A stretch of 50,168 nt of DNA from Desulfatiglandales bacterium (GCA_046498285.1 JAWOBA010000210.1:1-50168), one strand, 5' to 3'. Shown: positions 1 to 50,168, counted from the first letter of the stretch. Notes: generated by a model from the sequence alone, not told the origin. Numbers and translations: made by a program.

Positions 1-195
1 TCATCAAATGCTTCGCTAAATTCCAAAAACTCGGCCTAAAGGCCTCAAACCTGCCCGCCATCGCACCCGCTCAGGCGAGGCGGGCGGGCAATTTGTCCCG
101 CTTGCAGCGGGATTAACGCTCAGCATTTCCTGAATCTATTTCCAAAAGTGGCCAAAATCGCTCGCAAAAGACTTTTTACGAGTTTGTCAAAGGTA
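1..195 (-). repeat. Hairpin-rich intergenic repeat, a divergent relative of the GAGACCTTTG-TIR family (cut by the window edge or degenerate at its far end)
   Basis: 148-194 GTGGCCAAAATCGCTCGCAAAAGACTTTTTACGAGTTTGTCAAAGGT parallels the family terminus as seen at 36369-36399 (GGTGAAAATCGCCGGGTTTTTCAAAGGTCTC). The interior is a string of GC-rich hairpins: GGCC-TAAA-GGCC 33-44, TGCCCGCC 52-59 with GGCGGGCA 83-90, and TCCCGC-TTGCA-GCGGGA 96-112. Confidence 0.4.
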
Positions 196-378
196 AAGAT
201 TTAAATAAATGCCATAATCTCAATGTCAAATAATCAGGTTTTGGCATTAAGGCATTTAGAATCCATTTGAAATTTGAATTTTGTCATTTGGATTTTAACT
301 AAGGCAGTGATCTCACGCCATGGTAATTTTCAGGCTGACTTTAAACATGATTTTAAGGTTTATAGTAAACAGAGCAGC

Positions 379-3276
379 ATGTCTTTAACAGATATAGTTA
401 TCAGAGGAGCAAGGCAGCATAACCTTAAGGATATAGATGTCACTATCCCCAGGAACAAATTCGTTGTTATTACCGGATTGTCTGGTTCAGGGAAATCTAC
501 CCTTGCCTTTGACACCATTTATGCTGAGGGGCAGAGGAGATATGTAGAGTCACTTTCCACCTATGCCAGGCAATTTTTAGAGAGGATGGATAAGCCTGAT
601 GTAGATTCCATTGAAGGCCTTTCTCCTGCCATTTCAATACAGAGTCGATCTACCAGTAAAAACCCAAGATCTACAGTAGGTACTGTGACTGAGATTTATG
701 ATTATTTGAGGCTTTTGTTTGCCCGGATTGGCCATCCCTTTTGTCCTCGCTGCAATATTCCCATTACATCCCAGTCTGTCCAGCAGGTTGTAGATAAGGT
801 AATGAACTTTAAGGATGGGAGCAAGATCCAGATCTTGTCCCCATTGGTGGATGGCAGAAAAGGAGAGCACACTAACCTGATCAAGCGATTGAGAAGGGGG
901 GGCTTTGTAAGGGTTGAGATTGATGGGGATATTATGTTGCTTGATTCTGCCATCAATCTGGATAAAAAAAAGAAGCATTCAATCAGGGTAGTTATTGATA
1001 GATTAATAGTAAAAAATACTATCAGAAGAAGGCTTACAGATTCTTTAGAATTGGCATTTACCTTATCAGATGGGTTGGCAATTGTGGATCTCATTGGTGA
1101 TAAAGAGTATCGCTTTAGCCAGAGGGCATCGTGCCCGGTATGCGGTTTTAGCTTCCCACCGCTGACTCCACAGATGTTTTCCTTTAATAATCCCTTAGGT
1201 GCATGTGAGGAATGTGGTGGTCTTGGAATCAAGATGTACTTTGATCCTGATTTAATTGTTCCGGATCCCGATCGCTCCTTGAGAGAGGGAGCGATTGAAC
1301 CATGGGCAGGAAGGCATTCGATATATTTTCACCAGATGCTGGATTCTCTTATTCAGCATTACGAAATTGATTTATACACACCTTTTCGTGAACTCCCAGA
1401 GAAAGTTCAAAAGGCATTTCTCTATGGTTCAGGAAAAGAGGAGGTCAGATTTTATTTTGATAGAGATAACAGGCGACATTTTTATAAAAGGCCTTTTGAG
1501 GGTATTATACCAAATCTCAACCGAAGATACCATGAGACAGATTCTTCTTTTTCCAAGGAATGGATAGAAAGGTTCATGAATATCAGGCCCTGTCCCCAAT
1601 GCAATGGAGCAAGATTAAAAGAAGAAAGCCTTGCGGTAAAGATAGGTGGGAAGTCAATTGCTGAGATAACTGCATTGTTTATTAATAAGGCCCATGAATA
1701 TTTTCAAGACCTAAAGATAAAAGAAAAGGAGGGGATGATAGGTCAACAAATACTCAAGGAGATTACTAAGAGGCTCGGCTTTTTAGAGAGCGTAGGACTT
1801 GATTACATTTCTCTTGATAGGCCAACCTCAACACTTTCGGGTGGAGAAGAGATGCGGATCAGGTTGGCTACTCAAATTGGTTCTTCTCTTTCCGGTGTAT
1901 TGTATGTCTTGGATGAACCGAGTATTGGATTGCATCACAGGGACAATAATAAACTTTTAGAAACACTCAAACGGCTGAAGGAATTGGGTAATACGGTGAT
2001 GGTTGTGGAGCATGATCCTGAAACGATACTTTCAGCAGATTACATTGTAGATATGGGGCCAGGAGCTGGTGAAAACGGTGGGCACGTCGTATTTACAGGC
2101 ACACCTGCTGAGATTGTTAAAGCTCAAAACTCACTCACTGGTGAGTATCTTTCAGGAAAACTCTCCATACCTGTTCCAATCCTTAGAAGAAAAGGCAATG
2201 GTGAGAAAATAGTTATTGAAGGGGCAGCAGAGAATAACCTTAAAAATATTGATGTTACCATTCCTTTGGGAACCTTTACATGTATTACCGGAGTTTCAGG
2301 TTCCGGTAAAAGCAGTTTGATAAACCAGATTCTTTATCCTGCCCTCGCACAAAAATTTTACCATTCAAAGGTAAGAGTTGGTCGAATGAAGAGGATACGG
2401 GGTATGGAGCATTTGGATAAGGTTATTAACATAGACCAGAATCCTATAGGAAGAACACCACGATCTAACCCAGGGACCTATACAGGGGTATTCACACATG
2501 TTCGAGATTTATTCTCCCGCCTGCCAGAAGCCCGGGCCAGGGGCTATAACCCAGGCAGATTTAGCTTTAATGTCGATGCAGGAAGGTGTCAGTCTTGCAA
2601 GGGTGATGGGATTATCAAAATTGAAATGCATTTCCTTCCAGATGTGTATGTTACCTGTGATGTGTGTAAGGGGTTACGGTATAATCGCGATACCCTTGAG
2701 ATACGTTATAAAGGAAAGAACATTGCAGATGTGCTTGATATGACAGTTGCGGAGGCTATGCTATTTTTTTCTCCCATTCCTCAGATTAGGAATAGGTTAG
2801 AGTTATTATTTAACGTTGGGCTTGGATATATAAAAATTGGGCAACCTGCTACTACTCTTTCTGGTGGTGAGGCGCAGAGGATAAAGCTAGCTCGAGAGTT
2901 GGGGAAAAAAAACACGGGAAGAATTCTTTACCTCTTAGATGAACCCACGACCGGACTCCATTTTGCAGACATACAGAAACTCTTGGATGTCTTAAATCAT
3001 TTAGTAGATTTAGGTAACACCGTTATAGTAATAGAGCATAATATGGATATTATTAAGTCGGCTGATTATATCATTGATTTGGGTCCTGAAGGGGGTGACA
3101 AGGGAGGATTTATTGTTGGTTCTGGTTTACCCGAGGAAATCACTATTACTAAGGAATCCTACACAGGGAGGTTTCTAAAAGAAATAATACCTGCAACAAA
3201 CCTTGACAGGAAAAAGGTAGAAGAATATACTCTCTCCGCAAAAATAAGGGAGGGGAGCACCAAGAAAGGGGGATAA
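379..3276 (+). CDS. uvrA: Excinuclease ABC subunit UvrA
   Basis: The ORF opens at TTG 274, but ATG 379 gives the canonical N-terminus [17 protein letters not shown]. Two ABC modules: Walker [10 protein letters not shown] and GVSGSGKSS, and LSGGE signature twice. Several Cys-pair zinc modules (CPRC, CPVC, CEEC, CPQC, CQSC, CDVC). Confidence 0.97.
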
Positions 3277-3281
3277 GACTC

Positions 3282-3728
3282 ATGGCAGTTGCAGAGAACA
3301 TTCTTATTTACATAAATACAGGTCCTGATAAGAGATGGAATCATTTTGCAGCCTATACTACTGCTTGGGTGGCGCGAAAGTTTTATAAGGCAAAAAGGGT
3401 AACAATTATGTATGGCCCATATGGAGTATCGATGACTAAGAAAGGTACATTGGCAGGATTTATTATGACAGATGATGTAAAAGAGTTGATTGCCTCTCAG
3501 TTTGATGGGCTAAAGGCCGAAAAATTGCCGGATCATTTAGAACAACTTGCACGGTTTGAAAAGGATAAAATGGGAATATCCATAGTTTCATGTGGTACCT
3601 TTCATGTACTTGATGGGTTTGCAAAGGGAATTGAGGATAGATCACGCATTGAAGACTTTATTGATCCAATTAATGTACAGGATTCCTGTAAAATCATGTT
3701 AGAGGCAGATCAGATCTTGTATTATTAA
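3282..3728 (+). CDS. Small DsrE/DsrF-like (COG2044-type) family protein, function unknown
   Basis: ATG 3282 lies 6 nt after the uvrA stop, preceded by AGGGGGA. The N-terminal pattern ILIYINTGPDKRWNHFAAY and the C-terminal ISIVSCGTF...ADQILYY resemble the DsrE-fold layout (beta-strand plus TGP loop, conserved Cys before the last helix). Family assignment is from memory only. Confidence 0.45.
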   Translation: MAVAENILIYINTGPDKRWNHFAAYTTAWVARKFYKAKRVTIMYGPYGVSMTKKGTLAGFIMTDDVKELIASQFDGLKAEKLPDHLEQLARFEKDKMGISIVSCGTFHVLDGFAKGIEDRSRIEDFIDPINVQDSCKIMLEADQILYY

Positions 3729-3956
3729 GAGGGATGGAACTCCAATTTAGGCAATACAACTAAATTTTGACTAACTCGTAAAAAGCTAATTTATTTCACT
3801 TACAGCATCCTATAAGCAACGGATTCGACTAAGTGAAGAAAAAGAAAAGTAATCACTGATATCAATACATAATCATACAAAAGCAACATACCGATAAAAC
3901 AACTTCGTTGAAAGTCTTTTACGAGCACATCAAATTTTGATTAAAAAAGGATTACA

Positions 3957-6056
3957 ATGAGAGAAATTTTGCAAGATTCAAACATTGTTATTGTTGGTGG
4001 AGGGAGAGTTTGTAAGGCTATCCTGAAAATTGTCCTTGGAGAAAATCTAGTTAATCGGCATATCAACATCCTGGGTGTAGCAGATATAAACGACAGGGCC
4101 CAGGGTTTGGTATATGCAAAAGAGAAAGGGATATACACTACAAGGGACTACAAGGAACTTTTTACTATTAAAAATCTGAATTTAATTATCGAGATAACAG
4201 GAGATAATAATGTCCTAGGGAAACTTAAGAAAATTACGCCAGCAAAAGTACGGCTGATAGATCATTTCGGGGCCATGTCAGTTTGGGATTTTCTTCAAAT
4301 AGAAGAAGCAAGGGTTAAAATTAAGAAGAGTTTAGGAAAGTATATAACCGAGCCGGAGAGAATTAAAATAGAGTTTGATCTTTTCTCCCAGCAGCTTGCC
4401 GAGATTGTGGAGGAAAGGACGAGGCATTTACAAACAGTAGAAAAGGAGCTGGTTGAGAGGGAAAAGGCCTTATCACAGATTATCCAGGGAAATACAATCC
4501 CTACCTTTGTCATAAACAAAGACCATATTGTTACACACTGGAACATTGCCTGCGAGAGGTTAACCGGCTATAAGGCTGAGGAGATAGTGGGGACCAATAA
4601 ACAATGGTTGCCTTTCAGGGGAGAAGAAAGACCAATCATGGCCGATGTTATAGTAGATGAAATGAAGGAAAAAGAAATAAAGAAATATTATGGGCATACC
4701 TGGAGGAGTTCAGCCCTTATCGAGGGCGCTTATGAGGCAGAGGACTTTTTTCCGCATATAGGCGAAAAAGGCAGATGGCTTTTTTTTACAGCCGCACCGA
4801 TAAAAGGTTCTAATGGAGAAACTATAGGCTCAATTGAAACACTTTGGGATACAACGGAGCGTAAGGAGGCTCAGGAGGCACTGCAGAGAGCACATGATGA
4901 GCTGGAAATGCGAGTGGAAGAAAGAACAGCAGAACTCAAAAAGGTGAATGAGGAATTACGCAGGTCGGAGGAGAAATACAAGACCCTATTTGATACCACT
5001 CCGAACCCTATTTTTATCATGAATAGACATAGCTTTAAGATTATCGATGTAAATGCAACCGCCTTAAGTTCTTATCAGCAATCAAGAGAGGAATTATTAG
5101 AAAAGACATTTTTTGATCTATTATTTGAAGAAGATGCTGACCTTGAAGAAGGTTTAAAAAACCTCATTGACAATCAAGCTGTCTTTTATCCGAGAAGGAG
5201 ACATATCAGAAAGGGAGGAGAACCCTTTTATGTAAATATTGTGGCTGTTGCATGTCATGCGAAGCATATGGGCATGGATAGTGTGATAGCAACAACTACT
5301 GATATCAACGAGAATGTAGAAAAAGAGTCACAGTTAGTGCAGGCCAGTAAACTGGCTACGCTGGGGACTCTTGCCTCAGGGATGGCACATGAGTTAACCC
5401 AACCCTTGAATGTGATTCAGGTTGCAAGTGATTTCTTTTTGAAGAAATTAAAAAAAGGGCAAAAAATTTCCAATGATGAGTTGAGCGCTATGGCTGAAGA
5501 AATTGGGAGCCACGTAGACAGGGCCTCAAAAGTAATTAGGCACATGAGAGAATTTGCCAGGCAATCTGACCTAACCAGAACTGAGTTAGATATAAATGAA
5601 CCCATTAAAGACGTATTTAAGGTTTTGGGCCAACAATTAAGGGTGCACCAGATAAGCGTTGAACTTGATCTTGATCCACATCTACCTTACATCATGGCAG
5701 ATCACAACCGGCTGGAGCAGGTCTTTATTAATTTAGTAACTAATGCCATGTATGCGATGGACGATAAGGGTTTGAGGTGGGGCAATAAGAAATGGGAGAG
5801 ATTGCTGAAAATAAGATCGTTCTCGAATGATGATAATGTTGTGGTTACAGTATCTGATACAGGCAAAGGCATTCCAAAAGAGATAATTGATAAAATATTT
5901 GAACCTTTTTTTACCACCCGAAAAGTAGGACAGGGAACAGGATTAGGGATGAGTATCAGTTATAGAATTATTAGTGATTATGGTGGTACAATTGAGATAG
6001 AAAGCGAAGTAGACAAAAGTACCACCTTCACATTAAAATTTCCTCGTGTGGAATGA
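3957..6056 (+). CDS. Sensor histidine kinase: N-terminal Rossmann-like domain, two PAS-like segments, HisKA and HATPase
   Basis: N-terminus NIVIVGGGRVCKAILKIV...ILGVADIN (GxGxxG-like). PAS-like segments around IPTFVINKDHIVTHWN and PNPIFIMNRHSFKIIDVN. H-box MAHELTQPLN. ATPase boxes NLVTNAMYAM, DTGKGIP, GTGLGMSIS. RBS AAGGA before the ATG. Confidence 0.9.
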   Translation: MREILQDSNIVIVGGGRVCKAILKIVLGENLVNRHINILGVADINDRAQGLVYAKEKGIYTTRDYKELFTIKNLNLIIEITGDNNVLGKLKKITPAKVRLIDHFGAMSVWDFLQIEEARVKIKKSLGKYITEPERIKIEFDLFSQQLAEIVEERTRHLQTVEKELVEREKALSQIIQGNTIPTFVINKDHIVTHWNIACERLTGYKAEEIVGTNKQWLPFRGEERPIMADVIVDEMKEKEIKKYYGHTWRSSALIEGAYEAEDFFPHIGEKGRWLFFTAAPIKGSNGETIGSIETLWDTTERKEAQEALQRAHDELEMRVEERTAELKKVNEELRRSEEKYKTLFDTTPNPIFIMNRHSFKIIDVNATALSSYQQSREELLEKTFFDLLFEEDADLEEGLKNLIDNQAVFYPRRRHIRKGGEPFYVNIVAVACHAKHMGMDSVIATTTDINENVEKESQLVQASKLATLGTLASGMAHELTQPLNVIQVASDFFLKKLKKGQKISNDELSAMAEEIGSHVDRASKVIRHMREFARQSDLTRTELDINEPIKDVFKVLGQQLRVHQISVELDLDPHLPYIMADHNRLEQVFINLVTNAMYAMDDKGLRWGNKKWERLLKIRSFSNDDNVVVTVSDTGKGIPKEIIDKIFEPFFTTRKVGQGTGLGMSISYRIISDYGGTIEIESEVDKSTTFTLKFPRVE

Positions 6057-6062
6057 CAGATA

Positions 6063-7601
6063 ATGTCTAAACTTTTAATCATAGATGATGAAGAAGGGAT
6101 CAGAAAGGTTCTATCCCTTTCCCTTGAAAGCGATGGATATGTCGTATTCACAGCATCAGGAGGAGAAGAGGGTATTGATATATTTAAGAATGAATCGCCA
6201 TCTATAATCTTAACAGATATAAAGATGCCAGGTATGGATGGGATAGAGACATTGAAGCGAATCAAGGAATTGAATTCTGATGCCGAGGTTATAATGATAA
6301 CGGGCCATGGGGACATGGATTTAGCTATAGAGGCCCTTAAACTCGATGCATCAGATTTCCTTAACAAGCCCATAAAGGATGAGGCACTTTCTGTTGCTCT
6401 GAAGAGAGCGACAGAAAGGATAATAATGAAGCAAAAACTTAAGGCATATACAGATGACCTTGAGCGAATGGTCAGCATTGCTACAGAGGAGGTAAAACGG
6501 AGAGCTGAGTTTCAGAATAAACTCATTACATCTTCAAATGATGCCATTATTGCTACAGATGAGAAGGGTGATATTATTATCTATAATCAAGGTGCAGAAA
6601 GGATATTTGGATATCATCGTTCCGAAATAATTAGAAAGAAAAATATTGATGCGCTTTATCCACAGGAAATAGCCTCAGAATTCAATTCCGGATTAGAAAT
6701 GGAAGGCTCCGTCGATCTATCGAAGTGGAGGGAGATAGATATCCTTACCAAGAATAAACAGACTGTTCCTACAAGATTTTCAGGATCTATTCTCTATGCA
6801 GAAGATGAGGTTGTGGGGTGCGTTGGTTTTTTTCAGGATTTGCGAGAGATAAAAAGGCTGCAGAAAGAATTGATTACATCTGAGCGATTATCTGCCACCG
6901 GACAAACAGTTGCAGGTCTTGCCCATTATATCAAGAATATTTTAAGTGGGCTTAAAGGTGGCACCTATGTATTAAATGTTGCGCTTGACAAAGATGATAC
7001 AGATAAGATAAAAGGCGGCTGGGCGATGATAGAGAATAATGTTGGAAGGATATCAGATTTAGTTCTTGATTTGCTTGCTTACTCTAAGGAGCGTAAACCA
7101 GAAAAAGAGAATTGTTTTCCTAATGAGATTGTAAAAGATGTGTATGCACTTATGCAATCAAAGGCGAAAGAGAACAATATTGAAATAGAAACAGACCTTG
7201 ATCCTTTATTAGGCGAGGTATTTATGGATCCAAAGGCTATCCATAGATCTCTATTAAATCTAATTTCCAATGCTGTCGATGCCTGCATCTTTGATTCTAC
7301 ATCGAAGAAACAATGGAAGATTAAAGTAGCTACAGCAATTGAGGGAGATCATATACTCAAATTTAGGGTTGCTGATAACGGTATGGGCATGGATGAACAG
7401 ACAAAAGAGAAAATTTTTTCCTCTCTTTACAGCACGAAAGGGGAGCAAGGGACTGGATTGGGACTATTAGTAACAGAGAAAATAATCAAGGAGAATGGAG
7501 GAGAAATTAATGTAGCATCTGAGGTAGGAAATGGGACTACATTTACTATCTCCTTGCCATATCAAGAGAAAGTAGAAACGGAAGCAGCTAATAAACAGTA
7601 A
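6063..7601 (+). CDS. Hybrid REC-PAS-histidine kinase
   Basis: Receiver domain at the N-terminus (LIIDDEEGIR, IILTDIKMPGMDG, FLNKP). PAS-like segment (SSNDAIIATDEKGDIIIYNQ). H-box LAHYIKNIL. ATPase boxes NLISNAVDA, DNGMGMD, GTGLGL. Confidence 0.9.
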   Translation: MSKLLIIDDEEGIRKVLSLSLESDGYVVFTASGGEEGIDIFKNESPSIILTDIKMPGMDGIETLKRIKELNSDAEVIMITGHGDMDLAIEALKLDASDFLNKPIKDEALSVALKRATERIIMKQKLKAYTDDLERMVSIATEEVKRRAEFQNKLITSSNDAIIATDEKGDIIIYNQGAERIFGYHRSEIIRKKNIDALYPQEIASEFNSGLEMEGSVDLSKWREIDILTKNKQTVPTRFSGSILYAEDEVVGCVGFFQDLREIKRLQKELITSERLSATGQTVAGLAHYIKNILSGLKGGTYVLNVALDKDDTDKIKGGWAMIENNVGRISDLVLDLLAYSKERKPEKENCFPNEIVKDVYALMQSKAKENNIEIETDLDPLLGEVFMDPKAIHRSLLNLISNAVDACIFDSTSKKQWKIKVATAIEGDHILKFRVADNGMGMDEQTKEKIFSSLYSTKGEQGTGLGLLVTEKIIKENGGEINVASEVGNGTTFTISLPYQEKVETEAANKQ

Positions 7602-7750
7602 GAAGGAGCCGGAGGCAAGTTTTGTACTATCTGCTAGTTGTCTGATGTGTTTTCATGCAACAATTTCCAGCCCGCCGAGCAGATGAAAGCGTTACTGGCA
7701 GGTAAAAAACACAATAAACCCGACAGACTTTATTAAAGGGAGGATTTAAT

Positions 7751-8143
7751 ATGGCCAAAAAGGTGCTTAATGTTGAAGATGATGCCGATACCAGAACATT
7801 TGTTTCAACTGTTCTGGAAGAAAATGGTTATATACCAGTTATGGCGACAGATGGTGAAGAGGGCATGGAGAAAATAAAAGCAGATAAACCTGATCTCATT
7901 ATCCTGGATATATTGATGCCAAGAGAGAGCGGTATTAAGATGTATCATGAATTAAAGCTCGACAAATCCTTGAAAGGTATTCCGGTTATTATGCTCTCTG
8001 GTGTTTCTAAAAGGACATTTCTAAGATCCCAGGCAGCTCTAACTGAATTTGGTGATGACACCGTGCCAGAACCCCAGGCGTATCTTGAAAAACCAGTTGA
8101 GCCGGAAGATTTGGCTGAAGCAGTAAAGAAAATTTTAGGCTGA
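7751..8143 (+). CDS. Stand-alone receiver-domain response regulator (no output domain)
   Basis: 130 aa. Motifs VEDDADT, DLIILDILMP, LSG, YLEKP. Strong RBS GGGAGGA. Paralog of 25683-26072. Confidence 0.9.
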   Translation: MAKKVLNVEDDADTRTFVSTVLEENGYIPVMATDGEEGMEKIKADKPDLIILDILMPRESGIKMYHELKLDKSLKGIPVIMLSGVSKRTFLRSQAALTEFGDDTVPEPQAYLEKPVEPEDLAEAVKKILG

Positions 8144-8171
8144 TCCACCTTAAGGGAGGGCGGAAGATATT

Positions 8172-9050
8172 ATGAAAATCAGAAAGATGCTTTTTGTTTC
8201 AGAATTTGATGAGCTATGGTTAGACGCCTTACAGTCATTAATGTCGCTCAGAAAGGTAGGCATGAATAATGTGGTTTTTCTCCATGTAATATCCAGGGAT
8301 AAAGTAGCCATGAGGAGAGGGAGTGGTTATCTAAAGCAAGAAGAACGTAAGCTAAAAGAGATGGCTGATATTCGGTTCATTGATTGGGCGGAAACATTAT
8401 TTGAGGAAGGGATGGAGGTTGTGGCCCATATAGCCATTGGGAATATAGTCCCTAAAATCCTTTCTGTTACTGAAATTGAAAATGTAGATTTGATTGTCAC
8501 TGCTCGCCATAAAAGGGCTAAGTTTGAGGAACTTTATGCCGGCTCGGAAATATCAGACCTTCTCAGAAGATCAGTTAAGCCGGTTTTGATATACAATTAC
8601 CTATCACAGTCTAGAAATGTTGGTGATAACCCATTTGAGAGGCTCCTTTTAGGGCTTGATTGGTCAGTATCTTCCGAAAAGGTTCTTGACTATGTCCTTG
8701 CTTTGCAAGGTGCAGTGAAGAGGGTTGATGTCATTCATGTGATGCATGAAAAGGCTGTTGCCAAAACATCCAAGATGGAGGCTCAGAAACTGGAGAGGGA
8801 TAATAAAAAGAGATTAGATAGAGTATGTGATCTCCTTGTTAATGAAAGATTTGACGCACGACCTCATCTTTATATTGGTAAAACTGAAGAACAGATTGAA
8901 AAGGCGGCATCTGAGCACAGGGCTACCATGATGGTTCTAGGGACAAAAAAGAGAAGTATCTGGAAGGAAAAATGGACAGGAAGTGTATCGCACAGCCTGG
9001 CCGATAAAGCGGACTTACCTGTTTTGATTGTACCGTCTGAGGTTAAATAA
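8172..9050 (+). CDS. Tandem universal stress protein (UspA-like) domain protein
   Basis: 292 aa with two USP-like halves, each ending in a ...P(V/L)L(I/V) strand (KPVLIYN, LPVLIVP). The N-terminus MKIRKMLFVSEFDELWLDALQSLMSLRK is paralogous to 21060-21905. RBS GGGAGGG. Confidence 0.85.
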   Translation: MKIRKMLFVSEFDELWLDALQSLMSLRKVGMNNVVFLHVISRDKVAMRRGSGYLKQEERKLKEMADIRFIDWAETLFEEGMEVVAHIAIGNIVPKILSVTEIENVDLIVTARHKRAKFEELYAGSEISDLLRRSVKPVLIYNYLSQSRNVGDNPFERLLLGLDWSVSSEKVLDYVLALQGAVKRVDVIHVMHEKAVAKTSKMEAQKLERDNKKRLDRVCDLLVNERFDARPHLYIGKTEEQIEKAASEHRATMMVLGTKKRSIWKEKWTGSVSHSLADKADLPVLIVPSEVK

Positions 9051-9052
9051 TA

Positions 9053-9817
9053 GTGCTTTTAGAAATAAAAAAAATACTCTATATACCTTGCTTTCAAAAT
9101 CCCACCTATGATTTGCTCGAAGGCTTATTGGATATTAAGAAAATCGGACTCCAGGAAATTATCATTTTCTCCGAGAGCATTCCAAAGGTATTGGAGGAAA
9201 AGTTCTCTGATTATGGAATAAGTCTGAAAAAAGATGAGGGATCAGGTCCGCTTCCTGCCAGGATCTTCAATTCAGCCAGAGAAGAGAATGCATCATTTAT
9301 TGTTGCCCATCTCAATAGAGAAAAGAAGCAAACATTCAAAGGCTCTATGGCCAGAAATCTGATAAAAAATACTCACCTTCCCCTCCTGCTCATTAATGAA
9401 AATGATGGGGGGGAAAGTTTTTCCACAAAAGGCTTGTTTGATAATGTAATTCTTGCTATCAATTGGTCTGATTCAACTCAAAGGGCATTGCTGTATCTTA
9501 TAGGAGTGAAGGTACTCGTAGGACTGGTAGACACAGTATATGTGTTGAGTGAAAAACCGACTGTTAAAGATATCAGACAACTGAGGGATAGACTTGAAGA
9601 GATTAGAAAGATATGTTTAGAGGAAAAGCTTGATACTGAATCGCATATTTATGTTGGCAAAACCCCGGAAGAGATTTTATTGGCGGCGAAAGACTATAAT
9701 GCCAGCCTTATTGCAATGGGCTATAGCTCAAAAAGCTTCTTTAAAAAAATGGGCTCAGGGAGTCCCTGCTATCGAGTAGTAGAGCAGTCTCCTGTGCCTG
9801 TTTTGATTATTCCTTAA
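9053..9817 (+). CDS. Divergent tandem USP-like protein
   Basis: GTG start 3 nt after the preceding stop. LEIKKILYIPCF aligns with MEIKKMLFVTDF of the paralogs. Each of the two halves ends in LPLLLIN or VPVLIIP. The nucleotide-binding glycine motif is degenerate. Confidence 0.7.
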   Translation: MLLEIKKILYIPCFQNPTYDLLEGLLDIKKIGLQEIIIFSESIPKVLEEKFSDYGISLKKDEGSGPLPARIFNSAREENASFIVAHLNREKKQTFKGSMARNLIKNTHLPLLLINENDGGESFSTKGLFDNVILAINWSDSTQRALLYLIGVKVLVGLVDTVYVLSEKPTVKDIRQLRDRLEEIRKICLEEKLDTESHIYVGKTPEEILLAAKDYNASLIAMGYSSKSFFKKMGSGSPCYRVVEQSPVPVLIIP

Positions 9818-9894
9818 ATTTCTTGTTTACTAATTTCCTTTTGAAAGCAGATTAGTAAGATTTTTTGAATATACAGAACTGATAAAATAATTAC

Positions 9895-10117
9895 GAGACC
9901 TTTGAAAAACCCGGCGATTTTCACCATCACCAAAAAGACGATGGACTTTTTTGAAGTGACTGGTGGCTTCCGGCTCGTAGAGCCTCCCGCTCGGAGAGAA
10001 GGGTGCTGAAAAGACCAACCCGAGAGCCTCGGCCTCCGGCCCGGAGGGCCTACGCCCCGGAGGGAACTGAAAAAAAGCCCATTGTCTTTAGATCAATAGG
10101 GGTTATGCAAAGGTCTC
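9895..10117 (+). repeat. GAGACCTTTG-TIR hairpin repeat (MITE-like), copy A: 159-nt core plus two 32-nt inserts
   Basis: Starts GAGACCTTTGAAAAACCCGGCGATTTTCACCATC and ends GGGGTTATGCAAAGGTCTC (10-nt perfect terminal inverted repeat). The internal AAAAAGACGATGGACTTTTTT is complementary to AAAAAAGCCCATTGTCTTT. Inserts at 9967-9998 and 10033-10064 relative to copy C. Confidence 0.85.
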
Positions 10118-10172
10118 ACTTACCTGCGGGTATCTGTGACAATCTGCGTTCTATGTTGGAAAAGGATTAGAT

Positions 10173-10907
10173 ATGGAAGTTACCGTATTGGTGCAGGCCG
10201 TTTACAAGGCCTTTGAGATTTTGGAGAAGGGTGATAATAGTGCAAAGGCCCGAGAAGAGGCCAAGGCATTATTATACACTTCTGCAAAGTTTACCAGTGA
10301 AACAAAATCTCTCACAGAGAAACAAGAAGCCAGGGCTCTTCTCCTGTCTGCTAAGAAATCACGTTTAGCGCTGCGGAATTTTATTCTCACCTTCTTTATT
10401 TTATTTGCCTTCTGGATTTTGCTCTCAGGCCGTTTTGACTATTTTCATCTTACCCTTGGCGGTATCTGTTCTGTGCTTGTTGCATACCTATGCCATGATC
10501 TCTTATTTTTTAATATAAGGCTTGGAGACTTTAGGACAAGGGCCAAGAGATTTTTTTTCGCCGGCCCATGGTTCTTGGGCCAGATCTTTTCTGCAAACCT
10601 GCATGTGGCCTATCTGTCCCTATCCCCCAAGATGCCGATAGATCCTCAGATAATACGGTTTAAGACAAAACTAGAGAGTGACGTCTCATGGGTTGCTTTA
10701 GCCAACTCCATTACCCTCACTCCAGGCACCATTACCATAGATATAAGGGAAGGGGAGTTTTTTGTGCATGCCCTGGATAAAAAGGTTGCCTATGATCTCA
10801 ATACCGGAGAAATGGAAGATAAGATTGCCCACGTCATTATGGAGGCAGATCACGTATATATTCAGGATGTTTTAGATGTGGCGAGTATATTTGGGGCACT
10901 CAAATGA
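10173..10907 (+). CDS. mrpE: Mrp antiporter subunit E (MnhE family) with ~65-aa N-terminal extension
   Basis: The core FILTFFILFAFWILLSG...ANSITLTPGTITIDI...FFVHALD matches the MnhE pattern. ATG 10173 has RBS AAGGA. The first ~65 aa are hydrophilic and helical-looking (EEAKALLYTSAKF...). Confidence 0.85.
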   Translation: MEVTVLVQAVYKAFEILEKGDNSAKAREEAKALLYTSAKFTSETKSLTEKQEARALLLSAKKSRLALRNFILTFFILFAFWILLSGRFDYFHLTLGGICSVLVAYLCHDLLFFNIRLGDFRTRAKRFFFAGPWFLGQIFSANLHVAYLSLSPKMPIDPQIIRFKTKLESDVSWVALANSITLTPGTITIDIREGEFFVHALDKKVAYDLNTGEMEDKIAHVIMEADHVYIQDVLDVASIFGALK

Positions 10908-11380
10908 TCAGTATCTCAGATGATATTATTATAAGAACAGTATCAAGGATATTTGTGCCATTTATTCAGATTTACGCACTCTATGTTATTATGCACGGTC
11001 ATCACAGCCCAGGAGGAGGCTTTCAGGGGGGTGTTATCTTGGGCGCCAGTTTTATTCTATATCTTATAACACATGGCCTTGAAGATGCAAAAGAAAGGAT
11101 GTCTGAGCTCAAAGCAGCCCTCTTTAGCTCTTTTGGTGTATTAATCTATTCAGGAATCGGATTGTTGTGTCTCATTAAGGGAAGTAATTATTTGGATTAT
11201 GGAAGCCTGGCTACCCTCTTAAATGTAATACCTTCTCAGGCACGCTCTCTTGGTATTCTCGGGGTTGAAATCGGGGTTGGAATTGCTGTAATGGCAGTCA
11301 TGTTTTCCATCTTTTTTGACATATCCACAGGAGGAATTCTTCCTGAGGATGAGGAAGGTTTAGGGGAAAAAGATGAGTAA
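10904..11380 (+). CDS. mrpB: Mrp antiporter subunit B (MnhB domain)
   Basis: Hallmark HGHHSPGGGFQGGVILG (compare GHNAPGGGFVGG of Bacillus MrpB). ATGA overlap with mrpE. Confidence 0.85.
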   Translation: MISISDDIIIRTVSRIFVPFIQIYALYVIMHGHHSPGGGFQGGVILGASFILYLITHGLEDAKERMSELKAALFSSFGVLIYSGIGLLCLIKGSNYLDYGSLATLLNVIPSQARSLGILGVEIGVGIAVMAVMFSIFFDISTGGILPEDEEGLGEKDE

Positions 11381-11639
11381 CTTTTTATTATGTCTTGGAA
11401 TAGGTCTATTTACCCTTGTATTTCTATGTCTATATAGAGGTATATTTGGACCAGGGGTACTCAACAGGATTGCAGCAATCTCTGCGATTGGTACCAAGAC
11501 CCTGGTTATTCTTTTAATTACGGGCTTTATCTACAATAGAGTAGATATGTTTATAGATATCAGCATGGTCTATGCCCTGCTTAATTTTATTGGCACAATC
11601 ACCGCAGCCAAATACCTGGAGATAGGGGGGGAAGTCTAA
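11373..11639 (+). CDS. mrpF: Mrp antiporter subunit F
   Basis: 88 aa. LYRGIFGPGVLNRIAAISAIGTK...DISMVYALLNFIGTITAAKYL fits the MrpF/PhaF pattern. 8-nt overlap with the upstream gene. Confidence 0.85.
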   Translation: MSNFLLCLGIGLFTLVFLCLYRGIFGPGVLNRIAAISAIGTKTLVILLITGFIYNRVDMFIDISMVYALLNFIGTITAAKYLEIGGEV

Positions 11640-11956
11640 TGGATCTCTCCCATATAGTTGCTATTCCGTTTTTTCTTGCAGGGTTCTTTTTCTTTTTAGC
11701 GGCAACAGTTGGGCTTTTACGCTTTCCCGATTTTTACTGCCGCCTTCATGCCACAGGAAAAGGTGATACCCTTGCAGTTCTTTTATCTCTTATTGGCCTC
11801 AGCATCTATGAGGGATTTTCCATTACAAGCTTGAAGATAATCTTTATCGCGGTATTTATGTTCCTTGCCCAGCCTACCTCTACCCATGCCATTTCCAGGG
11901 CTGCCATGAGATGCGGTCTGAAGCCATGGGTTAAAAACAAGGAGAAGATAAAATGA
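11639..11956 (+). CDS. mrpG: Mrp antiporter subunit G
   Basis: GLLRFPDFYCRLHATGKGDTLA and AQPTSTHAISRAA are MnhG/PhaG hallmarks. TAATG overlap with mrpF. Confidence 0.9.
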   Translation: MDLSHIVAIPFFLAGFFFFLAATVGLLRFPDFYCRLHATGKGDTLAVLLSLIGLSIYEGFSITSLKIIFIAVFMFLAQPTSTHAISRAAMRCGLKPWVKNKEKIK

Positions 11957-12198
11957 TAGTAGCCTTTGATTTCATACTCCTGCTTTTTGTTATCATATGT
12001 GCTATAGCTGCAATTTCAGTTAAAGATCTTTTAAGCGCTGTATATATACTTGGTGCATATAGTTTTTTTATGTGTCTTTTATGGACAGAGATGGGTGCTG
12101 TGGATGTTGCCTTTACTGAGGCATCTGTGAGTGCAGGTGTAGGGACAGTATTATTTATTGCAGCAGTAAGTAAAACGAAAAGGAGGAGTAAAGATTGA
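11953..12198 (+). CDS. MbhD-like / DUF4040 protein (equivalent to part of the MrpA C-terminal domain)
   Basis: 81 aa. AVYILGAYSFFMCLLWTEMGAVDVAFTEASVSAGVG matches the DUF4040 motif (..APDVALTEAAVG..). ATGA overlap with mrpG. Confidence 0.8.
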   Translation: MIVAFDFILLLFVIICAIAAISVKDLLSAVYILGAYSFFMCLLWTEMGAVDVAFTEASVSAGVGTVLFIAAVSKTKRRSKD

Positions 12199-12476
12199 GG
12201 TTATTAGCGCTTATTACTGTAATTGTTACAGGGATAATACTTATTTATGGTACCGTAGACATGCCTGACTGGGGTGATCCAAATTCCCCTGCAAGTAAAC
12301 ATGTTTCTCCTGAGTATATTGAACAGGCATTTGAAAAGACAGCTACGCCAAATATAGTTACCGCAGTTCTTGCAGACTACAGGGGCTATGACACCCTTGG
12401 AGAGACTACGGTAATCTTTACTGCTGGAATTTCCTGTATTTTAATACTGAGAAAAAGAAGAAAAAAGAGAACATAA
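12195..12476 (+). CDS. MbhE-like protein (equivalent to the last MrpA C-terminal segment)
   Basis: TTG start overlapping the previous TGA (TTGA). NIVTAVLADYRGYDTLGETTVIFTAG is the DFRG.DT..E motif of the MrpA C-terminus and MbhE. Confidence 0.75.
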   Translation: MRLLALITVIVTGIILIYGTVDMPDWGDPNSPASKHVSPEYIEQAFEKTATPNIVTAVLADYRGYDTLGETTVIFTAGISCILILRKRRKKRT

Positions 12477-12618
12477 GAAAATTGCATTAGTCATTTGTCA
12501 GCTGGATTGTAAGTGTTTACGACTTGTTATGATTTCATCGCCTAAGGGTACGATAGCAAGGACAAACGAAATTAGGGATTTAGAAATTGAAAAACAACAC
12601 ATTCAACAAATATGAATC

Positions 12619-12999
12619 ATGTTCGACTTTATAGTGAGTAAATACAATTATTGGTTTTATATTATCCTGATGATGATAGGTTTTTATGCCATGATAGGCA
12701 AAAGAAACCTGGTCAAAAAGATTATAGGGATGAACCTGTTTCAGACTGCGATTATCCTTTTTTTTATATCCACCGCTGCAAAGAGGGGAGGAACATTACC
12801 TATTATTGAGCATGGACATGGTCATGGAGGCGATGCTATTCAAGCTGCAGCGTACATAAATCCTTTACCGCATGTGCTTATGCTTACTGCTATAGTGGTC
12901 ATGGTCAGTACTTTAGGAGTTGCCCTGGCAATAGTAATAGCTATTTACAGGAGGCATAATACATTAGAAGAAGATGAGATTTTATGGCAACAGAAATGA
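12619..12999 (+). CDS. mrpC: Mrp antiporter subunit C (NuoK-like)
   Basis: 126 aa. GMNLFQTAIILFFI, INPLPHVLMLTAIVV and YRRHNTLEEDE fit the MnhC/NuoK-like pattern. Contains a His-Gly loop EHGHGHGG. Confidence 0.85.
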   Translation: MFDFIVSKYNYWFYIILMMIGFYAMIGKRNLVKKIIGMNLFQTAIILFFISTAAKRGGTLPIIEHGHGHGGDAIQAAAYINPLPHVLMLTAIVVMVSTLGVALAIVIAIYRRHNTLEEDEILWQQK

Positions 13000-14486
13000 T
13001 TTCCCAGTCTCCTATTTTGGTGGTTGTTATCCCCCTGATCTTCGCATTTCTTACCCTTCTCTTTGGTTGGTTTAGACGTGATATCTGTTATCCAATTACG
13101 GTAGTGGCTCTCTTTCTTTCCTTCCTTGCATCGCTTCAGACATTACATATTGTTATTACCACGGGAACAATCCACTACTATCTTGGGAGCTGGAAGCCTC
13201 CTTGGGGCATAGAATATGCGGTTGATCATCTCAATGCCTTTGTTCTGGTCATCGTATCATTTGTTTCCCTTATGGTGGCTATATATTCGAAGAGAAGTGT
13301 AGAGCAGGAATTACCAGAAAAGATTGTCTTTTTTTATTGTATTTTTCTCCTCCAGGTCACAGGTTTTTTAGGGATCGTGATAACCGGTGATATGTTTAAT
13401 CTCTATGTATTCTTAGAGATTGCATCCCTTGCAGGATATGCCCTGATAGCCATAGGAGAAGATGGTGCACCCTTTGCCAGCTTTAATTATGTGATCTTTG
13501 GTACTATTGGTGCATGCTTTTACCTGCTTGGCGTGGGCTACCTTTATATAGTTACCGGGTCACTTAATATAGCAGACCTGTCTCAGATATTACCCAACCT
13601 CTATAATTCTAAGGTGGTGTTGGTTGCCTTTGCCTTTTTTTTGGTGGGCGTGAGCCTAAAGATGGCACTTTTCCCTTTACATGTATGGCTTCCGGATGCC
13701 TATACCTATGCTCCATCAACAGTAAGTGCCCTTCTTGCCCCCCTGATGACCAAAGTAGGGGCATACGTAATGATACGGGTAATGTTTACGGTATTTGAGC
13801 CATATTTTTCTATAGAATTGATTCCCGTGACCACCATTCTCGGGTGGATGGCTGCAGGAGCCATACTTTATGGTGCGATATTAGCCTTGGCACAGATTGA
13901 CCTAAAAAGGATGCTAACATATATATTGGTAAGTGAAGTTGGATACATTACATTAGGTGTGGGCCTTGCAAACAGGAATGGACTTACAGGGGCTATCCTC
14001 CATATCCTCAATGATGCCTTTATGATGCTTGCCCTTTTTTTGGTTGTGGGTGCCATTATGTATCGGTCTGGTAAAAGAGAAATTCCTCAACTAAGGTATC
14101 TTCATAGAAAGATGCCATTTACTATGGCCATTTTTGTCATAGCGGCGCTTTCCGTGATAGGGATTCCACCGACGTGCGGTTTTTTTAGCAAATGGTATCT
14201 TATCCTTGGTGCCATTGATGCAAATAAGTGGATTTTTGTGGCGGTGTTGCTGGTTAGCAGCCTGTTGAATGTTGTACTCTTTTTCAGATGTATAGAGAAC
14301 GCGTACCTTGAGCCAATGGCTGAACATTCCAGTGTAGGATCAGAATTGGCTATCACACGTGATGAGTCTCCTTTAAGCATGCTTATACCATTATTTATTG
14401 CAGGAGCAGGAATACTATTATTTGGTGTACTGAGTGGAAAGATTATCTCTACGATAATTCAATTTGCTCTTCCTGCGGGTATTTAG
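12984..14486 (+). CDS. mrpD: Mrp antiporter subunit D (NuoM/N-class antiporter-like subunit)
   Basis: Proton_antipo_M hallmarks: FLEIASL, LFPLHVWLPDAY, TKVGAY, GFFSKWYL. The alternative start ATG 12996 forms an ATGA overlap with the mrpC stop and may be the true start. Confidence 0.9.
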   Translation: MATEMISQSPILVVVIPLIFAFLTLLFGWFRRDICYPITVVALFLSFLASLQTLHIVITTGTIHYYLGSWKPPWGIEYAVDHLNAFVLVIVSFVSLMVAIYSKRSVEQELPEKIVFFYCIFLLQVTGFLGIVITGDMFNLYVFLEIASLAGYALIAIGEDGAPFASFNYVIFGTIGACFYLLGVGYLYIVTGSLNIADLSQILPNLYNSKVVLVAFAFFLVGVSLKMALFPLHVWLPDAYTYAPSTVSALLAPLMTKVGAYVMIRVMFTVFEPYFSIELIPVTTILGWMAAGAILYGAILALAQIDLKRMLTYILVSEVGYITLGVGLANRNGLTGAILHILNDAFMMLALFLVVGAIMYRSGKREIPQLRYLHRKMPFTMAIFVIAALSVIGIPPTCGFFSKWYLILGAIDANKWIFVAVLLVSSLLNVVLFFRCIENAYLEPMAEHSSVGSELAITRDESPLSMLIPLFIAGAGILLFGVLSGKIISTIIQFALPAGI

Positions 14487-14624
14487 AGATTCAGTTGAGG
14501 ATTATACAATGTATTGGAAAGACTACCATTTTTCTCGCTCTTTATTTTTGTTCCTAACAGTATTCAATTGTTTTATCCTTCTCCCGCAATACTGCTGGAG
14601 GAAGCAAAGCGGATCTATGTTCTA

Positions 14625-16118
14625 ATGGACTCGATAGTTTCTATAAAGCCATTATTGGCTGTTCTGGTAACATTAATAGGTTCCCTGTTTATCATTTTTA
14701 CAGGTGAAAGAAACAGAAATTTACGCGAATTCTGGACTATTCTTGCCTCTATAATTAAGTTTTCTATTGTTCTTTCCATGGTTCCCTTTATTTTAGATGG
14801 AAAGGTATTAGAGTTTACCATTATATTACTTGCACCTGGGGTCTCACTGCAGTTCAGGGTGGACCAGTTTGGTATGTTTTTTGGTGTTCTGGCGTCTGGT
14901 TTATGGATTGTAACCTCCGTCTATTCCATAGGATATGTCAGGGGATTGAAAGAACATGCTCAAACACGGTATTTTTTTAACTTCGCCCTCTGTCTTTCAG
15001 CAACCATGGGTATCGCCTTTGCAGGCAATCTCCTAACCCTTTTTATATTCTATGAAATGCTCACAGTAGCTACCTATCCATTGGTGGCCCATAAAGAAAC
15101 CGAGGCTGCCATCATGGGTGGGAGGAAATACCTTGCCTACACACTTATAGCAGGTGTAGTGATCCTATTTGCCATAGTCTTTATCTATACCCTTACAGGA
15201 AGCCTTGACTTCAAACCCGGTGGCTTTCTTTCAGGTCACGGTTCTCCCGTCACACTTATATTCCTGTTTGTTATGCTTATATTAGGTTTTGGTGTCAAGG
15301 CTGCTATCATGCCTATGCATGAATGGTTGCCTACTGCGATGGTAGCCCCAACTCCTGTAAGCGCCCTCCTCCATGCTGTAGCAGTAGTCAAGGCAGGTGT
15401 TTTTGGCTGTTTGCGGATTATTCTTTATGTTTTCGGTCCGACACTTCTCCATGAACTTGATCTGTGGCTTATATTGGCATATTTTGCTGCATTCACTGTG
15501 ATTGTTTCTGGCCTCTATGCACTTGCCCAGGATAATCTTAAAAGAAGACTTGCCTTTTCTACCATAAATAACTTATCCATCATCGTTATGGGCGCTGCAC
15601 TGCTCACCCCAAGCGCTATAACCGGGAGCATATTTCATATTGGAAGCCATGGTTTTATGAAGATTACCCTATTTTTTGTTGCCGGGGCCATCTATGTGAA
15701 AACTCATAAAGAAAATATCAGTGAACTCGATGGACTTGGCAGGCAGATGCCGTTAACCTTTGGGGCATTTGCCATCTGTGCGATGGGTGTGGCAGGAACC
15801 CCACCAGTGTGCGGATTTATTAGTAAATGGTATTTAGCATTGGGTTGCCTTGAGGCTAAGCAGGTTGTATTTCTTTTTGTTTTGCTCATAAGCGCCCTTT
15901 TGGATATAGCCTACTTTTTTCCAATAATCTATAACGCATTCTTTAAAATACCTGAAGAAGACACCAACCCACATTTTGATGAGGCCCCAATGATGATGCT
16001 AATTCCCCTGATGATAACAGCGATTATTTCACTTATATTGGGAATATTTCCCAATGCCTTTTTTAATTTCTTTAACATAGCTTCTCTGGCCGCTGAGAAG
16101 ATATTAGGAGGGATGTAG
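14625..16118 (+). CDS. Second MrpD-like antiporter subunit
   Basis: The ORF opens at TTG 14514, but the first ATG (14625, MDSIVSIKPLLAVLV) gives a typical N-terminus. Hallmarks: FYEMLTV, MPMHEWLPTAM, VVKAGVFG, HGFMKITLFFVAGA, GFISKWYL. Confidence 0.85.
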   Translation: MDSIVSIKPLLAVLVTLIGSLFIIFTGERNRNLREFWTILASIIKFSIVLSMVPFILDGKVLEFTIILLAPGVSLQFRVDQFGMFFGVLASGLWIVTSVYSIGYVRGLKEHAQTRYFFNFALCLSATMGIAFAGNLLTLFIFYEMLTVATYPLVAHKETEAAIMGGRKYLAYTLIAGVVILFAIVFIYTLTGSLDFKPGGFLSGHGSPVTLIFLFVMLILGFGVKAAIMPMHEWLPTAMVAPTPVSALLHAVAVVKAGVFGCLRIILYVFGPTLLHELDLWLILAYFAAFTVIVSGLYALAQDNLKRRLAFSTINNLSIIVMGAALLTPSAITGSIFHIGSHGFMKITLFFVAGAIYVKTHKENISELDGLGRQMPLTFGAFAICAMGVAGTPPVCGFISKWYLALGCLEAKQVVFLFVLLISALLDIAYFFPIIYNAFFKIPEEDTNPHFDEAPMMMLIPLMITAIISLILGIFPNAFFNFFNIASLAAEKILGGM

Positions 16119-16331
16119 ATGGTAAGGAAATTAAAATATCTATTTTTTATTAGCTGTGGCGTGAGTATGTTGCTTGGACTATTTATACCACATGACCATG
16201 TCCATTTTTGGTGGGAAAAGATCCCTATCTTTGATGCACTATTTGGATTTTTTGGCTGCATTCTGATTGTACTGGGCTCAAAGGCATTAGGCCATCACGG
16301 GATCCAGAAAGATGAGGATTACTATGATTGA
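16119..16331 (+). CDS. Small (70 aa) two-TM protein, unassigned family, partner of the downstream NuoL-class subunit
   Basis: ATG directly follows the previous stop, with RBS GGAGGGA. Two hydrophobic helices. Paralog of 18478-18687 (shared FI.HDHV.F.W.KIP...A.FG and C-terminal K.ED.YD). Its stop overlaps the next start (ATGATTGA). Confidence 0.7.
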   Translation: MVRKLKYLFFISCGVSMLLGLFIPHDHVHFWWEKIPIFDALFGFFGCILIVLGSKALGHHGIQKDEDYYD

Positions 16332-18180
16332 TATAGTGCCTCCTGCCTTTATATTTATTCTTGGTGCAATTCTCCTTCCCCTTTTTCAGGGGAGAAGACT
16401 GAGACAGATTTTTCAGCTCCTTATTCCTCTGATAGCCTTCATAGATCTCCTCTATATGCCTAAAGGTACTTACTGGGTCTATAATTTTCTGGGATATGAC
16501 CTTATCCTTGGCAGGGTAGATAAGCTCAGCATGTGTTTTGGATATGTGTTTGTCATTGTTGCCTTTTTGGGAATGATTTATGCTCTCCATGTAAGGGAAG
16601 TTGGGCAGCATACCGCCGCTTTTCTTTATATAGGGAGCACCCTTGGAGTTACATTTGCCGGCGATATATTTACCCTGTTTGTTTTTTGGGAAATTATGGC
16701 TGTATCCTCCGTATTTCTCATTTGGTATCAAAGAGATAAAGCAGCCCTTGATGCCGGATTCAGGTATATTATGGTTCATATATTCGGCGGTTGTGCTCTT
16801 TTGGCTGGCATTCTTATACATGTATCAAATACAGGATCCACACAATTTGGTTTTATAGAGTATGGAGGACTTGGTTCTCAACTCATACTCCTTGGTTTTA
16901 TCATCAATGCTGCTGTACCCCCTTTTCATGCCTGGCTTTCTGATGCCTATCCAGAGGCCACTGTCACCGGAAGTGTGTTCTTGACAGCCTTTACTACTAA
17001 AAGTGCTGTATATGTGCTTTTAAGGACTTTCCCCGGCGTTGAACTCCTGGTCTGGTTGGGGGCCATTATGGCGTTATATGGTGTGGTATATGCGGTTCTT
17101 GAAAATGATATTAGAAGACTTCTTGCATACCATATCATCAGTCAGGTTGGGTATATGGTATGTGGGGTGGGTTTAGGAACCGAAATGGCCATAAATGGTT
17201 CCACCGCACATGCCTTTTCCCATATTTTATACAAGGCCCTGCTTTTCATGGGCGCTGGAGCAGTAATTTATGTAACAGGAAGAAGAAAACTCACTCAACT
17301 GCAGGGGAGAAACTTATACAAGAAAATGCCTATCTGTCTCTCTCTGTATATGATAGGTGGTTTTTCTATTTCTGCGGTCCCACTCTTCAATGGCTTTATA
17401 AGTAAAACTATGGTTGTTGCTGCAACCGGTGAGTTGCATAGACCTATCATACACCTGCTATTACACTTGGCATCCATAGGGACATTCCTCCATACAGGCC
17501 TGAAGCTTCCCTATGGCATTTGGTTTGGCAGGACTCCTGAGGGAGAAAAAATTGAAGAGGAAGAGATAGAGGCTACTGAGCCTCCCTTGAATATGCTGAT
17601 AGCCATGGCTATGACCGCCTTTTTGTGTACCTTAACAGGTGTTTATCCCAAGATACTTTACGATATCCTTCCTTATCCTGTACATTATCATCCTTACACA
17701 GTAAAACATGTAGTTGGGATGATGCAGCTATTACTGCTAACGGCTGGTGCATTTTGGCTTTATATAGATAAACTTGGCGGTGAACCTAAGGTTAGCGTTG
17801 ACACAGATTGGTTCTACAGAAAGCCAAGTGTACTTCTACTTTGGTTTGTCAGTAATCCATTGCAGGACCTCAGGCTTAAACTACAGGGTTTTTTTACCAC
17901 AATGGTGGCAAACATTGCAAGTCTGAGTAAAAATCCCATTTTACTCCCCGAGATAACAGTAAGGTATTTTCACCTGAAAATTATCAATAGGATTTATCAA
18001 GCATCTGATGCATATAAGGATAAACGAGGCGAGCTAAAAGAATTGGAATCCAAACTCGCTGCGCTAAAAGAAATGAGATACGATGAAAATGTATACCGAA
18101 GGCCCATAGGTCTTGGTGTACTTGTTGCAATAATCCTATTGTTTATTTATGGTTTGATCTATCTTATTAGATTACATTAA
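16324..18180 (+). CDS. NuoL/MrpA-class antiporter-like subunit (618 aa) with C-terminal helix plus TM anchor
   Basis: Start set at ATG 16324 (MIDIVPPAFIFILGA) by analogy with its paralog. Hallmarks: WEIMAV, WLSDAYPEA, FTTKSAVY, HAFSHILYKALLFMGAG, GFISK. The C-terminal ~135 aa are amphipathic or coiled stretches ending in YRRPIGLGVLVAIILLFIYGLIYLI. Confidence 0.85.
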   Translation: MIDIVPPAFIFILGAILLPLFQGRRLRQIFQLLIPLIAFIDLLYMPKGTYWVYNFLGYDLILGRVDKLSMCFGYVFVIVAFLGMIYALHVREVGQHTAAFLYIGSTLGVTFAGDIFTLFVFWEIMAVSSVFLIWYQRDKAALDAGFRYIMVHIFGGCALLAGILIHVSNTGSTQFGFIEYGGLGSQLILLGFIINAAVPPFHAWLSDAYPEATVTGSVFLTAFTTKSAVYVLLRTFPGVELLVWLGAIMALYGVVYAVLENDIRRLLAYHIISQVGYMVCGVGLGTEMAINGSTAHAFSHILYKALLFMGAGAVIYVTGRRKLTQLQGRNLYKKMPICLSLYMIGGFSISAVPLFNGFISKTMVVAATGELHRPIIHLLLHLASIGTFLHTGLKLPYGIWFGRTPEGEKIEEEEIEATEPPLNMLIAMAMTAFLCTLTGVYPKILYDILPYPVHYHPYTVKHVVGMMQLLLLTAGAFWLYIDKLGGEPKVSVDTDWFYRKPSVLLLWFVSNPLQDLRLKLQGFFTTMVANIASLSKNPILLPEITVRYFHLKIINRIYQASDAYKDKRGELKELESKLAALKEMRYDENVYRRPIGLGVLVAIILLFIYGLIYLIRLH

Positions 18181-18477
18181 GTCTTCAAAAAAAAGACTTT
18201 GCTATACTCCATATCAGTGATTCGGTAACTTGGATAATGGAATATTGCTGGTAGAAAGGGATGTTATCAATTATGTTGGTTTTTGATTTTATCCGCATGT
18301 TTTTCTGCCTGCCCTCCCTATTATATCGGGATAGACGGGCGTCAGGCTGGGCTTGATTGATCACGATGCTGGATAGATATCACTTATCCTGATATTCCAT
18401 AATTCCAAAAATCTAATTGTGGTGAAGGCACGAAGTTTGCCCTATATTGTGATTACTGTACATAAAGGGAGTCCAAT

Positions 18478-18687
18478 ATGAAAAGGATACTTAAAGGCTT
18501 ATTTATTCTATTGGCTGTGGTATCTATCCCGGTTGGATTTTTTATTAGGCATGACCACGTTGTCTTTTTTTGGCACAAAATTCCATCAGTTGAGGCGGTT
18601 TTTGGAGTTATTGGGGCCTTCGTATTGATAGCGGCTACAGCGATACTGTCTTCCTTTGCACAAAAGAAGGAGGATTTCTATGATTAA
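18478..18687 (+). CDS. Small (69 aa) two-TM protein, paralog of 16119-16331
   Basis: ATG with RBS AGGGAG. MKRILKGLFILLAVVSIPVGFFIRHDHVVFFWHKIPSVEAVFG. Stop overlaps the next start (ATGATTAA). Confidence 0.7.
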   Translation: MKRILKGLFILLAVVSIPVGFFIRHDHVVFFWHKIPSVEAVFGVIGAFVLIAATAILSSFAQKKEDFYD

Positions 18688-20443
18688 GGCCATCCCACCT
18701 AGCTTTGTATTTATCCTCGGGGCAATGCTAATTCCTTTTTTGAAAGGAAGAGTTAAACAGCTGTATATGCTTATGGTTCCTGTAGTGGCATTTTTAGATA
18801 TTGCATATCTTCCTTCAGGCACAAGCTGGATATATAACTTTTTAGGATATGATCTCATATTTTGCAAGGTTGATAAACTGAGCCTGATAGTAGGGTATAT
18901 ATTTATCATTATAGCTTTTTTAGCCATACTATATAGCCTGCATTTAAAACAGGATGGGCAGCATATAGCAGCCTTCCTGTATGTAGGGAGTTCTTTAGGA
19001 GTAGTCTTTGCGGGAGATTATTTCAGCTTATTTGCCTTCTGGGAAATTATGGCTGTGGCGTCTGTATTCCTCATATGGTTTAAAAAAGATAAGGATTCTC
19101 TGAATGCCGGCTTTAGGTATATTTTGATGCACATATTTGGCGGCTGTTGCCTGTTAACTGGCATTATTATTTATACGGTCAGCAAAGGATCTATTGCTAT
19201 AGACCTTTTTGAACCCAGTGCTGCCTATTGGTTTATACTTGTTGGGTTTGGACTCAACACCGCTTTTATCCCTATTCATACATGGTTACCAGATGCCTAT
19301 CCTGAGGGAACCATCACCGGGAGTGTGTTTCTTTCTGTTTTTACTACAAAAACAGGTGTCTATGTATTGGCAAGGTGTTTTTCAGGTGTGGAATTGGTAG
19401 CTTACATGGGTGGCATTATGGCAGTATACGGTGTTATATTTGCGTTACTGCAAAATGATGCTCGAAGACTGCTTGCCTACCATATTATCAGCCAGGTGGG
19501 ATATATGGTGGCAGGTGTTGGAGTGGGAACGGCGCAGGGGGTAAATGGCGGAATGGCTCATGTCTTTAACCACATTTTATATAAGGCACTCCTCTTTATG
19601 TGTATGGGCTCGGTTATGTATATGACAGGAAAAAGAAAATTAACCGACATGGGAGGATTAGCAAAGTTTATGCCTGTTACATGTATCACCTTTGTCATAG
19701 CTGCGCTTTCAATTTCTGGGGCCCCAGGCTTTAATGGATTTATAAGCAAGGGGATGGTTATAGCCTCTACGGTAGAGGCACACATGCCAGTATTAGAGCT
19801 CATGTTGACTCTGGCATCTGTAGGAACATTCCTTTCTTTTGTGAAGCTTGGCTATTTTGCCTTCTTTGCTGATAATCCCGATATAACATCCAAGGAGGCT
19901 CCCTTCAATATGCAACTGGCAATGGGCTTGACTGCCTTTTTGTGTGTCTTCATCGGTCTTTACCCTAACATACTCTTTGACCTGCTTCCTTACAGCGTGA
20001 TTGATTATCACCCTTTTACCCTTTCCCACATATTTGGTGTTATTCAACTATTTTTGTTAGCCGGAATAGGGTTTATATTAGCCAAAGCCATGGTTGTGCC
20101 TCACAGGGCAACTATTTTAGATTTTGACTATTTCTATCGAATGGGAGGAAGGGGCCTGATATGGTTATCTACTGTGCCTATGAGCAGATTTAGATCCGCA
20201 TTGCAGGAGAGCTTTTCTAGGGCGGTATACATCATTGCTCGTTTAGCCAAAAACCCCATCTCGATTCTCGAAATACCAACAGCATATATTTATTTAAGAA
20301 TCACAAAAGGGCTGAGATATGTCAGCGGGTATTCTTCTGGTGAAACGTATAATGAAGGTCTATATCGAAGACCTATAGGTGTTGGAGTTCTTATAGCCAT
20401 TATAATGCTTTTTGTGTTTGCTTTGATTTATTTTATTTTTTAA
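18680..20443 (+). CDS. NuoL/MrpA-class antiporter-like subunit (587 aa), paralog of 16324-18180
   Basis: ATG 18680 preceded by AAGGAGGA. MIKAIPPSFVFILGA. Hallmarks: WEIMAV, WLPDAYPEG, FTTKTGVY, HVFNHILYKALLFMCMG, GFISK. C-terminal tail ends in YRRPIGVGVLIAIIMLFVFALIYFIF. Confidence 0.85.
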   Translation: MIKAIPPSFVFILGAMLIPFLKGRVKQLYMLMVPVVAFLDIAYLPSGTSWIYNFLGYDLIFCKVDKLSLIVGYIFIIIAFLAILYSLHLKQDGQHIAAFLYVGSSLGVVFAGDYFSLFAFWEIMAVASVFLIWFKKDKDSLNAGFRYILMHIFGGCCLLTGIIIYTVSKGSIAIDLFEPSAAYWFILVGFGLNTAFIPIHTWLPDAYPEGTITGSVFLSVFTTKTGVYVLARCFSGVELVAYMGGIMAVYGVIFALLQNDARRLLAYHIISQVGYMVAGVGVGTAQGVNGGMAHVFNHILYKALLFMCMGSVMYMTGKRKLTDMGGLAKFMPVTCITFVIAALSISGAPGFNGFISKGMVIASTVEAHMPVLELMLTLASVGTFLSFVKLGYFAFFADNPDITSKEAPFNMQLAMGLTAFLCVFIGLYPNILFDLLPYSVIDYHPFTLSHIFGVIQLFLLAGIGFILAKAMVVPHRATILDFDYFYRMGGRGLIWLSTVPMSRFRSALQESFSRAVYIIARLAKNPISILEIPTAYIYLRITKGLRYVSGYSSGETYNEGLYRRPIGVGVLIAIIMLFVFALIYFIF

Positions 20444-20498
20444 CATGTAAAATAGTTACTGATTTCTGCTTACCTATTTTTTACTTGGCAGATGCAAT

Positions 20499-20749
20499 GA
20501 GACCTTTGAAAAACCCGGCGATTTTCACCATCCACAAAAAGACGATGGACTTTTTTGAAGTGACTGGTGGAAGGGTGCTGTCTTTTCGTAATGTATCAGT
20601 GGGGGAACCCGCAGGCCCCGATTTATCGGGGCAATGCGGAGGGGGCAAAACTCCCCCATGGATACGTTGCTGAAAAGACCAGCCCGGAAGCCTCGGAACT
20701 GAAAAAAAGCCCATCGTCTTTAGATCAAAAGGCGTTATGCAAAGGTCTC
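20499..20749 (+). repeat. GAGACCTTTG-TIR hairpin repeat, copy B: core plus 92-nt nested insert
   Basis: Same termini as copy A (GAGACCTTTGAAAAACCCGGCGATTTTCACCATCC ... GCGTTATGCAAAGGTCTC). 20581-20672 is an extra GC-rich block absent from copy C. Confidence 0.85.
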
Positions 20750-21059
20750 GCAATAGGTTCGTTTTTCATATTATCGTTTTGTTCGAAGGAATCCAAATTC
20801 CATTTGGGTAAATTATTACAGCATATATTATGTAAGACTTTTACATGTTATAAAAAGCTAAAGATAGTTGATTTTTTTCTATATCTTGGGCATATTTTTA
20901 GTAATGGTTGTGTGGCCCCAAGATAATCTCATCTTAGAACGAATTTTTTGTTGTGGATGAAAAACATCAAAATCGATAGAAATAAGCCATGAAGAGACAG
21001 GAGCGCCAAAAATAGGAGGGTGAGGATATCCAAAATACGCTAGAAAAGGAGAGCAAGTT

Positions 21060-21905
21060 ATGGAAATCAAAAAGATGCTGTTTGTAACTGATTTTGAGGA
21101 ATTGTGGTTTGATGCCTTACGATCATTAATGGTACTTAGAGAAGCAGGTCTTGACCACGTTGTGCTCATGCACGTGATAGACCGGAGCATAGGTTATTAT
21201 ACTACGGACGAAAAGAAGCGCCTTACAGCAATGGCTGAAGTTCGTTTTGTGGATTGGGCTCAAAGTCTATTTGAGGAGGGCATGGAATGTGGATCGTATA
21301 TTGTGGTGGGAGATACTGTTTCTAAGGTTCTGGAAGCCGATAAAGAGGAAGAAGCAGACCTGATTGTAATCAGTCGTCAGAAGAGGACCAAACTGCAAAA
21401 GCTTTATATAGATTCTAAGACAATAGAATTAGTCAGAAAAGCTACAACACCGGTCTTGGTACATAAATACAAGTTAGAATCTGGCAAGGTGAATGATAAG
21501 GTGTTTGAGAGACCACTTTTGGCAACAGATTTTTCCCCTCCAGCTAACAGGGCGCTGGAGTTTTTAGTCAGTATTAAAGATACTATCAAAAAGCTACAGG
21601 TAATCCACGTTGAAACTGATAAAGATATGGCTGGCTTGGGGAAACGAGGTCTTATGAAGGTAGAAAGGGAGAAAAGGAAAAAGCTCGATGAATTATGCGA
21701 AGCCCTTGAAGAAGAAGGGATAGAAGCAGAATATCATCTTTATATCGGGGATTTCACCCAGATTGAAAATGCAGCCAGAGAACGTGATGCCACTCTCATT
21801 GCCACAGGGACAAGTGGAAAGAGTTCCTGGCAGGCGAGATGGTTGGGAAGTGTTTCTCAGCAGGTGGCAGAGGTATCAGAGTTGCCTACATTATTAGTTC
21901 CTTGA
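21060..21905 (+). CDS. Tandem universal stress protein (UspA-like) domain protein
   Basis: 281 aa, paralog of 8172-9050. The C-terminal half keeps a G-2x-G-9x-G-S type motif (GTSGKSSWQARWLGS) followed by LPTLLVP. RBS AAGGAGAG. Confidence 0.85.
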   Translation: MEIKKMLFVTDFEELWFDALRSLMVLREAGLDHVVLMHVIDRSIGYYTTDEKKRLTAMAEVRFVDWAQSLFEEGMECGSYIVVGDTVSKVLEADKEEEADLIVISRQKRTKLQKLYIDSKTIELVRKATTPVLVHKYKLESGKVNDKVFERPLLATDFSPPANRALEFLVSIKDTIKKLQVIHVETDKDMAGLGKRGLMKVEREKRKKLDELCEALEEEGIEAEYHLYIGDFTQIENAARERDATLIATGTSGKSSWQARWLGSVSQQVAEVSELPTLLVP

Positions 21906-22073
21906 TTAAGGGCAAGGAGGAGATTGCGATCAATATACCTGAAACTCAGGAATATGGTGGGATTTCAGTATATGTTGTTTTTCCATTGGAATCCTAGTTC
22001 GGGAAGTTGTAAAGATAAATATGATGCTCTAAGCAGATAAAATGATACCCTATTTATTGCAAGAAAGAATAAG

Positions 22074-23762
22074 ATGAGAAATATTTTAAACAATTCCAGC
22101 ATCGCTATCGTGGGGGGAGGCAGGGTCTGTAAGGCTATGCTTAAGATTGTAATGGGAGAGAATTTCCATCAGAAAATGGCCATCCTTGGCGTAGCAGATA
22201 TAAATTACCGGGCCGAGGGCCTGGTATATGCTAGAAAAAAAGGGATATTTACTACCCTTGACTACAGGGAATTGTATAAGATCGAAGGTCTGAATTTGAT
22301 AATCGAGATAACAGGTGATGATAAGCTACTGAATGAAATCAAGTTGACGAAACCAGCAAATGTAAGGCTAATAGACCACCTCGAGGCTATGTCAGTCTGG
22401 GATTTTCTTCAGATTGAAGAGCAAAGCGTGAGGAGTCAAAGAGAGTTAAGAGAACATATATGCGAGCCAGATAAGATCGAGAAGGAGTTTGTTCTATTCT
22501 CTTATCAGCTTTCCAGAATCGTAGAGGAAAGAACGAGGCATTTGCAGGAGGTGGAGAGAGGAATCGTAGAGAGGGAGAGGACCTTGTCACAGATAATAGA
22601 TGGAAATACTATACCCACCTTTGTAATAAACAAGGATCATATTGTAACCCACTGGAACAGGGCCTGTGAGAATTTAACCGGCTATAAGACCGAGGAGATA
22701 GTAGGAACCAATAAACAATGGTTACCCTTCAGGGGGGAAGAAAGGCCGATCATGGCCGATGTTATAGTAGATGAAATGGAGGAGGAGGAGATAGATAGAT
22801 ACTATGGCCACAGTTGGCGGAAATCAGCCCTTATAGAGGGCGCGTATGAGGCAGAGGAATTCTTTTCACACATCGGCAAAAAAGGCAAATGGCTCCTTTT
22901 TACGGCTTCACCGATTAGAGAAGCGGATGGAAAAATGGTGGGATCAATTCAAACCTTCTGGGATACAACAGAGCGTAGAGAGGCTAAAGAGGCATTGCAA
23001 AACGCCCACGATGACTTGGAGCAAAAAACGAAAGAACTTGAGCAGGCAAACCTAGAGCTAAAAAAACTTGATGAACTTAGATCTGCTTTTCTGGCAAATA
23101 TGTCCCATGAACTCAGAACCCCGCTCAATTCAATAATTGGTTATACAGAACTGCTCTTAGATAGGATAGATGGGGATGTTACCAACGAGCAAGAGAACAG
23201 CCTGACAAAGGTTCATAATAATGCTAAAAATTTACTCACCTTAATCAATGAAATTTTGGATATGTCCAGGATTGAATCTGGAAGAGTGGAATTGGACTTG
23301 AAGCCAGTCGATTTACAGGATATTATCCAGACAACTATTTCCAGCCTTGAACCAATGATAAACAAAAAGCCGTTGATTATAGAAACAGATTTTGAAGACA
23401 ATTTACCACTGGCATATGCAGACCCGAATAGGGTTAGGCAAGTGATAACAAATCTTCTGAGTAATGCCATTAAATTTACCTCGAAGGGTAGTATTAGCTT
23501 AAGTGCCAGATTATTTCAGACACCTGCATTCGTCGAGATCTGTGTTTCAGACACAGGCATGGGAATTAGAAAAGAGGATTTTGATAAGCTGTTTGATATG
23601 TTTACACCACTTGATACCTCAGCAACCCGTCAATATGGAGGGGTCGGCTTAGGGCTTAGTATCTGCAAAGGGTTGGTTGAAATGCAGGGTGGAAAAATCT
23701 GGGTTGAGAGTAAATATGGATTGGGAAGCAAGTTTTATTTTACGTTGCCTGTAAAAGAATAA
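22074..23762 (+). CDS. Sensor histidine kinase: Rossmann-like N-domain, PAS, classical HisKA and HATPase
   Basis: The first ~320 aa are paralogous to 3957-6056 (SIAIVGGGRVCKAMLKIV..., IPTFVINKDHIVTHWN). H-box MSHELRTPLNSI. ATPase boxes NLLSNAIKFT, DTGMGI, GVGLGLSI. Confidence 0.9.
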   Translation: MRNILNNSSIAIVGGGRVCKAMLKIVMGENFHQKMAILGVADINYRAEGLVYARKKGIFTTLDYRELYKIEGLNLIIEITGDDKLLNEIKLTKPANVRLIDHLEAMSVWDFLQIEEQSVRSQRELREHICEPDKIEKEFVLFSYQLSRIVEERTRHLQEVERGIVERERTLSQIIDGNTIPTFVINKDHIVTHWNRACENLTGYKTEEIVGTNKQWLPFRGEERPIMADVIVDEMEEEEIDRYYGHSWRKSALIEGAYEAEEFFSHIGKKGKWLLFTASPIREADGKMVGSIQTFWDTTERREAKEALQNAHDDLEQKTKELEQANLELKKLDELRSAFLANMSHELRTPLNSIIGYTELLLDRIDGDVTNEQENSLTKVHNNAKNLLTLINEILDMSRIESGRVELDLKPVDLQDIIQTTISSLEPMINKKPLIIETDFEDNLPLAYADPNRVRQVITNLLSNAIKFTSKGSISLSARLFQTPAFVEICVSDTGMGIRKEDFDKLFDMFTPLDTSATRQYGGVGLGLSICKGLVEMQGGKIWVESKYGLGSKFYFTLPVKE

Positions 23763-23787
23763 TGGTATTGCAAGAGACAAATAAAGA

Positions 23788-23946
23788 GAGACCTTTGAAA
23801 AACCTGGCGATTTTCACCATCCCCAAAAAGACAATGGACTTTTTTGAAGTGACTGGTGGAAGGGTGCTGAAAAGACCAGCCCGGGAGCCTCGGAACTGAA
23901 AAAAAGCCCATCGTCTTTAGATCAAGAGGGGTTATGCAAAGGTCTT
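23788..23946 (+). repeat. GAGACCTTTG-TIR hairpin repeat, copy C (159-nt core form)
   Basis: GAGACCTTTGAAAAACCTGGCGATTTTCACCATCC ... GGGGTTATGCAAAGGTCTT. The shortest copy that keeps all shared blocks; used as reference for inserts in A, B and E. Confidence 0.85.
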
Positions 23947-24066
23947 AAAGAGAATTCCATTATTCCATGGATTTCATAAAAATTAATCTGACTTCAAAGG
24001 GTTATGATATTTTACTGCGAAAATCGAAAGACACTAAACTTAAGCCAGATTTGAGAAAGAATAGGT

Positions 24067-24468
24067 ATGGATAATAAGGGAATTCAGAAAGGTTCATCAC
24101 AGAAAGTTTTAGTGGTTGAGGATAATCAGGATAACCGGGAGTTGGTAGTGAAGGTCTTGGAGCTTACCGGCTATCATGTAGTTGAGGCAGTTGATGGGAA
24201 AGAGGCTATAGAAAAAGCGAGGGCTGAGAACCCGGATCTGATTCTTATGGATCTTTTTATACCAAAGATAGATGGCTATGAGGTAACAAAAAGATTGAAG
24301 GGTGATAGAGATCTTAAGCATATTCCGATAATTGCACTCACTGCACATGCAATGAAAGGAGATATGGAAGTTGCCTTAGCCGCAGGTTGTGATGACTATA
24401 TGCCCAAACCCATTGATATCAAGGAATTGCCTAAGCAAATAAAACGCTTTCTTAAAAATAATCCATAA
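24067..24468 (+). CDS. Stand-alone CheY-like response regulator
   Basis: 133 aa. VLVVEDNQDNRE, DLILMDLFIPKIDG, ALTAHAMKGD, DDYMPKP. Confidence 0.9.
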   Translation: MDNKGIQKGSSQKVLVVEDNQDNRELVVKVLELTGYHVVEAVDGKEAIEKARAENPDLILMDLFIPKIDGYEVTKRLKGDRDLKHIPIIALTAHAMKGDMEVALAAGCDDYMPKPIDIKELPKQIKRFLKNNP

Positions 24469-24487
24469 TCTTTTTGTGGACATTGCA

Positions 24488-25657
24488 ATGAATAACGATA
24501 CCAAAATATTAATAGTGGATGATGATGCTGATACTGTTGAGTTACTGACCAAGAGGTTTCATGCTGAAGGTTATCACACCTCAGAGGCCTATGATGGTGA
24601 CCAGGCCCTGCAAAAGGTAAAGGAATATCAGCCTGACATAATACTATTAGATATAATGATGCCCAAAATAGATGGTTATGAGGTATGCAGAAGGCTAAAA
24701 AGTTCTGAAGATACCAGACATATTCCCGTTATCATGCTCACTGCGAAGGGAATGATACCTGATAAGGTTAAAGGATTGGACATTGGGGCAGACGATTATA
24801 TCGTAAAGCCCTTTGATTACCGAGAACTCTCACAAAGAGTCAGATACTGGATCTCAGTCAAGAAGGAGGTAGAAGAAAGATTAAGCGAGATAAAACACCT
24901 TGAACATGAACTCATCAAATCTGAAAGGTTAGCAGCTATTGGGCAAACTGTAGCAAGCCTTGCCCATTATGTAAAAAATATTCTGTTTGGTCTCAAGGGT
25001 GGCGTCTATTTGGTAAACGAAGCCCTGAAAGAAGATGACACCGATTCCATGAAGGATGGCTGGGAAATGGTAGAAAATAATATGGGTAGGATTTCTGGTC
25101 TGGTTCTCGATCTGCTTGAGTATTCCAGAGAACGCAAGCCAGAATATGAAAAATGTTTCCCCAACCGGATTGCAGATGAGGTCTGTACGCTCATGGAAGC
25201 GAGCGCAAAAGAATATGATATAGAGATTATTAAAGATTTTGATTCATCCATAGGTGAAGCAATTATGGACCCTAAAGGTACCCATCGCTGTTTGCTTGAC
25301 CTGGTTTCCAATGCAAGAGATGCCTGCATTCTCGATTCTGATGAAGAGAAAAAATGGGTAGTGCGAGTAAAAACACTTCTTGAAGCAGATGGCATGATTA
25401 GATTCGAGGTTTCTGATAATGGTTGTGGCATGGATGAAGAGGTCAAAAAGAAATTGTTTACCAGTTTCTTTACGTCCAAAGAGGGAAGGGGTACTGGGCT
25501 CGGGCTCCTGAATACTCAGAAAACAGTCAAGGAGAGTGGTGGAACCATCACTGTAAACACACAACTCGGAAGGGGATCGACGTTTACCTTACGGCTGCCA
25601 TATAGGGATATAGCGACATCGGGAGCAACCGGAAAAGAGAACACTAAATTTAAGTGA
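24488..25657 (+). CDS. Hybrid REC-histidine kinase (no PAS), paralog of 6063-7601
   Basis: The ORF opens at GTG 24476; ATG 24488 gives MNNDTKILIVDDDADT. Receiver motifs DIILLDIMMPKIDG and DDYIVKP. H-box LAHYVKNIL. ATPase boxes DLVSNARDA, DNGCGMD, GTGLGL. Confidence 0.88.
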   Translation: MNNDTKILIVDDDADTVELLTKRFHAEGYHTSEAYDGDQALQKVKEYQPDIILLDIMMPKIDGYEVCRRLKSSEDTRHIPVIMLTAKGMIPDKVKGLDIGADDYIVKPFDYRELSQRVRYWISVKKEVEERLSEIKHLEHELIKSERLAAIGQTVASLAHYVKNILFGLKGGVYLVNEALKEDDTDSMKDGWEMVENNMGRISGLVLDLLEYSRERKPEYEKCFPNRIADEVCTLMEASAKEYDIEIIKDFDSSIGEAIMDPKGTHRCLLDLVSNARDACILDSDEEKKWVVRVKTLLEADGMIRFEVSDNGCGMDEEVKKKLFTSFFTSKEGRGTGLGLLNTQKTVKESGGTITVNTQLGRGSTFTLRLPYRDIATSGATGKENTKFK

Positions 25658-25682
25658 AGAAATACTATAAGGAGGATACATC

Positions 25683-26072
25683 ATGAAGAAGGTTCTTACT
25701 GTTGACGATGATGTTGATATTAGAAAGGTTGTTTCAAAACTTGTGGAAAAAAGCGGCTATGAAGCCATTGAAGCCAAGAATGGTGTAGAGGGCATGAGTG
25801 CGGTCAGGGAGAATAAACCGGATTTGATTATTTTAGATATGTTGATGCCAAAAGAGAGTGGAATCAGGATGTATCATGAATTAAAGACCGAGGAATCTTT
25901 AAAAAGTATTCCTGTAATCGTGCTCTCTGCTATACCCCAAAAAAGCTTCCTTCGTTCCCAGAGAGTATTAGATGAATTTGCTGGTCAATCTGTGCCCGAA
26001 CCCGAAGCTTATATTGAAAAGCCAGAAGAACCCCAGGAACTAATCGCATTGATGAAAAAAATTTTAGGATAA
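25683..26072 (+). CDS. Stand-alone receiver-domain response regulator, paralog of 7751-8143
   Basis: 129 aa. TVDDDVD, DLIILDMLMP, YIEKP. RBS AAGGAGG. Confidence 0.9.
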   Translation: MKKVLTVDDDVDIRKVVSKLVEKSGYEAIEAKNGVEGMSAVRENKPDLIILDMLMPKESGIRMYHELKTEESLKSIPVIVLSAIPQKSFLRSQRVLDEFAGQSVPEPEAYIEKPEEPQELIALMKKILG

Positions 26073-26155
26073 AAAGGCTTACCTATAAGAAATCTGCCGA
26101 TTATACAGCGACTTGTATAAATAAAGCCTTTTTATCCTGTCAAAAAATCCTCCTT

Positions 26156-28111
26156 TTAGGTTTGAAGCTCAGATAGATTTTCATAAAAGTCCAGCGATTC
26201 TGGATTTTTTAGGGCATCCCTGTTGAGGACTTCTCTGCCATGTATAGTATTGGTAACAGCACTCTCAACCTTCTTCATATTGAGGGTATAAGGTATGTCG
26301 GGTGTTTCAATAATCTTGGCTGGAACATGTCGTGGGGAGGCATTTGCACGTAGGGTCTTTTTGATCTTGTTTTTTAAATCATCTGTGAGCGTATAACCCT
26401 CAGCAAGTTTAACAAAGAGAATAACCCTTTGATCTCCCTCCCAGTTTTGTCCTATTGCCAGACTATCATCGATTTCTTCCATTTGTTCCACTTGGTTGTA
26501 TATTTCGGCGGTGCCTATACGCACTCCGGAGGGCTTTAGCACTGCATCAGAACGACCATAGAAAGTTATTCCACCTGTTTCACTGTTCATCTTAATATAG
26601 TCCCCGTGGCGCCATATATTGGGATACACATTAAAGTAGGCATCTTTATATCTCTTGTTGCCTGGGTCATTCCAGAAGTAAAGGGGCATAGAAGGTGCAG
26701 GCGCCTCACACACAAGTTCCCCCTCTTGGTCAAGCACGGGATTTCCATTTTCATCATATACATTTATCTTCATGGCCAGGGCCGGGAACTGCAGTTCTCC
26801 TGCATATACAGGGCTTATAGGGCTTCCTGTGCAAAAGCATCCATTAATATCTGTACCCCCTGCAGAGGAGTTGAACCAGAGATCTTTTTTGATCTCATCA
26901 TATACATACTCGAAACCTTCAGGCGACAGTGCTGAGCCTGTTTGCCATATTTCTTTTAATGATGAAAGATCATATTTCTTTCCAGGCTTGAGACCTTGAC
27001 TTTGGATAAATGTGATATAGCTTGCACTGGTGCCAAACATGGTGACCTTTTCATCTTCAATTAATTTCCACATAGCATCTGCGTTCGGATAGTTGGGATT
27101 GCCATCATATAAAAGAAGTGTATTTCCTGTGGCCAGAGAGGTTAACATCCAGTTCCACATCATCCAGCTACAGGTAGTAATAAAGAATTGAATATCATCC
27201 CGTTTTAGATCGGTGTGCAGTATCAATTCTTTCAGCTGATTAATAAGAATCCCCCCTGCCCCCTGAACGAGACATTTTGGCTTTCCAGTTGTTCCGGAAG
27301 AAAACATGATAAAGAGGGGATGATCAAAGGGTAATTGTTCGAACTGAATTTCAAGCCCACTTTCTTGTGATAAAAAATCATCGAAATATACAGAGTTCGG
27401 AATATTACTGATATCGGGCTTATCTGCTGTATACGAGGTCACAATAACCTTTTCAATTGATGGTATCCCCTTTGTTATCTCGGCCGCATTGTCAAGAGAA
27501 TTAAAGGCCTTAGCCTTATAAAAATATCCATCAACCGTGAATAAGACCTTGGGTTCAATTTGACCAATGCGATCTATAGCAGCGCCTGAACCGATATCTG
27601 TGGCACATGAGGACCATGTAGCGCCAATACTTGTAGCAGCAAGCATTGCGATAGCCGTCTCCATCATATTCGGCATGTATGCAGCAACACGATCTCCTGG
27701 GGAAACTCCCATCTCCCGGAGTGCTTTTGCAAGGCGCGCGACTGTATCATAAAGTTCTGCATAGGTCATTTGAGCTGTTTTTTGGGTCTCTCCCCTGAAA
27801 ATAAAAGCTGTATGATTATCTCTATATCTTAGAAGATTTTCAGCAAAGTTTAATGTTGCACCCTCAAACCATTTTGTCCCTGGCATCTTTGTTAGATCAT
27901 CTACTATTGAATCATAAGAATTGGAGTATTTTATATCTGCAAAGTCCCAAAAAGATGCCCAAAATTCAGGAATATTTTCAATAGACCATTGATAGAGAGC
28001 ACGATATTCCGTAAAACTAGTTCCATATTTGTTGTTAATAAATTGGATGAATTTGTACATATTCGAATTTTTGATCCTCTCCTCTGTTGGTTTCCATAAA
28101 AGCTTTGCCAT
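26156..28111 (-). CDS. Acetoacetate-CoA ligase (acetoacetyl-CoA synthetase)
   Basis: 651 aa. N-terminus LWKPTEERIKNSNMYKF...YRALYQWSIENIPEFW is typical of acetoacetyl-CoA synthetases. AMP-binding motif FSSGTTGKPK. RBS AGGAGG upstream of the ATG. Confidence 0.85.
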   Translation of the reverse strand: MAKLLWKPTEERIKNSNMYKFIQFINNKYGTSFTEYRALYQWSIENIPEFWASFWDFADIKYSNSYDSIVDDLTKMPGTKWFEGATLNFAENLLRYRDNHTAFIFRGETQKTAQMTYAELYDTVARLAKALREMGVSPGDRVAAYMPNMMETAIAMLAATSIGATWSSCATDIGSGAAIDRIGQIEPKVLFTVDGYFYKAKAFNSLDNAAEITKGIPSIEKVIVTSYTADKPDISNIPNSVYFDDFLSQESGLEIQFEQLPFDHPLFIMFSSGTTGKPKCLVQGAGGILINQLKELILHTDLKRDDIQFFITTCSWMMWNWMLTSLATGNTLLLYDGNPNYPNADAMWKLIEDEKVTMFGTSASYITFIQSQGLKPGKKYDLSSLKEIWQTGSALSPEGFEYVYDEIKKDLWFNSSAGGTDINGCFCTGSPISPVYAGELQFPALAMKINVYDENGNPVLDQEGELVCEAPAPSMPLYFWNDPGNKRYKDAYFNVYPNIWRHGDYIKMNSETGGITFYGRSDAVLKPSGVRIGTAEIYNQVEQMEEIDDSLAIGQNWEGDQRVILFVKLAEGYTLTDDLKNKIKKTLRANASPRHVPAKIIETPDIPYTLNMKKVESAVTNTIHGREVLNRDALKNPESLDFYENLSELQT

Positions 28112-28421
28112 ACTATACCTCCTTTGAACGATATTTTTTGTTGTTTTTCAAAAAGAAAAAAACGTGACACAATTGTTAAGAAATTATTTTCTTAATACGT
28201 TGATTTTTATTCTTTTCCTTTTGTCTTGACTAAAAAAGATAATTAGATTAAACGTAACCACCTATAAATTAAAAAGTGAAATTAATCAAGGAAAGATTCA
28301 TTTTCTTAGCTCTTTATATGGTTAAGAAGATCGGTAAATAAAATACTTTTATCTTTGCTGGGAGTTACCGCTTTATAGATGAGGGGCCGATGAGCTTGTG
28401 ATTGAAAGGAATGTTTTATAA

Positions 28422-29900
28422 ATGGATGAATCAAGTGGGATCATTAAGGAAATAAAAAAGAAAGTTAAGGATTTACGGGCAAGAGGATTTAACCTTTATC
28501 CGTCCGGTTTTAAAAGAGATATCACTATAGAGGAAGTGGTACGCCGTTTTGCTACGATGGATAATGATGAACTTAATGAGGTGCATGATACCTTCACTGT
28601 GGCCGGCAGGATTATGTCTATTCGGAATTTTGGTAAGGCAGTTTTCATCCATATCAAAGATGGAACTGGTCAACTTCAGGCATATATACGGAAAGATAAG
28701 GTTGAAGAGGAGAATTTTAAGATCATCACATTTGTAGACATTGGCGATCATGTGGGAATAAGCGGTCGTTTTTTTAGGACTAAGACAGATGAATTGACCA
28801 TTTTGGCATCTTCCTTTGTTCTTCTGACCAAGGCTCAAAGCCCATTACCAGAAAAATACCATGGATTGGTAGACATAGAAACGAGATATCGCCAAAGGTA
28901 TCTTGATCTTATAGTTAATGATAATGTTAGACATACCTTCATCCTGAGAAGTAAAATAATCCATGCTATACGAGAATTTCTTGAAAGACAAGGCTTTATA
29001 GAAGTTGAGACCCCTATGATGCAATCGATCCCTGGTGGTGCTACAGCCAGGCCGTTTAAAACATATCATCAATCATTAGGGATAGACCTTTATTTAAGAG
29101 TAGCCCCGGAGCTTTATTTAAAAAGGCTTGTAGTAGGAGGTTTGGAGAAAATTTACGAATTAAACAGAAATTTTCGAAATGAAGGAATTTCCATTAACCA
29201 TAATCCTGAATTTACCATGCTTGAATTTTATGTTGCTTATGCAACATATGAAGATTTGATGGACTTAACAGAAAACCTTTTCTCATATCTTTTGAAAAAA
29301 CTTTTTGACAAGTTAGTGATTACATACCAGGGTAATCTTATAGATTTTACTACCCCATGGCCGAGGATCTCACTCACTGATTCCTTGAGAGATATTGGTG
29401 GCATAGATGAGAGTACTCTTTTTGATAGTAAGGCATTACGTAATTTTGCCAAAGCAAAAGGAATTGATATAGAGGATAATGAAGAGCTTGGAAGGATATT
29501 AGCTAAACTTTTTGACCATATTGTTGAACCAAAATTGATCAAGCCCACCTTTATCATTGACCATCCAATAGAAATCAGTCCCCTTTCCAGGAGAAAGGAG
29601 GATAATCCCAAGATTGCGGAAAGATTTGAATTGTTTGTTGGTGGAAAAGAGATTGCAAATGCCTTTTCTGAGTTAAATGACCCAGATGATCAGCGAGAGA
29701 GGTTTGTTAAGCAGGCACGTTTAAGGGATTCAGGTGATGAAGAGGCCCTCTTCATGGATGAGGATTATATAAAGGCATTGGAGTATGGTTTGCCACCTAC
29801 AGCAGGGGAAGGAATTGGAATAGATAGATTAGTTATGGTCTTAACAGATTCAGCTTCCATCAGGGATGTTATCCTTTTTCCCCAAATGAAGAGGAAGTAA
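28422..29900 (+). CDS. lysS: Lysine-tRNA ligase, class II
   Basis: 492 aa. OB-fold N-domain (VAGRIMSIRNFGKAVFIHIKD). Class II motifs NRNFRNEGIS, HNPEFTMLEFY, GEGIGIDRLVM. Confidence 0.97.
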   Translation: MDESSGIIKEIKKKVKDLRARGFNLYPSGFKRDITIEEVVRRFATMDNDELNEVHDTFTVAGRIMSIRNFGKAVFIHIKDGTGQLQAYIRKDKVEEENFKIITFVDIGDHVGISGRFFRTKTDELTILASSFVLLTKAQSPLPEKYHGLVDIETRYRQRYLDLIVNDNVRHTFILRSKIIHAIREFLERQGFIEVETPMMQSIPGGATARPFKTYHQSLGIDLYLRVAPELYLKRLVVGGLEKIYELNRNFRNEGISINHNPEFTMLEFYVAYATYEDLMDLTENLFSYLLKKLFDKLVITYQGNLIDFTTPWPRISLTDSLRDIGGIDESTLFDSKALRNFAKAKGIDIEDNEELGRILAKLFDHIVEPKLIKPTFIIDHPIEISPLSRRKEDNPKIAERFELFVGGKEIANAFSELNDPDDQRERFVKQARLRDSGDEEALFMDEDYIKALEYGLPPTAGEGIGIDRLVMVLTDSASIRDVILFPQMKRK

Positions 29901-30188
29901 AATAAGGTCGGAATATCTTTATTAATCGTAAAAAAAGTTTAAAGGTAGCTACGGTGTTTCATTCAAAAGGGAGCAATGAGGAATTGGGTTAGGTATTATT
30001 TACTCCAGCTATAACGCTTTAATAATAAAGAACCCTTGCTTATAATAAATTAGTGATAGCGTGTTGGGCACTCAAAACGCAAGAAGGCACAGGAATGGTT
30101 TTTTCATCCATACCCTTTGCTACAGCACTCCATTACTCCAGTATTCTGCCGTAATCTTGTGGGAAGGAGCAAAGCGGAGCTAAATGCT

Positions 30189-31406
30189 ATGTCTTTTGAA
30201 ACATTTTTTTCTTTCAGATACTTAAAAGCAAAGAGAAAACAAGGGTTTATCTCTATCATAAGTGGTATTTCCATTTTAGGAATAATGATAGGGGTCATGG
30301 CACTGATTGTAGTATTAGCAGTTATGAATGGTTTTAGAGAAGATTTGATGAAAAAGATACTCGGTGTAAACTCCCACTTGCTGATTTTAAGCTATAATGC
30401 TGGCATTGGGGATAAAGAAACTGTTATAGATAAAGCTTTGAAAGTAGATGGTGTTCTTTCAGCGACTCCATTTATTTACAGTGAGGTAATGATTAAACAT
30501 GCTGGCAATATTTCGGGGGCTATTTTGAGGGGTTTGGATCCAGCAACAGCTGGGACAGTAATCAATATTGATTCTATGATAAAACAGGGCTCACTTAATG
30601 TTTTAAATACATCTGATCAGGGCATTATAATTGGTAGTGAGTTAGCAAAACAGATAGGAGTAGTGCCGGGAGATAATATAACGCTGGTATCACCCATAGG
30701 GAAATTGACGCCGTTAGGGAGAGTAGCAAATGAGGATACCTATACAGTAATGGCCCTTTTTGAATCCGGCATGTTTGAATATGATAGCAAAATGGCTTAT
30801 CTCTCTTTGGTCGATGCTCAGGATTTTCTATCCATGGGTGATGAGGTAACTGGTATAGAATTAAAAGTTAATGATATAAACAAGAGTGACAAGATAGGCA
30901 AGATTGTGCAGGATGAACTTGGCTACCCTTATTGGACTAAAGACTGGAAGATGATGAACAGGAGCCTATTTTCTGCCTTAAAGCTTGAAAAGGTGACTAT
31001 GTTTATTATTCTGATTATGATAGTGCTCGTAGGGGCACTTAATATCATTAGTTCATTAGTTATGTTAGTTATGGAAAAGACTCGTGATATCGCTATACTA
31101 AGGACTATGGGGGCTTCATCCAAAAGCATTATGTCTATTTTTATCTTTCAGGGTCTATTTGTCGGTCTTATCGGCACATTTTTAGGCCTCATATCTGGAT
31201 CTTTTCTATGTCAGGTTCTTGCAAGGTATCAATTTATTAAGCTTCCCCCCGATGTTTATTATATAACTACCCTACCTGTTAAAATGGAATGGTTAGATGT
31301 TGTCTCAATTGCATTGGCTGCAATAGTTATATCTTTTATTGCCACTATTTATCCTTCCTGGCAGGCATCTAAAGTAAATCCCGTAGAGGCATTAAGATAT
31401 GAGTAG
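30189..31406 (+). CDS. lolC: Lipoprotein-releasing system permease (LolC/E family; single copy)
   Basis: ATG 30189 gives the typical N-terminus MSFETFFSFRYLKAKRKQGFISIIS. Periplasmic MacB-like domain and a C-terminal FtsX-type 3-TM bundle, ending ...PVEALRYE. Confidence 0.88.
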   Translation: MSFETFFSFRYLKAKRKQGFISIISGISILGIMIGVMALIVVLAVMNGFREDLMKKILGVNSHLLILSYNAGIGDKETVIDKALKVDGVLSATPFIYSEVMIKHAGNISGAILRGLDPATAGTVINIDSMIKQGSLNVLNTSDQGIIIGSELAKQIGVVPGDNITLVSPIGKLTPLGRVANEDTYTVMALFESGMFEYDSKMAYLSLVDAQDFLSMGDEVTGIELKVNDINKSDKIGKIVQDELGYPYWTKDWKMMNRSLFSALKLEKVTMFIILIMIVLVGALNIISSLVMLVMEKTRDIAILRTMGASSKSIMSIFIFQGLFVGLIGTFLGLISGSFLCQVLARYQFIKLPPDVYYITTLPVKMEWLDVVSIALAAIVISFIATIYPSWQASKVNPVEALRYE

Positions 31407-31417
31407 GTAGGAAACCC

Positions 31418-32080
31418 ATGCTCAGGATAGAAAATATTTATAAATCCTTTGAAAATAATGGCAAGACGATCCAGGTACTCAAAGGGATTACCTTGCACGT
31501 ACTTCAGGGTGAATCTTTTGGTATTATAGGGCCTTCCGGGTCAGGCAAGTCTACCTTGCTTAATATTATGGGAACATTAGAGCCACCATCTAAGGGCAAT
31601 GTTTTTTTTAAAGATCTTGATGTCTATCAAATGGATGAGGAGGGCCTTAGTAAGATTAGGAACCAGGATATAGGTTTTGTGTTTCAACTCCATCATCTTC
31701 TCCTTGAATTCAATGCTGAGGAAAACACTATGATACCAGCACTTATTTCTGGATATAGCAAGGCTAAAGCAGCTGAAATGTCTTCAGCCATACTTTCTCA
31801 GGTTGGCTTGAAAGATAGATTGAAGCACAGGGTGGGAGAGCTTTCTGGAGGAGAACAGCAGAGAGTGGCGATTGCCAGGGCCCTAGTGATGGGCCCCAAA
31901 CTTCTTTTGGCGGATGAGCCTACAGGAAATCTTGATAAGTCAACAGGTGATGAGATAACAAAACTGTTACTTTTCCTCAATAAAAGCAGAGGGTTGGCCT
32001 TAATTATAACTACTCATAACCTAGAGCTGGCAAACAAGATGTCGAAGCAGTTGCAATTAGTTGATGGCAGGCTTGGATGA
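31418..32080 (+). CDS. lolD: Lipoprotein-releasing system ATP-binding protein LolD
   Basis: Walker A GPSGSGKST, signature LSGGEQQRVAIARAL, Walker B LLLADEPTGNLD. Confidence 0.92.
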   Translation: MLRIENIYKSFENNGKTIQVLKGITLHVLQGESFGIIGPSGSGKSTLLNIMGTLEPPSKGNVFFKDLDVYQMDEEGLSKIRNQDIGFVFQLHHLLLEFNAEENTMIPALISGYSKAKAAEMSSAILSQVGLKDRLKHRVGELSGGEQQRVAIARALVMGPKLLLADEPTGNLDKSTGDEITKLLLFLNKSRGLALIITTHNLELANKMSKQLQLVDGRLG

Positions 32081-34758
32081 TTCAAAAAAAACTCCCTTAT
32101 TTTAGCCATATAGTTAGACCCCTTTTATTTTTTTTATTGTTCCTTCTTTTTTTGATGCCTACCAATGTGATGGCACTGTTATCAGAGATGATAGCGGTTC
32201 TTCCTTTCAAGATTTATATGCCGGGGCCTGCGGATAATCTTGCCGTAGTCCTTCAGGAGATGTTAACAACAAGACTCGCGAACGAAGGATTAGAGCTTAT
32301 CAATCCCTCAACGATAAATACGGGCGAACTATCTCGAATAAAAGTTTCAGATCTAGATATTTTAAGAAGGGTGGGAAGAGAAAAGGAAATAGATTGGGTA
32401 ATCAAAGGGAGCCTTACTCAGATTGGAAAGAAAATCAGCCTCGATCTTACCATTATTCCTACATCAGCGAACAAAAGACCTTCCTCTATATTTGTGGTGG
32501 GGGACGGAATAGATAAATTAGATCAGATCTTAGAAAAGGCAGTAGTAACAGCAACAAACCGAATTAAAGGCATTATACAGGTAGATTCAGTCTTTGTGGA
32601 AGGAAACAAGAGAATAGAAACAGATGCCATCCTTGCCGTTATTGAGAGTCGGAAAGGGACGAAATATGACCCGGCCGCGCTCAATAAGGATCTTAGATCC
32701 ATATACGAGATGGGTTTTTTCGAGGATATCCAGATAGACACTGAGGAGATTCCTGGTGGAAAGAATGTTACGTTCAGGGTCAGTGAAAAGCCATCAATCA
32801 CGAAGATTACACTATTAGGTACAGAGAGGATTGACCAAGAGGATCTTATGCAGGTCTTGGGTATTAAAAAATACTCTATTATGAACAGGAATGCTATCAA
32901 GGATAGCGTTAAGAGGTTAAAAGACCATTATCACCGAAAAGGATTTTATCATGTTGATATAAAAGAAAGGATTGAGGAATTTCCCAACAATGAAGTCGCC
33001 CTCATTTATCAGATAAATGAGGGGGATAAGGCCTATATAAGGGAGATTAGTTTTGAAGGGAATAGTGCATTTGATGATGATGATTTGAAAGACATTATGG
33101 ATACAAGTGAAAAAGGTTTTTTCTCTTTTTTTACGCAATCTGGCCATTTGGATAAAAAAAACCTAGATAAAGATATCTTTAAGGTTGAATCATTTTATCA
33201 GAACAAAGGATATATAAATGCAAGGGTAGGTGAGCCAGAAATAACTTACAAAGAAGATGAGGGTCTTAAAATTACGGTTACTATTCATGAAGGCACTCAA
33301 TATACTGTTGGTAAAGTTATGCTTCAGGGAGATCTTATCAAAGATGTTGATGAACTTTACCAATCGCTTAAAATAACAAAAGAGGAAGTCTATAACAGAG
33401 AAGTTATCAGGTCTGATACATTATCTTTACGTGAAATTTATTCCGATAATGGCTATGCCTTTGTTGATATTTCTCCTGATATTAAAAAGAATGATAAACA
33501 GCATAAGGTTGATATTACCTATAACATTGTTAAGGGGAAAAAGGTTAGATTTGAAAGGATTAGAATAACCGGAAATGATAAAACCAGGGATAAGGTTATT
33601 CGGCGAGAACTAAGCGTTATCGAAGGTGGATATTTCTGTGGGGGAAATTTAAAGAGAAGTACTCAGAATCTTCATCGTCTGGGTTTTTTTGAGGAAGTGG
33701 AGGTTAATACAAAAAAAGGAAGCAGTGATGAGGAAATGATTCTTGATATACATGTCAAGGAGCGACCAACCGGCATGCTTTCCTTTGGTATTGGGTATAG
33801 TTCAGTCGAACATACTATAGGGACACTTCAAATATCACAAGAGAACCTATTTGGCCGGGGTCAATCCATATCAGCCAAGGCATCCACGAGTAGCAAAGCC
33901 ACGAGGTATACCTTAAGTTTTATCGAGCCATGGCTTTTTGATAAGCCGTTATCAGGAGGCATTGATCTTTATGACTGGGAATACGAGTATGACGAATATA
34001 CCAAGGAAAGTAGGGGGGGTAAGTTAAAATTTGGTTTTCCTTTAAGGTTTGATTTTACAAGGGGGACAATTATTTATACCTATGATGATTCTTTTATCTC
34101 TGACGTCTCAGAAGATGCATCTCAAGAGATTAAGGATGTAGAAGGAAGTAATATTACCAGCAGTCTGACGTTTGGTGTTTCCAGGGATAGCAGAGATAAA
34201 CGCTTTAATGCAAAAAAAGGCTCTGTTAATTCCCTTACAGTGGAATATGCAGGAGGATTCTTAGGGGGAGATAACTATTTTACTAAATATCGGGCCAGAT
34301 CAGCCTGGCTTTTTCCTTTTTTCTGGGATACAGCATTTTCTGTGCAGGGCAGATTGGGTTATATTGATCAGAGGCCAGGAGGAAAATTGCCTGTTTATGA
34401 AAAGTTCAGATTAGGAGGGATGAATACGGTTAGAGGATTTGAATATGGCGATATTTCACCTATTGATCCGATTACAGGCGACCGGATAGGTGGAGAAAAG
34501 ATGATGTGCTATAATGTTGAGTGGCGGTTTCCCCTTGTGCCGGAACAAGGAATAGTAGGTGTCTTATTTTTTGATGCCGGGAATGTTTTTCCGAGTGAGG
34601 AAGACTATACTTTTAGTGGAATTAGGATGGGTGCTGGTGCAGGAATCAGGTGGTATTCACCTATGGGGCCTCTAAGATTGGAATGGGGCAAAAATCTTGA
34701 TCCAAAATTTGATGAGCCTTCGAGCAATTGGGAATTTTCTATCGGGACACCATTTTAG
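32077..34758 (+). CDS. bamA: Outer membrane protein assembly factor BamA with N-terminal extra domain
   Basis: 893 aa. ATGA overlap with lolD. Signal-like N-terminus, then repeated POTRA-like segments (e.g. IQVDSVFVEGNKRIETDAI, ISFEGNSAFDDDDL, IRITGNDKTRDKVIRREL), then an Omp85 barrel ending ...NWEFSIGTPF. Confidence 0.9.
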   Translation: MIQKKLPYFSHIVRPLLFFLLFLLFLMPTNVMALLSEMIAVLPFKIYMPGPADNLAVVLQEMLTTRLANEGLELINPSTINTGELSRIKVSDLDILRRVGREKEIDWVIKGSLTQIGKKISLDLTIIPTSANKRPSSIFVVGDGIDKLDQILEKAVVTATNRIKGIIQVDSVFVEGNKRIETDAILAVIESRKGTKYDPAALNKDLRSIYEMGFFEDIQIDTEEIPGGKNVTFRVSEKPSITKITLLGTERIDQEDLMQVLGIKKYSIMNRNAIKDSVKRLKDHYHRKGFYHVDIKERIEEFPNNEVALIYQINEGDKAYIREISFEGNSAFDDDDLKDIMDTSEKGFFSFFTQSGHLDKKNLDKDIFKVESFYQNKGYINARVGEPEITYKEDEGLKITVTIHEGTQYTVGKVMLQGDLIKDVDELYQSLKITKEEVYNREVIRSDTLSLREIYSDNGYAFVDISPDIKKNDKQHKVDITYNIVKGKKVRFERIRITGNDKTRDKVIRRELSVIEGGYFCGGNLKRSTQNLHRLGFFEEVEVNTKKGSSDEEMILDIHVKERPTGMLSFGIGYSSVEHTIGTLQISQENLFGRGQSISAKASTSSKATRYTLSFIEPWLFDKPLSGGIDLYDWEYEYDEYTKESRGGKLKFGFPLRFDFTRGTIIYTYDDSFISDVSEDASQEIKDVEGSNITSSLTFGVSRDSRDKRFNAKKGSVNSLTVEYAGGFLGGDNYFTKYRARSAWLFPFFWDTAFSVQGRLGYIDQRPGGKLPVYEKFRLGGMNTVRGFEYGDISPIDPITGDRIGGEKMMCYNVEWRFPLVPEQGIVGVLFFDAGNVFPSEEDYTFSGIRMGAGAGIRWYSPMGPLRLEWGKNLDPKFDEPSSNWEFSIGTPF

Positions 34759-35074
34759 CATTTGCTGTGTTGTTATTACTATTTTGTCCTGAATAATGAA
34801 CTACCCCGAAGCAGAGCTGCGAGGAATTCTTTTGATTAAATAGATATTTTCTTTTTTGCCTATAGTCTATATGGCTGGAGGGAAAATTTGTACCTCGAGG
34901 TTATAGTGCATACGTGAAGAGGCTGGGATTCAGCGATTTTATTGCATGAGAGATTATTACTGCGATTAAGGTCAAAGGTCTTTGAACGTTAAGCCTAAAT
35001 CTAAAATAACACACGCCAAGGATCTAAGCATGGATGCAGGTTGGAGATATTAAAAATGGTACTGCTAAGAAAGA

Positions 35075-36247
35075 TCAGGAGAGATTGTTTATGAAACGTT
35101 GTATACGCTTGAGGGCATTCTTTAAAGTTTCCCGGTTGACTGTAAGTGCTATGCGAAGGCAACCTTTACCAGAGGGTCCAAATGCCTCTCCAGGAACAAC
35201 TACGACCTGTTCCTTATCCAATAAATCCAAGGCAAACTGGCGGCTATCTTGTGTAATTTGGCTGATATCAGGGAATATGTAAAAGGTGCCTTTAGGCCTG
35301 TGCACCTTCACACCGGGCAACCCTTGTAAAACTTCATATGCCTGATCACGGCGCCTGCGGAATTCTTCAACCATCGTATTGACTCCTTCTGGGTCAAACT
35401 GCAGAGCGGCCAGAGCAGCACGTTGGGAAACCGATGGAGCGCACGATGTAGTGGAACTCACCACTTTGATCATGGCCTCAATGAGCCATTCCGGCCCAAA
35501 AGCATATCCTATACGCCAACCAGTCATAGCAAAGGATTTGGAAAAGGAGTGAACCACAACCGTCCGTTCTCTCATTCCTGGCCGTGTTCGGATAGATTCG
35601 TGTGTCAATCCATCAAAAAGGTGCCTTTCATAAACTTCATCACTCAATACCAGCAAATCCCTTTCTACCACGATACGGGCAATATCATCCATGATTTCAG
35701 CAGAAATGACAGATCCTGTTGGGTTGTTTGGAGAGTTTAAGAGCAATACTTTGGTTTGTGGAGTAATTGCTGCTTCTATGGCGTGAGGGATTGGCACAAA
35801 GGCATTTTCAAAAGTGGTCTCAACAGGCACAGTCCTTCCACCAACCCATTCGATATGATGTTGGTATGGTGGAAAATAAGGATCTGGTACAAGGACTTCA
35901 TCACCGGGGTTTATTACTGCACGAAAGAAAGAGGTTAAACCTCCCACTCCTCCGGTAGTCACGACAATCTGACGAGTTGGAATGTTTTCGCCGAGGCGCT
36001 CATGCAGATACACCTGAATTGCGTTTAGCAATTCAGTATCTCCCTGCGATTGAGTATAGTGTGTGGCACCTTGAATCGCATCCTCAAGTGCCTGATTGCA
36101 TATCTCTCTGGGAGTGGTAAAGTCAGGCTCACCGATTCCTAAGGAAATGTAGTTTTCATACTGCGTGGCACGTTGCCACATTTCTCGAATACCGGAAAGA
36201 GGTATTTGACTGACAACATCTGAAATTTTGGATTTCATAATAATCAT
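35075..36247 (-). CDS. Class I/II PLP-dependent aminotransferase (aspartate aminotransferase-like)
   Basis: LNSPNNPTG, PLP-lysine motif SFSKSFAMTGWRIGY, and C-terminal ...GCLRIA. The start may be the fourth codon (ATG 36238). Confidence 0.9.
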   Translation of the reverse strand: MIIMKSKISDVVSQIPLSGIREMWQRATQYENYISLGIGEPDFTTPREICNQALEDAIQGATHYTQSQGDTELLNAIQVYLHERLGENIPTRQIVVTTGGVGGLTSFFRAVINPGDEVLVPDPYFPPYQHHIEWVGGRTVPVETTFENAFVPIPHAIEAAITPQTKVLLLNSPNNPTGSVISAEIMDDIARIVVERDLLVLSDEVYERHLFDGLTHESIRTRPGMRERTVVVHSFSKSFAMTGWRIGYAFGPEWLIEAMIKVVSSTTSCAPSVSQRAALAALQFDPEGVNTMVEEFRRRRDQAYEVLQGLPGVKVHRPKGTFYIFPDISQITQDSRQFALDLLDKEQVVVVPGEAFGPSGKGCLRIALTVNRETLKNALKRIQRFINNLS

Positions 36248-36313
36248 ATCTATATCAAAAAATATAAAATTTTGTCAAATACAAAAATCTCTATTTCATC
36301 ATTGTGATGATCT

Positions 36314-36399
36314 GAGACCTGGTTTGCATAACCCCTATTGATCTAAAGACTATGGGCTTTTTCAGGATGGTGAAAATCGCCGGGTTTTTCAAAGGTCTC
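36314..36399 (-). repeat. GAGACCTTTG-TIR hairpin repeat, copy D (internally deleted, inverted orientation)
   Basis: Reads GAGACCTGGTTTGCATAACCCCTATTGATCTAAAGACTATGGGCTTTTTCAGGATGGTGAAAATCGCCGGGTTTTTCAAAGGTCTC. Both end blocks of the family are joined without the central ~70 nt. Confidence 0.75.
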
Positions 36400-36740
36400 A
36401 ATCTTATCGACATAGCATACTGTTTCCTCTTTATACCAACCATTCACCTTTGAACCAACTAATTACCGAAAATTATTATTGCCTTCAGGGTAAGCTTTTC
36501 CATGGAAAAATCTCTTAGTTATATTGATTCAAGGGTATACTTCTGGATAAAGTAAATTATTTGAAAACCGCATTATTTTAGCAAACTTGTCAATTAAGCC
36601 CTAATCCAAAACCAGCCCTATCGTAACTCCAATACAGCTAAAAATATCTATTACAACCAACCCAACTGCTTTTTTTGTCCTTAGCCAGCTTATTGGAGTA
36701 TCAAATTTACTAAATTTCTCTAACCATTTATAACGAAAGT

Positions 36741-36780
36741 CACTCTTGTCCAAAATCGGTTTTTTATTTGGACAAGAGTG
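36741..36780. other. Perfect 14-bp stem-loop in a long non-coding region
   Basis: CACTCTTGTCCAAA (36741-36754), loop ATCGGTTTTTTA, TTTGGACAAGAGTG (36767-36780). The T-run sits in the loop, not 3' of the stem, so it is not a textbook terminator on either strand. Confidence 0.6.
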
Positions 36781-37483
36781 AAAGTAAATATAAAAATAGT
36801 CGTATCCCTATGATCTTTCGCCCTGGAATCAGAACCCCATTGTAATGATTTTAGATAGTTATGGCCAAAATGGCCAGGTTTCGGGGTTCATTTGAACCCT
36901 CATTTCACCTATGACTGTCGGATACAGGTTTAAAAATTTTTGACAATTTTAGATTAATTATTATATTCCTTGATTATAGTAAAAAAATAACTGAAGTAAA
37001 TTACACCACGTTACTTGCTGTTGAATCATTGGACAGGCTACCACCCTTGCAGCTTTGTCCTTTAATAGGTTTTCTGATTTTCAATCAATACTTTCTAGCT
37101 TGTCGAGGTTTAGCATGGCTGCAGTGCAGGTATTACCATTTTATGGAATCCAAAAAGGTCTTTGAGACTTTAATTGTGTGTGATCAAAAAAATGCTTTGT
37201 GCTTTTTATATATAAATAATAAAAACTACCTCACAGAAAAGCAGGAGGGTATTTCGGAATATTCATAATGGCCCTAAAGGGCAGAAAATGAAAAACTTTT
37301 CTGACTTGAGCGGATTAAAACATTGTTTGTTTAACGATCACCCGGGAGAGAGCTTTTAAACCAAAGGAACATTCTTGCAGATTTTCAAACTCCACCGGCT
37401 GGAATATTGCGGCACATTATGAAAAGATTTACCGATGTCGGATCTTAAGCAGCGCCAAATTTTTCTTAAAATGCGGAGGCACT

Positions 37484-38449
37484 ATGGAAATAAAAGAAAT
37501 TACCTTAGAAGAATTAGATGTTGAGACATTTATTGCGGAAAAAATTGAAGAGATTTCTTCAACTATCGGTGATGGGGTGGCTATCAATGCCCTATCTGGG
37601 GGTGTTGACTCATCAGTTGTAACAATCCTTGGACACAAGGCATTAGGAGATCGATTTAGAAGTTATTTCATTGATAATGCCCTTATGAGAGAAGGGGAGC
37701 CCCAGTATATTGTTTCAATATTCAAAAACTTAGGAGTAACTGTTGAACTTATCAATGCCAAAACCATCTTTTTTGAGGCATTAAAGGACCTCACCGACCC
37801 AGAAGAAAAAAGAGAGGCTATCACTCGGTCATTTTATAAAGATACCTTTGCTCACTTAGTGAACGAAACCGGTGCGAAATATCTTCTCCATGGCACTAAT
37901 TATACAGACATCGAAGAAACTGTTGCTGGAATCAAACGGCAGCATAATATCCTTGAGCAGCTTGGAATCGATCCAGAAAAAATGTATGGATATAAAATTT
38001 TAGAGCCATTGATTCAACTGCGTAAATCAGCGATTAGAAAGGTTGGTAAATCCCTTGGTTTACCGGAGGAACTTTTTAACCGGCCTCCTTTTCCTGGACC
38101 CGCACTGGCAACAAGAATAATTGGAGAAGTTACACCTGAAAGGGTAACAATTTTACGAGGGGCTACCAAAATTGTTGAAGAAAACCTATCAACTAGTGGA
38201 GCATTCCAGTACCTGGCTATTCTCCATGAGGACAAGGTCACTGGTATAAGGGAAGGAAAAAGAGACTATGGCTTGCAAATTGAGGTCAGATGTTGGGAGA
38301 GCAAAGATGCGAAAATAGGGGAACCCACTAGACTCCCCTATGATATCCTAGAGCGGTTAGCTGATCGCATAACAACGGAAGTGCCCGGGGTTGTCAGTGT
38401 TACATATAATATAACCAAAAAACCACCTTCCACCATAGAGGCGATTTAG
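37484..38449 (+). CDS. guaA: GMP synthase ATP-pyrophosphatase subunit (GuaA C-terminal half only; no glutamine amidotransferase domain)
   Basis: 321 aa. PP-loop LSGGVDSSV. Collinear with the E. coli GuaA C-terminal half (FIDNALMR, HGTNYTDIEE, LEPL..LRK..IRK.G..LGLP, PFPGP.LA.RI.GEV). C-terminal KKPPSTIEAI matches GKPPATIEWE. RBS GGAGG. Confidence 0.85.
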   Translation: MEIKEITLEELDVETFIAEKIEEISSTIGDGVAINALSGGVDSSVVTILGHKALGDRFRSYFIDNALMREGEPQYIVSIFKNLGVTVELINAKTIFFEALKDLTDPEEKREAITRSFYKDTFAHLVNETGAKYLLHGTNYTDIEETVAGIKRQHNILEQLGIDPEKMYGYKILEPLIQLRKSAIRKVGKSLGLPEELFNRPPFPGPALATRIIGEVTPERVTILRGATKIVEENLSTSGAFQYLAILHEDKVTGIREGKRDYGLQIEVRCWESKDAKIGEPTRLPYDILERLADRITTEVPGVVSVTYNITKKPPSTIEAI

Positions 38450-38636
38450 ATCAGTTTCTTCCGGATATGATGTCGAGTTAAATCATCTTCAATCGGGACC
38501 CACAAAATGCTATATTTTAAACCCTTTACAAATTGTTCGTACAGAAAATTAATTGAGAGAGGATGAGCTTAACATTGACTCATAGTATTTGAATGTTTAA
38601 CAATTTGCTATGATTAAAAAATAATATAAAGGTGAT

Positions 38637-39629
38637 ATGAAAAATATTGATAAGCGTTATTTGAATAAGGGAATCGATAATTTCAGAAAATCAATGATCC
38701 TTGTTCTTGGCGATATTATGTTAGATAGATTTATATGGGGAAATGTCTCAAGAATCTCTCCTGAAGCCCCTGTACCGGTAGTGGAAGTTAAGCATGAAAC
38801 CGCTATGTTGGGTGGTGCTACTAATGTTGTTAATAATCTCATCTCCTTAGGTGCGAATGTGATGATGTGTGGAGTTTTGGGAGGTGATCCTACAGGAAAC
38901 GAGATAATTTCACAATTACATGAATTAAATGTTGATACTGCTGGTATTGCTATAGAACCGGATAGGTCGACGAGTGTAAAAACAAGAATTATAGCCCATG
39001 ATCAACAGGTTGTAAGGTATGATCGGGAAAATAAAATACCATTAAAACCAAAGTCTGTTAAAGGTATTCTCGATTTTATTCATAAGAAAAAGGGAAATCT
39101 TTCTGCCATTATAGTCTCTGATTATGGTAAGGGTGTTATATCACGCCAGCTTCTGAATGGTTTAAAAAACATAACATCAGATTATAATGTTCCAGTAACT
39201 GTAGATCCATATGTTAAAAATTTTCCGCTCTACAAAGATGTAACTGTAATCACGCCCAATCATACTCAGGCAGGAGAAATAGCAGGGCTGGAAATTAGTA
39301 ATGAAGAAGATCTCAAGAAGGTAGGGCAAAAATTATTACATAATAAGAAATGTAAAGCCTTGTTGATTACCAGGGGTAAGGATGGTATGACCCTCTTTGA
39401 AGAAGAGGGAAGGGTAACGCATATAAAATCTATCGCGAGAAAAGTATATGACGTGACTGGTGCTGGAGATACAGTTATTGCTACGCTTACCCTTGGTATA
39501 GCTGGAGGGCTTGATATAAAATCTGCTGCCTATCTATCTAATCTTGCAGGAGGTATCGTGGTTGGCGAGATAGGAACGTCAACGGCAAAAATTGATAATC
39601 TTAAAGAGTTGATTGACTCCCATATTTAA
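38637..39629 (+). CDS. rfaE1: D-glycero-beta-D-manno-heptose-7-phosphate kinase (RfaE domain I, PfkB family)
   Basis: ILVLGDIMLDRFIWGNVSRISPEAPVPVV is the HldE/RfaE kinase N-terminal signature. C-terminal DVTGAGDTV is the PfkB motif. Confidence 0.88.
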   Translation: MKNIDKRYLNKGIDNFRKSMILVLGDIMLDRFIWGNVSRISPEAPVPVVEVKHETAMLGGATNVVNNLISLGANVMMCGVLGGDPTGNEIISQLHELNVDTAGIAIEPDRSTSVKTRIIAHDQQVVRYDRENKIPLKPKSVKGILDFIHKKKGNLSAIIVSDYGKGVISRQLLNGLKNITSDYNVPVTVDPYVKNFPLYKDVTVITPNHTQAGEIAGLEISNEEDLKKVGQKLLHNKKCKALLITRGKDGMTLFEEEGRVTHIKSIARKVYDVTGAGDTVIATLTLGIAGGLDIKSAAYLSNLAGGIVVGEIGTSTAKIDNLKELIDSHI

Positions 39630-39702
39630 TATTCGTTGACTGTTGTTTGTTGCCTTTTAAAATCAACTAATCACTGGCATCAACTAACTACTTACATCAC
39701 CA

Positions 39703-40236
39703 ATGAGCACTCCTCAGGAAGAAAAAAAGGTAAAAATGATAACTAGTATCTTTTCTCGAGAAGAGAAATTGATACAGAAGGCTATTATGCAAATGAAGAT
39801 ATTATTCGGTCCAACGGACTGGATAAGCGAGACATTTCCTTTCAACAGAACACGATATTATGCAAAAGAAATGGGATGGCCACTTTATAGAAAATTTATA
39901 TCGTTTTCCAGGCTTATTTACCCAGATTCTATTGTCGATATCAAGTTGAAAACCAATAAAATTGAAAATGAGCATCGGTTTAATAAAAAAAGGCAGATTA
40001 ACATTGATCCAGGCTATATATCTTTAGAAAGACTAGTTCTTGCTACCGGAAAAAATTATACCCATAGAATATATTTAACAAAGGGAATATATGCAGACCT
40101 CACACTTGTCTTTCAGGCAGGTACCTTTCATCCTTTATTATGGACATATCCTGATTATAAAGATGAAGCAATCATTAGTTGTTTTAATGTGGTAAGAAAT
40201 AATTATTTACAACACCTAAGACAAAAGGAGCAATAG
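39703..40236 (+). CDS. DUF4416 family protein
   Basis: 177 aa. FPFNRTRYYAKEMG, INIDPGYISLERLVLATGKNYTHRIYL and TYPDY match my recollection of the DUF4416 pattern. No search was run. Confidence 0.6.
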   Translation: MSTPQEEKKVKMITSIFSREEKLIQKAIMQMKILFGPTDWISETFPFNRTRYYAKEMGWPLYRKFISFSRLIYPDSIVDIKLKTNKIENEHRFNKKRQINIDPGYISLERLVLATGKNYTHRIYLTKGIYADLTLVFQAGTFHPLLWTYPDYKDEAIISCFNVVRNNYLQHLRQKEQ

Positions 40237-40246
40237 ACGGATAATC

Positions 40247-41125
40247 ATGCTTAAAAGTATGACTGCATATGGCAGTGCTGAATCCTTAAAGGATAATTTT
40301 GAGTTTATTGTAGAATTACGGTCAGTAAATTATCGATATAGAGACATTATAGTAAGACTTCCTCAAAGCTTGCAAATATTTGAGGAAAAGATCAGGGCTA
40401 TAGTATCTTCTACAGTTAAGAGAGGCAGAATTGAAGTTTCCATCCAGATTAAAAATAACGGAGATGAAGGTGTACAATTTGAATTAAACAGGCCATTGGT
40501 AAAGGCTTATATAAAGGTTTTCAAAGAGCTGAATGAGGAACTTGAATGTAATCAACATATCGATCCATGTTTTTTCTCTCAATTAAAGGATATTATTATT
40601 ACTAAACAGGATAGTATGGATATAGAATATATATGGTCTGATTTAGAAGAGGTTGTTAATAAAGCCGTGCGCTCAATGGAATCTATGAGAATAAATGAAG
40701 GTAGGGCCTTGGAGAAGGATTGTTTAGAACGATTAAATAGGATCAAGGAATATATTGATGAAATAAGAACTAGGACCATGGTAATCGTTGAAAGCTACAG
40801 AGATAAATTAATACAGAAAATTAATAAATTAATAAAACCCATTGAAGTAAATGAAGATCGCGTACTACAAGAAGTAGCTTTAATGGCAGATAGATCTGAT
40901 ATTACAGAAGAGCTTGTTAGAGTAGAAAGCCACTTAGAGCAGTTTAGGAATTTCATGAATCATGATGATGTGATTGGAAGAAAGCTGGATTTTTTATTGC
41001 AGGAGATAAATAGAGAGGTTAATACAATGGGATCTAAGGCGGCGGATTCCTTTGTTTCTCAGCATGCGGTAGAAATTAAGTCTGAATTAGAAAAATTGAG
41101 AGAGCAGATTCAAAATGTGGAATAA
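40247..41125 (+). CDS. yicC: YicC family stress-induced protein (endoribonuclease YicC-like)
   Basis: N-terminus MLKSMTAYGSAE. C-terminus DITEELVRVESHL...GRKLDFLLQEINREVNTMGSKA...LREQIQNVE. Confidence 0.9.
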   Translation: MLKSMTAYGSAESLKDNFEFIVELRSVNYRYRDIIVRLPQSLQIFEEKIRAIVSSTVKRGRIEVSIQIKNNGDEGVQFELNRPLVKAYIKVFKELNEELECNQHIDPCFFSQLKDIIITKQDSMDIEYIWSDLEEVVNKAVRSMESMRINEGRALEKDCLERLNRIKEYIDEIRTRTMVIVESYRDKLIQKINKLIKPIEVNEDRVLQEVALMADRSDITEELVRVESHLEQFRNFMNHDDVIGRKLDFLLQEINREVNTMGSKAADSFVSQHAVEIKSELEKLREQIQNVE

Positions 41126-41221
41126 TAATCTAAAAATATTAAGTTTTTTCTGATGCAAATCTGCCTGCCGTTTAGCACGAGATCCTGCATCCTATGCCGT
41201 TAGATATGGGAGATAAAGCTT

Positions 41222-41491
41222 ATGGATCCAATTTTACTTAACATCGGCTTTGGGAATGTGGTTATATCAAGAAGAGTAGTAGCCATTATCTCACCAGCTT
41301 CAGCACCGGTTAGACGACTTCGTGAAGAGGCGAGAGATGACAAGAGGCTTATTGATGCAACTCAAGGCAGAAAAACTCGATCTGTAATTATAACAGATAG
41401 CAATCATGTAATACTATCTGCTATTCAATCTGAGACTATAGCACAACGATTTGCCCCAGATGGTACAATACGAAGTGAGGATTTGATATAA
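41222..41491 (+). CDS. remA: RemA/DUF370 family regulator
   Basis: 89 aa. [29 protein letters not shown]...[25 protein letters not shown] is the RemA pattern. yicC-remA-gmk synteny. Confidence 0.88.
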
Positions 41492-41526
41492 ACGATGGAA
41501 GATTAAGTAAACTGACAGTAAAAGAT

Positions 41527-42138
41527 ATGAAAGAAAAAGGACAAATCTTTATAATTACCGCTCCCTCAGGCACCGGAAAAAGCACGATAATAAAGAATAT
41601 AATAGAAAAGGATATGGAAGGAATTGGTTATTCCATTTCTCATACTACTCGAAAACCGAGAAAAGGGGAGGTTAGCGGGTTAGATTATCACTTTGTTGAC
41701 AGAAACAATTTTGAAAAAATGATTGAGGATCATGCATTTGTTGAATGGGCCGTTGTCTATGATCACTTCTATGGCACTTCTATTTCAAGTATAAATCATG
41801 AATTATCCTCAGGAAAAGATCTTTTGATGGATCTCGACATTCAAGGGTCTCAGGCGATAAAAAGTCAATTTCCTGAGTCTTTATCAATATTCATTATTCC
41901 TCCCTCAATGGATATTCTCAAGGAGAGACTGCAAAAGCGAGCCACGAATGATACAATGAATATAGAGCTACGCTTAAATAAGGCAGTCGAGGAGATTCAA
42001 AGGTGCCGAGATTATGATTTCATTATTCTCAACGATGATCTAAGAAAAGCTATAAAAGAAATACAAGCGATCATTGTTGCACAAAGGGCCACCAAAAATA
42101 GACGGTTTCCTCTCATTAAAAAGATGTTCCACTTGTAA
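41527..42138 (+). CDS. gmk: Guanylate kinase
   Basis: P-loop APSGTGKST, SHTTRKPRKGE, YHFV, EWAVVYDHFYGT. Confidence 0.95.
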   Translation: MKEKGQIFIITAPSGTGKSTIIKNIIEKDMEGIGYSISHTTRKPRKGEVSGLDYHFVDRNNFEKMIEDHAFVEWAVVYDHFYGTSISSINHELSSGKDLLMDLDIQGSQAIKSQFPESLSIFIIPPSMDILKERLQKRATNDTMNIELRLNKAVEEIQRCRDYDFIILNDDLRKAIKEIQAIIVAQRATKNRRFPLIKKMFHL

Positions 42139-42300
42139 AAAGTAACTGTTGAGGTTATAAGATTCATCGTTCGCAGTTAACTTTCTTTCGGGATTAATAT
42201 ATGCCTGCTTGGATATAATTAAGCAGGGAAGCTGTGATGAATCTTAGGCCTTTAACTAAAACCGGTATGAAAAATACCTATAATTTATAGGGTTGAACAT

Positions 42301-43035
42301 TTGCCCCAGGTTGTATGCGGCATAAATGCGGTTAAGGAAACCCTTAAGCATGGCAAAGAGATAATTGAACTCTTCATTGCCAAGGGGAAAAAGTTTGAAC
42401 GGCTGCAAGAAATTCTCGATATCGCCAATCGGAGAAAAATACCAATCAGATTCAAAGACAGGTTTTATTTAGATCAAATATCATCTTCCGTATCCTCTCA
42501 CCAGGGCGTAATAGCTATGGTAAGAAACTATCATTATATCCATTTGGATGATTTGATAGAATGTGCCATTGCTACTAGCAATAAAGCCCTTCTCATTGCC
42601 GCTGATCACATTACTGACACAGGGAATCTTGGGTCTCTAATACGAACAGCTGAATTTTTTGGGGTTCAAGGCCTTATTTTGCCAAAGGATAGATCTGCTT
42701 TAATAAACGATGCTGTTTATAAGAGATCAGCAGGCGGATCAGCGTATTTACCTGTAACCAAAGTGGTTAATTTAGCGAGGACTCTCAAACAATTAGCAGA
42801 CAGAAATTTTTGGATAGTCGGGGCTGCAGGAGAAAGCAGCACGAATATCTATGAATTTGACTGGAATAGAAATCTTGTTCTGATAGTAGGAAATGAAAGT
42901 AAAGGATTGAGTAAGGTTGTCAGGGATCAATGTCATGATCTTGTGAGTATACCACGATTAGGAAATCTTACTTCTCTCAATGTATCCGTTGCCGCAGGAA
43001 TTATACTTTCTGAAATAGTAAGGCAAAGGGGATAG
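42301..43035 (+). CDS. rlmB: 23S rRNA (guanosine-2'-O)-methyltransferase RlmB (SpoU/TrmH family)
   Basis: TTG is the only available start (in-frame stop at 42268). N-terminus GINAVKETLKH. SpoU motifs LIVGNESKGLS and IPRLGNLTSLNVSVAAGIIL. Confidence 0.85.
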   Translation: MPQVVCGINAVKETLKHGKEIIELFIAKGKKFERLQEILDIANRRKIPIRFKDRFYLDQISSSVSSHQGVIAMVRNYHYIHLDDLIECAIATSNKALLIAADHITDTGNLGSLIRTAEFFGVQGLILPKDRSALINDAVYKRSAGGSAYLPVTKVVNLARTLKQLADRNFWIVGAAGESSTNIYEFDWNRNLVLIVGNESKGLSKVVRDQCHDLVSIPRLGNLTSLNVSVAAGIILSEIVRQRG

Positions 43036-43106
43036 ATGTCAAATTTTCTAGAAAGATAATATAATATGGAAACAAACAAATAATCACGACAGTTCGTATC
43101 ACAAAT

Positions 43107-43271
43107 ATGAAAGGATTCTTTGTTGGACACGCATCAGATTTTGAAGGATTAACAGGTGTTGCTGTTATACTTACACCTTCGGGCATGGCCGGTGGGATTC
43201 ATAGAGGTCTAAATGTTTTCTTCCGAAAATATCATCAATCTCATATCTGGAAAATTTTTAAAGAGAATTAA
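43107..43271 (+). pseudogene. Possible N-terminal remnant of an S58 (DmpA/P1-type) peptidase gene
   Basis: The 54-codon ORF MKGFFVGHASDFEGLTGVAVILTPSGMAGGIHRG... matches the conserved start of P1/S58 peptidases (..VGH.TD.E.LTG.TVIL.P.GA.AGVDVRG). It then diverges and stops at 43271. No continuation is seen in other frames. Confidence 0.35.
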
Positions 43272-43607
43272 ATGGAAGGTAATTTCAGTGATCAGCTGAT
43301 GAGAATAGCTAAGGCAGCCTGCTTAGGATTCATTGGCGCTACCGCAATGATTCATATAACGGTACTTTTTATACCAATCTCTAGAGATTTTGAAAATAGG
43401 TATCTTGGTGAAAGACATCCTGAATTTGAGACAGCAACATTATTAATTATTGGGTTTCTGACGTTAATTATGGAACCATTAACCTATATAGTAAACTTGG
43501 CAGTATCTTTAGAAAAATATGGTTCCATCGCTTTTCTCTGGCTTGCACCTGTGTGTATTACTCAATCATATGCATTTGTCAGGTGGACTTTCAGAAAGAA
43601 ATTCTGA
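43272..43607 (+). CDS. Hypothetical membrane protein
   Basis: 111 aa with three hydrophobic stretches. The ATG directly follows a TAA. No recognisable family. Confidence 0.5.
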   Translation: MEGNFSDQLMRIAKAACLGFIGATAMIHITVLFIPISRDFENRYLGERHPEFETATLLIIGFLTLIMEPLTYIVNLAVSLEKYGSIAFLWLAPVCITQSYAFVRWTFRKKF

Positions 43608-43624
43608 GCAATGGATTGAGAGCA

Positions 43625-43771
43625 ATGAAATATACCTGTGTAGATTATCGCTCTGAGATGAAACTTTTGGGCCTAAAAAGAAGATTAAAAGAAGACCATC
43701 TAACTAAAAAGGAAAGGGCTCAAATAGTTCAAGAGATTAAGGAATTGGAAAAGGAGATGCAAATGAATTAG
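43625..43771 (+). CDS. Small hypothetical protein (48 aa, charged helical C-terminus)
   Basis: Internal ATG of the 43553-43771 ORF, 18 nt after the previous stop. MKYTCVDYRSEMKLLGLKRRLKEDHLTKKERAQIVQEIKELEKEMQMN. Coding status uncertain. Confidence 0.35.
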   Translation: MKYTCVDYRSEMKLLGLKRRLKEDHLTKKERAQIVQEIKELEKEMQMN

Positions 43772-43854
43772 GGTACTTTCTCTTTGGACTATATATGCTA
43801 AGATCAGCAAATCTATGACAGGTAAACAGTATAAATTTATCATTACAGCTTTTG

Positions 43855-45771
43855 TTAACTTCCAATCAGACATCGTGCAACATTTTCCCATTGCCCATTA
43901 TTCACCCAGAGGAACTTTTCCATAAAAAGCCTGTCGCTTTTATAATATGCACCTTTTTTGTGGCGCTGTAGAAACTTGTTGAATTGGCTAGGTCCCCCAT
44001 TATACATGGCATAAATCACCATTGCGAGCAGCTTGTCATCCAGTGAATTTTTGGGACCCATTTTTTCCATATTTTTCAATGCATATCTGTTGAAATATAG
44101 AGCTGCAATTTCACAACCCGCCTTGGCGTTGTAATGTATATCCCACCGTAGGTAATTCTGATCATACATACCATTCCACACACGCTCGTTTATTTGCATG
44201 AGCCCGACTGATGTACCATTATAGGATCTAAGGTAAGTCACTTTATTATTTTCTACCTTGAATTGTCGGTAGCAGCTTTCTTGCCACGCGGTTGCAAGGA
44301 TAATCAAGCGGAATAAATCATGGTATCTTTTTCCAATCTTTCCATTTTTCAACGCAGTATTGGAGGCATCTAATAAAAGCGATTTAGTTTTTTCAAGATA
44401 CTGCGCCAGATTGTTTTTTGAGACTATCCATCTCCTAATACTGTCAGGCATCACTTTCTTAGTATTATATTCAGCCCATGCCGTTTTTAGAAAAAGCTGT
44501 CTAATTACATGGAGGAAGGTATCACGGTTTTCTTTAATGGCCTCTTCTGTATTGGGTGTAAGCTCAATTGCATTACCATCGAAAACCTGGTTTGGAACAG
44601 AAAGAGGTGGACCTAGTCCGAGCATCTCCCTGAGTTCACTGTTAACGCCCGGCTGGTAGGTGAGAATAACCGACTCTCCCTCACTTATCAATTTCAAAAG
44701 GCGAATCAGGCCATTTCGGCTGATTTCGATACCCAGGGTCGGACCTAAGGCATCCAATGCGATTAAGGCATCGGAAGCCGTAAAAAAAGCAAGGTAGTTC
44801 AAAACAGATTTAGATGGATCATCGCCTAGATGATTTCTAAAAACGGGTGATAATTGTTTCCATGCCGCTACAAATTGTTCCCGAACAAAATCCTGCACCC
44901 TGGCCCTCTCTGAAAGTTTATTGATAAATCGATGTCTTGTTTCTAGTAGGGTATTTAGTAGAATTTGGCGATCATCAACCGTTAGTGGCTCTCTTGAAAG
45001 TGATGTTACCATACGTACAAGAAATGCATCCCATACCTCCCAGGTCTTAGTAAACTGCACTATTTCCTCTTCCGAAATCGTGACTTCTTTGAAATCTTTA
45101 TCACTCTCATAGATTTCTTCAATCTGTGTGAGAATATTTACCTGGATGGCATCAGGAGTTGTTTGAATTTTTCCAGGGTACATGCTTTCTATCATTTTTT
45201 GAGCCTGGGTATGTAAATCCGTTGGAAAAAGTGGCAATAAAAAGGACTGTAACTCCGATACCGGTGGTGCGAGATTAATGGTGATGTTATTTAAAGATTC
45301 ATAGACCGATGTTTTAATATGGTTCCATATTATACCGGCAATTTTTGCAGGTTTGTGGTGCTTGTCATAGAGAATAGAATCAGTCGTATTGAAAGACAGG
45401 ATCCATTGGTTATCAATCTGCGGTTTCTGCGATAGTAACAGATAACCTTCCCATTCAATAGGTATGTGGCAGCTATCAAAAAGGTACATACCAATGCGAA
45501 TATAGATTCTTGTTTCAAAGAGAACATGTGAATCTTTTTCTGCAAACATTGGTTTCGATATACTAATTTTCAGGCATCCATCCTTATCGTCAACTAAAAC
45601 GGCGGTTTGGCCGGGGTCAGTGAAGAAAGTCTTGACAACGAGTGACCTTAGCAGTTGGAAGTCAATGGATAAAGGTAAAGAAACAGTTTTAGGTAAGGCG
45701 TTACCAGGGAAAAAGAGAATAGCCATCAATAGGAAAAGAATCGAAAGAAAATACTTTACAGATTTTTTCAT
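43855..45771 (-). CDS. Secreted protein with C-terminal lytic transglycosylase (SLT) domain and a large unassigned N-terminal region
   Basis: The ORF opens at TTG 45822. ATG 45771 gives the signal-like MKKSVKYFLSILFLLMAILFFPGNALP. SLT motifs AWQESCYRQF, VGLMQINERVW, AMYNGGP. Confidence 0.8.
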   Translation of the reverse strand: MKKSVKYFLSILFLLMAILFFPGNALPKTVSLPLSIDFQLLRSLVVKTFFTDPGQTAVLVDDKDGCLKISISKPMFAEKDSHVLFETRIYIRIGMYLFDSCHIPIEWEGYLLLSQKPQIDNQWILSFNTTDSILYDKHHKPAKIAGIIWNHIKTSVYESLNNITINLAPPVSELQSFLLPLFPTDLHTQAQKMIESMYPGKIQTTPDAIQVNILTQIEEIYESDKDFKEVTISEEEIVQFTKTWEVWDAFLVRMVTSLSREPLTVDDRQILLNTLLETRHRFINKLSERARVQDFVREQFVAAWKQLSPVFRNHLGDDPSKSVLNYLAFFTASDALIALDALGPTLGIEISRNGLIRLLKLISEGESVILTYQPGVNSELREMLGLGPPLSVPNQVFDGNAIELTPNTEEAIKENRDTFLHVIRQLFLKTAWAEYNTKKVMPDSIRRWIVSKNNLAQYLEKTKSLLLDASNTALKNGKIGKRYHDLFRLIILATAWQESCYRQFKVENNKVTYLRSYNGTSVGLMQINERVWNGMYDQNYLRWDIHYNAKAGCEIAALYFNRYALKNMEKMGPKNSLDDKLLAMVIYAMYNGGPSQFNKFLQRHKKGAYYKSDRLFMEKFLWVNNGQWENVARCLIGS

Positions 45772-45928
45772 GTTGATAATTTTTGGGGCAGTTTGTGTGA
45801 TTTCTTTTATCAGGTTTTTCAATTCCTCAGTAACGTAAAGATATTTGTTTGTTGCCTAAGGTATCAATTAATCTACCCTAAAAAAGTTCGTTCACCGTCA
45901 GGTCGATATCCCTACTGGGGGAAAGCGA

Positions 45929-47248
45929 CTATTTTGCTTTCACCCATTCTTTTACCTTGCAAGATTTTTCTTTTGATCGCTTTATAATATCTTCAACATC
46001 TAAGGTAAGAAGCCTTCTATCTTCCATAACGATTTTGCCATCTATAATTGAATGTTTTACATCATGTCCACTCGCAGCATAGACAAGATGTGAATATGCA
46101 TTATACATGGGAACAAGATGAGGCTTATTTGTATCAATCACTATCAAATCAGCCCTTTTCCCCACTTCTAATGACCCCGTAATTTTTTCCAGACCGAGGA
46201 CTTTTGCGCCATCTTTAGTGGCCATCTTTATAAGAGTTTGGGCATTCATTACAGTAGGATCGAGGTTATTTACCTTATGTAGTTTTGCAGCCATATCCAT
46301 CTCGCCAAAAAGATCAAGATTGTTGTTAGAGGCACATCCATCAGTACCCAGCCCCACTGGTATACCTTTCGCTATCATATCAGGAACAGGGGCTATACCC
46401 GAAGCAAGCTTCATATTGCTTTCTGGATTATGAACGATACATACATTATTCTCTGCAAGTAATTCTATTTCAGATTTGTTGATATAAACGCAATGATCTA
46501 GAATGAGGTGAGGACCCAAAAGACCAAGATCATTTAAGTGTTGAACCGGTCTTGTTTTAAATTTCTTTTCCACCTCAGTTACTTCTTCTTTCGTTTCTGC
46601 TAGGTGAAGAATTAGGGGAACCTCTTTTTTAAGGGCTAGATCATTTGCTTTACATAAAAGCTCCTCACCACAGGTGAACAAAGAATGTGGTTCAATTGCT
46701 ATGTTTACTAAGGGATCCCCGGACCATCTTTCAATCAATTCATTTGTATACCTGAACCCGTTTTCCAATTCTCCGTAATTTGGTGACGGAAAATCATAGA
46801 GAACCTCGCCAACCATACTCCTCATCCCTGCTTCTTTCGCAGCACGTGCCACCTCCTCCTCAAAGAGGTACATGTCACAGAACGTTGTGGTCCCTGAGAG
46901 TATCATCTCAGCACATGCCAGGAGGCTTCCAACCCTTACAAAATCTTCATCCATTTTTCTTTCCACAGGGAATATGTAATTGTTCAGCCAATCCACAAGA
47001 GGAAGGTCATCCGCCAGTCCCCTGAATAAGGTCATCGGTGCATGGGTATGACTATTTATAAGGCCAGGTAAGATAAGGCCTCCTTGGATATCAAGTTCCT
47101 TTTTTGCCTTTATAGAACCTTTCTCATTGCTTCCTACATACGATATTGTATTTCGTGATATAGCTACCATTCCATTAGGAATAATTGTATTTTGATTATC
47201 CATAGTTAGGATAATCCCGCTATGAATCAAGATATCAGCCTCATTCAT
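45929..47248 (-). CDS. mtaD: 5'-methylthioadenosine/S-adenosylhomocysteine deaminase (amidohydrolase family)
   Basis: LPGLINSHTHAPMTLFRGLADDLPLVDWL matches the MtaD N-terminal metal-binding region. HLAET, GTDG.ASNN and a C-terminal amidohydrolase layout. Confidence 0.88.
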   Translation of the reverse strand: MNEADILIHSGIILTMDNQNTIIPNGMVAISRNTISYVGSNEKGSIKAKKELDIQGGLILPGLINSHTHAPMTLFRGLADDLPLVDWLNNYIFPVERKMDEDFVRVGSLLACAEMILSGTTTFCDMYLFEEEVARAAKEAGMRSMVGEVLYDFPSPNYGELENGFRYTNELIERWSGDPLVNIAIEPHSLFTCGEELLCKANDLALKKEVPLILHLAETKEEVTEVEKKFKTRPVQHLNDLGLLGPHLILDHCVYINKSEIELLAENNVCIVHNPESNMKLASGIAPVPDMIAKGIPVGLGTDGCASNNNLDLFGEMDMAAKLHKVNNLDPTVMNAQTLIKMATKDGAKVLGLEKITGSLEVGKRADLIVIDTNKPHLVPMYNAYSHLVYAASGHDVKHSIIDGKIVMEDRRLLTLDVEDIIKRSKEKSCKVKEWVKAK

Positions 47249-48063
47249 TTTTCTAAATCCTCGATAATTGCTGTAAGTAGTATGTTTAATGATTGAAAAG
47301 CCTTTTTGGCATTAGAAATCACCTCTTCAATTGAAGTGGGGGTCATGCAATCGGGAAGATTTCTATTAGTGATTACCGCAATCACCATTACCTTTAATCC
47401 GCAATGAACGGCAGTTATGACCTCATTAACGGTTGACATCCCTACTGCATCAGCACCTATGAGTCTGAAAAATCTCGTCTCAGCAGGAGTTTCAAGGCTT
47501 GGTCCTGTTATGCCAACATATATACCTTGGTTCAAAGTAATTCGTTTTTCTGTTGCCTTATCTTTGCATAATGCTATAAGATTCTTATCATAGGCAGCAG
47601 ACATGTCAGGAAACCTTGGCCCCAATTCATCAATATTCTTTCCGATAAGGGGATTACCTCCGGTAAGATTTATATGATCTGTAACAAGCATCAATTCTCC
47701 TGGATTAAACAGGGGATTTAGTCCACCTGCTGCGCTTAGTACAACGAGGTATTTTGCTCCTAACTTCGCCATAACACGGATGGGAAAAGTAATTTCATTA
47801 CTCGTATATCCCTCGTATATATGTAATCTTCCGTGCATAGCAATAATAGGCTTGTTTGCTAACATGCCAGAGACAAGAATTCCAGCATGGCTTATAGCCG
47901 TTGCTGCTGGAAAATAAGGAATCTGCTCATAGGGAATCTTAGTGTCAATTTCAATTATATCAGTAAGATTTCCAAGGCCGGTTCCCATGATCATTCCAAT
48001 GAGAGGCTGATGAGCTATCTTATCACGTATAAATGTGGCTGCTTCAGTTATCTTTTTAACCAT
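47245..48063 (-). CDS. Purine nucleoside phosphorylase (PunA/PNP family; possibly methylthioinosine phosphorylase)
   Basis: GTGLGNL, IPYFPAATAISHAGILVSG, MHGRLHIYEGY, AAGGLNP, DHINLTG.NPLIG, GPRFPDMSAAY. ATGA overlap with mtaD. RBS GAGGAA. Confidence 0.9.
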   Translation of the reverse strand: MVKKITEAATFIRDKIAHQPLIGMIMGTGLGNLTDIIEIDTKIPYEQIPYFPAATAISHAGILVSGMLANKPIIAMHGRLHIYEGYTSNEITFPIRVMAKLGAKYLVVLSAAGGLNPLFNPGELMLVTDHINLTGGNPLIGKNIDELGPRFPDMSAAYDKNLIALCKDKATEKRITLNQGIYVGITGPSLETPAETRFFRLIGADAVGMSTVNEVITAVHCGLKVMVIAVITNRNLPDCMTPTSIEEVISNAKKAFQSLNILLTAIIEDLEK

Positions 48064-48307
48064 ATCAATTCCTCAAACAATTCACTAAGAATTAGATTAG
48101 ATCAACAATAAAGTCAACAGTGTTTATCAATATTTTCCTTGACCGTTGTGCGTTAGATTTTTAATATGCGTACATAATTGACTAATATACATGTCACCGA
48201 ATCAAAACAAGTATCTTTAAATGAAAAAGGTTGAAATTTAATTCTATTACATTGATATATTCATTAATTTGTAAATTAACAAATGCCCTTACTAGTTAGG
48301 ATTATTT

Positions 48308-49306
48308 ATGTCTTCCATGATTGATGATTTTTTGGATCCAAAAATTTTTCCAGACAAAACGGAAAGCGTATCTCTCACTCAGACTCATATCTCTATCGTT
48401 TTTCTTGCAGACAAGTTTGTATATAAGATAAAAAAGCCTGTCAATTTTGGGTTTTTAGACTTTTCTACACTAAAAAAAAGGCTCTATTACTGCCATCAGG
48501 AGATCATACTGAATCGACGTCTGTCAAAAGATATATATGAAGATGTATTACCAATAACCTATGATGGAAAAAGTTATAGAATGGGAAGAGGGGAGGGCAA
48601 AATTGTAGACTATGCAGTCAAAATGAAAAGGCTTCCTGATGAAATGCTTATGAAATCGGTGTTTTTTCGAGGAGAATTAAAGAATGAACACTTAAAAAAA
48701 ATTGCTGAAGTTCTTGCAGGATTTCATGGAACTGCTCGTAACACCTTGGATATAGATAAATTTGGCGAGCCAGAAATGTTCAAGGTTAATACAGATGAAA
48801 ATTTTGCACAGATCCAGAAATATATTGGCACGACAATTGAGAGAAGAGATTATAGTACCCTCAAAAAATGGACTGATGATTTTTATAATTCGAATAAAAC
48901 TCTTTTCATGGAGAGGATAAAGAATAAGAAGATACGGGACTGCCATGGAGATCTTCACATGGAGCATATTTGCCTTACAGAAAATCTTTCCATTTTTGAT
49001 TGCATTGAGTTTAACAATAGATTTCGGTATACTGATAGTTTAGCTGATATCGCCTTCTTGCTTATGGATTTGGAATATTTTGGGGGGAATTCTCTTTCGA
49101 AGATATTTTGGGATCTATATCAACAATTAGCCAATGAGCAGGATGTGAATTCGTTGCTCAATTTTTACAAAATCTATCGGGCAATTGTTAGAGGGAAGGT
49201 GAACAGTTTTCAACTCGATGATGCAAGTATAGGAATGGAAAAAAAAGAAGAAGCCATGGACACCTCGAGAAGATATTTCAAACTCGCCAGGTCATATATA
49301 GGCTAA
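48308..49306 (+). CDS. Aminoglycoside-phosphotransferase-fold kinase family protein (COG2187-like)
   Basis: 332 aa. N-terminus THISIVFLADKFVYKIKKPV (Lys-containing strand). Catalytic-loop-like CHGDLHMEHI followed by FDCIEFN. Confidence 0.75.
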   Translation: MSSMIDDFLDPKIFPDKTESVSLTQTHISIVFLADKFVYKIKKPVNFGFLDFSTLKKRLYYCHQEIILNRRLSKDIYEDVLPITYDGKSYRMGRGEGKIVDYAVKMKRLPDEMLMKSVFFRGELKNEHLKKIAEVLAGFHGTARNTLDIDKFGEPEMFKVNTDENFAQIQKYIGTTIERRDYSTLKKWTDDFYNSNKTLFMERIKNKKIRDCHGDLHMEHICLTENLSIFDCIEFNNRFRYTDSLADIAFLLMDLEYFGGNSLSKIFWDLYQQLANEQDVNSLLNFYKIYRAIVRGKVNSFQLDDASIGMEKKEEAMDTSRRYFKLARSYIG

Positions 49307-49421
49307 GTGGTAAGCAGGCGAAAGATTTATAACACAATTGCTTTTTTTGTCTGTTATAATGTATGGGATAAGCGGTTCACAGTCCACCATTGAAATGCCC
49401 TAACTGTCTATTAATAAAGGC

Positions 49422-49612
49422 GAGACCTTTGAAAAACCCGGCGATTTTCACCATCCTCAAAAAGACGATGGACTTTTTTGAAGTGACTGGTGGCTTCCGG
49501 CTCGTAGAGCCTCCCGCTCGGAGAGAAGGGTGCTGAAAAGACCAACCCGGGAGCCTCGGAGCTGAAAAAAAGCCCATCGTCTTTAGATCAAGAGGGGTTA
49601 TGCAAAGGTCTC
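49422..49612 (+). repeat. GAGACCTTTG-TIR hairpin repeat, copy E: core plus one 32-nt insert
   Basis: Same termini. Insert 49494-49525 is identical to the first insert of copy A (CTTCCGGCTCGTAGAGCCTCCCGCTCGGAGAG). Confidence 0.85.
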
Positions 49613-49875
49613 AAAGGGAAAATATATTGATCTCGTATTTCATTCGATATGTGAAAAAAGCTGACCTGAATCACGCCTTAGGCATCCATCAATAAAGCTT
49701 AGAAGATCAGTATACTATCACCTTTGAACCCCTAACCCAAACCTGACTTTGCATTGGCCAATTATCGAAATGCATATCTGGACATTCGATATGAGTTTTA
49801 CTATGGCTCAATAGTCTTAATTCAAGGCAGGCTTGAACTCGAAACTCATACGCATACTATAGTAATAAGGTAATT

Positions 49876-50168
49876 ATGAACGAAATTTTTGTAGATTTTA
49901 TGAGAAGGGAGCTGAAACCTGAAACAGTGCTGATTGCATGCGGACTTCCAGCCTCTTACAAAACAGAAACCACAGAAGTTATAGCCAAAATTAAAGGCTA
50001 TAAGATAATAAGGACAGATTTAATACGTCTTGAGGTTTTAAAAAATGAGGACATATTCGATGAGAAAGTCGCATCCAATATGGAAAAAAGGGAGCTTGTA
50101 TACAATGAAATGTTTTCTCTTGCGGATGAGCTTGCAGGCAAAGATGAAGGAATTATTCTGGATGCAAC
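49876..50168 (+). CDS. P-loop kinase-like protein, 5' partial (runs off the window)
   Basis: My own translation from ATG 49876: MNEIFVDFMRRELKPETVLIACGLPASYKTETTEVIAK... It is open to the window end. GLPASYKT sits where a Walker A GxxxxGK(S/T) is expected. APH-like kinase plus P-loop ATPase pairs or fusions are a known arrangement. Confidence 0.55.
   Translation, partial: MNEIFVDFMRRELKPETVLIACGLPASYKTETTEVIAKIKGYKIIRTDLIRLEVLKNEDIFDEKVASNMEKRELVYNEMFSLADELAGKDEGIILDA

Follow-up and report, generated by a model that had tools for sequence, protein, structure and literature searches.

A widespread, unannotated two-helix protein encoded directly upstream of MrpA-N/NuoL-like pump subunits, present as a paired module in a predicted group-3 Mrp operon

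Group-3 Mrp antiporters lack mrpA and carry several mrpD-like genes (PMC8415708, PMC7784846, PMC5703873), and in Nitrospira "nuoL/nuoM-like" genes have been noted beside mrp (PMC7784846, PMC12342949). In the "green" complex I of rhizobia and in Complex_I_3 of Ca. Manganitrophaceae, as summarized in PMC9040806, NuoL is replaced by MrpD1 and MrpD2 (Degli Esposti & Martinez-Romero 2016, cited therein), and a lateral-helix insertion of MrpD2 that accommodates extra pumps has been described (PMC9040806). In the text of PMC9040806, no gene described as small or hypothetical is placed between MrpD1 and MrpD2; a prior mention is possible in Chadwick et al. 2018 or in Degli Esposti & Martinez-Romero 2016. 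The Pyrococcus furiosus subunit MbsH' (MBS, PDB 6U8Y chain X) follows a TM1-14, TM15, loop, helix HL and TM16 plan and functions without a partner of the kind described below (PMC7684303). In MBH (PDB 6CFW), the small membrane subunit MbhI accompanies an antiporter-like subunit and itself bears the lateral helix (PMC7684303).

The window, that is, the whole stretch of DNA analysed (50,168 nt, from a Desulfatiglandales bacterium), contains at 10173-20443 what its gene content identifies as a single group-3 Mrp (CPA3) operon, with cation/proton antiport activity as a prediction. Its genes are as follows.

10173..10907, + strand: mrpE, the first gene of the operon (Pfam PF01899 MNHE, E 1.6e-34)
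10904..11380, + strand: MrpB-type subunit with MnhB domain (Pfam PF04039, E 1.5e-29)
11373..11639, + strand: mrpF (Pfam PF04066)
11639..11956, + strand: mrpG (Pfam PF03334, E 3e-26)
11953..12198, + strand: MbhD-like subunit, a separate 81-aa ORF, part one of the MrpA C-terminal domain (PF13244, E 8.6e-20)
12195..12476, + strand: MbhE-like subunit, a separate 93-aa ORF, part two of the MrpA C-terminal domain (PF20501, E 1.9e-11)
12619..12999, + strand: mrpC, NuoK-like (Pfam PF00420, E 9e-20)
12984..14486, + strand: MrpD-type antiporter-like subunit, 500 aa (PF00361, E 4e-60)
14625..16118, + strand: second MrpD-type subunit, 497 aa from ATG 14625 (PF00361; orthologues 495-498 aa)
16119..16331, + strand: small1, 70 aa, a two-TM hairpin of an unannotated family (AF2 pLDDT 87; dN/dS 0.15)
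16324..18180, + strand: large1, 618 aa, MrpA-N/NuoL-like, orthologue of green complex I MrpD2 (NF009310)
18478..18687, + strand: small2, 69 aa, paralogue of small1 (dN/dS 0.20)
18680..20443, + strand: large2, 587 aa, divergent paralogue of large1 with 51% identity (NF009310)

The mrpE, F, G, MrpB-domain, mrpC and MrpD-type genes are clustered at 10173-16118, and the operon runs in the order mrpE-B-F-G, MbhD-like, MbhE-like, mrpC, two MrpD-type pumps and two copies of a module composed of a small gene and a large gene, the latter designated L* here; altogether it has four genes for pump subunits and two for small partners. As in other group-3 Mrp operons, full-length mrpA is absent, the MrpA C-terminal domain being split onto the separate MbhD- and MbhE-like ORFs. 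The locus differs from published descriptions of group-3 Mrp in two respects: these give seven subunit kinds, the 70-aa partner not being among them, and the "subunit D" of the window is modelled as MrpA-N-like with a lateral helix of its own. A redox module was not found near the operon, whose flanks hold only Usp and two-component proteins, whereas MbsH' docks with its TM15 side on MbsM of the MBS redox module.

Three gene starts depart from the mechanical ORF list. For the second MrpD-type gene, ATG 14625 was used instead of TTG 14514; its TAG stop adjoins the small1 ATG (sequence 16116-16121). For large1 and large2, the mechanical ORFs are longer, starting at 16312 and 18656, and ATG 16324 and ATG 18680 are favoured because of a family-conserved N-terminus (MI..PP) and an NF009310 alignment that begins at model position 3. 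NF009310 (PRK12668, "Na+/H+ antiporter subunit D") matches large1 with 704.5 bits and large2 with 705.9 bits (curated cutoff 564), and its label is misleading, as L* is by its predicted fold a pump of the MrpA-N/NuoL type. The NuoL/MrpA class proposed in the preliminary description agrees with both AF2 and Foldseek: the large1 model has a 14-TM core followed by TM15 (460-480), a lateral helix (496-583) and a terminal TM (588-617), and Foldseek aligns it best with MrpA, NuoL/NdhF and MbsH', over >600 columns. Across L* the lateral helix is amphipathic, spans 60-90 residues and is followed by the terminal anchor TM, and MbsH', which shares this plan, is also the best PDB sequence match. The antiporter motifs quoted previously are present in both large proteins, with E123, K226, K304 and K361 invariant in 43 homologues, and the assignment of a TM5 Glu and of TM7, TM8 and TM12 Lys residues holds, since the L* residues align with the same signatures in MbsH', MbhH and MrpA.

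Every sequence-level observation of the preliminary description was confirmed. The small ORFs at 16119-16331 and 18478-18687 are paralogous as claimed (44% identical, E 6e-19), and the two hydrophobic helices ascribed to each are seen in the AF2 model of small1 (pLDDT 87) as helices 2-22 and 38-62, joined by a 15-residue loop into a plain hairpin. At 50% identity their family comprises 1,312 representative clusters (E<=1e-3), and clustering at 90% identity gives at least 3,889; its members are stand-alone small proteins from thousands of genomes of Bacteria and Archaea, and almost all sources call them "hypothetical protein". Whether the small ORFs have conserved homologues and are under purifying selection was a check set beforehand, and thousands of homologues and dN/dS values of 0.15-0.20 were found; median dN/dS was 0.18 for the small and 0.125 for the large proteins. 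Conservation is seen in the periplasmic turn (W-x-x-I-P), in the second helix, which is rich in glycine (FGFxGC), in a Lys where the membrane meets the cytoplasm and in an acidic-aromatic cytoplasmic tail (K/R-E-D-Y-Y-D); the conserved residues include W32, I35, P36, K55 and E66.

The preliminary description could name no described Mrp/Mbh subunit matching the 70-aa protein, and the searches run, by sequence, fold and family profile, found no described subunit that does. Pfam/NCBIfam profile searches returned 0 families for small1 and small2 and only scattered sub-threshold TM matches across 109 family members. Against the PDB, the small profile hit no MBH, MBS, Mrp or complex I chain at E<=10, its best match (E 0.057) being an unrelated quinol oxidase subunit. 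Foldseek gave 0 fold matches to the small model, and hhalign against every other operon subunit gave a probability of <=1.3%. An MbhI-type identity is not supported, MbhI giving no sequence match at E<=10; in the window, moreover, it is L* that bears the lateral helix, while the small protein is a hairpin. Stray JGI names of family members (NuoA, AtpI) are unsupported.

Linkage of the small gene to L* is obligate in the samples studied. The position of small homologues directly upstream of a 560-650-aa Proton_antipo_M gene had been set as a check, and it was observed wherever the DNA extended far enough downstream (71/71 and 65/65 cases); conversely, L* was preceded by a small gene in 78/81 and 76/76 cases, the four counts coming from independent genome samples, two per direction. 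The same linkage is present in two divergent representatives. In three loci (L037, L043, L046) the pair opens the operon, which identifies L*, and not an upstream pump, as the partner of the small protein. A recognisable small gene was not found for three L* genes, all second copies in ANME-1 loci (L098, L103, L129), so that L* can exist without it. Distance matrices of small and L* proteins are correlated (r=0.87; null maximum 0.13), and in pair 2 both partners sped up together in divergence.

The stop/start overlaps of 8 nt were found as quoted in the preliminary description, ATGATTGA at 16324-16331 and ATGATTAA at 18680-18687, within the following junctions.

16314..16331, + strand: coupling junction 1, with SD-like GAGGA at 16314-16318, large1 ATG at 16324-16326 and small1 stop TGA at 16329-16331 (8-nt overlap)
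18669..18687, + strand: coupling junction 2, with SD-like GGAGG at 18669-18673, large2 ATG at 18680-18682 and small2 stop TAA at 18685-18687

Both Shine-Dalgarno-like sites fall within the E-D codons of the small ORF. Of 117 unique small/large pairs from other genomes, 82 share this layout, and it is also present on Sinorhizobium meliloti pSymA. In 19 pairs, mostly archaeal, the genes are separated by a 4-280-nt gap, yet the EEDYY tail is kept, which argues that the tail is a feature of the protein.

The module had been framed as specific to Mrp, and this view needs revision: small+L* is equally part of green complex I, the large protein being the published MrpD2. Complex I-type operons with the module have the order nuoH-I-J-K-MrpD1-small-MrpD2-nuoM-N, for example in S. 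meliloti pSymA and Photobacterium. Large1 is 57% identical to a "Na+/H+ antiporter subunit D" of S. meliloti pSymA (order nuoJ-K-MrpD-hyp-MrpD-nuoM-N), where the intervening small ORF has an identical ATGATTGA junction, and it is the orthologue of green complex I MrpD2, the window copy lying in an Mrp and not a nuo operon. The window operon differs from green complex I in being a stand-alone Mrp without the Nuo redox/quinone module and in having two small+L* modules. As the small protein is conserved, unannotated and encoded just before one pump class in both contexts, it has probably been overlooked as a subunit of Mrp antiporters and of this unusual complex I.

NdhP and NdhQ of cyanobacterial NDH-1, KdpF and CydX, each with one TM helix, are examples of short hydrophobic operon-encoded proteins that escaped annotation for a long time and that lend stability to a large pump subunit. 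The small protein differs from them in forming a hairpin of two TM helices and in having a conserved tail on the cytoplasmic side, and sequence and fold searches found no relationship. Our favoured reading, which we consider likely with some reserve, makes the small protein an accessory subunit dedicated to the L* pump class, with which it would physically associate. The "stoichiometric partner" of the preliminary description is our inference from the linkage of the genes, their coupled translation and the co-divergence of their products; physical binding, a 1:1 stoichiometry, the binding site and a four-pump assembly are presumed. The small protein would be an N-in/C-in helical hairpin made in step with L* through termination-reinitiation coupling, its TM2 packing against L* and its tail lying on the cytoplasmic face at the start of the lateral helix, where it would stabilise or cap the distal pump. 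The same module may serve Mrp antiporters and green complex I, MrpD1-small-MrpD2 replacing NuoL in the latter. Charged residues (QGRRLRQ after TM1 of L*, RKLK at the N-terminus of the small protein) suggest that the small C-terminus is inside and the L* N-terminus outside, and these opposite sides would explain the lack of fusions, none of which occurred among the matches listed.

It is conceivable, if rather unlikely, that the small protein instead helps L* to assemble or to insert into the membrane, for example by holding TM1 (N-out) or the lateral helix, and is absent from the mature complex. Linkage, coupling and co-divergence would be the same as for a subunit, and the solved relatives (Mrp, MBS, complex I) work without such a protein; however, the tight 1:1-style coupling and the co-acceleration of pair 2 are better explained by a permanent than by a transient interface. 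A direct part in the ion path or gating, in which a periplasmic His/Trp loop or the boundary Lys aids proton/Na+ entry or exit and alters coupling stoichiometry or ion specificity, is improbable. The conservation of W32, I35, P36, K55 and E66 and the restriction of the small protein to the class of pump employed when further pumps are added are compatible with such a role, but the loop His residues are not conserved family-wide (the consensus retains one H), neither helix has a conserved buried charged residue, and L* already has a complete canonical charge chain. It is very doubtful that the small ORF serves chiefly as a translational leader bringing ribosomes to the L* start, with a dispensable peptide. 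The conserved E-D-Y-Y-D codons do contain the SD and ATG of L*, and no junction layout is commoner than the 8-nt overlap, but dN/dS is 0.15-0.2 across the whole small ORF, conservation includes TM2 and loop residues distant from the junction, the 19 gapped pairs keep both the tail motif and the protein as a whole, and conservation extends across Bacteria and Archaea.

A broader version of the favoured accessory-subunit reading, to which we give little credence at present, is that a distal pump module derived from Mrp is portable and has the small protein as its universal adaptor, clamping or capping the MrpA-N-like subunit for plugging onto Mrp, complex I and archaeal Fpo/Mrp-like complexes, and for stacking. 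If so, the Mrp encoded in the window would unite four pumps, with two lateral-helix subunits among them, and two small partners in one complex, an architecture matched by no solved structure.

Helix length bears on the accessory-subunit reading itself. The length of helix HL is stated to track pump number (PMC7684303, PMC9040806), and large1 and large2 differ in length by 31 residues. A single insertion of that size was rejected; the discrete lateral-helix insertion is shorter.

18007..18069, + strand: charged insertion in the distal lateral helix of large1 (~17-25 residues), which neither large2 nor the single-pair orthologues have

After the DxDWFYR motif, the tail has 119 residues in the first and 100 in the second L* of two-pair clusters, and 87-110 in single-pair Mrp. 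The extra helix length of large1 suggests that both L* copies may sit in one four-pump complex; the argument is suggestive, as two loci (L018, L019) have part of the insertion and one pair only on the contig, and four-pump complex I contexts have short tails (~95).

The proposed duplication of the pair in place is plausible. Pair 2 is nearest to pair 1; both of its partners have diverged fast, and a neighbour-joining tree puts it in a basal position. Pair 2 is confined to a narrow Desulfobacterota clade, and its small and large proteins are 40% and 52% identical to those of pair 1, and 31% and 46% identical to the remaining family.

The preliminary description had reported two paralogous small ORFs in the window, each coupled to a large antiporter gene, and this finding is real. 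The small proteins share 44% identity (E 6e-19) and the large ones, here termed L*, share 51%, in the following arrangement on one strand:

16119-16331, small1, 70 aa, with its TGA stop at 16329-16331
from ATG 16324, large1, 618 aa, overlapping small1 at junction 1 (ATGATTGA)
18478-18687, small2, 69 aa, with its TAA stop at 18685-18687
from ATG 18680, large2, 587 aa, overlapping small2 at junction 2 (ATGATTAA)

On the same strand 5' of these modules lie, mostly overlapping, mrpE, an MnhB-domain gene, mrpF, mrpG, separate MbhD-like and MbhE-like genes, mrpC and two MrpD-type pump genes (500 and 497 aa), the stop codon of the second abutting the small1 ATG. With several mrpD-like genes and no mrpA, the operon falls into group 3 of Mrp by the published definition (PMC8415708). 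According to the family alignment, true starts are probably ATG 16324, ATG 18680 and ATG 14625 rather than the longest-ORF starts ATG 16312, TTG 18656 and TTG 14514.

For the small proteins, an exhaustive profile search at E<=1e-3 returned at least 1,312 representative clusters (50% identity) of the family, which is present in Bacteria and Archaea; the top 150 matches listed are all 43-119 aa long. A second family profile returned at least 3,889 clusters at 90% identity. Both small ORFs are conserved and under purifying selection, with Nei-Gojobori dN/dS values of 0.15 (small1) and 0.20 (small2), compared with a family median of 0.18 and 0.125 for the large gene. Conserved positions comprise W32, I35, P36, F38, A40, G43, F44, G46, C47, K55 and the tail E66-D-Y-Y. 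In AF2, where small and large proteins were modeled separately, the small protein folds as a hairpin of two helices, 2-22 and 38-62, whose loop contains a further short helix (pLDDT 87). The preliminary description could name no described Mrp/Mbh subunit to match this protein, and the searches bear this out: the best match of its profile to all PDB chains was an unrelated protein (E 0.057), Foldseek with the hairpin returned no match, hhalign against every other operon subunit gave probabilities of at most 1.3%, and neither small1, small2 nor 109 diverse family members matched Pfam or NCBIfam. Nearly every source names the family "hypothetical protein", and the few JGI names (NuoA, AtpI) lack Pfam support. 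The small protein of Photobacterium proteolyticum (9672-10004 of its locus) is 110 aa long and overlaps L* by 4 nt; its C-terminus continues past the DYYE motif for about 35 charged, low-complexity residues.

For the large proteins, both score about 705 bits against NCBIfam NF009310, "Na+/H+ antiporter subunit D" (curated cutoff 564). The AF2 model of large1 (pLDDT 81.5) comprises a 14-TM core, TM15 at 460-480, about 88 residues of long helices at 496-583 and a terminal TM at 588-617, and its best structural matches are MrpA (7QRU, 6Z16), NuoL/NdhF and MbsH'. MbsH' of MBS, whose TM15-loop-HL-TM16 element has been described (PMC7684303), is also the best PDB sequence match. Residues E123, K226, K304 and K361 are invariant in 43 L* homologues, and their motifs align with the TM5, TM7, TM8 and TM12 signatures of MbsH', MbhH and MrpA; the NuoL/MrpA motifs quoted earlier are genuine. 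The class assignment was right. Given these matches and the modeled architecture of TM15, lateral helix and TM, the "subunit D" name hides a subunit of MrpA-N/NuoL type that carries a lateral helix of its own. A role of the small protein in providing an N-terminal helix that L* lacks was rejected, as L* aligns with MrpA from residue ~13 and all 16 helices are present.

The linkage of the two genes was followed in four genome samples drawn from 185,579 species representatives. With a small-protein seed, L* was the next gene in 71 of 71 small genes with downstream DNA, and with a different small subfamily as seed in 65 of 65, in line with the expectation that small homologues sit directly upstream of antiporter genes. 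Conversely, a family-specific L* C-terminus seed (at least 580 loci, of which the best 80 were read) had a small gene within 400 nt upstream in 78 of 81 N-complete L* genes, and a Photobacterium L* seed in 76 of 76; two divergent representatives, looked up directly, had the same arrangement. The three exceptions are second L* copies in ANME-1 loci. In two ANME-1 Methanophagales loci (L103 4906-5175, L129 4776-5123) a 90-116-aa ORF outside the small family precedes the second L* and resembles the distal lateral helix and terminal TM of L*; in another locus, L098, the two-TM protein encoded by this ORF has diverged very far (E 0.11). The small and large proteins are correlated in their pairwise distances (r=0.87; permutation maximum 0.13). 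As the pair opens the operon in three loci (L037, L043, L046), the partner of the small protein is L* and not the preceding pump.

The best-supported reading, which we consider reasonably probable, makes the small protein an accessory subunit dedicated to this MrpA-N-like pump. Termination-reinitiation would couple its synthesis to that of L*, packing would be through TM2, which is rich in glycine, and the acidic-aromatic tail would lie on the cytoplasmic face, at the start of the lateral helix. None of the conditions that the preliminary description set for refuting a dedicated partner was borne out. Both window junctions read as first described, and Shine-Dalgarno-like GAGGA and GGAGG lie 5-6 nt 5' of each large ATG, within Glu-Asp codons of the small ORF; of 117 unique pairs, 82 overlap by 8 nt, 10 by 11 nt and 4 by 4 nt. 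The distribution of charge predicts that the small protein has its tail and its N-terminal RKLK in the cytoplasm and its loop in the periplasm, and that the L* N-terminus is outside, as QGRRLRQ comes after TM1. With the small C-terminus and L* N-terminus on opposite sides of the membrane, a fusion would be topologically impossible, which fits the absence of fused homologues among about 390 matches listed; on these grounds, and because the genes stand apart in archaea, a programmed frameshift or fusion was rejected. A small protein acting on L* as a transient assembly factor is a rather unlikely alternative, and one serving as a gate or ion-path element is more doubtful still. That the small ORF is a mere translational leader is very improbable, since 19 of the 117 pairs, mostly from ANME and Methanosarcinales, have a gap of 4-280 nt and retain KEEDYY(E/D)K, so that the tail is a protein feature and not only the Shine-Dalgarno and start of the next gene.

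Gene-order strings place the module in two operon contexts, an Mrp-type (mrpE-F-G-MbhD-B-C-D-D-small-L*) and a complex I-type (nuoD-(E-F-G)-H-I-J-K-MrpD-small-L*-nuoM-nuoN); among 241 unique pairs, in seed-biased counts, 86 were in complex I and 26 in Mrp contexts, and 129 had flanks too short for an assignment. Complete complex I operons with the module were confirmed by Pfam in cultured Photobacterium proteolyticum and in a Desulfobacterota MAG. On Sinorhizobium meliloti pSymA (6427-13619 of locus L287) the annotated order is nuoJ, nuoK, "cation/H+ antiporter subunit D family", an 84-aa hypothetical protein, "Na+/H+ antiporter subunit D", nuoM, nuoN and nuoA-G. The hypothetical protein is a member of the small family (hhalign 99.7%), its 8-nt junction (...GAGGACTACTATGATTGA) is identical to that of the window, and its L* shares 57% identity with large1, more than large1 shares with large2. 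The small-ORF DNA is also found in strain 1021 pSymA (NC_003037.1 850443-850941) and 74 rhizobial plasmids. This second complex I operon of S. meliloti is the green complex I, where NuoL is reportedly replaced by two MrpD-like subunits and MrpD2, the L* orthologue, carries the lateral helix (PMC9040806, citing Degli Esposti & Martinez-Romero 2016); the small gene is not mentioned in the text of PMC9040806. In an ANME-1 locus (L029 3682-13587, JANJFQ010000001.1), an Mrp-type cluster has four MrpD-type genes followed by small, L* and a further, distant MrpD-like gene, so that as many as six antiporter-like subunits are encoded one after another. In a Desulfobacterota complex I operon ending in small-L* (L203/L204 2583-3056), a cNMP-binding-domain gene lies between nuoG and nuoH.

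Mrp antiporters and complex I are energy converters of textbook standing, and their lists of subunits are taken to be complete. What annotation databases lack is this widespread, unrecognised small partner of a pump class common to group-3 Mrp and green complex I. The family occurs in obligate pairing with the pump class that serves wherever additional pumps are present, as in group-3 Mrp, in green complex I and in Manganitrophaceae Complex_I_3, and together with its conservation and selection this suggests a missed subunit. The accessible literature that was searched yielded no eighth Mrp subunit, and neither mrpH nor mnhH occurs in it. A missed subunit of this kind would bear on how a distal pump stays in place when its lateral helix is anchored non-covalently, on the assembly of 5- or 6-ion complex I variants and on the annotation of NF009310. 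The idea is directly testable, as the module occurs in genetically tractable S. meliloti and cultured Photobacterium species.

The window appears to add a lineage-specific second copy of the module, as pair 2 was identified in no locus outside the closest relatives within Desulfobacterota (L001-L017, L063, L064). The proposed duplication in place stands in so far as pair 2 is nearest to pair 1, yet both its partners are fast-evolving, and in a neighbour-joining tree pair 2 is basal, a position that is probably due to long-branch attraction.

Table. Identity between the pairs and the rest of the family.
Protein: pair 2 vs pair 1; pair 2 vs rest; pair 1 vs rest
Small: 40%; 31%; 46%
Large: 52%; 46%; 57%

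In relatives the two pairs are separated by a spacer ranging from 6 to about 610 nt, which makes co-transcription likely. A discrete charged insertion of 17-25 residues in the distal lateral helix of large1 is confined to two-pair lineages; the tail after DxDWFYR is 119 residues long in large1 and 100 in large2, and measures 87-110 in orthologues from single-pair Mrp operons. Lateral helix insertions have been read, in PMC7684303 and PMC9040806, as room for an extra pump, and the large1 insertion thus suggests both L* copies in one four-pump complex, though weakly, since L018 and L019 have a partial insertion with one visible pair and tails in four-pump complex I contexts are of ~95 residues. 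An earlier candidate, a single 31-residue insertion of one pump width, was replaced by the 17-25-residue insertion; the correlation with pump number is imperfect.

Genes for universal stress proteins and two-component regulators flank the operon, and no redox module was found there. Paralogous sets of PAS histidine kinase, response regulator and universal stress protein genes lie on either side (3957-9817 and 21060-26072), for instance 4054-4353 and 22168-22467 (71%) or 7884-8103 and 25813-26032 (73%). A promoter and terminator scan gave background level only, and an Rfam scan of the window was empty, including for an intergenic repeat of ~170-260 nt present in four copies:

9895-10118, intergenic repeat
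20499-20750, intergenic repeat
23788-23947, intergenic repeat
49422-49613, intergenic repeat

It has 10-bp terminal inverted repeats (GAGACCTTTG...CAAAGGTCTC); its arms are conserved and its G+C-rich middle is variable. The repeat may represent a MITE-like or a shared regulatory element, and two of its four copies bracket the whole mrp operon.
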